Shown piece by piece: positions 1 to 64,000 of a stretch of DNA of 64,000 bases. Every line of letters begins with the position of its first letter. Position 1 is the first letter of the stretch. The notes beneath the pieces were generated by a model. It was not told the DNA's origin, made no database searches, and saw nothing but the letters and a program-made list of their open reading frames with translations. Origin of the DNA: an uncultured Cytophagia bacterium. Its GTDB lineage: Bacteria; Zhuqueibacterota; Zhuqueibacteria; Residuimicrobiales; Residuimicrobiaceae. Both the position numbers and the translations under genes were made by a program. The stretch spans positions 8,348-72,347 of the forward strand of contig CAZISM010000013.1 in the NCBI GenBank assembly GCA_964541895.1. The letters are read 5' to 3'.

Positions 1-1269
1 AAGACAGACGATATCCGGGTAGCCATAAACGCAGAGATTCCTGCTCTGGGCTACCGCACCTATGTCGTGCGCCAGGGTGTGGACAAATCGCCGACCCGTC
101 ACCCACAGCGACCCGGCCTGTCGACCGCGGCCGGCTGCCTGGATAACGAATTTATAACAGTAACAGCGCAAAACAACGGCAGCCTCACCCTGACGGACAA
201 GCGCAACGGCCAGGTGTATGATCGGCTGTTGACCTTTGAAGATATGGCCGACATCGGCGACGGCTGGTTTCACGGCATGGCGGTGAACGATCAGGCTTTT
301 TATTCCCTGGCCGCTTCGTCGCACGTCGCCCTGGTGTACGACGGCCCGCTTATGTCGTCCCTGCGCATTCGAACGGTGATGGAGGTGCCGCAAAAATTTC
401 AATTCGACACCATGACCCGCTCAGAGTCGTTTGCGCCTCTTGTGCTCGACAGCTTGATCACGTTGCGCAAAGGGGCCGATTATCTCGACATCCGCACAAC
501 CGTAGACAATCAGATCGATGACCATCGGGTGCGCGTGCTCTTTCCCAGCGGGGTGCAGGCCCAGACCTATCTCTGCGATACCCCGTTTGATGTGGTGGAA
601 CGGGCTATTGCCATTGATCCGCAAAACCACACCTATCGCGAGCTGGAAGTGGAAACCCGTCCGCAACAATCCTGGACCGCGGTTTTTGCCGACCAGCGCG
701 GCCTGGCGGTGATCAGCAGCGGACTGCTGGAATCCACGGTCTGCGATCTCCAGGACCGCGCCATCGCGCTGACGCTCTATCGTTCGACCCAACGTACGGT
801 GTTTACCAGCGGCGAGCCGCTGGGACAACTGCATGGTCGCATGGAATTCCGCTATCGCGTGATGCCGCTGCAGGGCGCGCCGTCGCGACGAGCCCTGTGC
901 GAACTCGGCCAGGAGCTGGCCGCCGGCATCGCCAATGTGCAAATCAACAGAGAGGACCAATTACGGTTCACCAGTGACCGCTCTCTGCCGCAGCAGGCCG
1001 GCGCCTTTAGCGTGGAAGGCGATGTGGTTATGACCAGCTTGCGCGCCGTAGGCGAGTATACGGAACTGCGTTTGTTCAATCCCAACACCCATACTGTCAT
1101 GGTGACGGTAAAGAGCGATGATCGTCCCGCGGCCTGGCCGCGGCCGAGCCGTGTGCAATACGTTGATTTTGAAAGCAATCCCTTAACGCAGCCCCAGGCC
1201 ATGAGCGACGGCAAGCTGTCGGTGCCTGTGGGAGCGAAAAAAATAATCACCCTAAGATTCCTGGACTAG
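1..1269 (+). CDS. Glycoside hydrolase family 38 (alpha-mannosidase-like), C-terminal part; 5' truncated by the window edge
   Basis: Frame is open from base 1 (KTDDIRVAINAEIPALGYRTY...). The IPALGYRTY, LTFEDMADIGDGW, PFDVVER and IALTLYRS segments resemble GH38 C-terminal beta domains. Confidence 0.8.
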   Translation, partial: KTDDIRVAINAEIPALGYRTYVVRQGVDKSPTRHPQRPGLSTAAGCLDNEFITVTAQNNGSLTLTDKRNGQVYDRLLTFEDMADIGDGWFHGMAVNDQAFYSLAASSHVALVYDGPLMSSLRIRTVMEVPQKFQFDTMTRSESFAPLVLDSLITLRKGADYLDIRTTVDNQIDDHRVRVLFPSGVQAQTYLCDTPFDVVERAIAIDPQNHTYRELEVETRPQQSWTAVFADQRGLAVISSGLLESTVCDLQDRAIALTLYRSTQRTVFTSGEPLGQLHGRMEFRYRVMPLQGAPSRRALCELGQELAAGIANVQINREDQLRFTSDRSLPQQAGAFSVEGDVVMTSLRAVGEYTELRLFNPNTHTVMVTVKSDDRPAAWPRPSRVQYVDFESNPLTQPQAMSDGKLSVPVGAKKIITLRFLD

Positions 1270-1271
1270 AG

Positions 1272-2276
1272 ATGGATATCAAAACACTGGAAGAACGGCT
1301 GTCCAGGCCCACACCGGGTCTGATCACAGATTTTCAAATGTTGAACGGCGATGTGTTGATTCTGGGCGTAGGCGGCAAGATGGGGCCGACGCTGGCCACC
1401 ATGGCTCGCCGCGCCTTGCCCGGCCGGCACAAGGTCATCGGCGCCTCGCTTTTTTCGTCACAGGAGATGCGGCAGAGCCTGGAAGACGCCGGCATAGAAA
1501 CGCTGCAGGGCGACCTGCTGGATGAAGCGTTTTTGCGGGCGTTGCCGGAGGTGCCGAACATTATTTATATGGCAGGTTTTAAATTCGGTTCGGCGGAAAA
1601 TCCGGCCTATACCTGGGCGATCAACACCCTGTTGCCGGCCATGGTGGCGCGTCGTTTTCCGACAAGTCGCATCGCCGCTTTTTCCACCGGCAACGTCTAT
1701 CCGTTTGTGCCGGCCAGTTCAGGCGGGTGCGTGGAAACCCATCCGGTGGGGCCGGTGGGTGAATACGCGCAATCGTGCCTCGGCCGCGAACGCATGCTGC
1801 AGTATTTCAGCCTGGTGAACAAAACCCCCATGGTGATCATTCGTTTGAATTATGCCGTTGAGATGCGCTACGGCGTGCTGGTGGACATTGCGCAAAAAGT
1901 GCGCAACAGCGAGCCCATCGATTTGACCGTAGGTCACTGCAACTTTATCTGGCAGGGCGACGCCAACGCCATGGCCCTGCGGGCTCTCAAATTGGCCGCG
2001 TCACCGGCAGAGATATTGAACCTGACCGGAGGCGAGGTCTATTCCATCCGTCAGCTGGCGACAGAGTTTGGCAAGCTGTTCCAGATCGAACCGATTTTCG
2101 TCAGCAGTGAATCCGGCTCTGCGCTGCTCAACAACGCGCGGCGGGCGCTGGATCTGTTGGGTCCGTTGACCGTATCGGTGGAAGAGATCATCCGCTGGAC
2201 CGCCGAGTGGATCCTGGAAGAACAGCCGATGCTGAACAAACCGACCCACTTTGAAACGAGTGACGGCACCTATTAA
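1272..2276 (+). CDS. NAD-dependent epimerase/dehydratase (extended SDR)
   Basis: Rossmann motif LILGVGGKMG; STGNVY; YAQSCLGRE; LNYAVEMRYGVL. Confidence 0.85.
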   Translation: MDIKTLEERLSRPTPGLITDFQMLNGDVLILGVGGKMGPTLATMARRALPGRHKVIGASLFSSQEMRQSLEDAGIETLQGDLLDEAFLRALPEVPNIIYMAGFKFGSAENPAYTWAINTLLPAMVARRFPTSRIAAFSTGNVYPFVPASSGGCVETHPVGPVGEYAQSCLGRERMLQYFSLVNKTPMVIIRLNYAVEMRYGVLVDIAQKVRNSEPIDLTVGHCNFIWQGDANAMALRALKLAASPAEILNLTGGEVYSIRQLATEFGKLFQIEPIFVSSESGSALLNNARRALDLLGPLTVSVEEIIRWTAEWILEEQPMLNKPTHFETSDGTY

Positions 2277-2287
2277 CAGGAGTGCGC

Positions 2288-3364
2288 ATGTCTGGTTTGC
2301 CCCAAATACCCAAGGAAATAAAAAAGGCGTTTCATGAAGGCCAGGTCATTCCTGCCCATCCGCTGGCTCTGGATAAAAATCATCGTTTTGATGAGGAACG
2401 CCAGGCCGTGTTGACCCGTTATTATCTCGCGGCCGGCTGCGGCGGTTTGGCCGTCGGTGTGCATACCACGCAATTTGAGATTCGTGATGCCAGGATCGGC
2501 TTGTATCGGCCGGTGCTGGAGCTGGCTTCCGCCGAGATCGACCGTTATGTCCGCCAAAGCAAGCGGCCGGTGATCAAGATCGCCGGGGCCATCGGTCGCA
2601 CCCATCAGGCGGTGCAGGAGGCGCGGCTGGCCAGGGACCTGGGCTATCATGCGGTTTTGTTGAGCCTGGCGGCGTTCAAGCAGGACAGCAACGAGACGGT
2701 GTTGCGCCATTGCCGGGAGGTGGCCAAGGCGATGCCGCTAGTTGGATTTTACCTGCAGCCGTCGGTAGGTGGCCGTGTGCTCGACCGGGAGTTCTGGGAG
2801 GGGTTTGCCGAAATTGAAAACGTCGTCGCCATCAAGATCGCGCCGTTCAATACCTATCGCACGTTGGACGTGCTCACCGGCGTGGCCCTTTCCGGCCGCA
2901 GCAAGGAGGTTGCGCTCTATACCGGCAACGACGATCACATTGTGCTGGACCTGATGACGCCGTTCTCCATCGCTACGCCTTCCGGCAAGGTGAATTTGCG
3001 CATCGTCGGCGGCCTGCTGGGCCACTGGGCGGTCTGGGCGCATACGGCGGTGCGGCTGCTGGATAAAATCAAGCGCTGGCGTCAGGGTGAGACCGCTCTC
3101 GCGCAGAGCCTTTTGACTCTGGCCGCCAAGGTTACCGACTGCAACGCCGCTTTCTTTGATGTCAGCCATGATTTTCGCGGCTGCATCGTTGGCTTGCACT
3201 ATGTTCTTCAAAAACAAGGGATTTTGCGTTCCATCCATACGCTGGATCCGGCCATCACCCTGCAAAAGTCGCAAAAGGCGGCCATCGACCGGGTGTATCG
3301 CCTCTATCCGGAGCTGGCGGATGATGATTTTGTGCAAAAGAATCTGGCCAAGTGGCTTTCCTGA
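2288..3364 (+). CDS. Dihydrodipicolinate synthase-family (class I aldolase/dehydratase) protein
   Basis: IPAHPLAL, GVHTTQF, FYLQP, Schiff-base Lys in AIKIAPF, YTGNDD. ATG at 2288 follows an AGGAG RBS. Confidence 0.85.
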   Translation: MSGLPQIPKEIKKAFHEGQVIPAHPLALDKNHRFDEERQAVLTRYYLAAGCGGLAVGVHTTQFEIRDARIGLYRPVLELASAEIDRYVRQSKRPVIKIAGAIGRTHQAVQEARLARDLGYHAVLLSLAAFKQDSNETVLRHCREVAKAMPLVGFYLQPSVGGRVLDREFWEGFAEIENVVAIKIAPFNTYRTLDVLTGVALSGRSKEVALYTGNDDHIVLDLMTPFSIATPSGKVNLRIVGGLLGHWAVWAHTAVRLLDKIKRWRQGETALAQSLLTLAAKVTDCNAAFFDVSHDFRGCIVGLHYVLQKQGILRSIHTLDPAITLQKSQKAAIDRVYRLYPELADDDFVQKNLAKWLS

Positions 3365-3382
3365 ATTGAATTCAGAATAAAT

Positions 3383-3411
3383 TTGCATATTTTGACCTTT
3401 TTTTGTAAGTT
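3383..3411 (+). promoter_or_regulatory. Putative sigma70-type promoter for the GT2-accA operon
   Basis: TTGCAT (3383-3388), 17-nt spacer, TAAGTT (3406-3411) in an AT-rich intergenic gap. Confidence 0.4.
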
Positions 3412-3434
3412 AAACGTTCATTTTTGCTAATGGA

Positions 3435-5528
3435 ATGAAGCCGCCGATCACTCTCAGCATTGTTATTGTCAACTATAACGTACGCGAATTCCTGGAACAG
3501 GCGCTGAGCTCTTTGCAGGCCGCTCTGACCGGTCTGAGCCATGAGGTATGGGTGGTGGATAATGCGTCCACCGACGGCAGTGTGGAATGGCTTCGTTCCC
3601 ATTATCCCCAGGTGCGCCTGATCGCGAACACGGTCAACGTCGGCTTTGCCCGTGCCAACAACCAGGCCCTGGCCGCGTGCCAGGGACAATTTATCTGTCT
3701 GTTGAATCCGGACACGATCGTCCAGGAGAACACCTTCAGCTCACTGCTGGCGTTTTTCGCAGCACATCCGCAGGCCGGAGCCGTGGGCTGCAAGGTGCTG
3801 AATCCGGACGGCTCTCTGCAGCTGGCGTGCCGACGCAGTTTTCCGACGCCGTGGGTTGCGCTGACCAAAATCATCGGTCTGGCCGCCCTCTTTCCCCGCA
3901 GCCGGATATTCGGCCGCTACAATCTGACATTTTTGGATCCGGAGCAGAGCGCTGAGGTAGAAGCCATTTCCGGTTCCTTTATGCTCATTCGCCGTGAAGC
4001 CGTGCAACAGGTGGGTTTTCTCGACGAAGCGTTTTTTATGTATGGTGAGGATCTGGATTACTGCTTTCGCATCCGCGAGGCCGGTTGGCAGATCCACTAT
4101 GTTCCGCATACGCGCATCATCCATTTTAAGGGCGAAAGCTCCAAAAAGAGTCCGTTCGAGCAGCGGCGTCTGTTTTATGAAGCGATGCGGCTCTTTGTGC
4201 ACAAGCATTTCAGCAAAGGCAAGGCCCTGGTGCCGATGTGGTTCCTGCTGGTGGCCATACAGCTGCGGGCCGTGCTCTCTTTTTTTTCTTCCATCCTGTC
4301 GCTGATGGTGCTGCCGGCTGTGGATGTGGCCATGCTTTCGATCTCGCTGGCGGCGGCGGTGTACATTCGCTTTGAACCGCGTTTCCCCTGGCGCGATTTT
4401 ATGGTGGTGCATCTGCTTTACAGCGCCATCTGGCTGACGCTGCTGTCATGGCGCGGCGTCTACAAGCAGCAAAAGTTCGGCATCATGGCCACAGGATCCG
4501 CCCTGGTGATGGGATGGATCATCAACAGCGCCATAACCTTTTTTCTGAAAGAGATCGGTTTTTCCAGGCTGGTGGTGCTGTATGCCGGATTGTTCAATCT
4601 GCTGTTGGTTCCGGGATGGCGGCTATTGCTCAGAGCCGCCGCTTATGTCAACTATCGCCATTTGCAGGGTTCGTGGGGCGGCCGGCTGCTGCATCCGCGC
4701 GCTGTGCTGGTGATGGACAGCCATGCCGGCGATAAAACGCTGCAGCGGTTGCGCATGCGGCTGGAGGGTCATTTCACCCTGGTGGGGATTGTGCTGGTGG
4801 ATCGGATCGAAACCGTCGCCAGCATCCGCGGCGTGCCGGTGCTGGGCTCCATCGATCAGATCGAAGAGGTAATCCTGCAGACGCGCGTTCAGGAGGTCAT
4901 TTTCGCCACGGAGCGCATTGCCAACTATCAGATCCTGTCCATTATCGCCACCGGCCATGGCCGGCCCGTTTCCTTCAAGTGGATTCCGCGCGCCATGGAC
5001 GTCATCATCGGCAAGGCGACGGTGGATTATGTGGACGAGGTGCCGTTCCTGGAGATCGATGACCGGCTGCACCACAAAGCCAGCCGCATGCTGAAACGAA
5101 GTCTGGATGTAGTTCTCGCGTCGGCGTTGCTGATACTGAATCTGCCGGTCATGGTGTGGTGCCATCTGCTGCGCCGTCTGGCTGTACAACAGATTCGATA
5201 CATCGGCCGCGACAGCCGTCCGTTCGTACAGCGACAGTTTGCCGCTGCCGGCGGCCGCGTCCGCTGGTATCACCGTTCGCTGCAGTGGTGGCCGATTTTG
5301 ACCGGCCACATGAGCATGGTCGGCGTGCACCCGCAGCCCTATGAAGCACCCGCGGCCAAGGCGCCGCTGTTCAAGCCGGGCTGGACCGGCCTGGAGCGGC
5401 TGCAGGCGAATCTGGAGTTGACGGATGACGATCGCGAACGGTTGCATCTGCACTATATGAAAAATTACTCCCTGTGGCTGGACCTGGAAATCATGGTCCG
5501 CACCATCATTTCAAACCTGAAGAGATGA
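3435..5528 (+). CDS. GT2 glycosyltransferase fused to a membrane domain, a Rossmann-like domain and a degenerate bacterial sugar (phosphoglycosyl) transferase domain
   Basis: N-terminal SIVIVNYN, VVDNASTDGS, LNPD, FFMYGEDLDYC; several TM helices; C-terminal KRSLDVV...GHMSMVG...KPGWTG...YMKNYSLWLDLEIM. Confidence 0.85.
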   Translation: MKPPITLSIVIVNYNVREFLEQALSSLQAALTGLSHEVWVVDNASTDGSVEWLRSHYPQVRLIANTVNVGFARANNQALAACQGQFICLLNPDTIVQENTFSSLLAFFAAHPQAGAVGCKVLNPDGSLQLACRRSFPTPWVALTKIIGLAALFPRSRIFGRYNLTFLDPEQSAEVEAISGSFMLIRREAVQQVGFLDEAFFMYGEDLDYCFRIREAGWQIHYVPHTRIIHFKGESSKKSPFEQRRLFYEAMRLFVHKHFSKGKALVPMWFLLVAIQLRAVLSFFSSILSLMVLPAVDVAMLSISLAAAVYIRFEPRFPWRDFMVVHLLYSAIWLTLLSWRGVYKQQKFGIMATGSALVMGWIINSAITFFLKEIGFSRLVVLYAGLFNLLLVPGWRLLLRAAAYVNYRHLQGSWGGRLLHPRAVLVMDSHAGDKTLQRLRMRLEGHFTLVGIVLVDRIETVASIRGVPVLGSIDQIEEVILQTRVQEVIFATERIANYQILSIIATGHGRPVSFKWIPRAMDVIIGKATVDYVDEVPFLEIDDRLHHKASRMLKRSLDVVLASALLILNLPVMVWCHLLRRLAVQQIRYIGRDSRPFVQRQFAAAGGRVRWYHRSLQWWPILTGHMSMVGVHPQPYEAPAAKAPLFKPGWTGLERLQANLELTDDDRERLHLHYMKNYSLWLDLEIMVRTIISNLKR

Positions 5529-5529
5529 T

Positions 5530-6486
5530 ATGAATCAGTTCGTACTGGATTTTGAAAAGCCGATCGCCGAAATCGAACGCCGCATCGCCGAGTTGCGCGA
5601 CTATTCGGTGCGCGAAGATTTTGCCATGCACAAAGAGATCGAAAAGCTGGAAGACAAGGCGCGTAAACTCCGTCTGCAGATTTACTCCAAACTCAGCCGC
5701 TGGCAGCGGGTGCAATTGGCGCGTCATCCCAATCGGCCCTATACGCTGGATTACATCGGACGTATCCTGACCGATTTCATCGAACTGCATGGCGACCGGG
5801 CTTTCGGCGACGATCCGGCGATCGTGGCCGGTCTGGGCAAACTGGACGGTCAGCCGGTGGCGCTGATGGGCCATCAAAAGGCGCGCGACACCAAGGAAAA
5901 AATACGCCGCAATTTCGGCATGCCCAATCCGGAAGGTTATCGCAAGGCGTTGCGGATCATGAAGCTGGCCGGACGTTTCAACCGTCCCATCGTCTGCCTG
6001 CTGGATACGCCGGGCGCCTATCCGGGCATCGGCGCCGAAGAACGCGGTCAGGCAGAGGCCATCGCGCGTAACCTCTTTGAAATGGCCCATCTGCCGGTGC
6101 CCATCGTCGTCGTCGTCATCGGCGAAGGCGCCAGCGGCGGTGCCCTCGGCATCGGCGTCGGCGACCGGATTCTGATGATGGAAAACACCTGGTACTCGGT
6201 GATCTCGCCGGAAGGGTGTGCGGCCATTCTCTACCGTGACGCCGCCAATGCGCCCCATGCCGCAGAAGCCATGCGCGTCACACCGAACGATCTGCTCGAA
6301 ATGAAGGTGATCGACAAGATCATCAAAGAACCGGTTGGCGGGGCGCACAACAATTGGGACGAAGCCGCTCTATTGCTGAAAGAGGCGATCAAAGCGGAAT
6401 TGGCCGAACTGGCGAAATATCCGGCCGACAAACTCATCAGTCGGCGAGTGGACAAATTCGGCCAGATGGGCGTATGGATCGAGTGA
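5530..6486 (+). CDS. accA: Acetyl-CoA carboxylase carboxyltransferase alpha subunit
   Basis: LDFEKPI, VQLARHPNRP, ELHGDRAFGDD, RNFGMPNPEGYRKA, DTPGAYPGIGAEERGQ, YSVISPEGCAAIL. Confidence 0.97.
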   Translation: MNQFVLDFEKPIAEIERRIAELRDYSVREDFAMHKEIEKLEDKARKLRLQIYSKLSRWQRVQLARHPNRPYTLDYIGRILTDFIELHGDRAFGDDPAIVAGLGKLDGQPVALMGHQKARDTKEKIRRNFGMPNPEGYRKALRIMKLAGRFNRPIVCLLDTPGAYPGIGAEERGQAEAIARNLFEMAHLPVPIVVVVIGEGASGGALGIGVGDRILMMENTWYSVISPEGCAAILYRDAANAPHAAEAMRVTPNDLLEMKVIDKIIKEPVGGAHNNWDEAALLLKEAIKAELAELAKYPADKLISRRVDKFGQMGVWIE

Positions 6487-7766
6487 ACGCCGGCGGTACG
6501 TCCGCTACCTTTCCGGGCAATCGCTCGCGCCATCTGGAAGCTCTGGTCGAAGCCAGCAAGTTGCTCAACAGCACGCTGGATCTGGAGCAACTGCTCGAGA
6601 TCATCCTCGACATCGCCACCCGCAACACCCAAGCCCAGACCGGCACCATTTATGTGCTGGATCACGCCGGCCAAACGCTCTGGTCGCGGGTGACCGATTA
6701 TCAACAGAAAAAAAGCCTGCACCTCCCTCTGGGCAAGGGCATTGCCGGGCATGTGGCGCTTACGGGTGAAACGGTCAATATCACCGACGCCTACCAGAAT
6801 CCCCATTTTGCCGCCGAATTTGACGTTCAGAGCGGTTTTCACACACGCAGCATGTTGTGCATGCCGATGCGGGACGGCCAGGGCCATATTGTCGGTGTGT
6901 TCCAGCTGATCAACAAGCAGAGCGGCGAGTTCTCCGGCCAGGACATGGAATTTCTGCAGGACCTTTCCATTCATGCCACCCTGGCCATTCGCCAGGCGGA
7001 ATGGCATCGCGAGGCCATGGAAAAGAGAACCATGGAAACCGAAATGGGCATCGCCCGCGAAATCCAGAGCCATCTCCTACCCGGCCGATGTCCGGTCGTT
7101 GACGGCTGGGATCTGGCAGCGTTTTGCAAATCCTGCCAGGCGGTCGGCGGCGATTATTATGATGCGTTCGTGTACCAGGAGCGGCTCATCATCGTCATCG
7201 GCGATGTCGCCGGCAAAGGCGTGGCCGCCGCCCTGTTGATGGCCGGTGTCCATGCGGCGCTGCATGCGCCGTTCATGATAAATGTCAGCTTGACCCCGTC
7301 CGAGCGCATCGTATATATCAACCAGTTTGTTCGCCATTCGGCGCCCCATAGCCGCTTTGTCACCTTTTTTTATGCCGAGGTGGATCCGGCCACCGGCTCG
7401 ATCTCGTACGTCAACGCAGGCCACAATCCGCCGTTTGCCCTGCTGCCGGATGGTACTCTGGCCGTGTTGCCCAGAGGCGGCTTGCCGCTGGGCGTGCAGG
7501 CGCACGGCCTTTTCCAGGCTGCAGACATGACCCTGCAGCCCGGCCAGGCGCTGGTGCTGTACACCGATGGAATTTCTGAAGCGATGAACGCGGAACAGGA
7601 AGAATTCGGCGAAGCTCGTCTCCTGGCCACCGTCCGTTCCGTGGCGGCGGGGAGCGCTCAGGACATGGTGGACACCTTGCTGCAGAAGGTGGAGGAGTTT
7701 CGCGGCGCGGCGGCGCCCAACGACGACCAGACGTTGCTGGTGATCAAGCGACGATCTTTTTCTTGA
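6483..7766 (+). CDS. GAF-domain PP2C/SpoIIE-family serine phosphatase (RsbU-like)
   Basis: GAF (LNSTLDLEQLL...GKGIAGHVA...SMLCMPM); PP2C motifs GGDYYD, GDVAGKG, NAGHNPP, YTDGISEA, NDDQT. GTG at 6483 overlaps the accA stop (GTGA); the track start at 6354 is probably too far upstream. Confidence 0.9.
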   Translation: MNAGGTSATFPGNRSRHLEALVEASKLLNSTLDLEQLLEIILDIATRNTQAQTGTIYVLDHAGQTLWSRVTDYQQKKSLHLPLGKGIAGHVALTGETVNITDAYQNPHFAAEFDVQSGFHTRSMLCMPMRDGQGHIVGVFQLINKQSGEFSGQDMEFLQDLSIHATLAIRQAEWHREAMEKRTMETEMGIAREIQSHLLPGRCPVVDGWDLAAFCKSCQAVGGDYYDAFVYQERLIIVIGDVAGKGVAAALLMAGVHAALHAPFMINVSLTPSERIVYINQFVRHSAPHSRFVTFFYAEVDPATGSISYVNAGHNPPFALLPDGTLAVLPRGGLPLGVQAHGLFQAADMTLQPGQALVLYTDGISEAMNAEQEEFGEARLLATVRSVAAGSAQDMVDTLLQKVEEFRGAAAPNDDQTLLVIKRRSFS

Positions 7767-7791
7767 GAGTTGATGAAAAATTTGTTATCTT
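7763..7791 (+). promoter_or_regulatory. Putative sigma70 promoter (extended -10) for the Trm112-like gene
   Basis: TTGAGA (7763-7768), 17-nt spacer, TATCTT (7786-7791) preceded by TGn. Confidence 0.4.
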
Positions 7792-7822
7792 TAGTAACAT
7801 TGGAAACTGCTAGGAGACACAT

Positions 7823-8077
7823 ATGGTCAGTAAAGAGTTGTTGGAGATTTTGGCATGTCCGTCCTGCAAAGGCGACCTGATCTATGACGAAAAAGCCGAT
7901 ACCTTGACCTGCAGGGGCCGCCATTGCCCGAGTTGCGGCATGCCCGTGGACGGCCAGGGCGTCTGCAGCGATGCCGAGTGCGGTAAAACCTCTTCAGAAT
8001 GGGTGGGGCTGGAATATCGCGTTGAAGACGACATTCCGATCATGCTCATCTACGAAGCGAAGAAACTCCCGCTCTAG
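7823..8077 (+). CDS. Trm112/YcaR-family small protein with an inserted Cys-rich segment
   Basis: MVSKELLEILACPSCKGDL...YRVEDDIPIML is the typical Trm112 frame; GGAG RBS upstream. Confidence 0.85.
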   Translation: MVSKELLEILACPSCKGDLIYDEKADTLTCRGRHCPSCGMPVDGQGVCSDAECGKTSSEWVGLEYRVEDDIPIMLIYEAKKLPL

Positions 8078-8215
8078 CTCTTTCAGCTCGTTCTGGTGTT
8101 CGCGGCTGCGCTCCATTGATCACTCCGCTGGAACTGTCTCGTGTAATTGCAATAATATCATGTAAATAAATATTGCGCGCCTGCGCGTGATATTATTTTA
8201 CGTACCAGAAAAGCC

Positions 8216-8244
8216 TTGCTTCTTTTGGAAATTACCTATATATT
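8216..8244 (+). promoter_or_regulatory. Putative sigma70 promoter for the HNH-scpAB operon
   Basis: TTGCTT (8216-8221), 17-nt spacer, TATATT (8239-8244). Confidence 0.45.
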
Positions 8245-8283
8245 AATCGATAAATTATTTTGAAGTAAAGGCACGGCTCTGCC

Positions 8284-8787
8284 ATGCTGAACGCCAAGGT
8301 CCTATTGCTCAATCAAAATTATGAGCCCCTGACCGTGGTCAGTGCGCGCAAGGCGATTGTGCTCGAGTTCGCGGAAAAGGTTGAGGTTGTAGAACATCGA
8401 GAGAGCTGGATTCATTCGCAGCACCTTCGTCATCCTGTGCCGAGCATTGTTCGGCTGCGCCGTTTTGTGCACATTCCGCACAAGCGGGTGGAGCTGACGC
8501 GTCGCAACATCTTCCGGCGGGACAGTTTTCGCTGCCAGTATTGTGCCACCATGAAAGGCCCTTTTACGATCGATCATGTGCTGCCCAAGACGCGGGGCGG
8601 CGGCGACACGTGGGAAAATCTGGTGTGTGCGTGCATCGCCTGTAACAGTCGCAAAGGAAACCGAACCCCGGAACAGGCCAATATCAGACTGATCCGGTTG
8701 CCGCGGCGGCCCAGCCACCTCTTTTTTATCCAGTATTTCATCGGCATTCAGGAGGAGGGCTGGAAGCCTTACCTCTTTATGAATTGA
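8284..8787 (+). CDS. HNH endonuclease (McrA-like, stand-alone)
   Basis: VLLLNQNYEPL, RRNIFRRDSFRCQYC, TIDHVLPKTRGGGDTWENLVCACIACNSRKGNRTP. Confidence 0.92.
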   Translation: MLNAKVLLLNQNYEPLTVVSARKAIVLEFAEKVEVVEHRESWIHSQHLRHPVPSIVRLRRFVHIPHKRVELTRRNIFRRDSFRCQYCATMKGPFTIDHVLPKTRGGGDTWENLVCACIACNSRKGNRTPEQANIRLIRLPRRPSHLFFIQYFIGIQEEGWKPYLFMN

Positions 8788-8855
8788 ATTCCCGATATTT
8801 TTTTAGTGCTGAATTACGAGGGCCGTGCTGCAAACGGCCTTCATCGTGTTAAGGT

Positions 8856-9575
8856 ATGCCATATAAAATAAAACTTGAAGCCTTTGAAGGGCCGCTGGAT
8901 CTCTTGCTGTTCCTGATCAAAAAGGAAGAGATCGACATATACGATATCCCCATCGCCAAGATCACGGAGCAGTTTCTGGCGTACGTGGAAATCATTCAGC
9001 TGCTGGATCTGGAAGCCGCCAGTGATTTTATTCTCATGGCCGCAACGCTGATGCGCATCAAGGCGCAGTTGCTGCTGCCGAGAATGAGCGAGGGCGAAGA
9101 GGAAGAAGAGTTCGGCGATCCCCGGCAGGAGCTGGTGCAGCGGCTGCTGGAATACAAGCGTTTCAAGGAAGTGGCGGAAGACCTGGCCGTCAAGGAAGAC
9201 GTGGCCGCCAGGCTCTATCCGCGCGGCAGTTTCAAGTTCGAAGAGGGCTGGGATGAGGAGATGTTAACCTCGTCCGAGGTGTCGCTGTTCGATCTCGTGG
9301 CCGCTTTTCGTTCCATGGTGGATCGGGCCCCCAAGATCACGGTGCATCAGGTGCAGTTGATCACCGTCACCCTGGAGGAACGCATCAGCTATGTGGAACG
9401 GGTGGTGTACGAGCGCATCGAAGTACGGTTCCATGAGCTCTTTCTGGACGGCGAAGACAAAATCGTCTGGATCGTAACGTTTATCGCCATCCTGGAACTG
9501 ATACGCAGCAGAACCATCTCCGCCCGGCAGGATGAACCCTTTGCAGAAATTTATTTGACCAAAGCGGATGAATAA
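8856..9575 (+). CDS. scpA: Segregation/condensation protein A (SMC kleisin)
   Basis: FEGPLDLLLFLIKKEEIDIYDIPIAKIT, DPRQELVQRLLEYKRFK, IVTFIAILELI. Confidence 0.95.
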   Translation: MPYKIKLEAFEGPLDLLLFLIKKEEIDIYDIPIAKITEQFLAYVEIIQLLDLEAASDFILMAATLMRIKAQLLLPRMSEGEEEEEFGDPRQELVQRLLEYKRFKEVAEDLAVKEDVAARLYPRGSFKFEEGWDEEMLTSSEVSLFDLVAAFRSMVDRAPKITVHQVQLITVTLEERISYVERVVYERIEVRFHELFLDGEDKIVWIVTFIAILELIRSRTISARQDEPFAEIYLTKADE

Positions 9576-10545
9576 GGAAAAAATGAAATCGGTTGTCGAG
9601 GCCATGATTTTCGCCTCGGATACCCCGTTGACCATTCATCAGATGGTCTCGGTGCTGGAGACTTTTGAAAAGCCCGATATCGAAGAAGCGATCGCACAGA
9701 TCACGCTCGAGCTGGAACCACGCGCCTTCACGCTGAAACGGGTGAGCGGCGGCTATCAGTTCGCCACCAGGCCGGAATACAGCCGCTGGATCAAAAAGAT
9801 GTATCAGGGCAAGGAGCGCAACCGCCTGACCCGCGCCGCCCTGGAGACGCTGGCGATCATCGCCTTCAAACAGCCGATCTCGCGCGTCGAGGTGTCGGCG
9901 ATCCGCGGCGTCAACTCGGATGCGGTGATCAAGGGGCTGCTGGAACGCAAGCTGGTCACCATCACCGGACGCGGTGAGGGCCAGGGCCGGGCGCTGTTGT
10001 TCAACACCACCCCGGAATTTCTGCAGTATTTCAGCTTGAACGATATCACCGATCTGCCCAAACCGAAAGAGATCGAAGAATTGCTGGCGGCCGGCGAAGC
10101 GGCAAAAATCATGAGCGAACTGGAAGAAGCCGGCATGGAGAAAGAAGCCGGTATTCGCGAAGAAGAAGAGCGCCCGGCGCTCAGCGAAGAAGAGTTTCTT
10201 GCCAGTCGCGAACCAGCCAATGAAATTGATATCACCGTGCCGCCGGTTGAACCGGCGAGCACTGAGGCGGAAGCGGTGGAAACCGTTTCCGAAGCGACCG
10301 TAGATGAAATATTGGCGGCGGAGCCGGCGTTGTCTGCTGAACAGCTGGAAGCCGAGATGCCGTCGGATGAGGCGTTTCTGGCCGGCGAATCGTTCGAGCC
10401 CGAACCGCTCGATCCGATCGAATCGCTGCCGATAACAGCAGAAACAGAAACCGATGTAGCGGTGCCTGCTGACAGCGAGTCTTTTTCCGGCGAACCGGGT
10501 GCAGCAGAAGAGGATAAAAAAGAGCCTGATGATCCGCATCAATAG
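9568..10545 (+). CDS. scpB: SMC-Scp complex subunit ScpB with a long acidic C-terminal tail
   Basis: VEAMIFASD, LTRAALETLAIIAFKQPISR, IRGVNS, FLQYFSLNDITDLP. Confidence 0.95.
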   Translation: MNKEKMKSVVEAMIFASDTPLTIHQMVSVLETFEKPDIEEAIAQITLELEPRAFTLKRVSGGYQFATRPEYSRWIKKMYQGKERNRLTRAALETLAIIAFKQPISRVEVSAIRGVNSDAVIKGLLERKLVTITGRGEGQGRALLFNTTPEFLQYFSLNDITDLPKPKEIEELLAAGEAAKIMSELEEAGMEKEAGIREEEERPALSEEEFLASREPANEIDITVPPVEPASTEAEAVETVSEATVDEILAAEPALSAEQLEAEMPSDEAFLAGESFEPEPLDPIESLPITAETETDVAVPADSESFSGEPGAAEEDKKEPDDPHQ

Positions 10546-11245
10546 ATTTCTCGCCTTATGCGGCGTGGCTTCACGCCGGGCGGCGGAGAAGTATATCAGC
10601 GACGGCCGGGTTTCCCTGAACGGCCGGACGGTGACCCAACTCGGGACCCAGGTCGATGAAACCCGCGATGTGGTTATGGTGAACGGCCAAGTCGTGCGGG
10701 TCGAGAGAAAAAAGGTGTATATCATATTAAACAAGCCCAAAGGCTATGTCACCACACTGGCGGATGAGAGAGGACGCAAGACCGTTCTCGATCTGGTCTC
10801 GGTCCAGGAACGGGTGGTCCCGGTGGGCAGGCTGGATTACCAGAGCGAGGGATTGCTGCTGCTCACCAACGACGGCGAACTGGTGCACCGGCTGCTGCAT
10901 CCTCGTTATGGCTTGTTCAAGACCTATTACGCCACGCTCAAGACGACGTTTGATGCGGCCCATTTTGCTCCCCTGACGGCAGGGGTTGAGCTGGAAGAGT
11001 TTACTACCGCGCCCTGTGAGGCGTGGTTTTACGGGGACACGCAGGACCGCATTGCGATTCGTATTCACGAAGGCAAAAAACATCAGATCCGTCGCATGCT
11101 GGCCCATCTGGGGTATGAAGTTAAAAATCTTCGCCGCGTTCATTTCGGCCCGCTTGAGCTGGGCAAGCTGCGCGTCGGCCAATGGCGCTATCTGGAGCCA
11201 GATGAAGTCAAGGCGCTGAAAAAAGCCGCGGGGCGAAAGCCATGA
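10529..11245 (+). CDS. rluB: 23S rRNA pseudouridine synthase (RluB/RsuA family) with S4 domain
   Basis: RINRFLALCGVASRRAAE, LNKPKGY, PVGRLD, EGKKHQIRRM. Confidence 0.9.
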   Translation: MIRINRFLALCGVASRRAAEKYISDGRVSLNGRTVTQLGTQVDETRDVVMVNGQVVRVERKKVYIILNKPKGYVTTLADERGRKTVLDLVSVQERVVPVGRLDYQSEGLLLLTNDGELVHRLLHPRYGLFKTYYATLKTTFDAAHFAPLTAGVELEEFTTAPCEAWFYGDTQDRIAIRIHEGKKHQIRRMLAHLGYEVKNLRRVHFGPLELGKLRVGQWRYLEPDEVKALKKAAGRKP

Positions 11246-11928
11246 CGACCGCACACGGGCGAACGGTGATCATCACCATCGATGGTCCGGCCGGTTCCGG
11301 CAAAAGCACCACGGCGCGACGTGTGGCGGAAGAGCTGGATATACTCTATCTCGATTCCGGCGCCCTGTACCGTGCGGTGACATGGGCCGGACTGGATCGC
11401 CGGATCGACCTGAGCGATGCCGAACAGGTGACCGCCCTGGCAGAACGTTTGTCCATCGAACTGCGAGCGACCGGCTCAGGTCTGCAGGTCGTGGTGGACG
11501 GCCGCGATGTATCGATGGCCATTCGCACGCCGGAGGTGACCGAGGCGATCGCGCCGGTGGCCGGCAACGCCGGCGTCCGACGCGCTCTGCTGCAGACGCA
11601 GCGGAATATGGCGCAACAGGGCAGCCTGGTGGCCGAGGGCCGGGATATGGGCAGCGTGGTGTTCCCCGACGCGGATTTGAAATTTTTTATGGTGGCAAGC
11701 ATCGAAGAGCGTGCACGCCGGCGCCAGGCGGAACTGGCCGCCAAAGACATCCAGATCGAATTGGCGGAACTGATCGCCATGATTAATCATCGCGATCAGA
11801 CCGACTCTGAACGCGAACACGCTCCCCTGCTCAAGCCGGAGGGCGCCATCGAAATCGATACCTCGGCGCTGTCGGTGGCCGAGCAGGTTCAACTGGTAGT
11901 AGCACAAGCGCGGCCGCTGCTGTCATGA
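11242..11928 (+). CDS. cmk: Cytidylate kinase
   Basis: ITIDGPAGSGKST, YLDSGALYR, VAEGRDMGSVVFPDA, RDQTDSER. Confidence 0.96.
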   Translation: MTTAHGRTVIITIDGPAGSGKSTTARRVAEELDILYLDSGALYRAVTWAGLDRRIDLSDAEQVTALAERLSIELRATGSGLQVVVDGRDVSMAIRTPEVTEAIAPVAGNAGVRRALLQTQRNMAQQGSLVAEGRDMGSVVFPDADLKFFMVASIEERARRRQAELAAKDIQIELAELIAMINHRDQTDSEREHAPLLKPEGAIEIDTSALSVAEQVQLVVAQARPLLS

Positions 11929-12794
11929 AGGTCGTGATCGATGCCCAGGCCGGTTTTTGTCCGGGCGTGCAAAAGGCAATAAAAAAAGCGGAAGCGTTGT
12001 TACACAAGGACGAGCGCCTGACAGCGCTCGGCCATCTGATTCATAATCCGCGGGAAGTGCAGAGGCTGGCGAACGCCGGCCTGAACACGCTGCCGCAAGC
12101 GGTGCTGGACGATGCGGCGGCGCTGCCGCAGCTGCGCGGCGAAACGGTTCTGGTGCGCACCCACGGACTCGGTTTGAAAGAGCAAAAGCGTTTACAGGAT
12201 GCCGGCGCTCAGGTGGTGGACGCGACCTGTTCGGTGGTGCGGCGGGTGCAGCAGCAGGTTGCCGACGCCGATGGTGAAGGCCGGCAGATCGTGATAATAG
12301 GCAAACATGGCCACGCCGAAGTCCTTGGCCTGGCCGGCCACGCTGCGGCCGCCGTTGTCGTTCAGGACGATCAGGATCTGGCGCAGGCGGTGCTGCACGA
12401 ACGGGTGGCGGTGTTTTGTCAGACGACGTTCAATCGCGATCGCTTTTTGCACCTCGCCGAAGCGGTGCGGTCGCGGGTTACGGATTGTGTTATACATGAT
12501 ACCACCTGCCGTTTTATCGGCAGGCGATTTGAACAGGTGCAAGCGTTCGCCCGGTCCGTGGATGTGGTGCTGGTGGTGGCGGGACCGGACAGTTCCAACG
12601 CCAGAATACTCTATGAATCCTGCAAGGCGGTCAACGCGCGCAGCTATCGCATCGAAACCGCAGAAGAGGTTGATGCCGCCTGGTTTTGCAGCGACGATCG
12701 CGTCGGCCTGACCGGCGGCGCCTCAACGCCGCTGTGGCAATTGCAGGAGATGCAGAACCATTTGCTGGAGCTCTCGGCCCAGTGGGGCCACTAA
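11925..12794 (+). CDS. ispH: 4-hydroxy-3-methylbut-2-enyl diphosphate reductase
   Basis: GFCPGV, IHNP, RTHG, DATC, GHAEV, QTT, DTTC, SSN, GLTGGASTP. Confidence 0.95.
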   Translation: MKVVIDAQAGFCPGVQKAIKKAEALLHKDERLTALGHLIHNPREVQRLANAGLNTLPQAVLDDAAALPQLRGETVLVRTHGLGLKEQKRLQDAGAQVVDATCSVVRRVQQQVADADGEGRQIVIIGKHGHAEVLGLAGHAAAAVVVQDDQDLAQAVLHERVAVFCQTTFNRDRFLHLAEAVRSRVTDCVIHDTTCRFIGRRFEQVQAFARSVDVVLVVAGPDSSNARILYESCKAVNARSYRIETAEEVDAAWFCSDDRVGLTGGASTPLWQLQEMQNHLLELSAQWGH

Positions 12795-12821
12795 TACATA
12801 AAAAGGAGGTCAAGTAACCGT

Positions 12822-14687
12822 ATGAACGAACAAACCAATCTTAACGCGCCGACCGAAGAGGTGGGTGCTGCCAATGCGCAACAGACAGGAGGTGATGTAC
12901 TGATCCCGGCAGCGGAAGCTGCAAAAGCCACTGTGGTAAAATCCGCCGGCAAAAAGGCCGTCATCCTCGACGACGACGATCAGCTTTACAGCCAGGAAGA
13001 GTTCCAGCAGTTGGCCAACCTGTATGAAGAGACGCTGTCGGATTTCGTTTCCGGCGAAGTGGTGACCGGCAAAGTTCTGGCCATCAATGAAAAAGAGGTT
13101 TCCGTCGACATCGGCTTCAAGTCCGAGGGCGTTATTCCCATCGACGAATTCGCCGACGTCTCCGAAATTCAAGTTGGACAGGACATCCAGGTCTTTATCG
13201 ATGACATCGAAGATCCGGATGGCATGCTGGTGCTGTCCAAGAAAAAAGCTGATTTTATGCGCGTCTGGGACCTGGTCAACCAGTCCTATGATCGTGGTGA
13301 AATCGTCAAAGGCAAATGCATGCGTCGTATCAAGGGCGGCATCGTGGTCGACCTGAACGGCGTCGACGCCTTTTTGCCCGGTTCTCAAATAGATGTACGT
13401 CCGATCCGCGATTTTGACGCCCTCATCGGCCAGATGATGGATTTCAAGATCGTCAAGATCAACAACCTGCGCAAGAACATCGTGGTGTCGCACCGCGCTC
13501 TGGTGGAAGAGGCCATGAAGGGCCAGCGTGAAAAGATCCTCTCCGATCTGCAAAAAGGCCAGGTGCTGGAAGGCTCGGTCAAGAACATTACCGATTTCGG
13601 CGTGTTCATCGATCTGGGCGGCGTCGACGGTCTGCTGCACATCAACGATCTCTCCTGGGGCCGCGTCGCTCATCCGTCCGAAGTGGTGGCTCTGGATGAA
13701 AAGATCAAAGTCATCGTTCTCGACTACAATGAAGACAAGGACCGCATATCCCTGGGCCTCAAACAGCTGCAACCGCACCCGTGGGAAGACGTGGAGAACA
13801 AATACCCCGTCGGCTCTGTGATTCGCGGCAAAGTGGTGAGCATTTCCGATTACGGTGCGTTCGTGGAACTGGAACGCGGCGTCGAAGGCTTGATCCACAT
13901 TTCTGAAATGTCCTGGACCCAGCACATCAAACATCCGTCCAAGATTCTGGCCGTGGGCGAAATGGTGGATGCCAAAGTGCTCAACATCAACAAGGAAGAG
14001 CGCAAGATTTCGCTGGGCCTCAAACAGCTGGAACCGGATCCGTGGGAGACCCTGGCCGAACGTTATCCGGTCGGTTCCCGTCACAACGGCAAAGTGCGCA
14101 ACCTCACCAATTTCGGCGCCTTTGTGGAACTGGAAGAGGGCATCGACGGCCTGATTCACATTTCCGACCTGTCCTGGACGAAAAAGATCCGTCACCCGGG
14201 CGAAGTGGTGAAAAAAGGCGATGACATTGAAGTGATCGTGCTCAATGTGGACAAGGACAATCGCCGCATTTCCCTCGGATACAAACAGACCCAGGATAAT
14301 CCCTGGGACACGCTGGAGCACAAGTACAAACCCAACACGACGACTGAAGGCAAAGTCATTCGTCTGATCGAAAAGGGTCTGATCGTGGAATTGCCGGAAA
14401 GCGTGGACGGTTTTGTGCCCATGTCCCAGCTGGTCAAGGACAATCTGACCAAGCCGGCGGACGGCTATCAGATCGACGACATGCTGCAGTTGACCGTGAT
14501 CGAGTTCAACAAGGACAGCAAAAAGATCGTTCTTTCCGAAAAGGGCTATACCAAGCTGGAAGAGAAGGATCTGAAGGCGGTGGAAGAGATCTCGGCCCTG
14601 GAAGCTGAAATGACGTTCAGTGAACGTCCCAAAAAACAGCCGAAAAAGGACGAGGACAACACGCCGACGCCTGAAGTGCTGAAATAA
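12822..14687 (+). CDS. rpsA: 30S ribosomal protein S1
   Basis: Six S1 repeats (DIGFKSEG, AFLPGSQID, VKNITDFGVFIDLGGVDGLLH, YGAFVELERGVEGLIHISEMSW); AGGAGG RBS. Confidence 0.98.
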   Translation: MNEQTNLNAPTEEVGAANAQQTGGDVLIPAAEAAKATVVKSAGKKAVILDDDDQLYSQEEFQQLANLYEETLSDFVSGEVVTGKVLAINEKEVSVDIGFKSEGVIPIDEFADVSEIQVGQDIQVFIDDIEDPDGMLVLSKKKADFMRVWDLVNQSYDRGEIVKGKCMRRIKGGIVVDLNGVDAFLPGSQIDVRPIRDFDALIGQMMDFKIVKINNLRKNIVVSHRALVEEAMKGQREKILSDLQKGQVLEGSVKNITDFGVFIDLGGVDGLLHINDLSWGRVAHPSEVVALDEKIKVIVLDYNEDKDRISLGLKQLQPHPWEDVENKYPVGSVIRGKVVSISDYGAFVELERGVEGLIHISEMSWTQHIKHPSKILAVGEMVDAKVLNINKEERKISLGLKQLEPDPWETLAERYPVGSRHNGKVRNLTNFGAFVELEEGIDGLIHISDLSWTKKIRHPGEVVKKGDDIEVIVLNVDKDNRRISLGYKQTQDNPWDTLEHKYKPNTTTEGKVIRLIEKGLIVELPESVDGFVPMSQLVKDNLTKPADGYQIDDMLQLTVIEFNKDSKKIVLSEKGYTKLEEKDLKAVEEISALEAEMTFSERPKKQPKKDEDNTPTPEVLK

Positions 14688-14704
14688 GTAACCGTATCCT
14701 ATAC

Positions 14705-14737
14705 AAAAAAAAGCCCCCGCATCGGGGGTTTTTTTTT
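14705..14737 (+). terminator. Intrinsic terminator after rpsA (bidirectional shape)
   Basis: A8-GCCCCCG-CAT-CGGGGGT-T8. Confidence 0.85.
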
Positions 14738-14844
14738 GGCACGCACCTAAAAACGGCGGGCACGCTCTTCGGCAGCGCCTGCCCTGACAGGGGGGGCCTG
14801 CCCTTCTCGGCAGCCATGGCAGGGTCCCCTGCCTGCCAGGATAT

Positions 14845-14872
14845 AAAAAAAGCCCCGCGTGGCGGGGCTTTT
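14845..14872 (-). terminator. Intrinsic terminator after the DEAD-box helicase (bidirectional shape)
   Basis: A6-GCCCCGC-GTG-GCGGGGC-T5. Confidence 0.85.
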
Positions 14873-14895
14873 TCTTTTGTTGGGCTTTGATGCCG

Positions 14896-16122
14896 TTATC
14901 TTCGTGAACGAATGCTTCGCAGCGACGGCCGCCAGGAACCGGAGGTCATGCCGCCCTTGCGCGCCGGACGACCTTTGTCGCTCCCGGCTGCGGCCGATGC
15001 CCGTTCATAGACAAATTCAGGCAGGGCCTCGCGGACAATGCGCTCGCCCATGATTTTTTCCAGACGCTCCACCAGCTTTTCGTCGTCCGCGGTGATCAGC
15101 GTGAAGGCATCGCCGTTGCGTTCGGCGCGGCCGGTGCGGCCGATGCGATGAATGTAGGCATCGGCGGTGTCCGGCATGTCGTAATTGATGACATGGGAAA
15201 TGTTTTCGATGTCAAGGCCGCGTGCGGCAATGTCCGTAGCGACCATAATCGGGAACTTGCCCGTCTTGAATCCTTTCAGCGCCGATTGACGCTGCACCTG
15301 GCTGCGATCACTGTGCATCACCGCCACCTTGAATCCGGCGCGCTCGATCTGCTGCGCCAGGCGGCGGGCGCGCATCTTGGTGCGCGTAAAAATCAGTACG
15401 GAATCCAGTCCGGTACGGCGAAGCAGTTGAACCAGCAAAGCGGTTTTTTGATGCTGCGCAACCGGGAACAGGGCGTGCTGGACCGTTTGCGCCGGTCGGG
15501 TGAGGCCGACGCTGATGCGTTCCGGATCCTTTAAGGTTTGGGCAGCCAGCGACTCTACTTCTTGCGGAAACGTGGCTGAGAAGAGCAGCGTCTGCCGCTG
15601 TTTCGGCACGTGGGATAGTATCCGACGCACGGAAGGCATAAAGCCCATATCCAGCATGCGATCCGCTTCATCCAGCACCAACCAGCGCAAGCTGGAGAGG
15701 TCGGCGTGACGCTGCTCGATGTGATCCAGCAGCCGGCCGGGGCAAGCCACCAGAATGTCTGTGTTTTTGCGCAGCGCCTGAATCTGCGGATTGGGGTTGA
15801 CACCGCCATAAATGGTAGCGCTTTTAATGCGTGTGCCTTTGCTGAGGCGGCCGATCGTCTCATGAATCTGCTCGGCCAGCTCGCGGGTCGGCGTCAGAAT
15901 CAACGCCGTGGTTCGTTTTTCCGGTTGCTGCAAAATCTGCTGCAGGATCGGCAACACAAAGGCCGCGGTTTTACCCGTGCCGGTCTGCGCCGTTCCGATG
16001 ACATCCCGTCCTGCCAGGACAACCGGAATGGCGGCGGATTGCACGGCTGTCGGTTTGACGTAACCGGCTTGGGCGATTCCGGACATAATACGGTTGTCCA
16101 AATTGAATTGGTTAAAACTCAT
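14896..16122 (-). CDS. rhlE: DEAD-box RNA helicase (RhlE-like)
   Basis: Q motif PTAVQ, AQTGTGKT, PTRELA, LDEADRMLDMGF, SAT, ARGLDI, HRIGRTGRA. Confidence 0.92.
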   Translation of the reverse strand: MSFNQFNLDNRIMSGIAQAGYVKPTAVQSAAIPVVLAGRDVIGTAQTGTGKTAAFVLPILQQILQQPEKRTTALILTPTRELAEQIHETIGRLSKGTRIKSATIYGGVNPNPQIQALRKNTDILVACPGRLLDHIEQRHADLSSLRWLVLDEADRMLDMGFMPSVRRILSHVPKQRQTLLFSATFPQEVESLAAQTLKDPERISVGLTRPAQTVQHALFPVAQHQKTALLVQLLRRTGLDSVLIFTRTKMRARRLAQQIERAGFKVAVMHSDRSQVQRQSALKGFKTGKFPIMVATDIAARGLDIENISHVINYDMPDTADAYIHRIGRTGRAERNGDAFTLITADDEKLVERLEKIMGERIVREALPEFVYERASAAAGSDKGRPARKGGMTSGSWRPSLRSIRSRR

Positions 16123-16363
16123 GGTTCATCCCTTCTGGAATAGTATTCTGCGGATGTCTCGAGAGGTAAGACGGATATCATCGATTAAGGATATCGAGGG
16201 GATCACGACCTGAAGTGAGGCAACAGGCTGGCTTACATCTAACTACTTCAATAACAATATATTATTAGCTGTGTTAATGAAACGACATCTCACTGTATAA
16301 TATAACATACAAATAATAATTTGTATTTCCTAATGTTATTATTATTTTTTTGCCCGGGTGTCC

Positions 16364-17074
16364 CTAACTGCGACTGCGGCGATGGAGGAGCACCATCGTG
16401 GCCACGATGCAGAGGATGCCCAGCAGGAAGAGCGGCCAGTTGAACCATTGCGGGATATAGCTCAGTGAGAGGTTGATCAGCGTTGTTTTATGCAGAGCGA
16501 ACAGGCCGGTGAGGCCATGCTCCTGGACCAGCAGGAGCGAAAAATCCCAGATAAAGGCGGCAAAAATCAGCACAGCGCCGGCAAGGAGCAACGCCCATTC
16601 CTGCCCGGTAACGGCAAAGGGCTCCTCTCTCTCCAGGCGCTGCAGCAGCAGACCCGCCAGCAGGATCATGAGCAGCGAGCAAAGCAGCGGCGCCCAGACC
16701 GGTCCTGTCCAGATGACCGGAATGAGGAACAGGATATCCCAGGTTGACAGGGAGGCCGGCCAGTCCAGGAACAGCTTCAGCCCGGCATAATAAAAGATAT
16801 CCCAAACAGCAAAGCTGTATATAAAATAACTGAACACCTGCAGAGCCCTTTTGCCGGCCAGCAGGGCGATGCTGAGCAGCATGACCAGGGTACAGATTTC
16901 CCGAACCCACTCGGCGGCGGCGATGAGGTGGTCGATGGCGGCCAGGGGGAAATCAAAGCCGGCCGGGTAGTAGATATGGCGCAGGTAGACCACCACCACG
17001 GCTTCCAGCACGCCCATGGCGATGCCGAACGCAAAAAGGACGAGCAGATTTCTTTTCCAGGGCGAGCGCTTCAT
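16364..17074 (-). CDS. Conserved hypothetical integral membrane protein (about 6 TM)
   Basis: Hydrophobic helices with polar motifs EAVVVVYLR, REICTLVML, WDIFYY, WDILFLIP..W.GPV.AP. Confidence 0.75.
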   Translation of the reverse strand: MKRSPWKRNLLVLFAFGIAMGVLEAVVVVYLRHIYYPAGFDFPLAAIDHLIAAAEWVREICTLVMLLSIALLAGKRALQVFSYFIYSFAVWDIFYYAGLKLFLDWPASLSTWDILFLIPVIWTGPVWAPLLCSLLMILLAGLLLQRLEREEPFAVTGQEWALLLAGAVLIFAAFIWDFSLLLVQEHGLTGLFALHKTTLINLSLSYIPQWFNWPLFLLGILCIVATMVLLHRRSRS

Positions 17075-17204
17075 ACCGCAATTTCGGCATATTCGGCCAC
17101 TTTCGCAATGCTTTTTTCAGCGCACGGGCGCGGAAAAAATCTTGGTATTTTCTTTAATTTTTTATACCTTTGATCTCAGGTGTAGAGTTAACGAGGATAT
17201 CGCT

Positions 17205-17549
17205 ATGTGGATTCTCAGATGGTTTTTTGCCGCCGGATTCATCATTCTCGGCATCGGTTTCGCCATGCAGAACGCGGATCAATTGGTAACGATCTCTTTG
17301 CTGCACTGGAAGAGTCAGAACACGCCGTTGTGGGTGGTGATGTACCTCTCCTTCGCTCTGGGGGTGATCTTTTGGATGATCGCCTCCCTGTTCAAGGCTG
17401 TTACGCTTCGCACAGAGAATCAGCGGATCATCAAGGAGACCAAAAAGTTGAGAGAAGAGCTGGATCGTTTGCGTAACATTTCTGTGGAAGAAGCGATGGC
17501 CTTTCTCGACAGCCATGCCAAAAGCCAATCCGTGAGCCGAAAGGAGTAG
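17205..17549 (+). CDS. lapA: LapA-family lipopolysaccharide assembly protein
   Basis: ATG at 17205 after GAGGA; FAMQNADQLVTISLL...PLWVVMYLSFALG; coiled-coil tail; lies directly upstream of lapB. Confidence 0.8.
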   Translation: MWILRWFFAAGFIILGIGFAMQNADQLVTISLLHWKSQNTPLWVVMYLSFALGVIFWMIASLFKAVTLRTENQRIIKETKKLREELDRLRNISVEEAMAFLDSHAKSQSVSRKE

Positions 17550-17552
17550 CCC

Positions 17553-18704
17553 ATGAGTGAAATGCTGACCGTGGTCATCATCGGCTTGGCGGCCCTGCTG
17601 ATTTTTTATCTCATGATCGTTCGTTCCCGCCGTCTCAAACCGGCGGCACCCAATCCGGCGCAGGCGGAATATTTTTCCGGATTGAGCTATTTGATTTCCG
17701 GCTTTAAGGAAAAAGCGCTGGAAAAATTCCGCAACACCATTCGTTTCGACACCGAATACATCGACGCCTATGTAAAGATCGGCGATATCCTGCGCGACAT
17801 GAGCGCCGCCGACCGCGCCGTTAAAATTCACCGCGATCTTCTCGTCCGCGCCAATCTGACGGTCGAACAGCAGATCTCGATTCACCAGTCGCTGATGCAG
17901 GACTATCGCTACCTGAAACAGTGGCATCCGGCTCTCGAGACCTGCAACACCATCATCCAGCTGGATAAAAGCAACACCTGGGCGCTGGATGCCCAAACCA
18001 AAATTTATGAAGAGATGGGCGACTGGCAGAACGCCATCGACAGTCTCAAGCATCTCGATCATGTGTCCAAGGAGGACAAGAAGAAGCGCACCGCCTTTTA
18101 TCGTCTGGAGCAGGGGCTGGCCCTGGTGCAGGAGGGCAAAGAGCACGACGGCCGGGTCCGCTTTCGCGATGCGATTCGCGAGTATCCGGATTTCCTGCCC
18201 CCCTATCTGGGGCTGGTCGACAGTTACATGCGGGACGACCGTGCCAAAGCCGCGTTGACGATTCTGAAAAAAATCATCAACCAGAAAGTGGCTTTCCCGG
18301 AAATGGTGTTCATTCGCCTCAAACATGTGCTGTTCGAACTCGGGCTCTACAGCGAGATGGAATCGCTCTATTCCGATGTGCTCAAGGAGCAGCCGCAGCT
18401 GGCGGAAGCGATGTTGGGGCTGGCCGAGATCTATGAAAAGAAGGGGCAAACCCGCGAAGCGGCGGATGCCTGCCGGCGGGTCCTGGTCAACGATCCCAGT
18501 CGGATCGATGCCAAATTGATGCTGCTGCGTCTCTACCTGAAAATGCGCGATACCGCCAAGGCCAACGATATGCTGGCGCAGATCGACACGCAGGTTATGA
18601 CCAAACAGGTCGTCTTTCGCTGCTCGGTTTGCGGGCAGCGGACCGACAGCTATTTTCACCGTTGTCCCAATTGTCAGGCGTGGGATTCAGCCAAACGGAG
18701 CTGA
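17553..18704 (+). CDS. lapB: LapB/YciM-like TPR protein with C-terminal rubredoxin knuckle
   Basis: N-terminal TM, TPR helices, AVKIHRDLL, C-terminal FRCSVCG...CPNCQAWDS. Confidence 0.88.
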   Translation: MSEMLTVVIIGLAALLIFYLMIVRSRRLKPAAPNPAQAEYFSGLSYLISGFKEKALEKFRNTIRFDTEYIDAYVKIGDILRDMSAADRAVKIHRDLLVRANLTVEQQISIHQSLMQDYRYLKQWHPALETCNTIIQLDKSNTWALDAQTKIYEEMGDWQNAIDSLKHLDHVSKEDKKKRTAFYRLEQGLALVQEGKEHDGRVRFRDAIREYPDFLPPYLGLVDSYMRDDRAKAALTILKKIINQKVAFPEMVFIRLKHVLFELGLYSEMESLYSDVLKEQPQLAEAMLGLAEIYEKKGQTREAADACRRVLVNDPSRIDAKLMLLRLYLKMRDTAKANDMLAQIDTQVMTKQVVFRCSVCGQRTDSYFHRCPNCQAWDSAKRS

Positions 18705-18706
18705 GC

Positions 18707-19504
18707 ATGAAAGCGGTCTGGATCGGTATCATCCTCCTGATTGGCCCGGGCGCCAGGGGAGAGGTGCAGGACGCCATTCAGCGCCTGCACACCCTGTGGG
18801 CCGAGCAGAACCTGCAGGCATTGCAGGCCGCCCTGCCAGAGGTCCAAAAAAAATACCCGCAACATCCCACCGTGCTGTATCTGCAGGCCCTCCTCGAAAA
18901 GGACGGCGAGGCGGCCCATCAATACTATCTTCATCATCTCAACGCCGGCACCAACGAATGGACCGACGACGCGCTGTACAAAGTGGCGCAATACCATCAG
19001 ATCCGCGGCGAATACAATCTGGCGCGGAAATATTTCCTGCTCCTGAGCCGGCGTTATCCCGGCAGCAACCTGGCCGACGATGCCCGCTACCAGCGCTGTG
19101 GCTGTTTTATGGCGGAAAGCCGCGTCGATTCGGCTCGCCGATGCCTCGAGGAATTCCTCAAAACGGACAAACGCTCGCCCTATGTGGATTGGGCCATCAA
19201 CGATCTGGAGCAGCTGGCCGGAGCCGGTGAGATCGAGCCGGTGACGGCCCCGCCGGTTCGCAACGCGAAGACGGCGCTCTTTTTCATCCAGGTCGGTGCC
19301 TATCGCATTCAGCGCAATGCCAAGGCCTATATTAAAAAGCTGCATGAGGCCGGGTTTGAAGCGCAACTGGTGGAAAAGGGGGAGGGTGATAAAAAGCTCT
19401 ATGCCGTCTGGCTCGGTTCGTTCAAGGATCGGGACGCGGCCGTCGCCTATGGTAAAAAAAATGTAGCCGCGTTCGCCCCTGATTTTACGATTGTGCAGCG
19501 GTAA
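18707..19504 (+). CDS. Secreted TPR + SPOR-domain protein
   Basis: Signal peptide from ATG 18707; YPGSNLADDARY TPR pattern; C-terminal FFIQVGAYR...YAVWLGSFKDRDAA (SPOR). Confidence 0.85.
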   Translation: MKAVWIGIILLIGPGARGEVQDAIQRLHTLWAEQNLQALQAALPEVQKKYPQHPTVLYLQALLEKDGEAAHQYYLHHLNAGTNEWTDDALYKVAQYHQIRGEYNLARKYFLLLSRRYPGSNLADDARYQRCGCFMAESRVDSARRCLEEFLKTDKRSPYVDWAINDLEQLAGAGEIEPVTAPPVRNAKTALFFIQVGAYRIQRNAKAYIKKLHEAGFEAQLVEKGEGDKKLYAVWLGSFKDRDAAVAYGKKNVAAFAPDFTIVQR

Positions 19505-20309
19505 ACAGAAAACGAATCAGGTCTTCGTGCCGGCAAAAATCCGGAATGAGGAGGTCGGCGCCGGCGTTCTGCAGCCGTTCGATTTTTCTCCGGTTCCAGC
19601 CGACGCCCTTTGTTTCATCCGACGCCACGCCCATGGCGATGGCATTAAAATTCTTGGCGATGCGCATCTCCACCGGTCCGTCGCCGACGACCAGCAGCTC
19701 CGGTCCGGACAGCTGGTGGTCGGTAATGATGTTCTGCATCACCCGTTCTTTGGAGTTGTATTCCACCGAGCGGATGGAGCCATAGATGCCGCCGTCGAAA
19801 TATTTGGCAAAATCCAGCAGCTCCGCTTCCCGCTGCACGTCTTCCAGATCCGTGCCGCTGGCGAGATAGAGGTGCACGCCGCGTTGCCGTAACGCCTGGA
19901 CAAATTCCGTACCCCCCTGAACGACAAAGTGGGCGCGCGCCAACTCGCCGCTCTGCAGCCGGCGAATGCGTGCGTTGACGTTCTGCAGCAGACGATCGTT
20001 ATAGATTTTCTTATAGCCCCAGGCATCCAGAATCTGGCCTTTGGGGACGCGGCCGAAATCGTGAACCATCTGCGCCAGGTTCTGCATCTGCAAAATGGTC
20101 TGGATTCCGGTGGATTCATCAATGTACCGTTGCACCTTTTCCCGGATTTCCTCCGTCTCGGCGGTGGAACCGCATATGCTTTCAACCATCATCGGTTCCA
20201 TAACCGCTTCCCATCCTTCACGCAGGATAGAGAGCGTGCCGTCGAAATCGAATACAGCATGCTGGATACGGCCGAGCGCTACATCCGGCCGACAGATCAA
20301 GTCTTCCAA
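19485..20309 (-). CDS. HAD-family hydrolase
   Basis: Motif I FDFDGTLS; LASGTD; VVGDGPVE. Confidence 0.88.
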   Translation of the reverse strand: MEDLICRPDVALGRIQHAVFDFDGTLSILREGWEAVMEPMMVESICGSTAETEEIREKVQRYIDESTGIQTILQMQNLAQMVHDFGRVPKGQILDAWGYKKIYNDRLLQNVNARIRRLQSGELARAHFVVQGGTEFVQALRQRGVHLYLASGTDLEDVQREAELLDFAKYFDGGIYGSIRSVEYNSKERVMQNIITDHQLSGPELLVVGDGPVEMRIAKNFNAIAMGVASDETKGVGWNRRKIERLQNAGADLLIPDFCRHEDLIRFLFTAAQS

Positions 20310-20484
20310 GTCTATGGTTTCCTTATGTAGGTAGTGAAGAGTCCCAATCGCACAGTATACAAAACAGAATCAAATGATGCAAATACTATTTTTAAAAAAA
20401 TGGAGCGGCGGATCCGGCCAGCCGCCGGCCTGAGGTGAATGGTCCGCCAGGCGATCCGTCGGACCGGCCGTACAAATAAATTAC

Positions 20485-20512
20485 TTGTAAATGTAAAACA
20501 TTTTTGTATCAT
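20485..20512 (+). promoter_or_regulatory. Putative sigma70 promoter for the Gfo/Idh/MocA gene
   Basis: TTGTAA (20485-20490), 16-nt spacer, TATCAT (20507-20512). Confidence 0.35.
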
Positions 20513-20569
20513 ATACGTCATAAATCATTGTGTCCGTAAAAAAAGTGCCCACTAGCTAAGAGGTCGAGC

Positions 20570-21886
20570 ATGAGCGTGTCTAAAAATGATGGCGTAACGC
20601 GCCGTGAATTCATGAAGCATTCTGCTGTGGCTACGGCGGCCGTAGCCGCTCCTCTCATTTTGCCCAAATCGGTTTTTGGCGCCAACGATCGCGTGCGTGC
20701 GGCGGTTTTGGGCGTGAACGGTCGCGGCAAGGATCACATTAAGGGACTGATGAATCAGGCCAACGTGGAGGTGGTGACGCTGTGCGATCCGGACAGCAAG
20801 ATTTCCGCCGAGCGGGCCAGCCAGTTTGAAAAGCAGTATGCCAAATCGGTCAGGACCGAGCAGGATCTGCGCCGTGTGCTTGACGACAAGGAGATCGATG
20901 TGGTCTCGGTAGCCACGCCCAACCATTGGCACTCGCTGGCGACCATCTGGGCCTGCCAGGCCGGCAAGGATGTCTACGTGGAAAAACCGGGTTCGCACAA
21001 CATCTGGGAAGGCCGCAAAATGGTCGAAGCGGCGCACAAGTATAACCGCATCGTGCAGCACGGTGTCCAGCTGCGCAGCTCCAAAGCCATCCAGGAAGCC
21101 ATCGCCCACCTGCGCAAGGGTACGATCGGCGATGTCTACATGGCGCGCGGTCTGGTTTTTCGCTGGCGTCCCGATATCGGCGTCAAACCGGTCGAGCCGG
21201 TGCCGGAAGGGCTGAATTACGATCTGTGGCTGGGTCCGGCGGCCTATCGGCCTTTTTCGCGCAATCACGTTCATTACAACTGGCATTGGACTTGGGAATT
21301 CGGCAACGGCGATGTCGGCAATCAGGGCATCCATGAAACCGACCTGTGCATGTGGGGTTTGGATGTGGGATTGCCGGAGGTGATTACCGGTATGGGCGGC
21401 AAATTTACCTTTGACGATGCCAAAGAGACACCTGAAGTCCTGACGACCCTGTATCACTACCCCAAACAGAAAAAGCTGATCCAGTTTGAGGTCCGCCACT
21501 GGTGCACCAACGCCGAAGACGGCGCTACGGTGGGAAATATTTTCTATGGCACAGAAGGGTATCTGGTGGTCAAAGGCTACAGCGATTATGAAATTTTCCT
21601 GGGTCAGAAAAAAGAACCGGGACCCAAAAACAATGAAGGCGGCGATCACTACGCCAATTTCATTGAAGCGGTGCGGGCGCGCAATCCAAAACTGCAGAAC
21701 GGGCCGGTGGAAACCGCACATCTGTCGTCGGCTCTGGCGCATCTCGGCAATATCGCCTTCCGCCTCGGCAAGGTTTTGCATTTTGATCCTGAAAAAGAAA
21801 AGTTCGTCGGTGACGACGCTAAAGCGGCCAACAAGCTGCTGAAACGCAAATACCGTAAACCCTATATCGTACCCGATAAGGTGTGA
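20570..21886 (+). CDS. Tat-exported Gfo/Idh/MocA-family oxidoreductase
   Basis: TRREFMK twin-arginine leader; LGVNGRG; ATPNHWH; KDVYVEKP; GNQGIHETD. Confidence 0.92.
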   Translation: MSVSKNDGVTRREFMKHSAVATAAVAAPLILPKSVFGANDRVRAAVLGVNGRGKDHIKGLMNQANVEVVTLCDPDSKISAERASQFEKQYAKSVRTEQDLRRVLDDKEIDVVSVATPNHWHSLATIWACQAGKDVYVEKPGSHNIWEGRKMVEAAHKYNRIVQHGVQLRSSKAIQEAIAHLRKGTIGDVYMARGLVFRWRPDIGVKPVEPVPEGLNYDLWLGPAAYRPFSRNHVHYNWHWTWEFGNGDVGNQGIHETDLCMWGLDVGLPEVITGMGGKFTFDDAKETPEVLTTLYHYPKQKKLIQFEVRHWCTNAEDGATVGNIFYGTEGYLVVKGYSDYEIFLGQKKEPGPKNNEGGDHYANFIEAVRARNPKLQNGPVETAHLSSALAHLGNIAFRLGKVLHFDPEKEKFVGDDAKAANKLLKRKYRKPYIVPDKV

Positions 21887-21894
21887 ACCGGCCG

Positions 21895-21925
21895 TCAGGG
21901 TTCGTTCCGCTGGAACGAACCCTGA
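21895..21925. repeat. Perfect 14-bp inverted repeat without a U tract, just after the oxidoreductase stop
   Basis: TCAGGGTTCGTTCC-GCT-GGAACGAACCCTGA. Confidence 0.75.
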
Positions 21926-22177
21926 ATCCAGGGGAGTCTGCCGCTCTGTTTCCGCATCTTTACCGGATTGCCGGTACTCTTACAAAATGTCGTATGCTTT
22001 AGCAGGCAAGGAGTGTCCCATCCTGCACGCTCGGCTGAACAGCTCAAACGATCATTTCTTCAAAACGGGGCTCACGCTCAAAAACATTTATTTACTTGAC
22101 TTTAAGCGTAAAAATTAGTTAATTGTACTAGGTTGAGCTTTAGAACCTTGCGATGGGAATAAGGGAGACACGGCGGC

Positions 22178-24253
22178 ATGAAGATTTTAATAGCTCACTC
22201 CAACGCTTCATATATCGATGCAACCCGGGAATTTCTAAAGGCAAAAGGCGAGGAGTATCAGGCTAGCGGCGCGACAGGTTTGCAGGAGTGTTTGACTCTG
22301 GCTACCAGGCATGATGTCCTGGTGCTGGATAGTGATCTATTAAAAACCGACACCGAAGAAACACTGCATCAGTTATCTCTCCTGGCGGCTTCCATACCGA
22401 TTGTGGTTCTCATGGAGGACCACGAATCCGATCTGGCGATCCGGCTAAAGAACAAGGGCGTGTTTTCAGGCATTTTTAAACGAAAAGGCTACCTTTCGTT
22501 CCTGCCCGCTCATCTTAACGAAGCATATAAATACAAACAGACCAAACTGGCACGACCGGCAGCAGCGCCGGCGCAGCCCAGCATGTACACCCCGTTGATG
22601 CCGGAACGGGCAGCGGCGCGTACCGAGCCTGTTGTGGAACAGGGCCGTAATCAGGACGAGGGCTATTTTATCTGCGACCGGCGCGGCCGTTTTCTTTCCG
22701 CCAGCAACAATGTGTATGCTCTCCTCGGCTATTCTGAAGACGAAGTGATGGAGCTGTCCATCGGTGATCTGCTGAACCGCGAAGACGAATCGATGCTGTT
22801 TAAAAAACTCGCCGAACCGGCGGACACGGCCGGCATGCCGAAAGCGCTCTCACTGGATCTGTTGGATAAATGGGGCGATCGTCATGCCATCGATTTAAAG
22901 CTCAAGGTGTTGTACGATGAAGCGACCGGCAAGCAGGTGATCGGTTTCCGCGGCATCCTCTTTGCACGCCCGGAAGAAAAGGCCGCCGCGCTCGCCGAAG
23001 AGCGCATCGATCAAAAGCTGATGATCAATCATCTCGTAGAGATCGTGCAGCTGGGCTATCAGGAGCCGCTGAACGTATTGCTCAAGCGCATCACCGAAGT
23101 CTCCAGTCAAATCTTTCAATTTAAAAAAGCAACGCTGGCCCTGCTGGATCGACGCCGGCGCTCCTATGTCAAGCATGCACTCGTCGGCTATCATGCGGCC
23201 GAAGGGCCGGGCGGCGAACGCCGGGTCCTGGAAGTTCCGCAGGATGTCATCGAACGCATTTTTGCCGATCAGTTCAAAATCAAAGTGATCTATCACGATC
23301 AGGAAGATATGGACCAGCGCGATCTGGTCGGTGCCGGCCTGATTGAACGCCGCGGCCAGCGCCGGCCGTTGCCGACGCAATGGCATCCGCGCGATCTCAT
23401 TCTCATCAAACTGGCGGACTATAAAGGCGGCCTCTTCGGCTACATCTCGCTGGAAGACCCCATCGAAGATAATTTCCCCACGCAAACGACGTTTCGCAAT
23501 CTGGAAATTTTCGGCCAGTTGACCTCGCTGGCGATCGAGAATTTTTACCGGTTTTCCAACCTGGAGAAACGGAATCGCCGCCTGAAACAGGTGCTGGTGA
23601 CCAGCAACATCTTTAAGCTGTATCTGAGTCTGAACGAACTGCTCAAGGAAGTGGTCTGGTCGGTCAAATTCTCTCTCGAATTCAATCTGGTATCGCTGAT
23701 CCTGATATCCAAAAAAAGCGGTTTGCTGGAGACCAAAGCCGTGGCCTGCGACGACAAGATCAAGCTGCTGCAGATCACCGAACTGCGCTTCGATCTCAAG
23801 GAATACAGCACCCTCTTGAAGGATGCCTATCGCCGCGGCAAGTCCTATCTGGTAACCGAGGAAGAGCCGGTGCTCAAGCACCTCAAACAGGTGTATTACG
23901 GCACGCATACGAACGGTCATTACGTCGACGGCTGGCCGCATCACGCGATGCTGCTGGTGCCGATAAAATCCCGCGAAGGCAAGATCATCGGTTTTATCAT
24001 GGTGGATGATCCGCACGACTGCCGGATGCCGAGCACGGAGACGATGAACATCCTGGAAATTCTCGCCAACCAGGTGGCCATTGCCATCGACAACCGGATG
24101 CTGTATGTGCAGGCGAAAGAACAGCTGCAGCCGCCGGCGGCCGAAGCCGTCAAACCGGAGGAGAGCAAGGAAGCGGACCAGGAGCTCGACTCCAAATCCG
24201 ACGGCATGAACGGCAGCAGCCTGAAGCGTCTCGTAGACCGATTTCTGCGCTAG
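22178..24253 (+). CDS. REC-like + PAS + tandem GAF sensory protein with no recognisable output domain
   Basis: KILIAHS...DVLVLD (REC-like); GYFICDRRGRFLSASNNVYALLGYSEDEV (PAS); two GAF-like blocks ending LAIENF and LANQVAIAIDNRMLY. Confidence 0.8.
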   Translation: MKILIAHSNASYIDATREFLKAKGEEYQASGATGLQECLTLATRHDVLVLDSDLLKTDTEETLHQLSLLAASIPIVVLMEDHESDLAIRLKNKGVFSGIFKRKGYLSFLPAHLNEAYKYKQTKLARPAAAPAQPSMYTPLMPERAAARTEPVVEQGRNQDEGYFICDRRGRFLSASNNVYALLGYSEDEVMELSIGDLLNREDESMLFKKLAEPADTAGMPKALSLDLLDKWGDRHAIDLKLKVLYDEATGKQVIGFRGILFARPEEKAAALAEERIDQKLMINHLVEIVQLGYQEPLNVLLKRITEVSSQIFQFKKATLALLDRRRRSYVKHALVGYHAAEGPGGERRVLEVPQDVIERIFADQFKIKVIYHDQEDMDQRDLVGAGLIERRGQRRPLPTQWHPRDLILIKLADYKGGLFGYISLEDPIEDNFPTQTTFRNLEIFGQLTSLAIENFYRFSNLEKRNRRLKQVLVTSNIFKLYLSLNELLKEVVWSVKFSLEFNLVSLILISKKSGLLETKAVACDDKIKLLQITELRFDLKEYSTLLKDAYRRGKSYLVTEEEPVLKHLKQVYYGTHTNGHYVDGWPHHAMLLVPIKSREGKIIGFIMVDDPHDCRMPSTETMNILEILANQVAIAIDNRMLYVQAKEQLQPPAAEAVKPEESKEADQELDSKSDGMNGSSLKRLVDRFLR

Positions 24254-24294
24254 GCGCGATTCCACTTGAAACTGTTCTTCACCTTTGTTAATTT

Positions 24295-24329
24295 AAACCG
24301 CAATCCCCGTATGGGGCTTGCGGTTTTTT
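24295..24329 (+). terminator. Intrinsic terminator after the REC-PAS-GAF gene
   Basis: AAACCGCAA-T-CCCC-GTAT-GGGG-C-TTGCGG-T6. Confidence 0.7.
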
Positions 24330-24389
24330 CTTTGTGGCGCCCGGCCTTTTATCAGGCTCGGGCCTCGTTCCTGGTTAAGCGGATGACGG

Positions 24390-25358
24390 ATGATGAATCG
24401 TCGCAAATTTGGCCGGACCCTGGCAACCGGCGCGCTGTCGCTCGGCCGCCCAGCCCTGCTCGCCGGCGAGCGCACGGCAGCGGTGGTATGGGCATCCTCC
24501 TCGCTCGTGCGTACGGCGCAGCGCCGCCTGGTCGGTGATCAGGTGTTGCGGCTGCTGGACAAAACCATGGAGGAGTATTTTCACCAGCCGGCTGCCGTTG
24601 CCTGGAAAAAGCTGGTGTCCAGGCAGGATGTGGTGGGACTGAAAGTGAACGCCCTGGCCGGCGCCGGTCTGTCCACACACCGCGAACTGGTCGACGCCAT
24701 CTGCGAACGGCTGCAACAGGCCGGTGTGCTCGCTGAAAACATCATTATCTGGGACCGGCTCAACCGGGACCTGGAGCGCGCCGGCTATTCGATTCACCTC
24801 CGTGGCGCCAGGCCCCGCTGTTACGGCAACGACGTCGCCGGCTACACCGAGCAGATATTTGAATACGGCCAGGTGGGCAGCCGGTTGTCACGCATTGTGA
24901 CCGACCGCTGCAGCGCGCTCATCAATGTCCCGATTCTTAAAGATCACGGGATCGTGGGGGTGAGCGTGGGCATGAAAAACTTTTTTGGCGCCATCGACAA
25001 TCCCAACAAGTATCATGATGCCGTCGGCGACCCCTATGTGGCTGATGTCAATATGCTGGCCCCCATCCGCAGCAAGCTTCGACTCATCATTTGTGATGCG
25101 TTGACCGCTCAGTATGAGGGAGGGCCGCCCTTTATGGAGCAGTGGAGTTGGCCGCTCAACAGCCTCCTGCTCAGCACCGATATGGTTGCCATCGATCGCA
25201 TCGGCTGGGAGATCATTGAGAACAAGCGCAAGGAGGCCGGGCGTCCGCCATTGAAACAAGCGGGGCGCGAACCGCGTTATATTATTACAGCGGGCGATGC
25301 GGATCATCAGCTGGGCGTTGCTGAGCGAACTCGCATCCGGCTGCAGCGGTGTGAATAG
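24390..25358 (+). CDS. DUF362-family protein with Tat-like leader
   Basis: MNRRKFGRTLA; VGLKVN; LINVPILKDH; VGMKNFFG; LIICDAL; DMVAID. Confidence 0.85.
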   Translation: MMNRRKFGRTLATGALSLGRPALLAGERTAAVVWASSSLVRTAQRRLVGDQVLRLLDKTMEEYFHQPAAVAWKKLVSRQDVVGLKVNALAGAGLSTHRELVDAICERLQQAGVLAENIIIWDRLNRDLERAGYSIHLRGARPRCYGNDVAGYTEQIFEYGQVGSRLSRIVTDRCSALINVPILKDHGIVGVSVGMKNFFGAIDNPNKYHDAVGDPYVADVNMLAPIRSKLRLIICDALTAQYEGGPPFMEQWSWPLNSLLLSTDMVAIDRIGWEIIENKRKEAGRPPLKQAGREPRYIITAGDADHQLGVAERTRIRLQRCE

Positions 25359-25418
25359 GGCGGAGCGGCCCGGTGCACGGTTACCACCGTTTTTTTATCC
25401 AACAGGAAGAGTAGGCCC

Positions 25419-26522
25419 ATGGCTACCCGACGTGAATTCATCCGAAATGGCGGTTTCGGCCTGTGCGGTCTGGCGGCCTCCAGGCGGACCGCCGCGGTGC
25501 CGGCCGGAGAACAGCTGGTGGAGGCGCGCTACTATGAAAAACTGGCGGATCGAAAAATAAAGTGTGTGCTCTGCCCCAGGCAGTGCGTGATCGACGACCT
25601 GGAACGCGGCTATTGCGGCGTCCGTGAAAACAGAGGCGGCACCTATTACACGCTGGTTTATGGCAAGGTGGTGAGCGCTCACGTCGACCCGATTGAAAAA
25701 AAACCGCTGTTCCATGTGGTGCCCTCTGCGACAGCCTTTTCTCTGGCAACCGCCGGCTGCAATGTGTTTTGCAAATTTTGCCAGAATTGGGAGATTTCCC
25801 AGGCTCGGCCGGAGCAGATTCCTTATACGGAAATTTCGCCGGCTCGAGTGGCTGAGATCGCACGGTCCAAACAGTGCCCTCTCATCGCCTACACCTATAA
25901 TGAACCGGTCATCTTTACGGAATTTATGTATGATATCGCCCGCGCAGCGGCTGCCGCCGGGGTGCGCAGTGTGATGATCAGCAACGGATTCATTCAGACC
26001 AGGCCGCTGAAGGACCTGTGCAAGGTGCTGCATGCGGTTAAAATAGATCTCAAGGCCTACAGCGAACGGTTTTATAAGGAACTGGTGTCCGGACAGTTGC
26101 GGCCGGTTCTCGACAGCCTGGTCACCCTTCGTCGCGAAAATATGTGGACTGAAATAGTCTACCTGGTAATCCCCGGCCAGAACGATCGTCGTGAGGAGCT
26201 GACCGCTTTGTGTAAATGGATTCGGCAGGAGTTGGGCGCAGAGGTGCCGCTGCATTTCACCCGCTTTTATCCGCAGTACCGCCTGGCCAACCTGCCGCCC
26301 ACCCCTATCGCCACGCTTACCATGGCGCGCGAGATCGGCCTTGCGAGCGGACTGCATTATGTCTATACCGGCAATATCCCCGGCGATCCGGGGGAACACA
26401 CCTATTGTCCCGGTTGTCAGATGGTGCTTGTGCGGCGCTTTGGCTTTTCCGTGCTGGAAAACAAAATCAGGGACAACCGGTGTCCACAATGCAAAACCGT
26501 CATCGCCGGAGTCTGGTCCTGA
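25419..26522 (+). CDS. amrS: AmmeMemoRadiSam-system radical SAM enzyme with Tat-like leader
   Basis: MATRREFIRNG leader; CVLCPRQC, GYCGVREN, DPIEKKPLFH, GCNVFCKFCQNWEISQ (CX3CX2C), YTYNEP, HFTRFYPQY, YVYTGN, TYCPGC. Confidence 0.93.
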   Translation: MATRREFIRNGGFGLCGLAASRRTAAVPAGEQLVEARYYEKLADRKIKCVLCPRQCVIDDLERGYCGVRENRGGTYYTLVYGKVVSAHVDPIEKKPLFHVVPSATAFSLATAGCNVFCKFCQNWEISQARPEQIPYTEISPARVAEIARSKQCPLIAYTYNEPVIFTEFMYDIARAAAAAGVRSVMISNGFIQTRPLKDLCKVLHAVKIDLKAYSERFYKELVSGQLRPVLDSLVTLRRENMWTEIVYLVIPGQNDRREELTALCKWIRQELGAEVPLHFTRFYPQYRLANLPPTPIATLTMAREIGLASGLHYVYTGNIPGDPGEHTYCPGCQMVLVRRFGFSVLENKIRDNRCPQCKTVIAGVWS

Positions 26523-26564
26523 CCAGGCCTGGCCTGGTCAGCATATGGAGGGAGAGTCGTTGAG

Positions 26565-28055
26565 ATGAGCAGGATCAACAAAAGCAAATGCGTCGCCGCC
26601 GGCCTCATGATCCTAGGCCTGCTGCCTTTTGTTTCGTTTGCGTCAGAGGATGGCGAGCGGCCGCCAGCTGTGGCCGGACAGTTTTATCCCGCGGGCCGTG
26701 CCGAACTGGCGCAATTGGTCAAAATGTATCTTGATCAGGCTGAAAAAGTGTCGGTAAAGGGAACGATCAAGGGGCTTGTAGTGCCGCACGCGGGATATGT
26801 CTATTCCGGCGCCACCGCAGCTGCCGGGTATGCGCAGGTAGCAGGCGGCCGCTACGATGTTGTGGTTGTGCTCGCCCCCAGTCATCGCGATCCGTTTATG
26901 GGCGCGACCATTTACCCCGGCACAGCCTATCAGACGCCGTTGGGTTTGGCCGGAATAGAACGGACGTTGGCGAACCAGCTGGTGGAGGCGAACACGGGTT
27001 TTGTTTTTTCGGAACTCGGTCACCGCGCCGAGCACAGTCTGGAAGTGCAATTGCCGTTCCTGCAGACCGTGTTGCCGGGGGTGCCGATCATCCCGGTCAT
27101 GGTGGGCGGCTACGACCGGCCAAAACTCGAGCGGATGGCGGAGACGCTGGCGCACGTGCTTAAAGGCCGGCGGCCGCTCCTGATAGCCAGCTCTGATCTG
27201 TATCATGGCGAGTCCTACGACGAATGCGAAAAGATCAATACCCGCACCATTCATGCTATCATGGCTTTAAAGCCGGGGAGCCTGTGCGATGGATTTCTCG
27301 ACGAATCATTGCAGGCGTGCGGCGGCGGCCCCATATCGTTGATGGAATCGGCGCTAAAAAGGCTCGGCGCTGATCGTGCTGTTTTGTTGAGCCGAACTAA
27401 TTCCAACGATGTCACTGGACAACGTGGCGGCTATGTGGTCGGCTATGCGGCCATAGCCATCACAGGCGGGGAGACCAAGATGGAAAATCCAAATAAAATC
27501 GAATACCAACCACTGGATAAAGCGGCTCAACACGAGCTGTTAACCATGGCCCGTCAAGCCATCAGCCAATACCTGCAAACACGGCGTATTCCTGCTTTCA
27601 CGCCTGCTCTGCAAGTGCTCAAGGAAAAGCGTGGCGTGTTCGTTACGCTCACCGAAGGGGGCGATCTGCGCGGGTGCATCGGCTATCATGAGGCCGATCG
27701 ACCGCTCTATGAGCTGGTACCGGACCGGGCCGTGGCGGCGGCCTTTGAGGATCCCCGTTTCATGCCGCTGCGCAGCGAAGAGTTGGCAAAAATTAAAATT
27801 AAAGTCTCCGTCTATCTGACCAATGTGTACCGCATCAACTCCTTGGATGAATTCAAGATGGGGGAGCATGGCATCATCATGATCAAAAACGGCCGCGGCG
27901 CCACCTACCTGCCCGAAGTGCCGCTGGAAGCAGGTTGGAAAACCGTGCGTGAAGAGATGGAAAGTTTGTGCCAAAAGGCCGGTCTGCCGCGCGATGCCTG
28001 GAAAGAGGGAGCCGAGTTTCATGTGTATCGCACACAGGTGTTTGGGGAAAAATAG
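26565..28055 (+). CDS. AmmeMemoRadiSam protein B (MEMO1-like) fused to protein A (AMMECR1-like), with a signal-peptide-like N-terminus
   Basis: RPPAVAGQFYP, VPHAGYVYSG, EHSLEVQLPFLQ, SSDLYH, CGGGP, VVGYAA (MEMO); RGVFVTL, LRGCIG, AAFEDPRF, ATYLPEV (AMMECR1). Confidence 0.92.
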   Translation: MSRINKSKCVAAGLMILGLLPFVSFASEDGERPPAVAGQFYPAGRAELAQLVKMYLDQAEKVSVKGTIKGLVVPHAGYVYSGATAAAGYAQVAGGRYDVVVVLAPSHRDPFMGATIYPGTAYQTPLGLAGIERTLANQLVEANTGFVFSELGHRAEHSLEVQLPFLQTVLPGVPIIPVMVGGYDRPKLERMAETLAHVLKGRRPLLIASSDLYHGESYDECEKINTRTIHAIMALKPGSLCDGFLDESLQACGGGPISLMESALKRLGADRAVLLSRTNSNDVTGQRGGYVVGYAAIAITGGETKMENPNKIEYQPLDKAAQHELLTMARQAISQYLQTRRIPAFTPALQVLKEKRGVFVTLTEGGDLRGCIGYHEADRPLYELVPDRAVAAAFEDPRFMPLRSEELAKIKIKVSVYLTNVYRINSLDEFKMGEHGIIMIKNGRGATYLPEVPLEAGWKTVREEMESLCQKAGLPRDAWKEGAEFHVYRTQVFGEK

Positions 28056-28146
28056 AAAACTGTTGAATAAAAGTACGCTTTTGTTTACCTTTAATATTAT
28101 CATAAATTAATGTAACATTTTTTTATCGGGATCGGTATATCTAACC

Positions 28147-29430
28147 ATGCAGAGCGCCGCAGCCAAATCCGCAGGCAAAGTCATCCTGCTCCTGATGGCT
28201 CTGATGCAGTTCAGCTCCTGTTCGGATCGAAAGCGGGATAATCCGCTTGATCCTGAAAATCCGCGCACGCATGGCAAACCCGAGGGAGTGGCGGCAGTCG
28301 CCATAGCCAGGTCGGTGCAGGTTTCCTGGTCGCCGCTGGATCTGACAGATCCACATACGGTGGTGATTTATCGAAAAAGCGCAGCGGAGCCCTCGTTCCG
28401 CGAGATCGGTACTGTGTCCGGACCGGAGCATCGCTTTATCGATCAGGGATTGCAGTACGGTTCCGCCTATGCTTATTACATCACCGTGCGGGTCGGGAGC
28501 TATGAAACGCCGCCGTCGGATATCGTGGAAGCGACGCCGGGCCCCACATTTACATGGATTGCCGACCGGACGAGCGGGTATATAGCCTGTCTGAGTCACG
28601 ATCTCACCAGGACGTTGGGAAAATTTGGGGTATTGAATTATCCCTATCTGGTCAGTGCCAGCCCCAAAGAGGGGGCGGCGTGGCTCTATTCCCGGTTCAC
28701 AGAGGAAATCTACAAGGTCGATCATGAGGGCGCCTTGCTGGCGAGTGCGTATAATCTGCCCAACCTGGCAGCGATGCAGGTCGACACCTTGCAAAGCAAG
28801 GTATGGGTCGCCGGCACAACGCCCAGTCAGGTCTTGCGGCTCGGTAGGGATGGGAGGATAGAAATATCCATCACTTCGGTGATGCAGCCGGCAGCGCTGG
28901 CTGTGGATGCTGTTTCGCGAAATGTGTTTGTGATCGATGCGGCCAGAAAGAAAGTGCTCTCCTATTCCACCAGCGGCGCTCTGATCGCCGAATCGGTCAC
29001 GTTCCTGGCGCCTTCTTCTCTGGCGCTGGATACAAGCGCGGGTACGGTTTGGGTGACGGACAGCCTTCGTATGGTGCAACTGCGGTACGACCTGACCACC
29101 ACCGGTGTCATCATCACCGGCCTGGCGCGTGCTTCGCTGGTGGCGACGGATCCGAGCCGGCAAACCGTTTGGGTGGTCGATCTGGAACTGGCGGGTAAAC
29201 CGGCGACGCTGTGGCGGCTCAGCCGCTCCGGCGCGGTCCTGTCCAAACTCTCCCGATTCGGCCATCCGCAATGCCTGGCTGTCAACGAATTCGATGGCTC
29301 CTGTCTGCTGGGGGATATCAGCTATGCCTATGGCGGCTTGTACCGAATCTTGCCGGATGGCAGCCAGTACGACTATATCGGCGCCTGGTACACGCCCTAT
29401 GACATCGATATTGAATATCACAGTTGGTAG
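28147..29430 (+). CDS. Lipoprotein with FN3-like domain and NHL-like beta-propeller
   Basis: Lipobox-like FSSC followed by RDNPLDP; VSW...VIYR...FID..L..G..Y.YYI (FN3); repeated P..LAVD...VWV.D blades. Confidence 0.75.
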   Translation: MQSAAAKSAGKVILLLMALMQFSSCSDRKRDNPLDPENPRTHGKPEGVAAVAIARSVQVSWSPLDLTDPHTVVIYRKSAAEPSFREIGTVSGPEHRFIDQGLQYGSAYAYYITVRVGSYETPPSDIVEATPGPTFTWIADRTSGYIACLSHDLTRTLGKFGVLNYPYLVSASPKEGAAWLYSRFTEEIYKVDHEGALLASAYNLPNLAAMQVDTLQSKVWVAGTTPSQVLRLGRDGRIEISITSVMQPAALAVDAVSRNVFVIDAARKKVLSYSTSGALIAESVTFLAPSSLALDTSAGTVWVTDSLRMVQLRYDLTTTGVIITGLARASLVATDPSRQTVWVVDLELAGKPATLWRLSRSGAVLSKLSRFGHPQCLAVNEFDGSCLLGDISYAYGGLYRILPDGSQYDYIGAWYTPYDIDIEYHSW

Positions 29431-29448
29431 CCGCGAGTCTGATGAAAC

Positions 29449-31890
29449 GTGCGCAGGGTAAGGAATGTGTATGATCGGTATCACCACATGAGGCATCGGT
29501 TTAACCTCCGCTCCTGGCTGTATGCGTCAGCCGCGTTGATCGGGCTTGCTGTTTTTGTCTACTGGGGGCCAAGGGTGTTGACCCTTGTGCCCAGAGACCT
29601 GCGCTATGACCGCAACGAGATTTTGCAGCGGGCCATGGAGCTTGCTCCGCAATGGGGTTACGATATTACGTCGCTGTCGTCGCGGGTGGTGACCAACCAT
29701 AATCGCGGCTTGTTGCGTTATATTCAATCGCATCATGGTCGGGAGCGGCACCCTGAGCTGTTGAACCGTTATCCGGCCTATTTCTGGCAGGTGTTCTGGT
29801 TCGATCCCGGCGATAAACTCAAGCTGGTGCCCGCCTCGGATCGAAACGAACAGCCGTTTACGTTTTCCCAGAACGGGTTTTCCCTGTTGCTGGATGTTCA
29901 GGGCGGTCTGCTCGGTTTTCGTTTCAAAGGCAAGCCGGACAGCACGGTGTTGTCGCCTGACCAGGCCCGCAGCGTGGCGGATTCAATGATGCAGCAATTC
30001 TGCTCGGCCGGCGAGTCTCTGCCGACCTATTCCTACGACAATCACGTGCGTAGCGATATCGGCAGCACGTTCACTTTTTTATATTCCTTTGTACAGAAAA
30101 ACGACGGCATCAACAAGCAGTTGCAGATCAAACTCGAAGGCCGCCGTATCACCTCCATGGAGCTGGTGTACACCCCTACTGTGGAGGTTGGGCCCGACGT
30201 CAAGTCCGAGGAGATGTTTTTCATTATCGTCATGCTGCTGCTGATGGGCGTATATGCGTTTCATTTTATAAAGCGGCTGCGGGATGATCTCATAGATTTT
30301 CGCACCACGGCACCGGTCGCCGTGCTGATGAGCATCACGACGATGACCATGGTTTTGGCGGTGACCTGGGGCACGGATCTATTTTCCATGGTGGGCAGCA
30401 TTTTAACCGCCATGATTTTTGTTCCCGTGGTGTTGTGGCTGGCCTATGCCTGCGGTGACAGCCTGGCGCGCGAAGTATGGGATAACCGGCTGCTGACATT
30501 GGACGGCTTGTACCGGGGGTTTGTTTATCACGAAGGGCTGGGCAGATCCCTGCTGCGCGGAGCCGGTCTGGGCATGATGGTACTGGGTGTGATCACGGTT
30601 ATCCTCTATGTGGCCGGTTTCTGGGTCCAACCCGATCTGATCGAATGGAGCACCGATGCCACCATGGTGTTGGCCCGTCAGCCGCTGTTCTCCGGACTGG
30701 CTGATATTTTATATATGACGTTATGGGTCCAGTTCGGTGTGGTGCTTTTTGTGACGTCGCTGGCTGCGAAATATCTGGTCAAGCCGGGCTGGATTGTAGC
30801 GGCGGTGAGCCTGTTTTGGGGTATCGGCCTGCATTACATGTTCAATTTGCCATCGCATCCGCTGTGGTTGAGCATTATGGTGACAGCGGTGATCGGCGGT
30901 GTGCAGACCTATGCTTTGGTCCGCTACGATTTCCTTACCGGCATCGTGGCCCAGGCAGCCTGGATCAGCGGCTTTTTGCTGCTAAAGCTGGAGTTGTTGA
31001 ACCACCCCACTTATACCAGCAGTGCGGCGGGTATTGCCGTCCTCTGGATCGTCCTGCTGCTCCTGGCGGTGTTTACCTGGCGGCGACCGGTGAGCGAACG
31101 GGAATTGCGGCGGTACCAGCCCGGTCCTTCGCGCGGCATCATGGCCCGCATCCGGCTGCGACGTGAACTGGAGATCGCCCGGCAGGTGCAGCTGAATTTT
31201 TTGCCCAAGTCGATTCCTTCGCTGGATGGGCTGGAGGTGGCCAGCGTGTGCGAGGCGGCCCTGGAAGTCGGTGGGGACTATTTCGATTTTATCCGTCTCA
31301 GTGATACCAGGCTCGGCATCGCCATCGGCGATGTAACCGGCAAGGGTATTTCCGCCGCTTTTTACATGACCCTGAGCAAAGGATTTCTGCGATCTCTCAC
31401 CCATACCATCTCCAGCCCCGGGGAGGTGATGCGGCAGATGAACCAGTTGTACTGGGAGAACGTCGACCGCCAGCATTTCATCAGCATGATCTATGGTGTG
31501 TTCGACATGGAGTCGAGAAGCTTCACCTTTGTGCGCGCCGGTCATAATCCCGTCATCGCCGTGCAGAACGGCCGTTGTTCCGTTCTGACCCCCGGCGGCA
31601 TGGCGTTGGGACTGGACAGCGGCCACATGTTTGCCAAAGTGATGGAAGAACGCACGCTGCCTTTGCAGCGCGGTGATATGTTTGTATTTTTTACCGACGG
31701 ATTTTCCGATGCCAGAAACACGAGCCAGCAGGAATTCGGCGAGGAGCAGTTGTATCAATTGATCGAAAAGCACAAACACCGGTCCGCAGAAGAACTGATG
31801 CGCACCCTTACCCGCGAAGTGAAGAAATTTGTCGGCTCTGCGCTGGAGCACGACGACATGACGATGGTGATCGTACGGATAACGGCATGA
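29449..31890 (+). CDS. Polytopic membrane PP2C/SpoIIE phosphatase with a large extracytoplasmic domain
   Basis: N-terminal TM, ~200-aa soluble domain, about 10 further TM helices, then RRELEIARQVQ, GGDYFD, GDVTGKG, RAGHNP, FTDG, HDDMT. The true start may be a later Met. Confidence 0.9.
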   Translation: MRRVRNVYDRYHHMRHRFNLRSWLYASAALIGLAVFVYWGPRVLTLVPRDLRYDRNEILQRAMELAPQWGYDITSLSSRVVTNHNRGLLRYIQSHHGRERHPELLNRYPAYFWQVFWFDPGDKLKLVPASDRNEQPFTFSQNGFSLLLDVQGGLLGFRFKGKPDSTVLSPDQARSVADSMMQQFCSAGESLPTYSYDNHVRSDIGSTFTFLYSFVQKNDGINKQLQIKLEGRRITSMELVYTPTVEVGPDVKSEEMFFIIVMLLLMGVYAFHFIKRLRDDLIDFRTTAPVAVLMSITTMTMVLAVTWGTDLFSMVGSILTAMIFVPVVLWLAYACGDSLAREVWDNRLLTLDGLYRGFVYHEGLGRSLLRGAGLGMMVLGVITVILYVAGFWVQPDLIEWSTDATMVLARQPLFSGLADILYMTLWVQFGVVLFVTSLAAKYLVKPGWIVAAVSLFWGIGLHYMFNLPSHPLWLSIMVTAVIGGVQTYALVRYDFLTGIVAQAAWISGFLLLKLELLNHPTYTSSAAGIAVLWIVLLLLAVFTWRRPVSERELRRYQPGPSRGIMARIRLRRELEIARQVQLNFLPKSIPSLDGLEVASVCEAALEVGGDYFDFIRLSDTRLGIAIGDVTGKGISAAFYMTLSKGFLRSLTHTISSPGEVMRQMNQLYWENVDRQHFISMIYGVFDMESRSFTFVRAGHNPVIAVQNGRCSVLTPGGMALGLDSGHMFAKVMEERTLPLQRGDMFVFFTDGFSDARNTSQQEFGEEQLYQLIEKHKHRSAEELMRTLTREVKKFVGSALEHDDMTMVIVRITA

Positions 31891-33983
31891 AACAGGAGCT
31901 GAAAAACTTGACCGCGTTGCCGCTGTTGATACCGATCAGCCTGGCCCTGGTGGCCGTGGCGATCGACATCCTCATCATCGGCGGCCTTGATCCTTCCCCG
32001 GCCATCTACATCCGCGAGGTGCTGATCGTGAGCGGCCTGATCCTGTCCCTGCCCATCATCTATCGGCAAAAATGGACTTCGGACCGTAACGTGTTGCGCG
32101 GCTTACGTTCGCTTTTCCTCATGGTGGCCATGACGTTCATGGCGCTGCTGTTGACCAACCTGGATATTTTCGATCTGCGGTCGCGTGCGGAGGCGGCCGG
32201 CTCCATCTATGGCAGTCCGGTCAGTTATCTCTTTATCCTGGCCTGGGCGGTACTGACCGCCCTCTTTGCCCTGCTGGTAATGGGTACGCTGCGCAACCTG
32301 ATCTTCATCAAACAGCGGCGGCACACGGCGCGCAACTTTCATATGCTGGTCTTTTTTCTGTTGTTTTATGCGGTGCTGAATTTTCGTAACTTGTCCAATC
32401 TCGCCGGCCGTTTTTCGTTCGCTTTTAACCAGGATCTGGTCGGCAACATCATTCTGTTTGTGCTGATCAATCTGATCGTGATCAACAGCCTGCGGGTGTC
32501 CTGGCTGAACTATTTGAACAAAAAGCAAAAGCTGGCCTGTTTCTGGGGCGGGCTGATCCTGATCACCATGCAATGGGTACTGGCCGGCAAGTTTCACGAC
32601 ACCAATCCGGCCGCGCTCTTTAGCCCGGTGCTCGGCAAGTTTGTCGATATGGCCATGTGGCTTTTGGCCATTTACCTGACCGTGGCGTTTATATCGCTCA
32701 TCTTTCTCCTGCCGACGGCCCAGCTGTATGACCGCAAGATGCGCCAGATCTCTTCTCTGCACCATCTCAGCCGTGCCGTCAGCGTCGAGTTCGATTTTAA
32801 AAAGCTGGTGCAAATCGTGGTGCGTCTGGCGGCGGATGTCAGCGAAGCGGATTGTTGCTGGCTGGAGCTGTTCGAAACCCGGCAGCAAAAGCTGAAAGTT
32901 TCTTCCGCGCTGCAAGTCGGCGAAGGTCAGCCCAAAGATCGCGATCCGGATGGCACAGACCCGCTGACCCGCTGGCTGCTGAACGGCCGGGAACCGGCGC
33001 TGATCAATCATCTGGCCAAAAGCCCCTACGCCCATGCCCTGGTGCACTGGAAACCGGACATTCAGTCCCTGATCGCGGTACCGCTCACCACCAGCGACAA
33101 GGTGCTGGGTTTGCTGTTTGTGTGCAAGCGTCTGGAATATGGTTTTGAGCAGGACGACGTCAACACCCTGCGGGCGTTTGGCGAGCAGGTGGTGATCGCC
33201 ATTGAAAACGTGCGTCTGATCGAAGCGTCGCTGGTCAAGGAACGGCTGGAGCAGGAACTGCGCATCGCCCACGAAGCGCAGATGAAGCTGCTGCCCCGCG
33301 TGATGCCTTCGTCCGACTATTTTGAAGTGTATGCCCAGTGCATAACCGCCAATGAGGTCGGCGGCGATTATTACGATTTTTTCCCCCTGGCCGACGAATG
33401 CATCGGTCTCGTCGTGGGCGACGTGTCCGGCAAGGGCGCTTCGGCCGCGTTTTATATGGCCGAGCTCAAGGGGATCATGGAGGCCTCGTCCAAAAACGAG
33501 CCTTCGCCCAAACGGGTGTTGAGCCTGGCCAATGAAACGCTGTATCATAACATCGAACGTGATAATTTTGTCAGCGTGGTGTACGGCATTCTTGATCCGC
33601 TGAAAAAGTGCCTGACCTTTTGCCGCGCCGGCCACACGCCGGTCTATCTCGCGGCCGCCGATGCGGAGGAGGTACAGGTGCTGGAGCCGCCGGGCATCGG
33701 CTTGGGTCTGGATCGCGGCGTCCTCTTTGCGGAAACTCTGGAGGAAACCACCGTGCCGCTGCACTCCGGCGACACGGTGCTGCTGTATACCGATGGCGCC
33801 ATTGAACCGCGCAACACGTCCGGCGAGGAGTTTGGCGAACACCGGCTGCGGGAGGCCTTCCATCGCAATCGCCTGCTGCCGGCCCGCGACCTGGTCGAAC
33901 AGCTGGTCAGCGATATTCGCCGTCATGTAGGCTCGGCGCAAGCCTATGACGATCTCACGTTCATCGCCGTCAAGATTAAATAG
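31887..33983 (+). CDS. Polytopic membrane GAF-PP2C/SpoIIE phosphatase
   Basis: About 8 N-terminal TM helices, GAF, EQELRIAHEAQ, GGDYYD, GDVSGKG, RAGHTP, YTDG, YDDLT; ATGA overlap with the previous gene. Confidence 0.9.
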   Translation: MKQELKNLTALPLLIPISLALVAVAIDILIIGGLDPSPAIYIREVLIVSGLILSLPIIYRQKWTSDRNVLRGLRSLFLMVAMTFMALLLTNLDIFDLRSRAEAAGSIYGSPVSYLFILAWAVLTALFALLVMGTLRNLIFIKQRRHTARNFHMLVFFLLFYAVLNFRNLSNLAGRFSFAFNQDLVGNIILFVLINLIVINSLRVSWLNYLNKKQKLACFWGGLILITMQWVLAGKFHDTNPAALFSPVLGKFVDMAMWLLAIYLTVAFISLIFLLPTAQLYDRKMRQISSLHHLSRAVSVEFDFKKLVQIVVRLAADVSEADCCWLELFETRQQKLKVSSALQVGEGQPKDRDPDGTDPLTRWLLNGREPALINHLAKSPYAHALVHWKPDIQSLIAVPLTTSDKVLGLLFVCKRLEYGFEQDDVNTLRAFGEQVVIAIENVRLIEASLVKERLEQELRIAHEAQMKLLPRVMPSSDYFEVYAQCITANEVGGDYYDFFPLADECIGLVVGDVSGKGASAAFYMAELKGIMEASSKNEPSPKRVLSLANETLYHNIERDNFVSVVYGILDPLKKCLTFCRAGHTPVYLAAADAEEVQVLEPPGIGLGLDRGVLFAETLEETTVPLHSGDTVLLYTDGAIEPRNTSGEEFGEHRLREAFHRNRLLPARDLVEQLVSDIRRHVGSAQAYDDLTFIAVKIK

Positions 33984-34015
33984 CCGTCTGTCATATACTC
34001 TATCGGGAGGAGTGA

Positions 34016-34372
34016 ATGGAAAATTTCAAGATTCAACGACGTGATCTGGACCGCTTGTCGACGCTGTCGATCAGCGGCTTCCTGGACGCGCACACCGCAC
34101 CCAAGCTGGAGGAGGCCATCCAGGCTCTGATGGACGAGGGGCGCTTCCACATCATTGTCAATTTCAGCGATCTCACTTATATCAGCAGTGCCGGGTTAGG
34201 TGTGTTCATGGGATTTATCGAGGAGATCCGTAACAAGAGCGGCGATATCAAGATGTGCCAGATGTCGCCCAAGATCTATCGCGTATTTGATCTGCTTGGG
34301 TTTCCGACCATCTATCAGATCTTTGATCGGGAAGAAGAGGCCATGGCACATTTCCAAACGGTGCAAGGTTGA
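34016..34372 (+). CDS. rsbV: STAS anti-sigma factor antagonist (RsbV/SpoIIAA-like)
   Basis: ISGFLDAHTAPKL, TYISSAGLGVFM (phosphorylatable Ser), IYRVFDLLGF. Confidence 0.92.
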   Translation: MENFKIQRRDLDRLSTLSISGFLDAHTAPKLEEAIQALMDEGRFHIIVNFSDLTYISSAGLGVFMGFIEEIRNKSGDIKMCQMSPKIYRVFDLLGFPTIYQIFDREEEAMAHFQTVQG

Positions 34373-34422
34373 ACCGGCACGCAACTCTGGAATGGGCACA
34401 TGAACATGAAAAACAGCCATAG

Positions 34423-34899
34423 GTGAGATACATGATGACAAAAATCAAAGAATTCAAGCTGCGGATTCCAAGCCAGACGGACAATCTCGAGCTCATCCGG
34501 TATTTTGTCGGCCGCGTTGCTGAAAAAGTGGGCTTTGATGATGAAGATGTAGGCAAGATTGAACTGGCGTGTGATGAAGCCTGCACCAATGTGATCAAAC
34601 ATGCCTACAACGTCGATCGTAAAAGCGATCAGTCCCTGGATATTGCGATCAAACTGGATTATCAAAAGCTGACCCTGGTGGTCACGGATCACGGCAAGGG
34701 TTTTAATCCCGATACCATAAAGATGCCTGATATGAAGGAATATCTGGCCGAGCTGAAAGTAGGCGGACTGGGTATTTATCTTATGAAGACCCTGATGGAT
34801 GAAGTGGATTATGATATAAAACCCGGCGTTCGCAATCAGGTGCGCATGGTTAAATACTTTATCAGCAAAAAAAATTCGCAAGTCGTGGAGACCCGTTAG
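34423..34899 (+). CDS. rsbW: Anti-sigma factor / serine kinase (RsbW-like GHKL)
   Basis: IELACDEACTNVIKHAY, VTDHGKGF, GGLGIYLMKTLMDEV. Confidence 0.92.
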   Translation: MRYMMTKIKEFKLRIPSQTDNLELIRYFVGRVAEKVGFDDEDVGKIELACDEACTNVIKHAYNVDRKSDQSLDIAIKLDYQKLTLVVTDHGKGFNPDTIKMPDMKEYLAELKVGGLGIYLMKTLMDEVDYDIKPGVRNQVRMVKYFISKKNSQVVETR

Positions 34900-34915
34900 C
34901 ATCCGAGAAGCCGGT

Positions 34916-36667
34916 ATGAACACAGAGCATCAGGATCCAATTGCGCGCGAATTGGATCAGCGCCTCGTCGAGCTGCACTCCCTGTTCGAGATGGGACAGG
35001 TGTTGAATGCTTCGCTCAACCTGCGCACCATTTTAAGCAATCTCTTATTGACTCCGATGGGACGCATGATGGTCAGCCGCGGCCTGGTTATGCTTATCTC
35101 TGAGCGGGGTGATTATGAAATCATCGAACTGCGGGGATTGAGCCGCTCCCTGATCGGCAAAAAGTGGCATTGGCAAGCGGCCTGGACCAAACCGGTCGTG
35201 CTCAGCGACCCAGAGTCGTCCAATTACGACTTTACCCCGATATTGAAAGAGCTCGACCTCGAACTGCTCATTCCGCTGGTCAGCACGCAGCGTGTCGTCG
35301 GTTTGATGGGGTTGGGCAGCAAACTGGATCGCAATCCTTTCTCATCCGCCGAGATCGAATATCTCTCCTCCCTCTCCAATATCGCCGCCAAATCCATCGA
35401 AAACGCCCTGATCGTGCAAAAGATGGAACAGGTTAACCGCCAGCTGGACAAGAAAATCCAGGAACTCAACACCCTGTTCGAAATCGGCAAAGAGCTGAAC
35501 GCAACGCTGGACCCGGACAAGATCGTGAACCTGATGATCTATGCCATCATGGGCGAAATGGTGGTGAACCGCTGCTTTGTGTTTCTGTCGCAGGACGGAT
35601 CGCTGCAACTGGCCGTGGCGCGAGGTCTGCAGACCGAACCCGAAATGACGGAGCCGTTTCTGCGCGCCGGCTTTCTGAAAAGTTTGAGCCGCGTCAAGCA
35701 GGCGCTCCTCCTCAACGACCACAGCCTGTCGCGCAACATGGCTTTTCTCAAGGGGCAAAGGATACAGGTCATCCTGCCCATGCGTATCCAGGATAAACGC
35801 AAGGGGTATGTGCTGCTGGGTGAAAAGATAACCAAACAGCCCTTTCGGGAAGACGAATTGGAGTTTTTGTCCACCCTGGTCAACCAGGCCATGATCTCGC
35901 TGGAAAATGCCAGATTGTTCAAGGAAGCTCTGGAAAAACAGCGAATGGAAGAGGAGCTGAATATCGCCCGTGACATTCAGCAGCGGCTGCTGCCCGCTTC
36001 GTTTCCCAAAACCTCGGCGCTTGAAATCGAAGGGCTCAATATTCCCTCGCAGCAGGTGGGGGGAGACTATCTGGACTGGATCCCGCTCGACGAACACCGT
36101 ATCGCCGTCACCATCGCCGATGTCTCCGGCAAAGGGATCCCCGCATCACTGCTCATGTCCAGCCTGCAGGCCGGATTGCGCAATTCCGTGGCGTCGTACG
36201 CCGACATGGGCGTCATGGTGGGCCGGCTGAACAATTTTATTCATGCCAACACCACCTTTGACAAGTTTATCACCTTTTTCTATGCCGAGATCAACGTCAC
36301 ACAAAAAACGCTCACCTATGTCAACGCCGGCCACAATCCGCCGTATCTGTATCGCGCGGACGGTTCGATCCGCCGTCTTGAAACCGGGGGGGTGATCCTG
36401 GGCATGATGGCCGATATGCCCTATCAGACCGAAACGCTGGCGCTGCAGGGTGGCGACCTGCTGGTGCTTTTTACGGACGGCGTGACGGAAGCCAAAAACT
36501 CACGCGATCTGGACTTTGAAGAATACCGGTTGGAAGAGATTATCGGCAAATCGCTGGAGCTGCCGGTCAAGCTGCTTCTCGACGAGATCGTCTATGCCCT
36601 TCGTGCCTTTACGAAAGGCACTCCCCAGTCCGATGACATTACCCTGATGGCCGTGCGAATATTTTAG
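34916..36667 (+). CDS. Tandem GAF + PP2C/SpoIIE phosphatase
   Basis: Two similar GAF blocks (LHSLFEMGQVLNASLN / LNTLFEIGKELNATLD); GGDYLD, ADVSGKG, NAGHNPP, FTDGVTEA, SDDIT. Confidence 0.92.
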   Translation: MNTEHQDPIARELDQRLVELHSLFEMGQVLNASLNLRTILSNLLLTPMGRMMVSRGLVMLISERGDYEIIELRGLSRSLIGKKWHWQAAWTKPVVLSDPESSNYDFTPILKELDLELLIPLVSTQRVVGLMGLGSKLDRNPFSSAEIEYLSSLSNIAAKSIENALIVQKMEQVNRQLDKKIQELNTLFEIGKELNATLDPDKIVNLMIYAIMGEMVVNRCFVFLSQDGSLQLAVARGLQTEPEMTEPFLRAGFLKSLSRVKQALLLNDHSLSRNMAFLKGQRIQVILPMRIQDKRKGYVLLGEKITKQPFREDELEFLSTLVNQAMISLENARLFKEALEKQRMEEELNIARDIQQRLLPASFPKTSALEIEGLNIPSQQVGGDYLDWIPLDEHRIAVTIADVSGKGIPASLLMSSLQAGLRNSVASYADMGVMVGRLNNFIHANTTFDKFITFFYAEINVTQKTLTYVNAGHNPPYLYRADGSIRRLETGGVILGMMADMPYQTETLALQGGDLLVLFTDGVTEAKNSRDLDFEEYRLEEIIGKSLELPVKLLLDEIVYALRAFTKGTPQSDDITLMAVRIF

Positions 36668-36746
36668 GCCGATTCTGTGTCTGTGCCCGGGCATCCTGTC
36701 TGTTCCAGCCGGAGCCGCCAGCCCAGGCTAAACCAAAACTAAACCC

Positions 36747-37922
36747 GTGGATATCATGCCTCTGGACCCTACCGATACGGTTCGCATCCTGGTGATCGAT
36801 GACGATGCCAACGTGCGAACCCTCTTTGTGCAGTTTCTCAGCCGCGAAGCCTACGAGATCGACCAGGCCGCCAGCGGCGAAGAGGGTATTGCAAAAATCT
36901 CCCAGCATACGTACAGCCTGATCATAACCGATCTGCAGATGCAACCCACGGATGGTCTGGCGGTGCTGCAGGCCGCAACGGCTAAAGATCCGAATCTGCC
37001 CGTGCTCATCGTCACCGGCTATGGCAGCATTCCGACCGCGGTCCATGCTATGCAGATGGGCGCGTTTGAATATCTGACCAAACCGCTGCAGTCGGAGACG
37101 CTGCTGATCAAGGTGAAAAATGCTCTCGAACGGCGTCGACTGCAGCTCCTGCTGCTGGCACAGCAGCAAAAGCTCGATGAACAGCAGCGGTTGTTTAAAC
37201 AGGACCTGGAGTTGGCGCACCAGGTGCAGACCAGCCTGGTGCCGAAAGGGATCGTTTCAGCCGCAGCGGACGTGGCCGTGCGGTTGCGTCCCATGATGGC
37301 CATCGGCGGCGATCAGTCTGATGTGTTCGATGACGGGGCCGGGCAGTTGTATCTTTCAGTGGTCGATGTGACCGGCCACGGCATTGCCGCGGCCCTGATG
37401 GTAAGCCGCGTCAGCAGCGAATTGAACGTTCTGGTTCGTCGTCGACTGGAACCTAATAAGGTCCTGTATCGGCTGAATGAATTCTGCCTGAGCAACTTTA
37501 CCGGAACCTCCTTGTTTCTGACCATGTTCTGCGCCCGGTACGATTCGGCGAAACACACCCTCACCTATAGCGCCAGCGCACACCCGTCGGCCCTGCTGTG
37601 GCGGAGCGATGAACATCGATTTGCCGAACTGGCCTCGCAGAACCGCATCATCGGTTTTGCCCAGGCGCAACAGGATCAGTTCCTGCAAGATACCGTGTGT
37701 GTCCGGGCAAGTGACCGCCTGATGATATTTACCGACGGCCTGCTGGAGAGCGAAAATCCGCAGGGTCAGGCGCTGGGGAAAGCCGGATTGCGCCACATTG
37801 CCCAGCGCCTGCTCCGCGACCCGGCCGGAGAGGCCGCTGCTCATTGTATTGAACAGGTGGTGGCCTACAGCCATGGCGAACCGCAAGATGACCTGTTGGT
37901 TTTGGTGTGCGATTTTAAATGA
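36747..37922 (+). CDS. Response-regulator receiver + PP2C phosphatase
   Basis: RILVIDDD, ITDLQMQPTDG, IVTGYG, YLTKP; GGDQSD, VDVTGHG, FTDGL, QDDLL. Confidence 0.92.
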   Translation: MDIMPLDPTDTVRILVIDDDANVRTLFVQFLSREAYEIDQAASGEEGIAKISQHTYSLIITDLQMQPTDGLAVLQAATAKDPNLPVLIVTGYGSIPTAVHAMQMGAFEYLTKPLQSETLLIKVKNALERRRLQLLLLAQQQKLDEQQRLFKQDLELAHQVQTSLVPKGIVSAAADVAVRLRPMMAIGGDQSDVFDDGAGQLYLSVVDVTGHGIAAALMVSRVSSELNVLVRRRLEPNKVLYRLNEFCLSNFTGTSLFLTMFCARYDSAKHTLTYSASAHPSALLWRSDEHRFAELASQNRIIGFAQAQQDQFLQDTVCVRASDRLMIFTDGLLESENPQGQALGKAGLRHIAQRLLRDPAGEAAAHCIEQVVAYSHGEPQDDLLVLVCDFK

Positions 37923-39265
37923 AACCTGTATCACCCACAATTTTGCTGGTCAATCCCTGGATCTATGACTTTGCCGCTTATGATTTCTGGAACAAACCGC
38001 TGGGACTCTTGAGCATCGGCGGTGTCCTCCATGCTCTTGGCTATGATGTCCGGCTGCTGGACTGTCTGGACCGCGGCCGAGCCCCCGCTTCCATCCCCAT
38101 GCCGGTCAAACCGGATGGCACCGGCAAATACCATCGGGAACAGATTGAAAAGCCGGCTGCTCTGGCAGAGGTGCCGCGACATTACTGCCGTTACGGATTG
38201 TCGCTCGAGGTGGTAGAGCAGAGGCTCGCCGACCTGCCGCCACCGCAGGTTATACTGGTGACCTCGTTCATGACCTACTGGTATCCTGCTGTGCGCGATT
38301 TGGTGCATCTGCTGCGGGAGCATTTTCCACGGGCTCCAATACTGCTGGGCGGAATTTATGCCACCTTGTGCGCACAACATGCACGGCAGCATGTTCAGCC
38401 GAACTGCCTCATAGAAGGCGAGGGCGAGATCGCGGCGGTGCGACAGGTGGCGGCCTGGACCGGCGGGCCTGGCCGGGATTTCAGCTATCAGGTGTTGGAT
38501 GAACTCCCCTTAACACCCTGGCAGCTCTATCCCGAGTTGCATTCAGCCGCCATAGTAACCAGTCGGGGTTGCCCCTTTCGCTGCAGTTATTGCGCTTCGC
38601 GGCTGTTGTCTGCCGGCTTCCGCCGCCGTTCTTTGGCTCATATCGCGTCCGAGTTGGACCTGCTGGCGGCCCGGCAGGTCAGGCACATAGCCTTTTTCGA
38701 TGACGCCCTGCTGCATAAAGCGGCAGACCACAGCAAGCCTTTGCTGCGCCGGATTATTCAAAACGGTTATAATTTTACCTTTCATACACCGAACGGCCTG
38801 CACATCAGCGACATCGATCAGGACATGGCGGACTTGATGCATGGCAGTGGTTTTCAATCCATCCGCCTCTCTTTTGAGAGCGCAGATCCAGCCCGGCAGC
38901 AGAACAAGGTCAATAACGATGCGTTGACGCAGGCCCTGCACCATCTGGAACGCGCCGGTTTCCGGCGCTCCGACCTCGGAGTGTATCTGCTGATGGGGCT
39001 GGCTGACCAGGATGCGGCCGAAGTACGGCGCAGTATAGATTTCGTTCATGGGCTGGGCGCCCGTATTTATCTGGCCTCTTTTTCGCCTATTCCGGGTACG
39101 GTGGACGAACAGCGAGCCATAGAGGAGGGGTGGTGGCACCGTGATGAGGAGCTGCTGTCGGCTAACAACTCCATTTATCCTATCTGGCGCAAAAAATATG
39201 ATTTGGCTTTGTGTGCAGAAATTGTAAATTATGCACGGGAGAAGAATAAGGCATTAAAAAATTAA
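37919..39265 (+). CDS. B12-binding-domain radical SAM protein
   Basis: LLVNPWIYDFAAYDFW.KPLGLL, LVTSFMTYWY, LGGIYATL, SRGCPFRCSYCAS, FHTPNGLH. Confidence 0.9.
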   Translation: MKPVSPTILLVNPWIYDFAAYDFWNKPLGLLSIGGVLHALGYDVRLLDCLDRGRAPASIPMPVKPDGTGKYHREQIEKPAALAEVPRHYCRYGLSLEVVEQRLADLPPPQVILVTSFMTYWYPAVRDLVHLLREHFPRAPILLGGIYATLCAQHARQHVQPNCLIEGEGEIAAVRQVAAWTGGPGRDFSYQVLDELPLTPWQLYPELHSAAIVTSRGCPFRCSYCASRLLSAGFRRRSLAHIASELDLLAARQVRHIAFFDDALLHKAADHSKPLLRRIIQNGYNFTFHTPNGLHISDIDQDMADLMHGSGFQSIRLSFESADPARQQNKVNNDALTQALHHLERAGFRRSDLGVYLLMGLADQDAAEVRRSIDFVHGLGARIYLASFSPIPGTVDEQRAIEEGWWHRDEELLSANNSIYPIWRKKYDLALCAEIVNYAREKNKALKN

Positions 39266-39446
39266 AACCTGCATTACGCGGTTCATGATACCAGAGCGGA
39301 GCGACGACGGATTTCATCATCAGGTTGGTTGAACGATAGGTAACAGCGAGACGTGGTCGACATCCTCCGCATGTCATGATCGCCGAGGCAGGATGACAGG
39401 GCGTTTTCGCTTAACGCATCGGCTGGACCTACAAAAGGACGAGACT

Positions 39447-40067
39447 GTGGGACGATTTCACCTTGCCATTGCCGGCAACATCGGTGTTGGAAAAACTACG
39501 CTGACTACCAAGCTGGCCGAGAAGCTGGCTTGGCACGCCTATTTCGAACGGGTGATTGACAATCCGTACCTGGCTGATTTTTATGCGGATATGTCACGCT
39601 GGAGTTTTAACCTGCAGGTCTATTTTCTCTCCCGCCGTTTTATCGACCAGCGCGTCATTTCCGAGAGCATGGAACCGTGTATTCAGGACCGCAGCATCTA
39701 CGAAGACGCGCATATTTTTGCCTACAATTTGCACAAGCAGGGTTTTATGAGCGATCGTGATTTTGAAAACTATCAGGATCTCTTTAAAGCCATGACCGAT
39801 TATCTCCGCAAGCCGGATCTCATCGTTTACCTGAAGGCCAGCACCTGGATGCTCATCTCCCGCATCCGCAAGCGCGGCCGCGATTTTGAAAAGCGTATCT
39901 CCACCGAATACCTGTATCAGCTCAATGACGCCTACGAGCACTGGATCAGGCGGTTGCAGGAGGAGCAGCAGCCGCTGTTGATTATCGACGCCGATGGCAT
40001 TGATTTTGAAAAAAAACCGGCGGATCTTGAAGTGATCGTGGAAAAGATTCGCACCTACCTGCCATGA
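39447..40067 (+). CDS. Deoxynucleoside kinase
   Basis: IAGNIGVGKTT, LQVYFLSRRF, QDRSIYED, RIRKRGRDFE. GTG at 39447 follows AAGGA; the track start at 39393 is an alternative. Confidence 0.9.
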   Translation: MGRFHLAIAGNIGVGKTTLTTKLAEKLAWHAYFERVIDNPYLADFYADMSRWSFNLQVYFLSRRFIDQRVISESMEPCIQDRSIYEDAHIFAYNLHKQGFMSDRDFENYQDLFKAMTDYLRKPDLIVYLKASTWMLISRIRKRGRDFEKRISTEYLYQLNDAYEHWIRRLQEEQQPLLIIDADGIDFEKKPADLEVIVEKIRTYLP

Positions 40068-40864
40068 GCAGCAGCGGCCGTCGCATTCTGGCCTGGCTGA
40101 CGGATTTTGGCAGCAGCGACGGCTATGTCGCGGCCATGAAAGCGACCGCGTTGTCGATCTGTCCCGAGGTGACGCTCGTCGATATCAGCCATGAGATCTC
40201 GCCTGGTGATATCGAACAGGCGGGTTTTGTCCTGTCGCAATGCTGCGAGTTTTTCCCGCACCAGACCATCTTTATCTGTGTGGTCGATCCCGGTGTGGGC
40301 AGCGCGAGAGAAATATTGCTGGTGGAGACCGGCCGGCATATCTATATCGCTCCGGATAATGGCCTGCTGAAATACGTTTTTCAACATGAAGCAGCAGCAG
40401 TGGTAAGCCGTCTCGATCCCTCTGCAGTGTCGCAGCGACCCATCAGTGCCACCTTTCATGGCCGTGATATCATGGCTCCGGCCGCCGGCCTGCTGGCCCA
40501 GGGAACGCCCGCTGCCGCGATATCGCAGCCCTTTGCCGGCTATGTACGCGGCCCGGATGTTGCGGCGACACGGCAGGGCACAGCCATTCATGGTAATGTC
40601 ATTCATATCGATCGCTTTGGCAACTGTATTTCGAATATTCCCGGTGCATGGCTGACAGCCGGCGCCGAGGCCGTCCGCTTCGGTGCCATGTCTGAGCAGG
40701 CGCTGCGCCGCTTTTATGGCGAGGTGCCGCCTGGAGAGCCGATTTGTTTGATCGGCAGTCATGGCTACCTTGAATTGGCCGTTCGCGACGGCCAGGCGGC
40801 GGAACGGTATGGGATCCGGCGCGGCGATCCGGTAACCGTCACCGCAATCGTCGGATCGACTTAA
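40064..40864 (+). CDS. SAM hydrolase / SAM-dependent halogenase family protein (DUF62)
   Basis: LTDFG, VVDPGVGSAR, APDNGLL, TFHGRDI, IDRFGN, GSHGYLELAV. Confidence 0.9.
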   Translation: MSSSGRRILAWLTDFGSSDGYVAAMKATALSICPEVTLVDISHEISPGDIEQAGFVLSQCCEFFPHQTIFICVVDPGVGSAREILLVETGRHIYIAPDNGLLKYVFQHEAAAVVSRLDPSAVSQRPISATFHGRDIMAPAAGLLAQGTPAAAISQPFAGYVRGPDVAATRQGTAIHGNVIHIDRFGNCISNIPGAWLTAGAEAVRFGAMSEQALRRFYGEVPPGEPICLIGSHGYLELAVRDGQAAERYGIRRGDPVTVTAIVGST

Positions 40865-40886
40865 TCAATCGTTCAATGGAATCGAC

Positions 40887-41768
40887 ATGTCAGAACAGTT
40901 CACAAACTGGCCGGAACAGCAGCCCTCGTTCTCAACGCCGGAGAGGCCAAAACGGCGTTTTTTTCGCTTTGGCAGTTTGCCGTTAGACCGCCCGTATATC
41001 AATGTACTTCTTCTTCTCGCCACCATGGTGTCGACCTATGTGACCAACGGTATTTGGTACAGCATAGCCATTATCACCATTTTACTCGCCCATGAAATGG
41101 GGCACTATCTCATGTGTCGTCGTTACGGCGTGCCGGCTACTCTGCCTTTTTTCATTCCCTTCCCGCTGGCTAATCCTTTCGGCACCATGGGCGCCATCAT
41201 TCAGATGAAGGGCATCATCCCGAACCGGCGGGCGCTGTTCGACATCGGCATCGCCGGACCGCTGGCCGGCCTGGTGTTCGCGATCCCGGCCATCCTGATC
41301 GGCTTGAACAGGTCATCCATCGTCGTCGTCGCGGAGATAGGCTCGCCGGGCCTGAAGCTGGGTGAATCGCTGCTGTTTAAACTGCTCTCCTGGTGGGTGG
41401 CAGGACCGGTGCCGGAGGGTTCCGATCTTTTGCTGGATCCTGTCGCCTATGCCGGCTGGGCCGGACTCTTTGTCACCTCCATGAATCTCCTGCCCATCGG
41501 TCAACTGGATGGCGGTCACATCATTTACAGCATCCTGGGCGCCAAAAGCCGCATCGTTACCTATGTATTCCTGGCCGCGCTCGGGGTGCTTTCTTTTTAT
41601 TATAACGGCTGGGTGTTGCTGTTCATTTTGCTGGCCCTGCTGGGTCGACGGCACCCCCTGCCGTGGGACGATTGGACGCCGCTGGACCGGGCCAGAAAAA
41701 TTCTGGGATGGATTATGATGGTGATTTTCGTGCTTTCGTTTACTCCCACACCGTTTATTTTGGATTAG
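40887..41768 (+). CDS. Site-2 protease (peptidase M50)
   Basis: AHEMGH (HExxH), IAGPLAG, NLLPIGQLDGGH. Confidence 0.93.
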   Translation: MSEQFTNWPEQQPSFSTPERPKRRFFRFGSLPLDRPYINVLLLLATMVSTYVTNGIWYSIAIITILLAHEMGHYLMCRRYGVPATLPFFIPFPLANPFGTMGAIIQMKGIIPNRRALFDIGIAGPLAGLVFAIPAILIGLNRSSIVVVAEIGSPGLKLGESLLFKLLSWWVAGPVPEGSDLLLDPVAYAGWAGLFVTSMNLLPIGQLDGGHIIYSILGAKSRIVTYVFLAALGVLSFYYNGWVLLFILLALLGRRHPLPWDDWTPLDRARKILGWIMMVIFVLSFTPTPFILD

Positions 41769-41785
41769 GGATGCACTGAGCCGAT

Positions 41786-42667
41786 ATGAAATCCGAAAGC
41801 GTAAAACACTTTTTCAGGCGCTATCGTTATCTCCTGACGATCGCCGTGCTGCTGGTGATCGGCGAAATCTATTTTTCCATTGCCGAAATTCTTGTGGGTC
41901 GCATCATGCTCTGGACCAACCCGCTGCGTCCCAAGGTGGGAAGGCTCTGGCAGGAAGAGGCCAAAGACGAGGCCGGCAAAACCCAGGTGACCAATCTGGT
42001 GGACTCTTTGTCGCGCACGCCGTTTCGTTCCGGGCCGATTCGCACCCTGGACGACCTGAGGGCCTATGTGACCTTTAAATCACGGGTGGTGCTGGCGCCG
42101 CGGGATTTTGTCACCGTTTACAGTGCGCTGCCGGATTCACAGAGCCGGAATCTGATCGATCCCATGCTGCTGACCGATTTGCAGCGCAACGACTCCTGGC
42201 AAAAGGTCTCCCTCACCGGCGATGAGGGTACGTTGACCTGCATTTTTATGGACGGCTATGGCCAGCCTCTTCTGGTGACACATGCCGGCGGTCAGCCGCT
42301 GCCGGCGGCAAGCGATACGCTCATCTCATCGCAGCTGGAGCAGGATGAAAATTTTCGTTTTCGGCTGGTGCCGCCGCCGCTTTTCATCGCCGCCTACGAA
42401 CGGCTGCCGCGACGATGGCAGCTGCAAATTTTCAACGATCCGGAAAAGTATGCCGGCCTCAAGGATAGTCTGCTGGCGGTGGCGATCGCACCGGTGGTGC
42501 AGAACGGCGCCGTCTACATACTCTGTGAAATTCGCCAGGGCTCAGGCAGCTACGTGATCACCTCTCAGGCCAGCGAAATGGCGGTGCAGTATCTTATCAC
42601 CGCCATCCATGAACAGGGACATCATGAAATAGAACTGGCCATGCCGCGGCGGGAGGTGGAACCATGA
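41786..42667 (+). CDS. Hypothetical membrane-anchored protein with an apparent internal duplication
   Basis: 293-aa ORF with one N-terminal hydrophobic helix; ATGA overlap with the PBP1A gene. Confidence 0.75.
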   Translation: MKSESVKHFFRRYRYLLTIAVLLVIGEIYFSIAEILVGRIMLWTNPLRPKVGRLWQEEAKDEAGKTQVTNLVDSLSRTPFRSGPIRTLDDLRAYVTFKSRVVLAPRDFVTVYSALPDSQSRNLIDPMLLTDLQRNDSWQKVSLTGDEGTLTCIFMDGYGQPLLVTHAGGQPLPAASDTLISSQLEQDENFRFRLVPPPLFIAAYERLPRRWQLQIFNDPEKYAGLKDSLLAVAIAPVVQNGAVYILCEIRQGSGSYVITSQASEMAVQYLITAIHEQGHHEIELAMPRREVEP

Positions 42668-44607
42668 ATCGATGGCTGTTGGCCGCGCTGCTGCTGGTCG
42701 TTATTACCGCCCTTATTGTCGCTTTTATCGGCCTGCTGGCGTTGCCGAGAATCCCGGACGATCTCAATCAAATCGCCCTGAATAATCCCACCATCATTTA
42801 TGGCGATGATGGCCGCATCGTCAAAATGCTTGCCAATCGCCAGGTGGTGAACATCGATCAGGTGGCGCCGCTTTTTCTGCAGGCCACCGTGACCCTGGAA
42901 GATGCCGGATTCTATTCCCACGAGGGATTCAGCAAAAAGGGATTTTTCCGCGCCCTGTGGTCCAATGTGACCAAGATGCGGGTGCGACAGGGCGGCAGCA
43001 CCATCACCCAGCAACTGGCAAAAAATCTGTTTTTTGGATTTGATCGCAGCTGGTGGCGCAAGGTCAAAGAGGCGCTGGTGGCCATGCAGATCGAGCAGCA
43101 ATTCAGCAAGGCCAAGATACTCGAAGCCTATGTCAATCAAATCGACTTTGGTTCCGGCGTTTACGGCGTGGAACTGGCCAGCCAGACCTATTTTGCCAAA
43201 CACGCGCGCGACCTGACGCTGGCGGAAGCCGCCATGCTGGCCGGCATACCGCGCTGGCCCAGCCGGTATAATCCCTTCAGTAACGATAAAGTGGCCCGTG
43301 ACCGGCAGACCTTCGTGTTGCGCAGGATGATGGAGAACGGCGCGATCACACCGGCTCAGATGCAGGCCGGGCTGGCGCAGACTCTGGTCCTCCCTCGTAT
43401 CAATCCCCTGCAGGGCAACGCCGAATATTTTGTTCAGGAGGTGCGGGAACACGGCAAAAGGCAGTTTGGGGCCGATGCCGTCAATTACGGCGGTCTGCAG
43501 ATGTACACCACGTTGAACATTCGTTATCAATACGAAGCCGCCCGCGCCGTCGCTGAGGGATTGGCCAAACTGGATGAAGCCATGGGCTTGCCGCCGTACG
43601 ACGAGGCCGGCTGGGAAGCCAAAGTCCGATATCCGCAGGCAGCGCTGGTGGCGCTGGATCCCCATACCGGCCAGATAAAGGCCATGGTGGGCGGCCGCGA
43701 TTTTCGGCGAGCGCCGCTGAACCGCGCTCTCTCGATCCGCCGGCAAGCCGGTTCGGCGTTTAAGCCGTTTGTTTATTTTTCCGCTCTGGAGACAGCGGGC
43801 GTTACCCCCAAAAGCGTTTATGTGGATGAAGAGATCGAATTTCGCATCGGCCGCCAGGCCTGGTCCCCGGATAATTTCGATCGCCGTTTCCGCGGCCCTC
43901 TGATCCTCAAGGAAGCGTTGGCCCATTCCATCAACGTCATTACCGCCAAGCTGATCGAAGAGGTGACGCCGGCCTTGGTGGTCAAAAATGCCCATCGACT
44001 GGGCATCGAAAGTGAATTGGAAGAAAACCTGGCCCTGGCTTTGGGAACGGCCGGCGTGAATCCGCTGGAAATGGCCGCTGCCTACGCCACCGTTGCCAAC
44101 GGGGGCATGCGTCGTGCGCCCTATTTTATCCGTGAAATTAAAAGCTCGGACCAGCAATTGCTGGAGGAAACGATTCCTAAAAATCAGCGCGTAGCCGAGC
44201 CGCAGATCTGTTTTATGCTGATCGATATGATGCGCGCTGTCATCGATCATGGTACCGCCGCTTCGGTACGGCGTTCGGCTTTTAACCGGCCGGCAGCCGG
44301 CAAGACCGGCACCTCCAGCGATTACCGTGACTGCTGGTTTGTCGGTTTTACACCGGACCTGGTCACCGCGGTTTGGGTCGGTTTCGACGACAACCGGCCG
44401 CTGCGCGACAGCAAGCGCGTCGGCATGACCGGCGACCGGGCGGCCGCCCCCATATGGACGCTGTTCATGCAGCGCGCCCTCGCCACCGAGCCTTACCAGG
44501 AATTTCCCATCCCGGAGGGCATTCGCTTTGAATCCGTGGATCCAGTCACCGGATCCGGCCCCATGCCCGGCGGCGCGGCTGTGGAAGCAGCGATCTGGGA
44601 GAGGTGA
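42664..44607 (+). CDS. Class A penicillin-binding protein (PBP1A family)
   Basis: EDAGFYSHEG, GGSTITQQLAK, RKVKE (transglycosylase); SAFK, SIN, KTG (transpeptidase). Confidence 0.95.
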   Translation: MNRWLLAALLLVVITALIVAFIGLLALPRIPDDLNQIALNNPTIIYGDDGRIVKMLANRQVVNIDQVAPLFLQATVTLEDAGFYSHEGFSKKGFFRALWSNVTKMRVRQGGSTITQQLAKNLFFGFDRSWWRKVKEALVAMQIEQQFSKAKILEAYVNQIDFGSGVYGVELASQTYFAKHARDLTLAEAAMLAGIPRWPSRYNPFSNDKVARDRQTFVLRRMMENGAITPAQMQAGLAQTLVLPRINPLQGNAEYFVQEVREHGKRQFGADAVNYGGLQMYTTLNIRYQYEAARAVAEGLAKLDEAMGLPPYDEAGWEAKVRYPQAALVALDPHTGQIKAMVGGRDFRRAPLNRALSIRRQAGSAFKPFVYFSALETAGVTPKSVYVDEEIEFRIGRQAWSPDNFDRRFRGPLILKEALAHSINVITAKLIEEVTPALVVKNAHRLGIESELEENLALALGTAGVNPLEMAAAYATVANGGMRRAPYFIREIKSSDQQLLEETIPKNQRVAEPQICFMLIDMMRAVIDHGTAASVRRSAFNRPAAGKTGTSSDYRDCWFVGFTPDLVTAVWVGFDDNRPLRDSKRVGMTGDRAAAPIWTLFMQRALATEPYQEFPIPEGIRFESVDPVTGSGPMPGGAAVEAAIWER

Positions 44608-44608
44608 T

Positions 44609-45532
44609 ATGTCTTTTGGGCTGGCCACGATCGGCGAACTGCTTTGGGATGTGTATAAAGAACGACGTTACATCGGCGGCAGCCCGGCCAATGTGGCGCT
44701 CCATCTCCGGCAGTCGGGCGCAGATGTTTTGCTGATCAGCCGGATCGGCTCGGATCAAGCGGGCGATGAATTGCTGGACGCGTTGCGGGCGCGTGACCTG
44801 GACACGGTCGGCGTGCAACGCGATCCGGTGGCGGCCACGGGAGAGGTGCAAATTACAGTAACCCCTGACGGCACTCCAGCCTTTCGCTGTTCGGCGACGG
44901 CAGCTTTTGACGACTTGAGCGAAGAGCCGGCCTGGACGCCCTGGGCCAGGGACATCAAAGCGGTCTATTTTACGGCACGAGGGAGCCGCTCCCCGCATGC
45001 GGCAGCGGCTGTAATAAAATTTTTACGCGCTGCCCCTCAGGCCGTCAAATTCTTCGACGCCAATTTTTCCGGATGGAATACGGATACAGCCCAGCGGGTA
45101 GACGCCTGGCTGAACGCCTGCGACATTGCCAAATTTAACAGCGATGAAATGCACCGGCTGATGCAGGGCTGGGGCAGCCGGGAAACAGAACCAGCCTTTG
45201 CGCGCTGGCTGCTGGAACACTATGGTTTAAAGCTTGTCATACTCACCAACGGTGCGGATGGCTGCCTGGTGATCAGCCCCGGCGGCGTTGTCGAGCATCA
45301 GGGATATCCGGTGACGGTGAAGGACACCACCGGCTGCGGCGATGCCTTTGCGGCCGCGTTTCTGCTTCACTATATGCGCGGCCGAAAGCTCGATGATATC
45401 GTGACCCGTGCCAACGCCCTCGCCGCCTTTGTCGCCTCCCGGGAAGGGGCGGTGCCGCCCTGGCGAGACGAGGATCTCGAAGAGGTGATGGCCGACCAGA
45501 CGGGCACAGGCCCATGGCTGAGCAGCGAATGA
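44609..45532 (+). CDS. PfkB-family carbohydrate kinase (fructokinase-like)
   Basis: IGELLWD, GGSPANVA, SRIGSD..G, DTTGCGDAFAA; ATG at 44609 after GAGG. Confidence 0.9.
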   Translation: MSFGLATIGELLWDVYKERRYIGGSPANVALHLRQSGADVLLISRIGSDQAGDELLDALRARDLDTVGVQRDPVAATGEVQITVTPDGTPAFRCSATAAFDDLSEEPAWTPWARDIKAVYFTARGSRSPHAAAAVIKFLRAAPQAVKFFDANFSGWNTDTAQRVDAWLNACDIAKFNSDEMHRLMQGWGSRETEPAFARWLLEHYGLKLVILTNGADGCLVISPGGVVEHQGYPVTVKDTTGCGDAFAAAFLLHYMRGRKLDDIVTRANALAAFVASREGAVPPWRDEDLEEVMADQTGTGPWLSSE

Positions 45533-45598
45533 ATGCGATGACAGACAAATAACAATAAACAGACAAACAGAGTAATCAACCAAGGACGGAGGAGCCTC

Positions 45599-47092
45599 AT
45601 GCAACAATTCTACCTGATTGACAAGATCATCTTGTTGGTTTACTTTTTCGGCATCACCCTGTTTGGTCTCTACTTTCGCAAAAAAAGCAACACCGCCGAC
45701 GGTTTTATGGTGGCGGCAGGCAAGATTCCAAGTTGGGCGGTGGGGCTCTCCATTCTTGGTACGTTCGTCAGCAGCATCACCTTTCTGGCCTATCCCGGTC
45801 AATCGTACAATTTCAACTGGGATGCGTTTCTCTTCACGCTGACGCTGCCCATCGCCGCGATTGCGGCCGCCTGGTATTTTATCCCCTTGTATCGCAACAA
45901 GATCGGCGTCGCCTCCTACACCTATCTGGAGCAGCGCTTCGGCGGCTGGGCGCGCGTCTATGCCAGCGTCAGCTTCCTCTTTGGCCAGATCACCCGCGTC
46001 GGCATGATCCTGTTTCTGCTGTCGCTGCCGCTGCATAATCTGACCGGTTGGTCCTACCCGGTCATCATCGTCGCTACCGGTCTTTCCGTCATTCTCTACA
46101 CCATGTTCGGCGGCATGGAAGCGGTCATCTGGACCGACGTCATTCAGGTGATCATCCTCTTCGGCGGCGCGCTGACGGCACTCGCCTTTTTGCTGTTTGG
46201 CATGCCGGAAGGCCCGGGACAGGTCATCAGCATTGCGGTCAGCCAGAACAAGTTTTCGCTGGGTAGCTGGAAGTTGGATTTGACGGTCGCCTCCGCCTGG
46301 GTGGTGGTCGCCTATGGCCTGATGGAGAACCTGCGCAATTTCGCCGTGGATCAGAATTTCGTGCAGCGTTACCACACGACGGCTACGGAAAAAGAGGCGG
46401 CCAAATCAGTGTGGACCGCTGTTTGGGGCTATTTCCCGATTTCGGCGTGTTTCCTGTTTATCGGTACCGCTCTCTTTGCCTATTATCAGGTCTATCCGAA
46501 TGCATTGACTCCGGAATTGCAGCAGCCGTTGCAGGGTGATAAAATATTTCCCCATTTTATCACCACCACATTGCCCGTCGGCGTCCGCGGTCTGATTGTG
46601 GCAGCGCTCTTCGCCGCGGCCATGAGCACCATCAGTTCGTGCCTCAATACCATGTCCACCCTGACGCTACTGGATTTCTACAAAAAATATATCAATCCGC
46701 AGGTAAACGACCAAAAAAGCGTTCGCCTGTTGCGGATCTATACGCTGGTGTGGGGTTTGATCGGCACCGTCTCTGGTTTGGCCCTGATCAAGATACAGTC
46801 GGCTCTGGAGACCGGCTGGAAGCTGGGCGGCATTGCCGGCGGTGGCGTCATCGGCCTCTTTTTGCTGGCCATCATGTTTCCCTGGATTACGCGGCCGTTC
46901 GCCATTATTGCCGTGATCGCCAGTGTGCTGAGCATTGCCTGGGCTACCTTTGCACACAATTTGCCGGAAGCCTGGAAATGGCTCGAGTTCCCCTGGCAGA
47001 GCCGCATGATCGGTGTCATCGGCACCATAACCCTTTTGCTGGTCGGCGTTGTGCTGGCTGTAGTGGTGAGAATGTTTAGAAAAAGGAAGTGA
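45599..47092 (+). CDS. Sodium:solute symporter
   Basis: WAVGLSILGTFVSSITFLAYPG, GGMEAVIWTDVIQ, DQNFVQRY, AAAMSTISS. Confidence 0.93.
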   Translation: MQQFYLIDKIILLVYFFGITLFGLYFRKKSNTADGFMVAAGKIPSWAVGLSILGTFVSSITFLAYPGQSYNFNWDAFLFTLTLPIAAIAAAWYFIPLYRNKIGVASYTYLEQRFGGWARVYASVSFLFGQITRVGMILFLLSLPLHNLTGWSYPVIIVATGLSVILYTMFGGMEAVIWTDVIQVIILFGGALTALAFLLFGMPEGPGQVISIAVSQNKFSLGSWKLDLTVASAWVVVAYGLMENLRNFAVDQNFVQRYHTTATEKEAAKSVWTAVWGYFPISACFLFIGTALFAYYQVYPNALTPELQQPLQGDKIFPHFITTTLPVGVRGLIVAALFAAAMSTISSCLNTMSTLTLLDFYKKYINPQVNDQKSVRLLRIYTLVWGLIGTVSGLALIKIQSALETGWKLGGIAGGGVIGLFLLAIMFPWITRPFAIIAVIASVLSIAWATFAHNLPEAWKWLEFPWQSRMIGVIGTITLLLVGVVLAVVVRMFRKRK

Positions 47093-48264
47093 CTATGAAA
47101 GCCGTCGTTGTAGTCTTTTTTTCCCTGGTGATCTCTATGGCGAGTGCGCAAACGCCTGCAGCGGTGTGGTCGCCGCAATTTAACTCTCCGGGTCCGGAAT
47201 TCAAGAGCCTGTTCAACGGACGGGATTATTCGGGTTGGAATATCCAGCCCGATTCCGGTGCCTGGGTGGTCAAAGACGGTATGATCTATTGCACCGGCAA
47301 GCGGGTGCCGCCGTATCTGATTCGCACGGAACAGGAATATGAAAATTATGAATTCTATGCCGAATTCAAATTTTACAAAGGCTGCAACAGCGGCATCTTT
47401 TTTCATCTGCCTGTGGTGGGCGCCGGCCGCGAGTCGCGGCTGGGTTTCGAAGCGCAGATCATGGACGACAGTCATCTGCCGGTTCACAAAGGCAGCACCG
47501 GCTCGATCTATGATGTTATCCCGCCCAAGGTCAATGCCATTCGACCTGCCGGGGAATGGAATCAATACCATGTCGTTTTCGAATGGCCGCGCTGCCGGAT
47601 TTGGTTGAACGGCGTGCTGGTGCAGGACGCCGATTTTGCCGCTAATTCCATTCTCAAATATCGGCTGCGTCGTGGCGCTATCGGGCTTTCCAATCACGAG
47701 GCGCCGGTCCATTATCGGAATTTGTGGGTACGTGAACTGCCGGACCAGGAGCAATGGACCAGTCTGTTTGACGGCAAGTCGCTGGCCGGCTGGCAAACGG
47801 TGGGCAATGCCAACTGGCATGTCGAAAAGGGCAAACTGGTCGCCGATAAAGGGGAAGGGTACCTGATCAGCCGGGAGCGATTTAGCCGCTTCCATTTCCT
47901 GGCTTTGCTGGAAAACAGCAAAAAATCGACAAAAAGCAAAATATTCTATCGCTGGCTGGGAATGCAGGATCAGGGCTATAGCCAGGAGCTGTACGATTAT
48001 CCCTTGACGGAATCCCTGATCACGTCGTACAACAACCATGCTCCGGAAACCATCGTGCCGATGTTTTCCTATCCGTTGCTTTATTACCAGATCATATCCG
48101 GCGATCGCGAAGCCGAATGCAGGATTGCCGGTTATATCGTATCCAGTCAAAAACTGTTGCAAAAGGTGCGACAGGGGCATGTCGTGTTTTATCGCGCCGC
48201 CGACGATCCACCCCTTGTCATAGAGAGCATGCGCATCCAGCCGATCCGCGGCATAGGTCTGTAG
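47089..48264 (+). CDS. Secreted DUF1080 (3-keto-disaccharide hydrolase/lyase family) protein; second domain degenerate
   Basis: Signal peptide; SLFNGRDYSGW, NSGIFF, FEAQIMD, TGSIYD, GEWN, GAIGLSNH, YRNLWVREL; a second SLFDGKSLAGW start with poorer downstream motifs. Confidence 0.85.
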   Translation: MTMKAVVVVFFSLVISMASAQTPAAVWSPQFNSPGPEFKSLFNGRDYSGWNIQPDSGAWVVKDGMIYCTGKRVPPYLIRTEQEYENYEFYAEFKFYKGCNSGIFFHLPVVGAGRESRLGFEAQIMDDSHLPVHKGSTGSIYDVIPPKVNAIRPAGEWNQYHVVFEWPRCRIWLNGVLVQDADFAANSILKYRLRRGAIGLSNHEAPVHYRNLWVRELPDQEQWTSLFDGKSLAGWQTVGNANWHVEKGKLVADKGEGYLISRERFSRFHFLALLENSKKSTKSKIFYRWLGMQDQGYSQELYDYPLTESLITSYNNHAPETIVPMFSYPLLYYQIISGDREAECRIAGYIVSSQKLLQKVRQGHVVFYRAADDPPLVIESMRIQPIRGIGL

Positions 48265-48266
48265 CC

Positions 48267-49037
48267 ATGGAGGTGCTGGAGGGCCGCATTTCCGTGGAAG
48301 CCGCGCTAAAGGCGCACAGCCGCCGGTTTCAGATGATAGGATTGCGGGACGGGTTGCACGACGAAACGATTCCGCTGCTCTTGCAGGAAGCAGAGCAACA
48401 GGGGGTCCCGATCAAGCGCTTGAGTGCGGCAGAGATCGACCGCATGGCCTGCGGTAAAACTCATGGCGGCGTGGTGGCTCTGTGCAGCGGCAAACGGGAA
48501 CCGGGATTTGACGAATTTTATGAGCGCTTTAAGCACCTCTTCGCCCCCTGCCTGTTGCTGCTGGAGGGGGTGGACGATGCGCAGAATTTCGGTTTTACCC
48601 TGCGCACCGCAGAAGCCATGGGGGTGCATGCCGTGCTGTTGAAAAAACATCTGTGGGATTTCGACAGCAACGCGGTCTCACGGGCTTCGTCCGGCGCCTA
48701 TGAACGCATGACCATCGTGATGTTTGAAGAGGTGGACCGGGTGCTGATCCGGCTCAAGCAGCACGGCTTGATGGTGTACGGCTGCATCGCCAATGCGCAA
48801 AAGACCATTTATGATATATCAATGACCACGGGGGTTGTTCTCGCCATCGGCGGGGAAAAGCGCGGACTCTCGGCGGCCGTGCGCAACCACTGCCACCGCT
48901 TTATTAAAATTCCCATGGCGTCGGCCGTGGGCTCACTGTCGTTGGGGCATGCGGCGGCTATTGTGCTGGCCGAGATGATGCGCCAGCGATCCATAATTCT
49001 GACGGATACGCAGGTTCAGTCAGCGGAATATAATTAG
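48267..49037 (+). CDS. SpoU/TrmH-family RNA 2'-O-methyltransferase (RlmB-like)
   Basis: LEGRISV, THGGVVA, LEGVDDAQNFGFTLRTA, IGGEKRGL, SLSLGHAAAIVLAE; ATG at 48267. Confidence 0.88.
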   Translation: MEVLEGRISVEAALKAHSRRFQMIGLRDGLHDETIPLLLQEAEQQGVPIKRLSAAEIDRMACGKTHGGVVALCSGKREPGFDEFYERFKHLFAPCLLLLEGVDDAQNFGFTLRTAEAMGVHAVLLKKHLWDFDSNAVSRASSGAYERMTIVMFEEVDRVLIRLKQHGLMVYGCIANAQKTIYDISMTTGVVLAIGGEKRGLSAAVRNHCHRFIKIPMASAVGSLSLGHAAAIVLAEMMRQRSIILTDTQVQSAEYN

Positions 49038-49123
49038 CCGAGCACTGTTCGAGCGGCTGCGGCAATCAGCAGGATGGAAAAAACGGTCGCGTAGCGACTG
49101 GATGGATTTGATCGTCGCAGCCA

Positions 49124-49189
49124 GAGATTGCTTCGCTGCATTCGAGAGCGGATTCTTTCGCAGCCGCCGCGCCTCCGCTCGCAATGACA
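49124..49189. repeat. REP-like palindromic element of the GTCATTGCGAG...GAAGCAATCTC type
   Basis: GAGATTGCTTCGC...CGCTCGCAATGACA in the convergent intergenic gap; one copy seen in the window. Confidence 0.55.
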
Positions 49190-49252
49190 GGGGAGGCGGA
49201 ACCATGGATCGGGGTTGAGCCCGGGATAGAGTGAGTGCCTTCCCTGCGCCGT

Positions 49253-51391
49253 CTAGTAGGCCGCCCGCAAGGTCAGCGCATAGTTGCGGACGGGCATCAG
49301 TGTGCGCTCCATCTGGGTATGGTTGTGGTTGAAGAGATTGTAAATGTGCGCACTCACATGCCAGGCACCGATTTTCACGCCAACGTGTGTGTTGACGGTT
49401 TTTTGCGCCACCCGGTCGTCTGAGGGGTAGAGCTTGACATTTTCCAGCCGCGCCACATAACGATAGTCGGCGCTCACATCCATCCGCTTCCATTGATAAT
49501 ACAACGACGATTGCAAAAGCTGTTTCGGCCGATAAGCGAGGATTTCGTCCAGTTCCAGATCCTGCGGATCCATGTAGGTATAACCGAGGTCACAGGTCAG
49601 GTGACGGATGCCGGGACTGAATTTTATGCTGCTCTCCACGCCGGTGATGCGGGCGCGGGTGACATTGATGAAGCGGATGGTCTGGTTAGCATCCGGCAGC
49701 GGTTCGATCAGATTCCAGTAGTCGCTGCTGAATCCGGCGATGTCCAGATAGATCCCGGAACCGAGCAGAACGTTGGCGCCGACTTCGTGCGACCAGGCCG
49801 TCTCTGACATCAGATCCGGATTGGGCATCAAACGCAAACCGGAGTACATGGAATCGGAAAATCGCTCCGACATGCTGGCGGCGCGAAAGCCCCGGCCTGA
49901 CGAGATGCGCATATGCACGCCAGGATTCGCTTTCCAGACCAACCCGATTTTCGGGCTCACCTTTTGATCCGTAAAGCCATTGTCCACATACTGATAATCG
50001 TAGCGGAAGCCCAGGGTGAAAGCCAGCGACAACGGCAGCTTGCGTTCGTTTTGCACATAGGCAGAGATGTTGTACTGATCGTGGCCGCCCACCAGTCCGG
50101 ATTCGACATGATCCCAGGCCTCTTCGGTGCCAAAGGTAAGCGAGTTTAAATTGGAAAACTGATAATCGCCCTGAATTTCCATTCCGATTTTTTGCGCCGT
50201 GGAGGCATTGAGGTTGTCGTGGAAAAAGTTTTTCCAATAGTTGCGCAGGTAAGAGACCCTGCTTTTCAGGCTGAAATTTTTGCTCACCGCCCACTGATGG
50301 AACGCGGTGAGCGAAAGTTTGTTGGAGCGGATATAGTCGCCGATGGCTTCCGGGTCCACTTGCAGCGCATAGCGTTGGCTGCGCCACATCAAACCGGTTG
50401 CGCGCGTGCCGGTTTCATAATTGGCGGAAAAGGTGAGATTGGATTGCGCTGTCAGTGGCGTATACCATTTGAGAGAGCCGTTAAAGCGCTGGAAATCGCT
50501 GTTCTGACTATAGCCGGTGGATTTGTGGCGGCCGGCGGCCACCAGGACCTGGGAGGCGCCGATGCGCCGGGAGTGGTCCACGTCCATGTCGTCGTAATGA
50601 AGCACGCGATCGGTCCACTGCCATTCAGCGTACGCCGGTTTGTCGTAAACGCCGGCAGAGAGACGGACGTTGGTGATGGGCTGGGCGGATGCTGATTTGG
50701 TGATGATGTTGATGACGCCGCCCATGGCGCTGGAGCCATAGAGCGCCGAGCCGGCCCCTTTGATGATTTCCACGCGATCCACCTGGGTAGCCGGCACCAT
50801 ATCCCATTTCAGATCGCCGCTGTCGCCGGGAAGAATGGGCACGCCGTCGATCAGCATGAGCACGCGCGTGCCGGCACCATAGTTATAGCCGGAAGAGCCG
50901 CGGATGTTGACCTGAGAACCGATGAAATTTACGCCGGAAGCATTTTCCAGGACTTTGTCAAGATAGATCTCATTTTTTTGGGCCAGATTGTGTGAAGTCA
51001 TTACGCCGACGCTGGTTGACGATTCCTGGATGCTCTGGCGGCGTTTGCTGGCGGTTACGACAACGTCGGCGGTCTCGATCAATGTGGACTCTAGCTGCAA
51101 TTGCAGCGACGTCGTCTTGCCGGCCTGGATGACGATGTCGTTCTGCTGCAGCATTTTGTAACCCACCATGCTGGCACGCAGCGAGTAGCGGCCGGCGGGA
51201 ATTCGGGCGATGGCGAAACGGCCGTCGAGGTCCGTGATCTGTCCCAGGACCGTGCCTTCCAGCAAAATGTTCACCCCCAGCAGCGCTTCGCCGCTGCGGC
51301 GGTCGATCGCCTGCCCCTCGAGTCTGCCGTATTCCTGGCTGAACAGAACCTGAATACCTGCGAACAGCACCATCAATAGATAACGTTTCAT
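49253..51391 (-). CDS. TonB-dependent receptor with N-terminal carboxypeptidase-regulatory-like domain
   Basis: Signal peptide; G.L.G..ID..SGE.L.G.NI; VVVTASKR, IRGSSG, VEIIKGAGSALYGSSAMGGVINIITK (plug); YNLFN; terminal aromatic residue. Confidence 0.93.
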   Translation of the reverse strand: MKRYLLMVLFAGIQVLFSQEYGRLEGQAIDRRSGEALLGVNILLEGTVLGQITDLDGRFAIARIPAGRYSLRASMVGYKMLQQNDIVIQAGKTTSLQLQLESTLIETADVVVTASKRRQSIQESSTSVGVMTSHNLAQKNEIYLDKVLENASGVNFIGSQVNIRGSSGYNYGAGTRVLMLIDGVPILPGDSGDLKWDMVPATQVDRVEIIKGAGSALYGSSAMGGVINIITKSASAQPITNVRLSAGVYDKPAYAEWQWTDRVLHYDDMDVDHSRRIGASQVLVAAGRHKSTGYSQNSDFQRFNGSLKWYTPLTAQSNLTFSANYETGTRATGLMWRSQRYALQVDPEAIGDYIRSNKLSLTAFHQWAVSKNFSLKSRVSYLRNYWKNFFHDNLNASTAQKIGMEIQGDYQFSNLNSLTFGTEEAWDHVESGLVGGHDQYNISAYVQNERKLPLSLAFTLGFRYDYQYVDNGFTDQKVSPKIGLVWKANPGVHMRISSGRGFRAASMSERFSDSMYSGLRLMPNPDLMSETAWSHEVGANVLLGSGIYLDIAGFSSDYWNLIEPLPDANQTIRFINVTRARITGVESSIKFSPGIRHLTCDLGYTYMDPQDLELDEILAYRPKQLLQSSLYYQWKRMDVSADYRYVARLENVKLYPSDDRVAQKTVNTHVGVKIGAWHVSAHIYNLFNHNHTQMERTLMPVRNYALTLRAAY

Positions 51392-51402
51392 GTGGGTTCA
51401 CC

Positions 51403-52209
51403 TCAGCCTGGAAAAGGTTTAGTATTGAAATCGATGGTGAAATTGATGTTGCGGACGCGGGTGGTGTCGTTGGCGATGGTCACAGAGCCGGGCAGCAGGT
51501 CGCCGGGTTTTTTATAGTACAGACCGGAGAGGCTGGAAATGCCGAGGCTGACGCCGTCCTGGATCAACAGGGCGCCGACCAGGCGATAGGTTCCGGGCTG
51601 CAGGCTGAGAAAATAGCGGGTGGAATCAAAGGGCGCTGCAATCGGCGTGCTCAGCGAGATGTCGAGCAGGCCGGACGGCAGAATGGGTTTGGAGGCGGCG
51701 AGCAGAATGGATTGCGAGCCGGCCGGCCAGTTCCCTTTGATGCGCAGCACCCCTTCGATGCCGCTCTGCACGGCCCGTTTGGCTTTGGCCAGATCAGCTT
51801 CGATATCGATGTGGTCCAGCATGCGGTCGCGACGGTCGACCGTGACATCGCCGGGATTGAAATGGTCCTCGCTGTCAAAATAGATACCGATGATGTTGGT
51901 TACATCCCAGGGTTGATCCTTTTCCTTCCAGACCACGCCCACGGCGGCAAAAGCTTGCGGCGGCGTGAACACCTCATAGTCGACCGAATCGACCTGGAGC
52001 GGCAGAGGATCGCCCATGATGATTTCCGTGATGGCGGTGGGCGGAAATTTCGTCGCCGCCACCACCAGCACCTGATCGGTTTGTGCCGGCCAGCTGTTTT
52101 TAAAACGGATCGTGCCGCGAAAGCCGCTGCGCGTCGGTTCCAGCCCCAGATCCGATTTGCACGACAGCAGCAAAAGCAGGCTGCTCAGGGCGATGGTAAT
52201 TTTTTTCAT
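51403..52209 (-). CDS. Hypothetical lipoprotein with two related beta-rich domains
   Basis: MKKITIALSSLLLLLSC lipobox from ATG 52209; repeated SG..G.....NWPA.....L.AA halves. Confidence 0.75.
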   Translation of the reverse strand: MKKITIALSSLLLLLSCKSDLGLEPTRSGFRGTIRFKNSWPAQTDQVLVVAATKFPPTAITEIIMGDPLPLQVDSVDYEVFTPPQAFAAVGVVWKEKDQPWDVTNIIGIYFDSEDHFNPGDVTVDRRDRMLDHIDIEADLAKAKRAVQSGIEGVLRIKGNWPAGSQSILLAASKPILPSGLLDISLSTPIAAPFDSTRYFLSLQPGTYRLVGALLIQDGVSLGISSLSGLYYKKPGDLLPGSVTIANDTTRVRNINFTIDFNTKPFPG

Positions 52210-52252
52210 GATCAATCCCGGGACCGCAATAAGGTTAGAGGCCATCAAACTT

Positions 52253-52282
52253 AAAAAAAGGGCTTCCCGGATGGGAAGCCCT
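52253..52282 (-). terminator. Intrinsic terminator after the FadL-like gene
   Basis: AGGGCTTCCC-loop-GGGAAGCCCT followed by a T run on the minus strand. Confidence 0.8.
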
Positions 52283-52332
52283 AATGTACAAACAATTATA
52301 ACATGTTAAAAACAATTAAAATTTCACGGCTG

Positions 52333-53817
52333 TTAAAAGTCGAAATCAATTCCCAGCGTGGCGGTGTTCACGTTCATCTTGTAGGTGCCGGCCATGTTCT
52401 CATAGCCGGTTTTGCCGGCGTTGAGTACCCATTCGTCGATGGTGGCGTCCGCGATGAGCATGCGCTCATACACAGCGTGCAGGCGGATCGGGCCGACAGG
52501 CACTTCCAGACCGGCGATAATGGTATTTCTGCGATTGACGTCCGGGATCGTGGGCTGCATGGTCTCGGGAACAGCGGCATTGGGTTCGCTGTAGAAGGCG
52601 CCGCGCAGCTTAAAGGCGCTGAACGCGTATTCCAGGCCGATACCCATGCGGATGGTATCTTCCCAGTTCAGGAGCAACTCGGAGAACTGTTTGCCGTTTT
52701 CGTCGTTGATGATGATCGCGTCCCAGGAGGTCCACTGCGTCATAGCCACATCGGCGGTCACCAGCAGGTTTTTAATACCGGTCCAGGCAAAGCCTACGCC
52801 GGCGCACAGGGGCAACGGCATGTCGGCCTTGATGCTTTTATCCACGCCCAGCGAAGAGTCGGCCCGGCCGGAGTAGAACTGGGTCAGGACATAATAGGAT
52901 TGGGGTGTAAGTTGACCGGCCTGGAGCATCGGTTTGAACAGGGCGGCATCCAGCGCCTTGACTTTTTGATTGACTTCGGCGTTGTTGGCAAAAATCATGA
53001 TACCGCTGGCTTTGCCTTCCAGCGCCACATCCTGGTAATAGCGTAGAGAAGCGCCGATGGTGAAGGTGGGCGCCACCTTGAACTGCAGGCCGACGTTGGC
53101 GCCGAGGCCCATGCCGTCACCTTCGAGGATGGTGTTGGTCATGAGATGGTTGTACTGCGGCAGATAGGCGCTGGTGCCCAGGGTCGAACGAATGGTGGTA
53201 TTGGTAGCCAGCTTGGCGTCAAACAGATAGGGGTTGGGGGTGAAATTGGGTTTCCGAATCATAATGTCGGCATAGATGAGATTGAGGCCCAAGCCAACGG
53301 ACAGTTTGGAGCTCAGTTTAAAGGCAACGGTCGGTTGCAGCGTCAGCACTTTGAGATCGTCTTCATAGTCGTATTGGGGATACGCCGAATTATATTTCCG
53401 GTAGTCGGTCAGCGCCCATTTGGCGCCGAGGCCGAAAATGGGGAAGAAGCCGATACCCCAGGCCATTTTTTCATTGCTGCAGTAATAGCCGAGGGATGGC
53501 ATAAAGTAATTCTTTACAATATTTTCGGTGTTGCCGGCGGTCATGGAGCTGAAGGTCTGGCCATTAAGAGCGGTGGCCGGGGTAAAGCCGACCACGGGGC
53601 GGATCATTTCTACGCCGAACCCTGCATGGCGGCCTTTGGAGAACACCAGGCCGGCCGGATTCCAGAACAGGCCTTCCCACGTATTGGAAACACCGCGGTA
53701 ATTTCCACCCAACGCTGTGGCACGGGCTCCGATGCCGGTCAGATCGACACCGGATGCGAACAGGCTCGCGCTCATGGCCAAAATGCCGATCAGTAGTAGA
53801 GCTACTCCTCGTTTCAT
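52333..53817 (-). CDS. fadL: OmpP1/FadL/TodX-family outer-membrane long-chain fatty-acid transporter
   Basis: GIGARATALGG, FWNPAGL, FGLGAKW, LTLQPTVAFKLS, WEDTIRMGIGLEY, P.IPD..R, terminal DFDF; GGAGGAGGA RBS before ATG 53817. Confidence 0.88.
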   Translation of the reverse strand: MKRGVALLLIGILAMSASLFASGVDLTGIGARATALGGNYRGVSNTWEGLFWNPAGLVFSKGRHAGFGVEMIRPVVGFTPATALNGQTFSSMTAGNTENIVKNYFMPSLGYYCSNEKMAWGIGFFPIFGLGAKWALTDYRKYNSAYPQYDYEDDLKVLTLQPTVAFKLSSKLSVGLGLNLIYADIMIRKPNFTPNPYLFDAKLATNTTIRSTLGTSAYLPQYNHLMTNTILEGDGMGLGANVGLQFKVAPTFTIGASLRYYQDVALEGKASGIMIFANNAEVNQKVKALDAALFKPMLQAGQLTPQSYYVLTQFYSGRADSSLGVDKSIKADMPLPLCAGVGFAWTGIKNLLVTADVAMTQWTSWDAIIINDENGKQFSELLLNWEDTIRMGIGLEYAFSAFKLRGAFYSEPNAAVPETMQPTIPDVNRRNTIIAGLEVPVGPIRLHAVYERMLIADATIDEWVLNAGKTGYENMAGTYKMNVNTATLGIDFDF

Positions 53818-53909
53818 TATTCCTCCTCCAAACAAAGATGATAAGATGGGTCTGCACTCCTGTTGTGCATCTAGTTTACTTAAAAATTTTTATAGAGTCA
53901 ACACAAAAA

Positions 53910-53932
53910 TGAATAATATTCAAAATTATTCA
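53910..53932. promoter_or_regulatory. Candidate TetR/FadR operator between fadL and tetR
   Basis: TGAATA-A-TATTCA (53910-53922) nested with TGAATAAT-N7-ATTATTCA (53910-53932). Confidence 0.45.
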
Positions 53933-53950
53933 ACAATACGCTAAAACCAC

Positions 53951-54001
53951 TTGCATTTGCAAATAATTTTATTAATTTTGTAAAAAATGAATATGTTTCA
54001 T
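53951..54001 (+). promoter_or_regulatory. Putative tetR promoter with a downstream palindrome
   Basis: TTGCAT (53951-53956), 16-nt spacer, TAATTT (53973-53978); ATGAA-N5-TTCAT at 53987-54001. Confidence 0.4.
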
Positions 54002-54020
54002 ATTTTATAAGGATACATAT

Positions 54021-54602
54021 ATGAGTGCCGATAAACGGGAGCGGATTTTAAAGGCAGCGATCAAAGTTTTTGCCCGTGAAGGTTTTTTTGCCGCCAAAGT
54101 GGAAGATATCGCCAAAGTAGCGGATGTGGCCACCGGGACCATCTATCTCTATTTTGAAAATAAAGACGACCTCATGATCTCGATTTTTGAAGAAGAGATG
54201 GTGCCGATCATCGAAAATATGCGGCAAAAGCTGGAATCGATCTCTTCGGCTACGGCCAAGTTGCGCACGTTTATCAACCTGCATCTGGGTCTGGTGCAGG
54301 ACCATCCGGACATGGCGCAGTTGATGCAGGTGGAGTTGCGTCAGAGCAGCCGATTTTTGCACGGTTATGACGGCACTCGCTTCAAGGAATATCTCTCCAT
54401 TATTGCCGAGATCCTGAAGCTGGGGCAGGGCCAAAAAGAGTTTCGTGACGACATCAATCCGTCCATTTTCAAGCAGGTGCTCTTTGGCGCCGTGGACCAG
54501 ATTGCCACCAACTGGACCATTTCCAAAACCAAGCGCATCAACCTCTCCCAATCCGCTGATCAGATCTCAACCATCATACTGGACGGTCTGGCAAAGAACT
54601 GA
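54021..54602 (+). CDS. TetR-family regulator (Bacillus FadR/YsiA-like)
   Basis: KRERILKAAIKVFA, IAKVADVATGTIYLYFENKDDL, VELRQSS; genomic context. Confidence 0.9.
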   Translation: MSADKRERILKAAIKVFAREGFFAAKVEDIAKVADVATGTIYLYFENKDDLMISIFEEEMVPIIENMRQKLESISSATAKLRTFINLHLGLVQDHPDMAQLMQVELRQSSRFLHGYDGTRFKEYLSIIAEILKLGQGQKEFRDDINPSIFKQVLFGAVDQIATNWTISKTKRINLSQSADQISTIILDGLAKN

Positions 54603-54652
54603 ACCACATTCAAAATTGTTTTTGAAATGTCATGGCGAATAGGTACATTATT

Positions 54653-54678
54653 AAGCCGGCGGATCCGCCGGTTTTTTT
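54653..54678 (+). terminator. Intrinsic terminator between tetR and etfB
   Basis: CCGGCG-GATC-CGCCGG-T7. Confidence 0.7.
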
Positions 54679-54739
54679 ATATACCGATCGCCCGGGCGAG
54701 CGACTGATCCCTGTATAACATTGAAAGCGAGGTAGCAAA

Positions 54740-55489
54740 GTGAACATTCTGGTGTGTCTCAAGCAGGTTCCGGATACGGAAGCAACCATAAAGACCGGGT
54801 CCGGCGGCAAGGCTATTGATGAAAGCGGCATCAAGTTTATCATGAATCCCTACGATGAATTCGCCGTTGAAGAGGCGTTGCGAATGAAAGAAGCGGCCGG
54901 CGGCACCATTAAAGCGATCACCATGGGCCCTGAACGAGCCAAAGAGGTCTTGCGCACGGCTGTGGCCATGGGCGTCGATGACGTGCTTTTGTTGCAGAAT
55001 GATCAGGTGCAGCTGGATGGTTTTAAAAGCGCTCAGGCTCTGGCACAAGCCATAGCCGGGGAAGCATACGATGTGATTCTGCTTGGCAAGGAGGCGATCG
55101 ATGACGGCAACATGCAGGTGGGTCCCATGCTGGCCGAGATCCTCAACATTCCCTGTGTAACGGTGGTGACCAAACTGGCTCTTCAGGCCGGATCCTTCAC
55201 CGCCGAACGGGAGGGCGAAGCCGGCACCGAGGTGCTGACCGGCCCGACGCCGTGTCTGATCACCTGCCAGAAAGGGTTGAACGAACCTCGTTATCCTTCC
55301 ATTCGCGGGGTGATGATGGCCAAGAAGAAGGACATTCCTGTGGTTCAGTTGGAGGCTATGGACAGCCGTGTCGCCATCACCGAATTCAGCTATCCCAAGA
55401 GCCGCAAAGGCGGCCAGATTGTAGGCGAAGGCAGTGCGGCGGTACCGGAGCTGGTGCGCCGGCTGCGCGAGGAAGCAAAAGTGATCTAG
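54740..55489 (+). CDS. etfB: Electron transfer flavoprotein beta subunit
   Basis: NILVCLKQVPDT, MNPYDEFAVEEAL, GKEAIDDG...VGP, LNEPRYPSIRGVMMAKKK. Confidence 0.95.
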   Translation: MNILVCLKQVPDTEATIKTGSGGKAIDESGIKFIMNPYDEFAVEEALRMKEAAGGTIKAITMGPERAKEVLRTAVAMGVDDVLLLQNDQVQLDGFKSAQALAQAIAGEAYDVILLGKEAIDDGNMQVGPMLAEILNIPCVTVVTKLALQAGSFTAEREGEAGTEVLTGPTPCLITCQKGLNEPRYPSIRGVMMAKKKDIPVVQLEAMDSRVAITEFSYPKSRKGGQIVGEGSAAVPELVRRLREEAKVI

Positions 55490-55702
55490 ACGGGTTTTGC
55501 AGCGGTGATTGTCTTTTGCCGGTTATCTTTCATGCATCACGAATTCTTTTGAGCGCATCCCGGTTAAAAAATGTCGAACACCTCGATGGTCCGGGATGTG
55601 GGCCCGGTTTATCAGGATTATGAAATACGGTGCAGAATATATGTGAACGAATCTGATGTGCAACCCTTCGCAGGGTTAGCCATTATCAAGGAGAGTTGAT
55701 CC

Positions 55703-56674
55703 ATGTCGACAGTATTGGTTGTCAGTGAATTAAAGAACGGTCAGATACGCAAGAGTGCGTTTGAAGCGGTCACCGTCGGCCGCAGGCTGGCCGATAGTCG
55801 TGGCGCCGGCGTGGCGGTGTTGCATATGGCGGCGGCCGCCGGCCAGGAAGGGTCGTTTGCGGCGTATGGGGCGGACCAGCTGTACACCGTCATTGACCCT
55901 GGTTGTGAGAATTATCAGGCCGATCTGTACAAACGGATCGTTGTGGACGCGATACAGAAAAGCGGCGCCACACTGATCCTTTTTGCCGCCTCCAATATGG
56001 GGCGTGATCTGGCGCCGCGTGTGGCGGCGGCCCTGCAGGGAACCTGTGTCAGCGATGTGACGGCGGTCTCGGCCGAGGGGGAAGACCTGGCAGTCGAAAA
56101 GCCGATGTACGCCGGAAAAATCCTGGCTCATCTCAAGGTGAGTGGTGCGGTCAAGGTGGTCACCCTTCGTCCCGGCATGTTCCCGGCTGAAGAGAGTCGT
56201 GCCGGTGCGACCGTGTCCGCAGAATCTCTGCCCTGTCCCGCTCCAGACTCCAGCGTCAAGCTGGTGGAGGTGCGCAAATCCGGTTCCGGCCGGCTGGATG
56301 TATCGGATGCGGACATTATTGTGACCGGCGGCCGCGGCATGCGGGCTGCCGAGCATTTTGCGCTTTTGGAAGAGTTGGCGCAGCTGTTGGGCGGCGCCGT
56401 GGGCGCAACGCGTGCGGTGGTGGACAGCGGCTGGCGTCCGCACAGCGAACAGGTCGGACAAACCGGGAAGGTCGTATCGCCCGGTCTCTATTTCATGTTC
56501 GGCGCCTCCGGCTCCATCCAGCACTGGGCCGGCATGTCCGGTTCCAAATGCATCGTGGCGGTGAACAAAGACGGCAACGCGCCGATTCTGCAGCGTGCGG
56601 ATTACAGCATTGTCGGCGACCTTTTTGAGGTGTTGCCAGTGCTGACGGAAGAGATCAAAAAAATACGCGGCTAA
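55703..56674 (+). CDS. etfA: Electron transfer flavoprotein alpha subunit
   Basis: [63 protein letters not shown]. Confidence 0.95.
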
Positions 56675-56808
56675 ACCCATCGGGCCGATCGGCCTTGCGG
56701 AGCAGGTCGAATTGGACAACAGCGTCCGACCGGTTGCGACCGCATGGAGAGACCCGGCCGCCGCAAGGGAAGGCGGCCCTTTAATCATCTGCTGGAAGGA
56801 GAGGCACT

Positions 56809-58797
56809 GTGTCAAGCTGGATAGGACGTCTGATTCTGTTGGGGGCGCTTTTGGCGAGCGCAGGTTTTTTCATCCGCGAAATCTGGATTCGTGTTCGATT
56901 GATCCAGCGCGGCAAACGGGAGGTGAGTCGCACCGACCGGCCTGTGGAACGATTGCGATTCATGGTGTTGCGTGTGGCTAGCCAGCTCTGCGCCATCAAG
57001 GACCGGCCGCTGGCCGGCCTCATGCATGCGTTTCTGTTCTGGGGCTTTATGCTGTTCACCGTTGCCACGATCAATCACGTCGTCGGTGCGTTCATAAGCG
57101 GATTTTCACTCTGGGGCCATTCGGCCTTTAACGACCTCTGGTTTCTGGCAGTGGACGTGGTGGCGGTGCTCACCATCGCAGGCACTCTTTTTCTGGCGTT
57201 CCGTCGCTATGTGATCAAACCTGTGGCCATCACCCAGCCGCAACCCATCTCCCGTTCCTGGCAGAGCGGGGTGGTGCTGTCGCTGATTTTCGGCCTGATG
57301 ATCACCTATCTCTTCGGCCAGGCGGTGGACGGTATCCGCAGCGGGCACTTTTTTGCCGCCAGCATGCCGTTCAGCCGGGCTTCGGCCGCTCTTTTCACCG
57401 GTATGTCGCCAGAATCCCTGAGCCTGTGGGGCGGGATTTTCTGGTGGTCGCATATCCTGATGGTGTTCGGCTTTCTGGTGTTCATCCCTCATTCCAAGCA
57501 CCTGCATCTTTTGGCCGGACCGGTGAACATTTTTTTACGCAGCCGCGAGCCCATCGGCACGCTGCAAAAGATTGACTTTGAAAAGTCGGAAGAGTTTGGC
57601 GTCAGCAGGGTCACGCAGTATCAATGGAAAAACATGACCGACTTTTTCTCCTGTGTCGACTGTGGCCGTTGCCAGGATGTCTGCCCGGCGTTTCAGAGCG
57701 GCAAGGCATTGTCGCCCAAAGTGGTCATGATGAGTCTGCGCAAGCATCTGTTGCACGAGAAAGAGGCGCTGTTGAAAGGCGGCGAACCTTCCGAGCCGGT
57801 CATGGATGGCTGGCTGACGCCGGACGAGATCTGGGCCTGCACCACCTGCGGCGCCTGCATGGAAACATGCCCGGTGATGAACGAACACATACCCGCCCTT
57901 GTCGAGCTGCGGCGCGCCAAGGTCATGATGGACAGCGACTTTCCCACGGAACTGAATGCGACGTTTCGCGGCCTGGAGACCAACGCCAACCCGTGGAACA
58001 TGGGAGCGGCCGCTCGCGCCGAGTGGTGTCAAGCGTTGCAGGTGCCGCTGATGGCGGAAAAGAGAGAGGCCGAGTACCTCTGGTTCGTCGGCTGCGCCGG
58101 CTCCTTTGATGATCGCGGCAAGAACATTTCCAAAGCGCTGGTGCAGATATTGAACGCCGCCGGTGTGGATTATGCGATTCTGGGAGCAGAGGAAAAGTGT
58201 TGCGGCGATCCGGCGCGCCGGGCCGGCAACGAATATGTGTTCCAGATGATGGCGGAAGAGAACATTCAGACCATGAAGCAGTACAGGTTCAAAAAAGTCT
58301 TGACCTCCTGTCCGCACGGGTATCATATGATTCAGAGCGAATATCGCCATCTCGGCGGCGAGTTCAGCGTCGTGCATCACACCGAGCTGATTGCCGAGCT
58401 GTTGAAGCAGGGGCGGCTCAGCGTGCGGCAGATGCAGGAGAGTGTGGGCTATCACGACTCGTGCTATCTGGGCCGGTATAATAACGTTTACGATGCGCCT
58501 CGTCAGGTGTTGCAGCATTTGCAGCACGGGGGCTGTCGGGAGATGGGGCGGCATCACAGCAAGAGTTTTTGCTGCGGCGCCGGCGGTGGCCGCATGTTCA
58601 TGGAAGAGACGGTCGGGACCCGTATCAACCATCTTCGCGTGGAGGAAGCCGTCGCCAGCGGCGCCGGGATTATGACCACCGCGTGTCCGTTCTGTCTCAC
58701 CATGCTCGATGACGGCACCCGGGAGAAGGGGCTGGAACAGAACATTCAGGTGCTGGACATTGCCCAGGTGGTGGCGAGCCATCTGGTGCAAAAGTAG
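56809..58797 (+). CDS. Membrane-bound Fe-S oxidoreductase (FadF / heterodisulfide-reductase-related, CCG domains)
   Basis: N-terminal TM helices; CVDCGRCQDVCP and CTTCGAC.ETCP ferredoxin motifs; CCG motifs EKCCGD and FCCGAGGG. Confidence 0.92.
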   Translation: MSSWIGRLILLGALLASAGFFIREIWIRVRLIQRGKREVSRTDRPVERLRFMVLRVASQLCAIKDRPLAGLMHAFLFWGFMLFTVATINHVVGAFISGFSLWGHSAFNDLWFLAVDVVAVLTIAGTLFLAFRRYVIKPVAITQPQPISRSWQSGVVLSLIFGLMITYLFGQAVDGIRSGHFFAASMPFSRASAALFTGMSPESLSLWGGIFWWSHILMVFGFLVFIPHSKHLHLLAGPVNIFLRSREPIGTLQKIDFEKSEEFGVSRVTQYQWKNMTDFFSCVDCGRCQDVCPAFQSGKALSPKVVMMSLRKHLLHEKEALLKGGEPSEPVMDGWLTPDEIWACTTCGACMETCPVMNEHIPALVELRRAKVMMDSDFPTELNATFRGLETNANPWNMGAAARAEWCQALQVPLMAEKREAEYLWFVGCAGSFDDRGKNISKALVQILNAAGVDYAILGAEEKCCGDPARRAGNEYVFQMMAEENIQTMKQYRFKKVLTSCPHGYHMIQSEYRHLGGEFSVVHHTELIAELLKQGRLSVRQMQESVGYHDSCYLGRYNNVYDAPRQVLQHLQHGGCREMGRHHSKSFCCGAGGGRMFMEETVGTRINHLRVEEAVASGAGIMTTACPFCLTMLDDGTREKGLEQNIQVLDIAQVVASHLVQK

Positions 58798-58823
58798 AAC
58801 GAAGGGATATGTAGCGGAAAAAG

Positions 58824-58858
58824 AAAAGGCCTTGCCGACGAATCGGCAAGGCCTTTTT
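58824..58858. terminator. Bidirectional terminator between the convergent FadF-like and cold-shock genes
   Basis: AAAAGGCCTTGCCGA-CGAA-TCGGCAAGGCCTTTT. Confidence 0.88.
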
Positions 58859-58876
58859 GGTTGGGCAAAGGCTAAG

Positions 58877-59077
58877 CTAGATCTTGCTAACGTTGGCCGC
58901 TTGCAGTCCTTTGGGTCCTTTTTCGACGTCAAATTGAACTTTGTCGCCTTCATTCAAGGACTTGAAGCCGTCCCCCGCGATCGCCTTATAATGCACGAAC
59001 ACGTCCGCACCGCCCGGCCGCTGGATAAATCCATAGCCTTTTTCGGAATTAAACCATTTGACGGTTCCCTGCTCCAT
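58877..59077 (-). CDS. Cold-shock protein (CspA family)
   Basis: [18 protein letters not shown]...DVFVHY...GFKSLNEG...[10 protein letters not shown]; ATG at 59077. Confidence 0.96.
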
Positions 59078-59388
59078 CCTGACTTTCCTTTCTTTTAAGA
59101 ATTGCTTTTTTGCCGCGCTTGCGGCCGGCGTACCCATGCATTATTTCTGACATGCAAAAAAAAATCGCAAATCACGGGAAGACAGTATAATCCCGCGTTG
59201 CGATTTAGCAGCGGCCAATCGAATGTTCACAATACTGTGTGTTAAGGTCGAACGCGTAGAGCATGCAGAAATTACATTTACAATGGTGTACCACGATTTG
59301 TCTTTGATAATGTAAATATATTTTTTATAATACGCAAGAAAAATTACATAAAATCTACAAATCGGGGCAATTTGAAAGGAACAGGCGG

Positions 59389-60690
59389 ATGCTGAAAAAA
59401 GTGCTGTTTTTACTGGTGGCGGTGACCGGTTGGTCTGTAAAACTGGCTGCTCAGCCGCAGGGGTTCAACTATGATGAAGCGAAGGTTCCCGCCTATACGT
59501 TGCCGGATCCGTTGCTGACGATAGCGGGTGAAACGATCACCACGCCGCAAGCCTGGTGGGAGAAACGCCGGCCGGAGTTACTAAAGCTGTTTGCGGAGGA
59601 GGTTTATGGCCGGACGCCGGCGGCCGCGCAGAAATTTAAGATCGCTAAACCATTGATTAAAAAGGATAAAAATGCCCTGCACGGTCTTGCTGTCCGCAAG
59701 CAGGTCCATATCCGCCTGGCGGGCAAAGAGCCGATGCCGCAGATGACTATTCTGATCTATCTGCCAAAGGCGGTGACCAAGCCGGTGCCGCTCTTTCTGG
59801 GTTTGAATTTTAACGGCAACCACTCTATCCACAATGATCCGGGCATTGAGCTGTGCGAAGCGTGGATGCGCGATGATAACAAGCCGGGTATCGTCGGCAA
59901 CCGGGCGACGGAACAAACCCGCGGCATCGAAGCCAGCCGCTGGCAGGTGGAAATGATTTTGCAGCGGGGCTATGGTCTGGCCACAGTATATTACGGCGAT
60001 CTGGATCCCGATTTTGACGACGGTTTTAGGAACGGCGTGCAGCCTCTGTTTTATCGCGACGGGCAGACACGTCCGGACGCAGACGAATGGGGTGCGATCG
60101 GTGCCTGGGCCTGGGGCTTGTCGCGGGCTATGGATTATCTGCAAACCGACAAGGATGTGGATGCCGGCCGTGTCGCCATCATCGGCCACTCGCGTCTGGG
60201 CAAGGCGGCGCTCTGGGCCGGGGCACAGGACCAGCGGTTTGCGATGGTGATTTCCAACAATTCCGGATGCGGGGGGGCGGCGCTGTCAAAACGCATTTTC
60301 GGAGAAACCGTGGCCCGCATCAACACCAATTTTCCGCACTGGTTTTGCGGCCGCTATAAAGCCTACAATGACAACGAATCGGCCTTGCCGGTGGATCAGC
60401 ACGAGCTGTTGGCGTTGATGGCGCCGAGGCCGCTCTACGTTGCCAGCGCCCAGGAGGATCTGTGGGCCGATCCGCGCGGTGAATTTCTCGCCGCTCTGGC
60501 GGCGAGTCCGGTGTACCAGCTGCTGGGCCGCGATGGTCTGGTCGCGACCGAAATGCCGGCGCTGCAGCAACCGGTGCACAGCACCATCGGCTATCATATT
60601 CGCAGCGGCAAGCATGATGTGACGGCGTACGACTGGGAACAGTATTTAAATTTTGCCGACCGTCATTTCCGGCACCCGCGCGTCCGTTAG
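59389..60690 (+). CDS. Secreted CE15-family (glucuronoyl-esterase-like) esterase
   Basis: Signal peptide; [74 protein letters not shown]. Confidence 0.9.
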
Positions 60691-60697
60691 CCGGCAT

Positions 60698-60733
60698 AAA
60701 AAAGCCTGACTCCGGGGGCAGAGAGTCAGGCTT
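60698..60733 (-). terminator. Intrinsic terminator for the convergent minus-strand gene
   Basis: AAGCCTGACTC...GAGTCAGGCTT with a T6 run on the minus strand. Confidence 0.7.
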
Positions 60734-60761
60734 GGCCTCAACCTACCACTCAAAAGGAGTG

Positions 60762-61439
60762 TCAGAGCATGGTGTGATTTGAGTGGTGTTTGGTTTTATT
60801 GGCCGGTTCCAATATCGGGATGTTGAGCATGAATTGTTTCAACGACAGCAGATCTTTGCGGCTGTGCGGCGTGCACGAGTCGTCGGCCACCTTGTACAGC
60901 TTTTCGATCAGCATATTCCCTTTGTTCAGAAATTCGGTGGCGGACGAGTAATCGTGTTTTTCCATCTGGATGAGGGCGAGCGCTTTTTGTTCGATGACGC
61001 GGACCAGGTCAAGGTACTGTTGAAAGTAGTCGCGGGTGTTGGCGTCGCGGCTGGTTTTGCAGACAAAGGAGAGCGCTCGCGAGATGAACTTTACGTCTTG
61101 GTCGGCCAGGGTGTATTTGTGCAGATGCATAAAGGCCAGCGAACGGATCAGGTACAGCACCAGTTCCTGTTCCAGTTGCACAAAATCCTGCTGGTTCAAC
61201 TCAAAGGGGGTTTTGTTCTTTTGGCTGTTTTTGAAACGCCATAGCAGATGGTGATAGTAAGAGGCTTTGTTGTGGGGCAGCCGTCCGTCCGGTCGGCCGC
61301 TCAGTTCCATAGCCATCAATCCGGATTGAAAATAGATATTGAGATGCAGTTTGGACGAGTTTCCCGTCTCAAATACGGCATGGATCTGATCCGCATTGGC
61401 AATCCAGTAACGGAAAACAGGTTCAAAAGTGAAATCCAC
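60762..61439 (-). CDS. Hypothetical helical protein; divergent relative of the uncharacterised MELxGRPDGxxPH family
   Basis: GTG at 61439 with GAGGAGGAG RBS; LMAMELSGRPDGRLPH...YFQQYLDLVRVI...A...MEKHDYSSA. Confidence 0.7.
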   Translation of the reverse strand: MDFTFEPVFRYWIANADQIHAVFETGNSSKLHLNIYFQSGLMAMELSGRPDGRLPHNKASYYHHLLWRFKNSQKNKTPFELNQQDFVQLEQELVLYLIRSLAFMHLHKYTLADQDVKFISRALSFVCKTSRDANTRDYFQQYLDLVRVIEQKALALIQMEKHDYSSATEFLNKGNMLIEKLYKVADDSCTPHSRKDLLSLKQFMLNIPILEPANKTKHHSNHTML

Positions 61440-61816
61440 TGCTCCTCCTCTGAGACAGCACCATGAAACGTTTTTGCCGCGATAAGAGGCAGAATCTAAA
61501 GCACCCGGATCAATATAAGCAACAATTTTTATTTTGTCAAGATAAATTAGCGACAAGTCGTCAATATTTGCGAATATAAATATCCAGCAAACACTTTTCT
61601 CTTCGCCTGCCGGGAAATGTCAAAATTAGCACCCGTAAACGTTGAATTTTTAATCACTGTCACAAAAAGTATATATAGAAAATTATGGCTATATTTTTAA
61701 AATAATAAGTAAATCGCAAATTTTAGCGAATTATATTGCATTTTATCAATAATTTTCTTATTATACCACCGACCCGGACGGTTCTAACCATTAAATTTCT
61801 GAAGGAGAAAGGTAAA

Positions 61817-62068
61817 ATGAAACGCAACTTGGCAAAAGTGCTCGCAATCATTCTGTTAGGCTTTGTTTTTTTGGCTGCGTTTGCCGTAACAGACAAAATT
61901 TATTCGTCAGATGAAGAAAAATCTCTTGTAATTGTCGTAAAAGATGCTAAATTTGGCGAAGAAGAAAAAATTATTATCATCGAAGATCCCGGCACGGGTG
62001 GGGCCTATGTAAACAGCGTCTACCCGGGGCCGACGCCGCCGCCGCCGGATACGACCGGCGGGAACTAA
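61817..62068 (+). CDS. Small secreted protein (83 aa) with a Pro-rich C-terminus
   Basis: GAAGGAG RBS; signal peptide MKRNLAKVLAIILLGFVFLAAFA; tail YPGPTPPPPDTTGGN. Confidence 0.75.
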   Translation: MKRNLAKVLAIILLGFVFLAAFAVTDKIYSSDEEKSLVIVVKDAKFGEEEKIIIIEDPGTGGAYVNSVYPGPTPPPPDTTGGN

Positions 62069-62094
62069 ATCAAAAAGGACACCCAAAAAGCGAA

Positions 62095-63222
62095 ATGAAG
62101 TTCGGGTCTGCATCCAATCTTGCACAAACGGTCCGAAGAATTCTTGGTTTTTGGATAGGTTTTCTCTGCGTCTGCAATTTTCTTTCATTGTTGCCGCATT
62201 GGCATTTGCACCTGTTGAGCTGGGTTAATTACTCGCTCTTTTTTCTGATGGCCGTGACTTCCATCTACATCGCACGCAAAGAGATCTATTTCGTCGATGT
62301 GTTCTGGCACTTTGGTATCCTGTTTCTGCTGATTTCGTTTTCAATGCTCATCTACTTTACCGGCAAGGAAGGAATCATCGGCAACAATTTTCTCTACTAC
62401 TACCTGGTGATTTATTCCAAACCGTTTTTTCACGTGATGTTCCTGGCCGGCATTTTTTATCTCTCCTACCGCTATGTGCTCTGGAGAATGCCGAACCGAA
62501 CAGGATACCTGCTGTCGTGGTTCGCGGCCTTTATATGCAGCGCCGATTTCTGGTACAAAGCCCTGACCATCTCCCGCTTTCCCTTTAAGGTGGGCGCCTT
62601 GGGCCAATTCTGGATTATGCTGCGCATCGACATCATCGGCCTGCTGTTACTCGCATCCTATTTTATCGTTGTCTGGCGTCTTAATCGTCCGACCGGCTCA
62701 TTTATCAATTTTTGGCTGGTCGGACTTTTTGTTTTCTTTTCCTGCGATTTCATCGACATGGTGGTGTCGTTCTACCAGCTGGATGTCTATGGCATCGATC
62801 AGTATTTCAGCCTGATCTGCCTGGGCCTGTTGGCCGTCATCCTCTTCCTGCGCCTGATTTCCCTGTTCTCTGATGAATACCGGTTGAAAGAACAGTTCAT
62901 TTTCGATTCCGCGTTCGGCCTTTCCACGCCGGTGGTTATGGTGAACAAACACTCCGAAGTCATCATCGAACAGGTTAAAAATCTGTTCAGCACTCAGACT
63001 CTGGTGCTGCAGTTCGCCTTCGGACTGGGGCTGATTCTTATTTCCGGCTTTACCCGCAATCCGTTCGTGACCGTGAAATCGTTTATGATGATATTTTTGC
63101 TGGCCGGAATCTGGAACGTCTATTATCATGTCTATTATAAACGGTCAAAACGTCCGCAAATTTTAAATCAGAAATTCCTTAACCAGCCAACGAATACCCA
63201 TCAAAAGGGGAGAGGTGTATGA
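62095..63222 (+). CDS. Polytopic membrane protein (about 10 TM) with no recognisable catalytic domain
   Basis: AAGGA upstream; about 8 hydrophobic segments, a short polar loop, 2 more segments and a basic tail. Confidence 0.8.
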   Translation: MKFGSASNLAQTVRRILGFWIGFLCVCNFLSLLPHWHLHLLSWVNYSLFFLMAVTSIYIARKEIYFVDVFWHFGILFLLISFSMLIYFTGKEGIIGNNFLYYYLVIYSKPFFHVMFLAGIFYLSYRYVLWRMPNRTGYLLSWFAAFICSADFWYKALTISRFPFKVGALGQFWIMLRIDIIGLLLLASYFIVVWRLNRPTGSFINFWLVGLFVFFSCDFIDMVVSFYQLDVYGIDQYFSLICLGLLAVILFLRLISLFSDEYRLKEQFIFDSAFGLSTPVVMVNKHSEVIIEQVKNLFSTQTLVLQFAFGLGLILISGFTRNPFVTVKSFMMIFLLAGIWNVYYHVYYKRSKRPQILNQKFLNQPTNTHQKGRGV

Positions 63223-64000
63223 AGATTCATCGCAGCCAGGCGTTACCACCTGAAGTATTGCTTGGCAACTGTCCCGAGATCGACCAGATCCGGCGCGCTC
63301 TGACCATGATCGGCAAAAGCAACCAGAACGTGATGATCGTCGGCGAACCCGGGACCGAGAAAGTGCAGATTGCCAGAGCCATCTGCGAACACAGTCAGGG
63401 CGCGAATAAATGCGTTCTCGAATCCGAATCGTCCAAACTCAACGCCGCCTTTGAATTCGAGATCAGCGCCCAGATTCAGCGTGCCGAGCCGGACATTGAA
63501 TCCCTCAACAGCGTGCAAGGCATCATCATCATCGAAAATGTGGATCAACTCTCAGTGGAGGCGCAAAAGAAACTGCTGGTGCTGGCTCGCCGCGGCTATT
63601 TTACCCTGCTGGGACAGAAAAAGCCGACCGCCACGGATTTCCGGCTGATCTGCACCACCTCTACAAAAATAAATAACGATGCCATGCAGAGCGGCCTGGA
63701 TTCCGAACTGTTCCTCGCCCTCTCGGAGCTCACGCTCAAATTGCCATCGCTGCGTGACCGCCGGCAGGACATTCCGGTTCTGTTCGAGCACTATTTGAAA
63801 AATGTCTGCGAGGAACTGGTGCGGCCGGTGCCGCCGATCAATTTCGAAATTTTTAATCAGATGCTCAAATACGATTGGCCCGGCAACGTCAAAGAGCTGG
63901 AAAATGTCGTGCGCAGCCTCGTGCTCTCTTCGCCCGAAGGCGAACTGCTGCCTCAGGCGCTGCCGTTCTTTGACGATCGGCAACAGTTCGGCAAGCTGGA
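63219..64000 (+). CDS. Receiver-less, degenerate sigma54-interaction (NtrC-type AAA+) protein; 3' truncated by the window edge and absent from the ORF track
   Basis: ATG at 63219 overlaps the previous TGA (ATGA) and follows GGGGAGAGG. Manual translation: MKIHRSQ...NVMIVGEPGTEKVQIARAIC...IIIIENVDQLSVEAQKKLL...DFRLICTT...LPSLRDRRQDIPVL...YDWPGNVKELENVV. No stop before base 64000. Confidence 0.88.
   Translation, partial: MKIHRSQALPPEVLLGNCPEIDQIRRALTMIGKSNQNVMIVGEPGTEKVQIARAICEHSQGANKCVLESESSKLNAAFEFEISAQIQRAEPDIESLNSVQGIIIIENVDQLSVEAQKKLLVLARRGYFTLLGQKKPTATDFRLICTTSTKINNDAMQSGLDSELFLALSELTLKLPSLRDRRQDIPVLFEHYLKNVCEELVRPVPPINFEIFNQMLKYDWPGNVKELENVVRSLVLSSPEGELLPQALPFFDDRQQFGKL

What the first reader, a model, noticed from the sequence alone, without database searches (positions are those of the whole stretch)
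24390..28055. AmmeMemoRadiSam operon in which every component has an export-type leader
Seen: DUF362 begins MNRRKFGRTL, the radical SAM enzyme begins MATRREFIRNGGFGLCGLAA (both twin-arginine-like), and the MEMO1-AMMECR1 fusion begins with a basic/hydrophobic/AxA-like Sec leader. Known: the AmmeMemoRadiSam triad is a widespread system of unknown function, generally taken to be cytoplasmic, and radical SAM chemistry needs SAM and a reductant. Inference: a periplasmic variant, with DUF362 as a possible Fe-S/redox partner, acting on an extracytoplasmic substrate. That would challenge the usual nucleic-acid-modification guess for the family.
Basis: partly seen in the sequence, partly recalled or inferred. 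Interest (0 to 1): 0.68.

Follow-up and report, generated by a model that had tools for sequence, protein, structure and literature searches.

The report
Exported AmmeMemoRadiSam operon with DUF362
This three-gene operon encodes a radical SAM enzyme and its Memo-AMMECR1 and DUF362 partners, all carrying conserved export leaders, and it belongs to a large, undescribed clade whose leaders, domain fusions and neighbouring genes place this normally cytoplasmic chemistry outside the cytoplasm.

Summary
Window 24390-28055 holds three co-oriented genes:
- DUF362 (322 aa)
- the AmmeMemoRadiSam radical SAM enzyme AmrS (367 aa)
- a Memo-AMMECR1 fusion (496 aa)

Each has an N-terminal extension that ends where its conserved fold begins: NRRKFGR on DUF362, TRREFIR on AmrS, and a classical Sec n-h-c leader on the fusion.

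The leaders are not start-codon artefacts. The twin-arginine motif is found in 113/120 AmrS and 105/120 DUF362 homologues. 98 of 105 assessable fusion homologues have a hydrophobic leader, some with a lipobox.

Leader-bearing AmrS proteins cluster together in a tree and occur in many phyla. Their nearest relatives are fused or adjacent to membrane and extracytoplasmic redox modules: CcdA/DsbD_2, NapH-like Fer4_5, and FMN_bind with an intact flavinylation motif. Some are fused to CBM11.

"DUF362 as Fe-S partner" is not: it has no Cys motif and a LarA-like fold.

Open problems:
- the source of SAM outside the cytoplasm
- this operon has no linked electron-transfer module
- its own Tat h-regions are short
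- some lineages carry Sec-type leaders on AmrS

I found no paper describing this. I rate it a new variant of a known kind.

The parts
24307..24332 (+). Terminator-like hairpin plus T-run closing the upstream response-regulator/PAS/GAF gene. It marks the 5' boundary of the operon.
24390..25358 (+). DUF362 gene (322 aa), LarA-like fold, no Fe-S motif
   Evidence: Pfam DUF362 at 66.6 bits. AF2 model pLDDT 89.9. Best Foldseek hits are LarA-like enzymes, E 1e-5. Invariant residues are listed.
24390..24467 (+). DUF362 Tat-type leader, residues 1-26: MMNRRKFGR-TLATGALSLG-R-PALLAG. Likely cleavage is around LLA/GE.
   Evidence: Read directly from the sequence. An RR motif is present in 105-109 of 120 homologues. 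Residues 1-28 have low pLDDT.
25377..25400 (+). Small hairpin plus T-run in the DUF362-AmrS intergenic gap. It is a possible attenuator and was not tested.
   Evidence: terminator-like sites are not enriched over shuffles
25419..26522 (+). AmrS, the AmmeMemoRadiSam radical SAM enzyme (367 aa), with a PFL-AE-like core
   Evidence: TIGR04337 at 377.9 bits. AF2 pLDDT 93.3. Nearest fold is PFL-AE, TMt 0.80-0.82.
25419..25505 (+). AmrS Tat-type leader, residues 1-29: MA-TRREFIR-NGGFGLCGLAAS-RR-TAAVPA/G. It contains Cys16 at RR+11.
25758..25781 (+). Radical SAM cluster motif C114-x3-C118-x2-C121 (CNVFCKFC)
   Evidence: Invariant columns in alignment A1
26565..28055 (+). Memo-AMMECR1 fusion gene (496 aa)
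   Evidence: Pfam Memo 184.6 bits and AMMECR1 166.6 bits. TIGR04336 and TIGR04335 hits. Metal-site and active-site motifs are conserved.
26565..26642 (+). Sec-type signal peptide, residues 1-26. n-region MSRINKSK, h-region CVAAGLMILGLLPFV, c-region SFA/SED.
   Evidence: Read from the sequence. Maximum hydropathy 2.66 and a 19-residue uncharged run. 98 of 105 assessable homologues have a hydrophobic leader.
26658..27461 (+). Memo domain (residues 32-299) with PHAGY, PSH, EHS and SSDLYH motifs
27534..28043 (+). AMMECR1 domain (residues 324-493) with LRGCIG and DPRF motifs
   Evidence: motif definition from PMC2034487

Best explanation
The operon encodes an extracytoplasmic (periplasmic) version of the AmmeMemoRadiSam system, in a KSB1-like sludge bacterium.

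Shown:
- All three proteins carry N-terminal leaders that are conserved as leaders across divergent homologues.
- The leader-bearing AmrS proteins cluster together.
- The closest relatives of that cluster are fused or adjacent to membrane and extracytoplasmic redox modules.

Inferred route:
- AmrS folds in the cytoplasm, where it receives its [4Fe-4S] cluster and fills its Cys-rich N- and C-terminal metal sites. It is then exported folded by Tat.
- DUF362 has a LarA-like fold and probably binds a cofactor or ligand. It also goes by Tat.
- The Memo-AMMECR1 fusion goes unfolded by Sec and takes up its metal outside.

Inferred action:
- In the anoxic periplasm, the PFL-AE-like AmrS performs SAM-dependent H-atom abstraction on a substrate held by Memo-AMMECR1, or on Memo-AMMECR1 itself. 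Candidate substrates are an envelope or periplasmic protein, a glycan or a small molecule, not RNA.
- In sister lineages the cluster is re-reduced, and the cysteines are kept reduced, by electrons passed across the membrane through CcdA/DsbD_2, FMN_bind and NapH-like modules.
- This operon has no such module. SAM would have to travel bound to the exported enzyme, either for a single turnover or as a regenerated cofactor.
- DUF362 is the clade-specific fourth component. It is more likely a substrate-processing or ligand-handling enzyme than an electron carrier.
For: Identity and starts.

Leader conservation:
- AmrS: 113/120 homologues have the Tat motif. RR is invariant in 32 sequences at 34-84% identity.
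- DUF362: 105/120.
- Fusion: 98/105 assessable homologues have a hydrophobic leader, 16 of them lipobox-like.
- 39% of DUF362 homologues have Cys at RR+21 after (I/L)-P-G.

AF2 marks residues 1-28 and 1-33 as unstructured, and the fold starts right after.

Family structure: among the 150 best 50%-identity representatives, there are 30 Tat, 3 Sec/TM, 15 N-terminal fusions and 86 leaderless. The leader and fusion forms make one contiguous block in an NJ tree.

GTDB genomes: about 40 Tat-type, about 12 Sec-type and about 27 leaderless loci among the 80 nearest. The Tat type occurs in KSB1, Eisenbacteria, Acidobacteriota, Desulfobacterota, Planctomycetota, Verrucomicrobiota, Zixibacteria, Omnitrophota, Bacteroidales and others.

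Wherever a leader-bearing AmrS had a Memo-AMMECR1 fusion beside it, the fusion carried a leader. That is 17 loci by my crude classifier.

Architecture:
- signal/TM + FMN_bind + AmrS with no TM in between (P0382, P0393)
- signal + CBM_11 + AmrS (P0394)
- signal + beta-propeller + AmrS (P0370)
- DsbD_2 + AmrS (P0367, P0372)
- DsbD_2 + FMN_bind + Fer4_5 + AmrS (P0376)

The fused FMN_bind domains keep the D-x-[IV]-[ST]-G-A-T flavinylation motif. This modification is described as extracytosolic in PMC8238504.

Separate CcdA/DsbD_2, DsbD_2-FMN_bind-Fer4_5 or NapH-like genes lie next to the system in 12 loci.

AmrS has a PFL-AE-like fold, TMt 0.8. The catalytic motifs of all domains are intact.

The organism uses Tat elsewhere: a neighbouring Gfo/Idh/MocA gene hits Pfam TAT_signal. 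AMMECR1 is a strong anaerobe marker (PMC13386939).
Against: - No dedicated signal-peptide predictor could be run. Pfam TAT_signal and TIGR01409 do not hit the two window leaders, and TAT_signal hits only 2 of 32 aligned homologues.
- The window's own Tat h-regions are weak. AmrS has 12 uncharged residues. DUF362 has 10, interrupted by Arg20 where a 93%-identical relative has Cys.
- To my knowledge, neither SAM nor a low-potential reductant is known in the periplasm.
- The window has no DsbD_2, FMN_bind or NapH-like gene within 64 kb.
- Some loci are mixed. L025 has a Tat AmrS with a leaderless AMMECR1. L001 has an extra leaderless AMMECR1. L061 has a leaderless AmrS next to a fusion with a leader.
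- About 12 loci put a Sec-type leader or lipobox on AmrS. This is hard to reconcile with known Fe-S assembly.
- P0371 (TM + AmrS + Memo + AMMECR1) has more positive charge after its TM helix, which would favour a cytoplasmic orientation.
- Everything rests on MAG sequences. There is no experiment.
Confidence: 0.6

Rival explanations
1. Mature first, then export. AmrS does its radical SAM chemistry in the cytoplasm, where SAM and flavodoxin or ferredoxin are available. It acts on a partner such as folded DUF362, or on itself. It is then merely co-exported or escorts the product. Outside the cell it is catalytically spent, and only Memo-AMMECR1 and DUF362 work there.
For: This removes the SAM and reductant problem. 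To my knowledge, hitchhiking of folded complexes is established for Tat substrates. The window operon has no linked electron-transfer module. Tat-AmrS next to a leaderless AMMECR1 in L025 and L001 fits co-export of a complex. The PFL-AE-like fold suggests a protein substrate.
Against: Direct fusion of AmrS to flavinylatable FMN_bind domains with no TM in between, and recurrent linkage to CcdA/DsbD_2 and NapH-like proteins, argue that AmrS is supplied with electrons outside. The Sec-exported Memo-AMMECR1 cannot be met in folded form in the cytoplasm. The ~12 Sec-type AmrS loci cannot be explained by hitchhiking.
Confidence: 0.2
2. The N-terminal segments are membrane anchors or assembly tags, not export signals. 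The enzymes stay on the cytoplasmic face of the membrane and hand electrons or products to membrane partners.
For: Conserved Cys residues sit inside the AmrS leader h-region, which is unusual for a cleaved signal peptide. The window's h-regions are short. P0371 has a charge distribution that favours N-out/C-in. In NosR-type proteins the Fer4_5 region is, to my knowledge, cytoplasmic, so some fusions (P0365, P0368) could place AmrS inside.
Against: The near-perfect S/T-R-R-x-F-[LI]-K consensus is invariant across phyla. AxA-like sites end the leaders. Partners carry lipobox variants. Most Sec-type leaders have positive charge before the hydrophobic core, not after it. FMN_bind and CBM_11 are fused to AmrS with no intervening TM.
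Confidence: 0.12
3. Annotation artefact. The true starts lie downstream (for example GTG at Val34 of AmrS, which has GGAGA upstream), and the leader-like peptides are untranslated.
For: An in-frame GTG with a plausible SD exists at AmrS codon 34. A few database homologues are called from downstream starts (P0038, P0053, P0113).
Against: The RRxF motif is conserved at the amino-acid level in 113/120 and 105/120 homologues and in six-frame reads of about 40 independent genomes. A good SD precedes each of the upstream ATGs of AmrS and the fusion. Each leader ends exactly at its fold boundary.
Confidence: 0.03

Closest known systems
Canonical (leaderless) AmmeMemoRadiSam system: TIGR04335 AmrA/AMMECR1, TIGR04336 AmrB/Memo, TIGR04337 AmrS
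   Same: All three family models are hit above their curated cutoffs and the genes are adjacent. The CX3CX2C, RGCIG/DPRF and Memo His motifs are intact. Memo-AMMECR1 fusions and AmrS-AMMECR1-Memo triple fusions also exist in leaderless forms.
   Different: Every component here has an export leader, and a Tat-DUF362 gene is added. The classical forms start MKEAxFYxK with no extension and are presumed cytoplasmic. The only published functional proposal, RNA base modification (PMC2034487), does not fit a periplasmic location.
Pyruvate formate-lyase activating enzyme (PFL-AE, PDB 3c8f/3cb8) and other glycyl-radical activases
   Same: PFL-AE is the best structural match to the AmrS core (TMt 0.80-0.82, rmsd 2.6-3.2 A) and the best sequence match in the PDB. 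It is a small partial-barrel radical SAM enzyme that acts on a protein loop.
   Different: The TIGR02493 score is 54 bits against a cutoff of 232, so AmrS is not a member. AmrS has extra N-terminal (C49, C52, C66) and C-terminal (C330, C333, C355, C358) Cys sites. It has no glycyl-radical enzyme partner. PFL-AE is cytoplasmic.
Tat-exported cofactor enzymes served by NosR/NapH/PceC-type membrane flavo-Fe-S proteins (NosZ/NosR, reductive dehalogenase PceA/PceC) and by CcdA/DsbD thiol-electron conduits
   Same: The logic matches. A cofactor-loaded enzyme is exported folded by Tat. Electrons arrive through a membrane protein that has an extracytoplasmic flavinylated FMN_bind domain and Fer4_5 motifs, or through DsbD-type Cys pairs. 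These module types are described in PMC8238504. They are fused or adjacent to AmrS relatives.
   Different: The exported enzyme is a radical SAM protein, which needs SAM as well as electrons. PMC8238504 mentions no radical SAM, Memo or AMMECR1 partner. The window operon itself lacks these modules.
Anaerobic sulfatase-maturating enzymes (anSME) and QhpD-type maturases
   Same: From my own knowledge: these are radical SAM enzymes whose substrates are exported proteins.
   Different: From my own knowledge: they have no signal peptide and act in the cytoplasm before the substrate is exported. Here the radical SAM enzyme itself carries the leader.
LarA superfamily (DUF2088; nickel-pincer nucleotide racemases/epimerases), Pfam clan CL0471
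   Same: The best fold matches of the DUF362 model are LarA-like enzymes (9q3k, 9q3j, 7s91, 4nar, 9eia; E 1e-5 to 6e-3). DUF362 and DUF2088 share a Pfam clan (PMC11770544).
   Different: The relationship is only at fold level (10-15% identity, TMq about 0.45-0.48). No PDB sequence matches, even with a profile. DUF362 is about 100 residues shorter than LarA. Cofactor-binding residues were not mapped. Secreted DUF362 proteins fused to CBM9 or dockerin have been reported (PMC5742341).

Membership tests
AmmeMemoRadiSam system | Radical SAM enzyme matching TIGR04337 above the curated cutoff, with CX3CX2C | tested here: met
   377.9 bits against a cutoff of 220. C114, C118 and C121 are invariant.
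AmmeMemoRadiSam system | Memo homologue (TIGR04336, protein B) | tested here: met
   241.7 bits against a cutoff of 26, residues 32-299. PHAGY, PSH and SSDLYH align to MEMO1.
AmmeMemoRadiSam system | AMMECR1 homologue (TIGR04335, protein A) with RGChG and DxRa motifs | tested here: met
   161.3 bits against a cutoff of 99, residues 324-493. LRGCIG and DPRF are present. The motifs are as defined in PMC2034487.
AmmeMemoRadiSam system | The three components are encoded together | tested here: met
   Same strand, with gaps of 60 and 42 nt. The same arrangement occurs in L001 and in about 25 other loci.
Tat (twin-arginine) substrates | S/T-R-R-x-F-L-K consensus near the N-terminus | tested here: met
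   T-R-R-E-F-I-R in AmrS and N-R-R-K-F-G-R in DUF362. RR is 100% conserved, F at RR+2 is 93-97%, L/I at +3 is 82-84%, and K/Q/R is preferred at +4 in homologues.
Tat (twin-arginine) substrates | Moderately hydrophobic uncharged h-region of about 13 or more residues, followed by a c-region with an AxA-type site | tested here: inconclusive
   In the window the uncharged runs are 12 residues (AmrS) and 10 residues (DUF362, interrupted by R20). Homologues are mostly longer. VPA/G and LLA/G sites are present.
Tat (twin-arginine) substrates | Recognition by curated Tat signal models (Pfam PF10518, TIGR01409) or by TatP/SignalP | tested here: not met
   Neither window protein nor its 45-residue N-terminus is hit. 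PF10518 hits only 2 of 32 aligned AmrS homologues, although it does hit the neighbouring Gfo/Idh/MocA protein. TatP and SignalP were not available.
Tat (twin-arginine) substrates | Export depends on TatC and on the RR pair | not testable with these tools
   This needs reporter fusions in wild-type and tatC backgrounds.
Sec signal peptide (SPase I type) | Positive n-region, 10-20 residue hydrophobic h-region, small residues at -3 and -1 | tested here: met
   MSRINKSK / CVAAGLMILGLLPFV / SFA|S. Maximum hydropathy is 2.66. The pattern is conserved in 98/105 homologues, 16 of them lipobox-like. This was judged by rule; no trained predictor was available.
Glycyl-radical enzyme activases (PFL-AE family) | Score above the family cutoffs (TIGR02493, TIGR02494) and a glycyl-radical enzyme partner | tested here: not met
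   54.2 bits against a cutoff of 231.75, and 45.8 against 174.35. No glycyl-radical enzyme lies nearby. The similarity is at fold level only.
DUF362 (PF04015) / LarA-like clan CL0471 | Pfam DUF362 domain | tested here: met
   66.6 bits against a cutoff of 24, residues 82-273.
DUF362 (PF04015) / LarA-like clan CL0471 | Nickel-pincer nucleotide binding residues of LarA | not tested
   Only a fold-level match was obtained. No residue-level alignment was available.
Fe-S redox partner (DUF362 fused to a 4Fe-4S ferredoxin domain) | Ferredoxin-type Cys motif or Fer4 domain | tested here: not met
   No Fer4 hit. Only C174 is invariant and C144 nearly so among 34 homologues.

The most novel reading that the evidence does not exclude
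Radical SAM catalysis really takes place outside the cytoplasm. In this reading, a widespread anaerobe-associated clade of AmrS enzymes is exported, by Tat in most lineages and by Sec or as lipoproteins in some PVC and Omnitrophota lineages. It is re-reduced by dedicated transmembrane electron conduits (CcdA/DsbD_2, flavinylated FMN_bind, NapH-like). It acts with Memo-AMMECR1, and in KSB1, Acidobacteriota and Eisenbacteria also with a LarA-like DUF362, on an envelope or extracellular substrate. This would imply either a route for SAM to the periplasm or use of SAM as a carried, regenerated cofactor. It would also give the first experimental handle on what Memo and AMMECR1 do.
Probability: 0.4. 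Interest if true: 0.88.

Novelty: new variant of a known kind. Interest (0 to 1): 0.7.

Why it matters
**Radical SAM location.** To my knowledge, radical SAM enzymes are treated as strictly cytoplasmic, because they need SAM, a low-potential electron donor and the Fe-S assembly machinery. A coherent, phylum-spanning clade whose members carry Tat or Sec leaders would put that assumption to a direct test. The same holds for members fused to flavinylated, CcdA-type and carbohydrate-binding extracytoplasmic modules.

**Function of the triad.** The AmmeMemoRadiSam triad is one of the most widespread systems of unknown function. Its Memo and AMMECR1 components have human homologues linked to disease. 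The only published prediction is RNA modification. An exported version narrows the substrate search to envelope, periplasmic or extracellular molecules. It also offers simple genetic tests: leader fusions, tatC dependence, and dependence on the linked electron conduits.

**A practical correction.** In this clade DUF362 should be thought of as a LarA-like enzyme, not as an Fe-S protein.

Tried and rejected
1. Curated Tat models. I ran Pfam and NCBIfam on the 45-residue N-termini, the full proteins and 32 homologues. They gave no hit for the window and only 2/32 for homologues. I treat these models as insensitive here, not as evidence against a Tat signal, because they do hit the neighbouring Gfo/Idh/MocA protein.

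2. A second, leaderless copy in the window. None is present, and there is no DsbD_2, FMN_bind or NapH-like gene either. The rest of the genome could not be searched. Related genomes show both situations: L038 has a leaderless and a Tat AmrS in tandem, and L001 has an extra leaderless AMMECR1.

3. Other conserved neighbours, such as a precursor peptide or a SAM transporter. All-against-all clustering of ORFs within 7 kb of AmrS in 81 loci found only the Memo-AMMECR1 fusion, DUF362 and DsbD_2-type proteins. The remaining clusters are mostly shadow ORFs overlapping the real genes or occur in only a few loci.

4. Sequence-level link of DUF362 to solved structures. None was found, even with a profile. 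Only the fold search worked.

5. Literature. Searches for AmmeMemoRadiSam, AMMECR1 with radical SAM, MEMO1 or periplasm, radical SAM with twin-arginine, "periplasmic radical SAM", and flavinylation with radical SAM found nothing describing exported AmrS.

6. RNA evidence. Only DNA metagenome runs (sludge) hold the sequence, so transcription could not be checked.

7. Lipobox reading of the Cys in the AmrS leader. I rejected this because the Cys lies only about 6-7 residues after RRxFLK, in the middle of the h-region.

My leader classifier for the loci is crude. It misclassified a few loci (L033, L035, L041, L060) when compared with the sequences printed, so the locus counts are approximate.

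Full report
**What is there**

Window 24390-28055 carries three co-oriented ORFs.
- The gaps between them are 60 and 42 nt.
- A terminator-like hairpin (24307-24332) closes the preceding response-regulator/PAS/GAF gene.
- The first ORF is a DUF362 protein: Pfam 66.6 bits, cutoff 24.
- The second is the AmmeMemoRadiSam radical SAM enzyme, AmrS: TIGR04337 at 377.9 bits, cutoff 220.
- The third is a Memo-AMMECR1 fusion: TIGR04336 at 241.7 bits and TIGR04335 at 161.3 bits.
- Catalytic signatures are intact. AmrS has CX3CX2C at C114/C118/C121. Memo has PHAGY, PSH, EHS and SSDLYH. AMMECR1 has LRGCIG and DPRF.
- The surrounding genes are ordinary chromosomal ones: ribosomal protein S1, a DEAD-box helicase, a LapB-like protein, a SPOR protein and several SpoIIE phosphatases.
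- The best homologues come from candidate division KSB1/Zhuqueibacterota MAGs.
- The sequence is found in sludge metagenomes.
- An 84%-identical relative has the same synteny.

**The leaders are real features**

Each protein has an extension that stops where its family profile and its predicted fold begin.
- AmrS: MA-TRREFIR-NGGFGLCGLAAS-RR-TAAVPA/GEQ. The profile starts at residue 36, and the AF2 model has low confidence for residues 1-33.
- DUF362: MMNRRKFGR-TLATGALSLG-R-PALLA/GE. AF2 confidence is low for residues 1-28.
- Fusion: MSRINKSK-CVAAGLMILGLLPFV-SFA/SED. The Memo profile starts at residue 32.
- Good Shine-Dalgarno sequences precede the upstream ATGs of AmrS and the fusion.
- Only three of 114 long six-frame ORFs in the window have a strict Tat consensus. 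These are the two above plus a Gfo/Idh/MocA oxidoreductase that also hits Pfam TAT_signal.

Conservation is the stronger argument.
- 113 of the 120 best AmrS homologues (59-95% identity) have the motif.
- In a 32-sequence alignment reaching 34% identity, the two arginines are invariant and Phe at RR+2 is at least 90% conserved, while the rest of the leader varies freely.
- 105 of 120 DUF362 homologues have the motif.
- 98 of 105 assessable Memo-AMMECR1 homologues have a hydrophobic leader, 16 of them with a lipobox-like Cys.
- 39% of DUF362 homologues have a Cys at RR+21 after (I/L)-P-G, which is lipobox-like.

The alternative of a downstream true start, for example GTG at Val34 of AmrS, is therefore very unlikely.

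**How wide the phenomenon is**

I searched the mature AmrS domain against 1.84 billion cluster representatives. This gave 1,486 representatives at E<=1e-30. The best 150 break down as follows:

| N-terminal type | Count |
|---|---|
| Tat leader | 30 |
| Sec/TM-type leader | 3 |
| Large N-terminal fusion | 15 |
| Leaderless (20 of them AmrS-AMMECR1-Memo-type C-terminal fusions) | 86 |
| Other | 8 |
| Fragment | 8 |

In a neighbour-joining tree of the catalytic domains, the leader-bearing and N-fused forms occupy one contiguous block with only two leaderless intruders. This points to an old subfamily, not to scattered acquisitions of a leader.

In species-representative GTDB genomes, the 80 nearest loci split as follows. 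The counts are approximate because my classifier is crude.
- About 40 are Tat-type: KSB1, Eisenbacteria, Acidobacteriota, Desulfobacterota and other "delta" lineages, Planctomycetota, Verrucomicrobiota, Zixibacteria, Chloroflexia, Omnitrophota, Bacteroidales, Halanaerobiaceae and Myxococcales.
- About 12 are Sec-type or lipoprotein-type: mainly Omnitrophota, Chlamydiota and Planctomycetales.
- About 27 are leaderless: Desulfobacterales, Nitrospirota and archaea.

By the classifier, every Memo-AMMECR1 fusion found beside a leader-bearing AmrS (17 loci) also carries a leader.

DUF362 sits directly upstream of AmrS in 12 loci. All of them have a Tat-type AmrS, and none has a leaderless one.

**Independent support from architecture and neighbours**

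The N-terminal fusions of the nearest AmrS relatives are of the following kinds:
- signal/TM + FMN_bind + AmrS, with no membrane span between the domains (P0382, P0393)
- signal + CBM_11 + AmrS (P0394)
- signal + beta-propeller + AmrS (P0370)
- DsbD_2 + AmrS (P0367, P0372)
- FMN_bind + Fer4_5 + AmrS (P0365, P0368)
- DsbD_2 + FMN_bind + Fer4_5 + AmrS (P0376)

All five fused FMN_bind domains keep the D-x-[IV]-[ST]-G-A-T flavinylation motif. ApbE-type flavinylation of such domains is described as an extracytosolic modification in PMC8238504. That paper does not mention radical SAM, Memo or AMMECR1 partners.

Unbiased clustering of neighbouring ORFs found a separate CcdA/DsbD_2 gene next to the system in 10 loci. 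Three of these are DsbD_2-FMN_bind-Fer4_5 proteins. NapH-like Fer4_5 ferredoxins lie upstream of DUF362 in L002 and L006.

These modules move electrons from the cytoplasm to the outside. An exported Fe-S, thiol-dependent enzyme would need exactly that.

The window itself has none of them within 64 kb.

**What the parts look like**

- The AmrS core is closest in structure to PFL-activating enzyme (TMt 0.80-0.82). It fails the activase family cutoffs. It has additional conserved Cys groups at both ends. This fits a cofactor-loaded passenger that needs Tat.
- DUF362 has no ferredoxin domain and one invariant Cys. Its confident model (pLDDT 89.9) resembles LarA-like nickel-pincer racemases (E 1e-5, TMq about 0.48). 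This agrees with the shared Pfam clan (PMC11770544).
- Secreted DUF362 proteins fused to CBM9 or dockerin have been reported (PMC5742341).

**Mechanism I consider most likely (confidence about 0.6)**

AmrS and DUF362 fold and load cofactors in the cytoplasm and leave by Tat. Memo-AMMECR1 leaves by Sec.

In the anoxic periplasm, the PFL-AE-like AmrS abstracts a hydrogen atom from a substrate presented by Memo-AMMECR1, or from Memo-AMMECR1 itself. DUF362 handles a small-molecule substrate or ligand. AMMECR1 is a strong anaerobe marker (PMC13386939).

Which steps are shown and which are inferred:
- Shown: the leaders, their conservation, the clade structure, and the fusions and linked genes.
- Inferred: actual export, the order of events, the substrate, and how SAM is supplied.

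The main rival (about 0.2) is that the radical chemistry happens before export and AmrS is only co-exported. A membrane-anchor reading (about 0.12) and a start-codon artefact (about 0.03) are less likely.

**Weak points**

- No trained signal predictor was available, and the curated Tat HMMs do not fire.
- The window's two Tat h-regions are short, at 12 and 10 uncharged residues. DUF362 has Arg20 where its 93%-identical relative has Cys.
- To my knowledge, SAM is not known outside the cytoplasm.
- Mixed loci exist (L025, L001, L061).
- About 12 lineages put a Sec or lipoprotein leader on an Fe-S enzyme, which current knowledge of Fe-S assembly does not explain.
- AmrS Tat leaders carry conserved Cys at RR+7/8 and RR+10/11. 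93% have at least one, and the window has Cys16. I cannot explain this.

**Novelty**

The family and its three components are known, and secreted DUF362 proteins are known. I could not find any description of the following:
- a coherent exported clade of AmrS
- its linkage to CcdA/DsbD_2, FMN_bind and NapH-like modules
- the Tat-DUF362 companion

I rate it a new variant of a known kind, with interest 0.7. It is a surprising location for a radical SAM enzyme, and it gives a testable handle on a long-standing family of unknown function.

Noticed in passing
window 25464-25466 (AmrS Cys16); homologues P0001-P0120: AmrS Tat leaders have conserved Cys inside the h-region. Cys frequency is 16-22% at RR+7/+8 and 35-36% at RR+10/+11. 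93% of leaders have at least one Cys and 60% have at least two. DUF362 leaders from the same clade lack Cys there. The position is too close to the RR motif to be a lipobox, and I have no explanation.
   Followed up: partly
L016, L019, L029, L031, L034, L036, L039, L040, L043, L049 (N-termini of AmrS): In Omnitrophota, Chlamydiota and Planctomycetales genomes, AmrS carries a classical Sec-type cleavable leader or a lipobox (L031: LVTC) instead of a Tat leader. Most of these loci (L019, L029, L031, L034, L036, L039, L043, L049) have a CcdA/DsbD_2 gene beside the system. How a [4Fe-4S] enzyme would be matured after Sec export is unclear.
   Followed up: partly
L038:8669-11120: An Omnitrophota genome has a leaderless AmrS (353 aa) and a Tat-leader AmrS (391 aa) close together on the same strand. 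This suggests that cytoplasmic and exported paralogues can coexist in one genome.
   Followed up: no
L001:12604-13170; L023 and L025 (AMMECR1 ORFs): Leaderless stand-alone AMMECR1 genes lie next to Tat-type AmrS. In the KSB1 locus L001 this is in addition to the exported fusion. Possible explanations are Tat hitchhiking or a cytoplasmic step.
   Followed up: no
window 24447-24449 (DUF362 Arg20): The window's DUF362 has Arg in the middle of its h-region, where the 93%-identical relative P0241 has a Cys in a lipobox-like AVGC context. The window's copy may therefore be a soluble or poorly exported variant of a Tat lipoprotein.
   Followed up: no
window 20570-21886 (+): A Gfo/Idh/MocA oxidoreductase has a clear Tat leader (VTRREFMKHSAVATAAVAAPL) and a Pfam TAT_signal hit. 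This shows that the organism uses Tat export.
   Followed up: partly
window 29449-37922 (+): A run of four SpoIIE/PP2C phosphatase genes lies just downstream of the operon. One is membrane-bound, two have GAF domains, and one has a response-regulator receiver. A response-regulator/PAS/GAF protein (22178-24253) lies just upstream. This dense partner-switching or signalling neighbourhood is conserved upstream in an 84%-identical relative.
   Followed up: no
window 28147-29430 (+): An NHL-repeat protein with a lipoprotein-type leader (LMALMQFSSC) starts 92 nt after the fusion gene. It is not conserved next to the system in other loci.
   Followed up: partly
window 25377-25400 (+): A small GC hairpin followed by TTTTTTT lies in the 60-nt gap between DUF362 and AmrS. 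It could be an internal attenuator. Terminator-like sites in this region are not enriched over shuffles.
   Followed up: no
window 25395-26489 (-) and 22895-24265 (-): Long antisense ORFs (364 and 456 aa) overlap AmrS and the upstream regulator. I read them as shadow ORFs. Antisense ORFs overlapping AmrS recur across the other loci.
   Followed up: partly
P0409, P0424 (and other 900-1150 aa representatives): Leaderless single-chain AmrS-AMMECR1-Memo triple fusions exist. They confirm that the three activities work together in one compartment in the cytoplasmic branch.
   Followed up: partly

Follow-up and report, generated by a model that had tools for sequence, protein, structure and literature searches.

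To our knowledge, nearly all described bacterial transmembrane signalling to transcription proceeds through kinases, anti-sigma factors, proteolysis or transporters. PspF, of the PspF-PspA-PspBC phage-shock system, consists of an AAA+ domain and an HTH only and is controlled in trans; its input comes from membrane proteins without phosphorylation, and it autoregulates its own operon. HrpRS-HrpV is a further case. Atypical enhancer-binding proteins (EBPs) that lack the GAFTGA motif work with sigma-70 (TyrR, VpsR and others; PMC6158489). In VpsR the Walker B DE is changed to ND, and at PvpsL a proximal site lies just upstream of the -35 element with a distal site near -300 (PMC6158489). Transcription factors that are sequestered at the membrane by polytopic proteins are known, namely Mlc by PtsG and MtlR by EIIMtl (PMC13482132, PMC13421365). 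In the peptide pheromone locus comQXP, identity between pherotype clusters is 65-70% in strains with near-identical gyrA (PMC4408185).

We compared these systems with a three-gene locus (the triad) in a 64-kb stretch of DNA (the window), for which a preliminary description had proposed a kinase-less signalling system made of a secreted peptide, a receptor and a degenerate regulator. All three genes are on the + strand: a small ORF (ORF1; 61817-62068; 83 aa), a membrane gene (ORF2; 62095-63222; 375 aa) and an AAA+ regulator gene (ORF3; 63219-64000), the last cut by the window end at residue 260. The small ORF has a strong Shine-Dalgarno sequence (AAGGAG; 61802-61807), the ORF1-ORF2 gap is 26 nt and the start of ORF3 overlaps the stop of ORF2 (ATGA at 63219); genes, positions, gap and overlap were all re-found as first described. 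The control region is AT-rich, as had been noted (260 nt; GC ~0.33, with 0.55-0.62 for the flank upstream). ORF2 combines a lower GC with a strong strand bias of T over A (AT skew of about -0.3), which we attribute to its very hydrophobic product.

The AAA+ gene lies directly 3' of the membrane gene in 29/29 non-identical related loci of sufficient length, and also in the contig of P0024. The small ORF is present in nearly all loci with upstream DNA, reaching down to ~20-25% membrane-protein identity; three loci (L023, L045 and L051) have the pair without it, so the small protein is not obligatory. The three genes thus co-occur widely outside the window, a point on which the original proposal had depended. 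The membrane and regulator genes are often translationally coupled, across clades at 20-25% identity with differing neighbourhoods, and this combination of strict adjacency and frequent coupling is what partners typically show, rather than a regulator beside one of its target genes. Around the triad lie metabolic or unrelated genes, which vary from clade to clade. Among KSB1 relatives at only 45% protein identity the triad keeps the same synteny, being flanked on one side by ETF/Fe-S, CSD and glucuronyl-esterase genes and on the other by M20 and lysine-biosynthesis genes; the suggestion of an accessory module is not borne out here, in that recent acquisition as an island is unsupported. Judged from sequence, the triad is a conserved, undescribed unit of uncultured KSB1-group bacteria.

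The window regulator matches PF14532 (Sigma54_activ_2; 1.5e-18), PF00158 (Sigma54_activat; 2.4e-16) and AAA_lid_14 (5e-18), and aligns with the structures of ZraR, NtrX and NifA. Its AAA+ domain begins at residue 15, and thus there is no receiver or other N-terminal domain; the subfamily members examined are at most 325 aa (full-length ones 314-325 aa), carry only the AAA+ and HTH_8 Pfam families and leave no room for one. The window cuts the protein before its HTH_8, leaving the preliminary description to ask whether it ends in a Fis-type HTH. It does so in the orthologue P0095, which is 90% identical to the window regulator, has a full length of 320 aa and carries HTH_8 at 269-309 (1.3e-11); orthologues are of 317-320 aa, and PF02954 is present in all neighbouring-locus regulators examined. 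Set against ZraR, NtrX and NifA, the Walker A of the window regulator reads GEPGTEKV and its Walker B IIIIEN, the RxDLyyRL segment reads LDSELFLAL with L and A at the arginine-finger positions, and the segment aligned to GAFTGA is AAFEFEISAQIQR. Neither GAFTGA (0/29) nor the Walker B DE occurs in any of the 29 regulator family members, whilst the Walker A G-to-E change is specific to the KSB1 clade, distant clades keeping GxxGxGK(E). The term 'pseudo-AAA+' used for the window protein was therefore apt. Having lost the sigma-54-contacting GAFTGA loop as well as residues that ATP hydrolysis requires (the glycine of Walker A, the DE of Walker B and the arginine fingers), the regulator reads as an 'atypical EBP' like TyrR or VpsR. 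It is, as read from these motifs, an NtrC-family protein reduced to AAA+ and a Fis-type HTH, and predicted to be ATPase-dead in the window's KSB1 clade. Current annotations of these regulators ('sigma-54-dependent Fis family regulator' or 'NtrC family response regulator') are misleading, since there is neither a receiver domain nor a sigma-54 contact loop.

The family shares with the atypical EBPs (E. coli TyrR, P. putida PhhR, V. cholerae VpsR, R. capsulatus HupR, M. xanthus HsfA and B. abortus NtrX) the NtrC-type AAA+ and HTH_8, the loss of GAFTGA and the non-consensus Walker motifs. It differs from them in having no N-terminal domain at all (compare ACT/PAS in TyrR and REC in VpsR, HupR and NtrX), in being more degenerate in the window clade, which has kept neither the glycine of Walker A nor the DE of Walker B nor either arginine finger, and in always being encoded directly after a 10-TM protein. 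A regulator of only AAA+ and HTH must, like PspF, be controlled in trans. Unlike the window regulator, however, PspF is a working ATPase with GAFTGA at a sigma-54 promoter, its partners PspB and PspC are small proteins rather than a 10-TM protein of a new family, and no PspA-family adaptor was found in the operon by profile search.

The DNA upstream of the triad holds two copies of a putative operator box, an 18-bp palindrome (TTCGCAAAATTTTGCGAA) that adjoins a sigma-70-type promoter in most loci. The proximal box (ATCGCAAATTTTAGCGAA; 61713..61730) is a TCGC-N8-GCGA palindrome of 20.5 bits and the presumed site of the HTH_8 regulator. The distal box (GTCGTCAATATTTGCGAA; 61557..61574) is an imperfect 18-bp palindrome and scores 18.0 bits with a PWM trained on the other loci and the proximal site, the distal box itself having been left out of training. 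These are the only two PWM matches of at least 12 bits in the whole 64-kb window, and both are in this intergenic region. Over non-redundant loci, 33/60 box matches are found upstream of the small ORF, in sequence that makes up 3.7% of the DNA (~15-fold enrichment), and a distal box recurs 94-343 bp upstream of the proximal one in L007, L011, L012, L014-L017, L019, L020 and L047.

The promoter architecture of the family is box-N4-6-cTTGACa-N17-TATAtT-N6-GACCCGAAC, most clades having 4-6 nt between the box and the -35 hexamer downstream of it. The window promoter (TTGCAT-17 nt-TATTAT; 61736..61764, + strand) aligns with this architecture, is weaker than consensus and fell under the threshold of the promoter scan; the predicted transcription start of the triad is ~61771. 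A sigma-54 -24/-12 motif (TGGCAC-N5-TTGCW, up to 2 mismatches) has no match in 61557-61816, and window-wide counts of the motif are below shuffle expectation. Two boxes in one intergenic region, adjoining a promoter, suggest that the operon is autoregulated through these predicted operators. Palindromic boxes beside sigma-70-type promoters are a predicted likeness to the atypical EBPs, and the pairing of proximal and distal sites recalls VpsR at PvpsL. The register of the box to the -35/-10 hexamers is fixed across clades except in L001, L009 and L011, where the box is inside the -35/-10 spacer; with the box within the spacer there and upstream of -35 elsewhere, the sign of regulation is not readable from the sequence.

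AlphaFold2 modelled the membrane protein with 10 TM helices (pLDDT 88.9, pTM 0.87), in agreement with the '~10 TM' first proposed, and its charge distribution fits an N-in/C-in topology with a cytoplasmic loop at residues 259-301 and a basic cytoplasmic C-tail. It had no matches in Pfam, NCBIfam or PADLOC (E<=1 or 0.01), and Foldseek of the model against the PDB returned nothing at E<=1e-3; the best matches were 7-TM receptor bundles at query-normalised TM-scores of 0.3-0.4. Only W20, N45 and Y189 are conserved in at least 90% of 50 family members. Conserved cytoplasmic motifs are present at S259, E266 and R350. There are no invariant catalytic or polar residues in the family, which argues against an enzyme. 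Known sensor, enzyme and transporter families (7TMR-DISM, 5TMR-LYT, MASE, exosortase, rhomboid/S2P/CPBP proteases, transporters) were considered and set aside, given no profile or fold match and no conserved catalytic residues; the protein had been expected to lie outside such families. Only 87 clusters match it among 1.84 billion representatives and none exceeds 395 aa, a length that could not accommodate a kinase or another large output domain. By these comparisons the protein is a new family with 10 helices.

Both phosphotransfer halves are missing from the triad, as previously stated, the membrane protein having no HisKA/HATPase match and the regulator no REC. Together with the conservation of the triad and the degeneracy of the regulator, this lends partial support to the kinase-less part of the original proposal; its other part, a diffusible quorum-sensing peptide, has less support (see below). 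That the triad is a phosphorylation-independent three-component signalling module has, in our judgement, an even chance of being right. In such a module the 10-TM protein would be the sensor, holding or releasing the regulator through the parts that face the cytoplasm, namely the loop after TM8, TM9-10 and the basic tail, and the signal would pass by this membrane sequestration or release. The regulator would bind the palindromes as a sigma-54-independent activator or repressor, autoregulating the operon and maybe also controlling a divergent gene. The extracytoplasmic Pro-rich tail of the small protein would be the cognate ligand or a co-sensor of the TM1-8 bundle, acting either anchored in the producing cell or after release. 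The likeness to Mlc-PtsG and MtlR-EIIMtl is in the proposed logic only, a DNA-binding protein titrated by the cytoplasmic face of a polytopic protein with no kinase; there a PTS transporter of known substrate is paired with a ROK or MtlR-type repressor, whereas the window membrane protein has no transporter-fold match. The claim that no described system has this architecture holds in part: we found no description in the literature of this combination of parts or of this membrane-protein family, but GAFTGA-less EBPs at sigma-70 promoters, domain-less EBPs controlled in trans (PspF) and membrane sequestration (Mlc-PtsG, MtlR) are all known.

The proportions of the three products may be set in the mRNA. 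A 5'-leader arm (GACCCGGAC; 61771..61779, + strand) pairs in both the MFE and centroid folds with a 3' arm (GTTCGGGTC; 62100..62108, + strand) that overlaps codons 2-5 of the membrane gene, within its translation-initiation region (TIR). In 20 loci the leader motif GACCCG(A/G)A(C/T) precedes the ATG of the small ORF by 37-71 nt, and in other clades the 3' arm is at -15 to -4 of the membrane-gene ATG. The window duplex alone is weak (-18 kcal/mol, reached in 3/30 shuffles); across clades the stem shows covariation and G.U wobbles, and the pairing is kept by different sequences in L021/22, L037, L050 and L024. Such pairing between the 5' end and the membrane-gene start would restrain translation of the sensor and regulator genes compared with that of the small ORF, stabilise the transcript, or both.

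In the small protein, basic residues at the N-terminus precede a hydrophobic run of 17 residues, and TDKIYSSD and a Pro-rich C-terminus (PGPTPPPPDTTGGN) follow; the protein had no matches in Pfam, NCBIfam or PADLOC. The doubt whether the ORF is translated at all is answered by its purifying selection (dN/dS 0.18-0.45) and its ribosome-binding site. The hydrophobic run may serve either as a Sec signal peptide that is cleaved off or as a membrane anchor. For the Sec-type reading first offered there is a candidate cleavage site in the window (AFA|V), but many relatives have no clear site. These alternatives bear on a stricter form of the original proposal, that the cleaved Pro-rich C-terminal peptide is a diffusible quorum-sensing pheromone read by the 10-TM receptors of neighbouring cells, with allelic pherotypes, which we regard as unlikely. 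Like comQXPA, agrBDCA and comCDE, the triad has the order small exported product, polytopic sensor, regulator, and the predicted autoregulation would give a feedback loop. Of the three proteins the small one evolves fastest, as anticipated, at 2-4 times the rate of its partners; plausible AxA sites occur in the window and, as LQA|S, in L021 and L022; and the Pro-rich unit is found in tandem (three copies in L042, four in L048), like multi-copy peptide precursors. However, the triad has no HisKA/HATPase, receiver, ComQ, AgrB or ComAB-type maturation or export gene, and no peptide processing or export gene was found among the linked neighbours in the loci examined. KSB1 genomes encode TonB-dependent receptors and T9SS-type tails, so the hosts, unlike those of the pheromone loci, appear diderm and a Sec-exported peptide would stay in the periplasm. 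The hydrophobic run, of 17-21 residues across the small proteins, fits an anchor better than a signal peptide, the conserved juxtamembrane motif (TDKIYSSD) comes immediately after it, members of the KSB1 clade share the C-terminal motif P.P...PPDTT, and the ORF is missing from some loci. A 'secreted peptide' is thus not what these features favour.

A further likeness to pheromone loci comes from a single distant clade, assembled from metagenomes. There, L025, L034 and L036 have regulators 99-100% identical in nucleotide sequence, and L025 and L034 also have the left flank in common, but the three differ by 15-39% over a stretch made up of the small ORF's exported tail and the first ~295 residues of the membrane protein. 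The result is a hypervariable cassette (exported tail plus TM1-8) of 61-85% nucleotide identity between flanks, regulator included, of 97-100% identity. Cassettes and regulators have been reassorted. In the three-component reading, this joint variation of tail and TM1-8, like the position of the small ORF upstream in most loci, counts for a pairing of small protein and sensor. The cassette resembles pherotype loci (agr, com, comQXP), and a hypervariable tail and sensor beside a conserved regulator, with reassortment, matches comQXP; the window's own clade shows ordinary divergence (79-83% identity for the membrane protein, 90% for the regulator). A bolder extension, doubtful in our estimation, would make the triad a new class of cell-cell or self-recognition signalling in uncultured Gram-negatives, with a Pro-rich tail (sometimes tandem) read allele-specifically by a stand-alone 10-TM receptor that gates an ATPase-dead, EBP-derived transcription factor directly and without phosphotransfer, recombining pherotype cassettes kept in populations, and a clamp between mRNA 5' end and TIR that sets the signal:receptor ratio.

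As a counterpoint to the three-component reading, the regulator could alone sense a cytoplasmic ligand, as do FleQ and VpsR with c-di-GMP. In a cargo or stress-response operon of this kind, which we hold to be improbable, the regulator would sense a cytoplasmic cue (e.g. a nucleotide second messenger on the degenerate AAA+) and the small and 10-TM proteins would be its envelope or structural output. It is common for an autoregulated operon to include the gene of its own regulator, the small ORF is missing from some loci, and a second box pair upstream of a secreted protein gene in L018 suggests a wider envelope-related regulon. Yet an output gene would not be expected to keep such strict adjacency and frequent coupling to its regulator at 20-25% identity, in differing neighbourhoods. 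Moreover, outside KSB1 the regulators keep GxxGxGK whilst always having lost GAFTGA and the Walker B DE, no ligand-binding motif was identified in the regulator, and the boundary of the recombining cassette, inside the membrane gene, keeps TM9-10 and the tail with the regulator. Very improbable is a toxin-immunity or bacteriocin-like pair, with the Pro-rich peptide as antibacterial effector, the membrane protein as immunity factor, an arms race behind their co-diversification and the regulator as expression control only: a small exported and a polytopic protein co-diversifying between conserved flanks are a signature of such loci too, and loci without the small ORF would hold orphan immunity genes, but the dN/dS of the membrane gene, about 0.1, indicates strong purifying selection, so that its alleles are old, not fast-evolving, its universal link is to the regulator and not to the small ORF, there are no export, lysis or maturation genes and no PADLOC or Pfam bacteriocin/immunity matches, and the cytoplasmic motifs of the membrane protein would be left without a role.

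If the sequestration inference is true, the module would be a compact new route across the membrane, in which a new family of 10-TM receptors couples directly to a 'fossilised' AAA+ regulator, the latter an EBP stripped to an ATPase-dead scaffold and HTH that works at sigma-70 promoters. Being small and self-contained, with a defined putative operator, it could be rebuilt in E. coli though its hosts are uncultured. The allelic cassette raises a possible pherotype-like social structure in sediment and digester communities.

The distal box may also serve the gene on the other side of the intergenic region. It lies 16 nt upstream of the -35 of a divergent, near-consensus promoter (TTGACA-17-TATATT; 61512..61540, - strand; 11/12 matches), and a divergent gene of 225 aa (60762-61439, - strand) may be co-regulated through it. 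The product had no matches in Pfam or PADLOC. Its GTG start at 61439 was placed from a 225-aa orthologue and a matching 378-nt spacing in the contig of P0002.

The three genes lie on the forward strand with the order and spacing given in the preliminary description: a small ORF (61817-62068, 83 aa) whose ribosome-binding site, AAGGAG, lies 9 nt ahead of it; a membrane protein gene (62095-63222, 375 aa) that starts 26 nt after the small ORF; and a regulator gene (from 63219) that overlaps the membrane gene stop (ATGA) and runs past the end of the window. The AT-rich control region was also evident, the GC content being ~0.33 over the 260 nt upstream of the small ORF, 0.45-0.55 in the three genes and 0.55-0.62 in the upstream flank. 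The genes keep company elsewhere: an AAA+-HTH gene directly follows the membrane gene in 29 of 29 non-identical loci of sufficient extent, and an ORF of 61-125 aa precedes it in nearly all loci with upstream DNA.

In metagenome-assembled genomes of the KSB1 division, the triad occupies the neighbourhood that it has in the window, at only ~45% membrane-protein identity, with ETF, an Fe-S/CCG oxidoreductase, a cold-shock protein and a glucuronyl-esterase-like hydrolase upstream, and M20 peptidase, aspartokinase, DapB, DHDPS and THDPS downstream. The module is therefore resident in the KSB1 lineage without recent acquisition, and its earlier designation as accessory does not hold. Positions 56809-60690 of the window carry ordinary flanking genes in KSB1 synteny: a 662-aa Fe-S/CCG-domain oxidoreductase, whose orthologues follow etfBA in relatives, a cold-shock protein (58877-59137, reverse strand) and the glucuronyl-esterase-like hydrolase with a signal peptide (59389-60690). 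A metagenome scan using a five-sequence alignment (A3) seeded from distant relatives gave 30 further loci, in other lineages and with different neighbours. The module is genuine and recurs widely within a few uncultured lineages; as far as Pfam, NCBIfam, PADLOC, PDB and literature searches reach, it is undescribed. Its novelty lies in the combination and in the membrane family, whereas regulators of this kind and the signalling logic are already known. The earlier claim that no system of this architecture had been described needs qualifying: within the scope of those searches it holds for the combination and the membrane family. The original observation stood, and its interpretation was upheld in part.

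The small protein, the membrane protein and a divergently encoded 225-aa protein had no match in Pfam, NCBIfam or PADLOC searches. For the membrane protein, exact-sequence lookup gave no record, a word-indexed search only eight relatives and a later search with a 50-sequence profile at least six proteins; an exhaustive profile search matched only 87 clusters among 1.84 billion representatives. None of these clusters exceeds 395 aa, too short for a kinase or another large output domain to be fused to the protein. The AlphaFold2 model from a deep alignment (pLDDT 88.9, pTM 0.87) has 10 transmembrane (TM) helices, as anticipated; TM8 is followed by a cytoplasmic loop of 43 residues (259-301), and the C-tail (353-375) is basic. 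An N-in/C-in topology is compatible with the charge distribution. Foldseek returned no PDB match at E ≤ 1e-3. The best matches were all 7-TM receptor bundles at query-normalised TM-scores of 0.3-0.4; we discounted homology to these receptors, as the resemblance was weak with shallow and deep models alike, and read it as generic bundle topology. Only W20, N45 and Y189 are ≥90% conserved across 50 family members. Moderate conservation is found in a periplasmic LPH loop, the start of TM2 (SWxNxS) and the G90/G96 loop, and on the cytoplasmic side at R198-P-x-G, S259, E266 and R350, a pattern that argues against an enzyme. With no invariant catalytic residues and no profile match, an intramembrane protease or exosortase was rejected. 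The absence of a profile match, a PDB fold or a catalytic signature places the protein outside known enzyme and transporter families, and as far as Pfam, NCBIfam, PADLOC and PDB show, it is a new membrane-protein family.

The regulator matches the sigma-54-interaction AAA+ domain and its lid (Pfam, NCBIfam) from residue 15 on and so has no N-terminal receiver or sensor domain, as first described. The Fis-type helix-turn-helix sought beyond the window end is present in a 90%-identical orthologue (P0095, 320 aa) as HTH_8 at residues 269-309. Alignment with the ZraR, NtrX and NifA structures and with 28 family members upheld the proposed pseudo-AAA+ status. Walker A reads GEPGTEK (second glycine to glutamate, no Ser/Thr), Walker B reads IIIIEN (DE gone), the GAFTGA position reads AAFEFEISAQ and the RxDLyyRL arginine-finger position reads LDSELFLAL, whilst the protein retains its lid, RRQDIP and sensor II (NVKELEN). 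GAFTGA and the Walker B DE are missing throughout the wider family; GxxGxGKE is still present in distant clades. On its motifs, the window protein is predicted to be an ATPase-dead, sigma-54-blind derivative of an enhancer-binding protein (EBP). The motif loss places it among the atypical EBPs that act with sigma-70, such as TyrR, PhhR, HupR, HsfA, NtrX and VpsR (PMC6158489). Unlike all of these, it has no N-terminal regulatory domain; PspF likewise has none, but the module regulator does not have PspF's catalytic machinery. The related proteins P0095-P0111 carry database names such as 'DNA-binding NtrC family response regulator' or 'sigma-54-dependent Fis family transcriptional regulator', despite having neither a receiver domain nor GAFTGA.

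No sigma-54 -24/-12 promoter was found upstream of the module. An 18-bp palindrome (consensus TTCGCAAAATTTTGCGAA, half-sites TCGC/GCGA) recurs ahead of it in most loci and in all clades; in non-redundant loci, 33 of 60 matches to its weight matrix (PWM) fell in the 350 nt preceding the small ORF, equivalent to 3.7% of the DNA. The 64-kb window has only two matches of ≥12 bits, both in the intergenic region ahead of the module: a proximal box (61713-61730, 20.5 bits) and a distal box (61557-61574, 18.0 bits), the latter left out of training. The proximal box is in constant register with the promoter hexamers (box, N4-6, cTTGACa, N17, TATAtT, N6, GACCCGAAC), seen in the window as a -35 TTGCAT (61736-61741) and a -10 TATTAT (61759-61764) with a predicted start near 61771; in the subclade of loci L001, L009 and L011, the box occupies the -35/-10 spacer. 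The natural reading is that the HTH_8 regulator would bind these boxes and autoregulate the module, by activation or repression, at a sigma-70-type promoter.

The divergent gene (60762-61556, reverse strand), of unassigned function, has no Pfam or PADLOC match. Its true start is probably a GTG at 61439, giving 225 aa, because a 225-aa orthologue and the spacing in the contig of the related protein P0002 agree. A near-consensus sigma-70 promoter (61540-61512, reverse strand, 11 of 12 positions) would serve this gene, and as its -35 is only 16 nt from the distal box, the gene may be co-regulated. L001-type loci have a different gene in its place. Locus L018 has two strong boxes (9080-9097, 19.8 bits; 9155-9172, 17.7 bits) at a distance of 6 kb downstream from its module, between genes and upstream of one that encodes 364 aa (7845-8939, reverse strand). 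That gene has no Pfam match, the N-terminus of its product resembles, by eye, a signal peptide, and the gene may belong to the regulon as well.

Relatives of the small ORF share a basic N-terminus, a hydrophobic run of 17-21 residues, a conserved juxtamembrane motif and a Pro-rich C-terminus, with a conserved P.P...PPDTT motif in the KSB1 clade and PMPKPTKPKPKP, PIPPPPYPEP and similar outside it. Pro-rich units are repeated in tandem in L042 (86-463; three copies of SLRRPMPKPKIPPYPPPDVT) and L048 (183-560; four copies of DEPLPRPPLASLLQDPI), which calls to mind multi-copy peptide precursors or multivalent binding tails. In three loci (L023, L045, L051), the membrane/regulator pair has no recognisable small ORF upstream; the two-gene pair is therefore the core, with the small protein accessory or encoded elsewhere. 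In L045 the operator box is only ~90 nt ahead of the membrane gene.

As had been expected of the peptide, the small ORF varies fastest of the three genes, yet under purifying selection: its dN/dS was 0.18-0.45, against ~0.10 in the membrane gene and 0.03-0.19 (mostly ~0.1) in the regulator, leaving out rows of L007, L012 and L014 with wrong start coordinates. One distant clade is mosaic. Loci L025 and L034, from different metagenomes, are 97-100% identical across a 3.7 kb left flank and rightward from ~position 4860, but only 61-85% identical in a cassette that starts inside the small ORF, immediately past its hydrophobic segment, and runs to membrane-protein residue ~295; regulator dS was 0.035 versus 1.3 for the membrane gene. 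L036 carries a third allele: its regulator is 99-100% identical in nucleotides to that of L025/L034, and in its membrane gene it clusters with L035, L047 and L027 (91-99%). The L035 regulator is only 86% identical to the others. By these alignments, sensor cassettes and regulators are apparently reassorted among L025, L034, L035 and L036, a signature known from pherotype or specificity loci, comQXP among them (PMC4408185). The pattern points to the exported tail working with TM1-8 as one functional pair, and to TM9-10, together with the tail, working with the regulator as the other. Comparisons in the clade of the window itself, made on proteins only, gave identities of 79-83% (membrane protein) and 90% (regulator), an unremarkable difference.

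Given the lost motifs, the type of promoter, the conserved operators, the coupled genes and the cassette, all of which were observed, a kinase-less module has, in our estimate, an even chance of being the correct reading. The 10-TM protein would sense at the periplasmic face, jointly with the small protein's cognate tail, and would govern the ATPase-dead EBP-like transcription factor by direct contact; this factor would in turn autoregulate the operon through the palindromes, in either direction. That the small protein is instead a truly diffusible pheromone we consider unlikely. We are equally doubtful that the regulator senses a cytoplasmic cue and that the membrane proteins are the output. 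A toxin-immunity pair seems highly improbable.

Absent from the preliminary description was a conserved inverted repeat that brackets the small ORF, its leader arm, of the GACCCGAAC type, being the complement of a stretch in the translation-initiation region (TIR) of the membrane gene; it also occurs in L018 and L024-L052. In the window, the arms are GACCCGGAC (61771-61779, forward strand) and GTTCGGGTC (62100-62108, forward strand; codons 2-5 of the membrane gene); in other clades, the TIR arm is CTGTTCGGGTC, at -15 to -4 relative to the membrane-gene ATG. Rfam gave nothing near a gathering score over 61400-62300. A recombinase-driven DNA-inversion switch was rejected: the orientation of the small ORF is constant in all loci examined, G.U pairing accommodates the arm differences seen in the window, L018 and L032, and no recombinase is linked. 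Those differences are G.U wobbles, L024 has a compensatory change, and duplexes of different sequence occur in L021/22 (14-15 bp), L037 (18 bp) and L050 (19 bp). Between-clade covariation and the wobbles suggest a clamp between the mRNA 5' end and the TIR, which might restrict how much sensor and regulator is translated compared with the small protein, and/or shield the mRNA 5' end. The leader/TIR stem closes both the MFE and the centroid folds of the window and L025 transcripts, and in 20 of 37 loci the observed duplex energy was reached by none of 30 shuffled controls.
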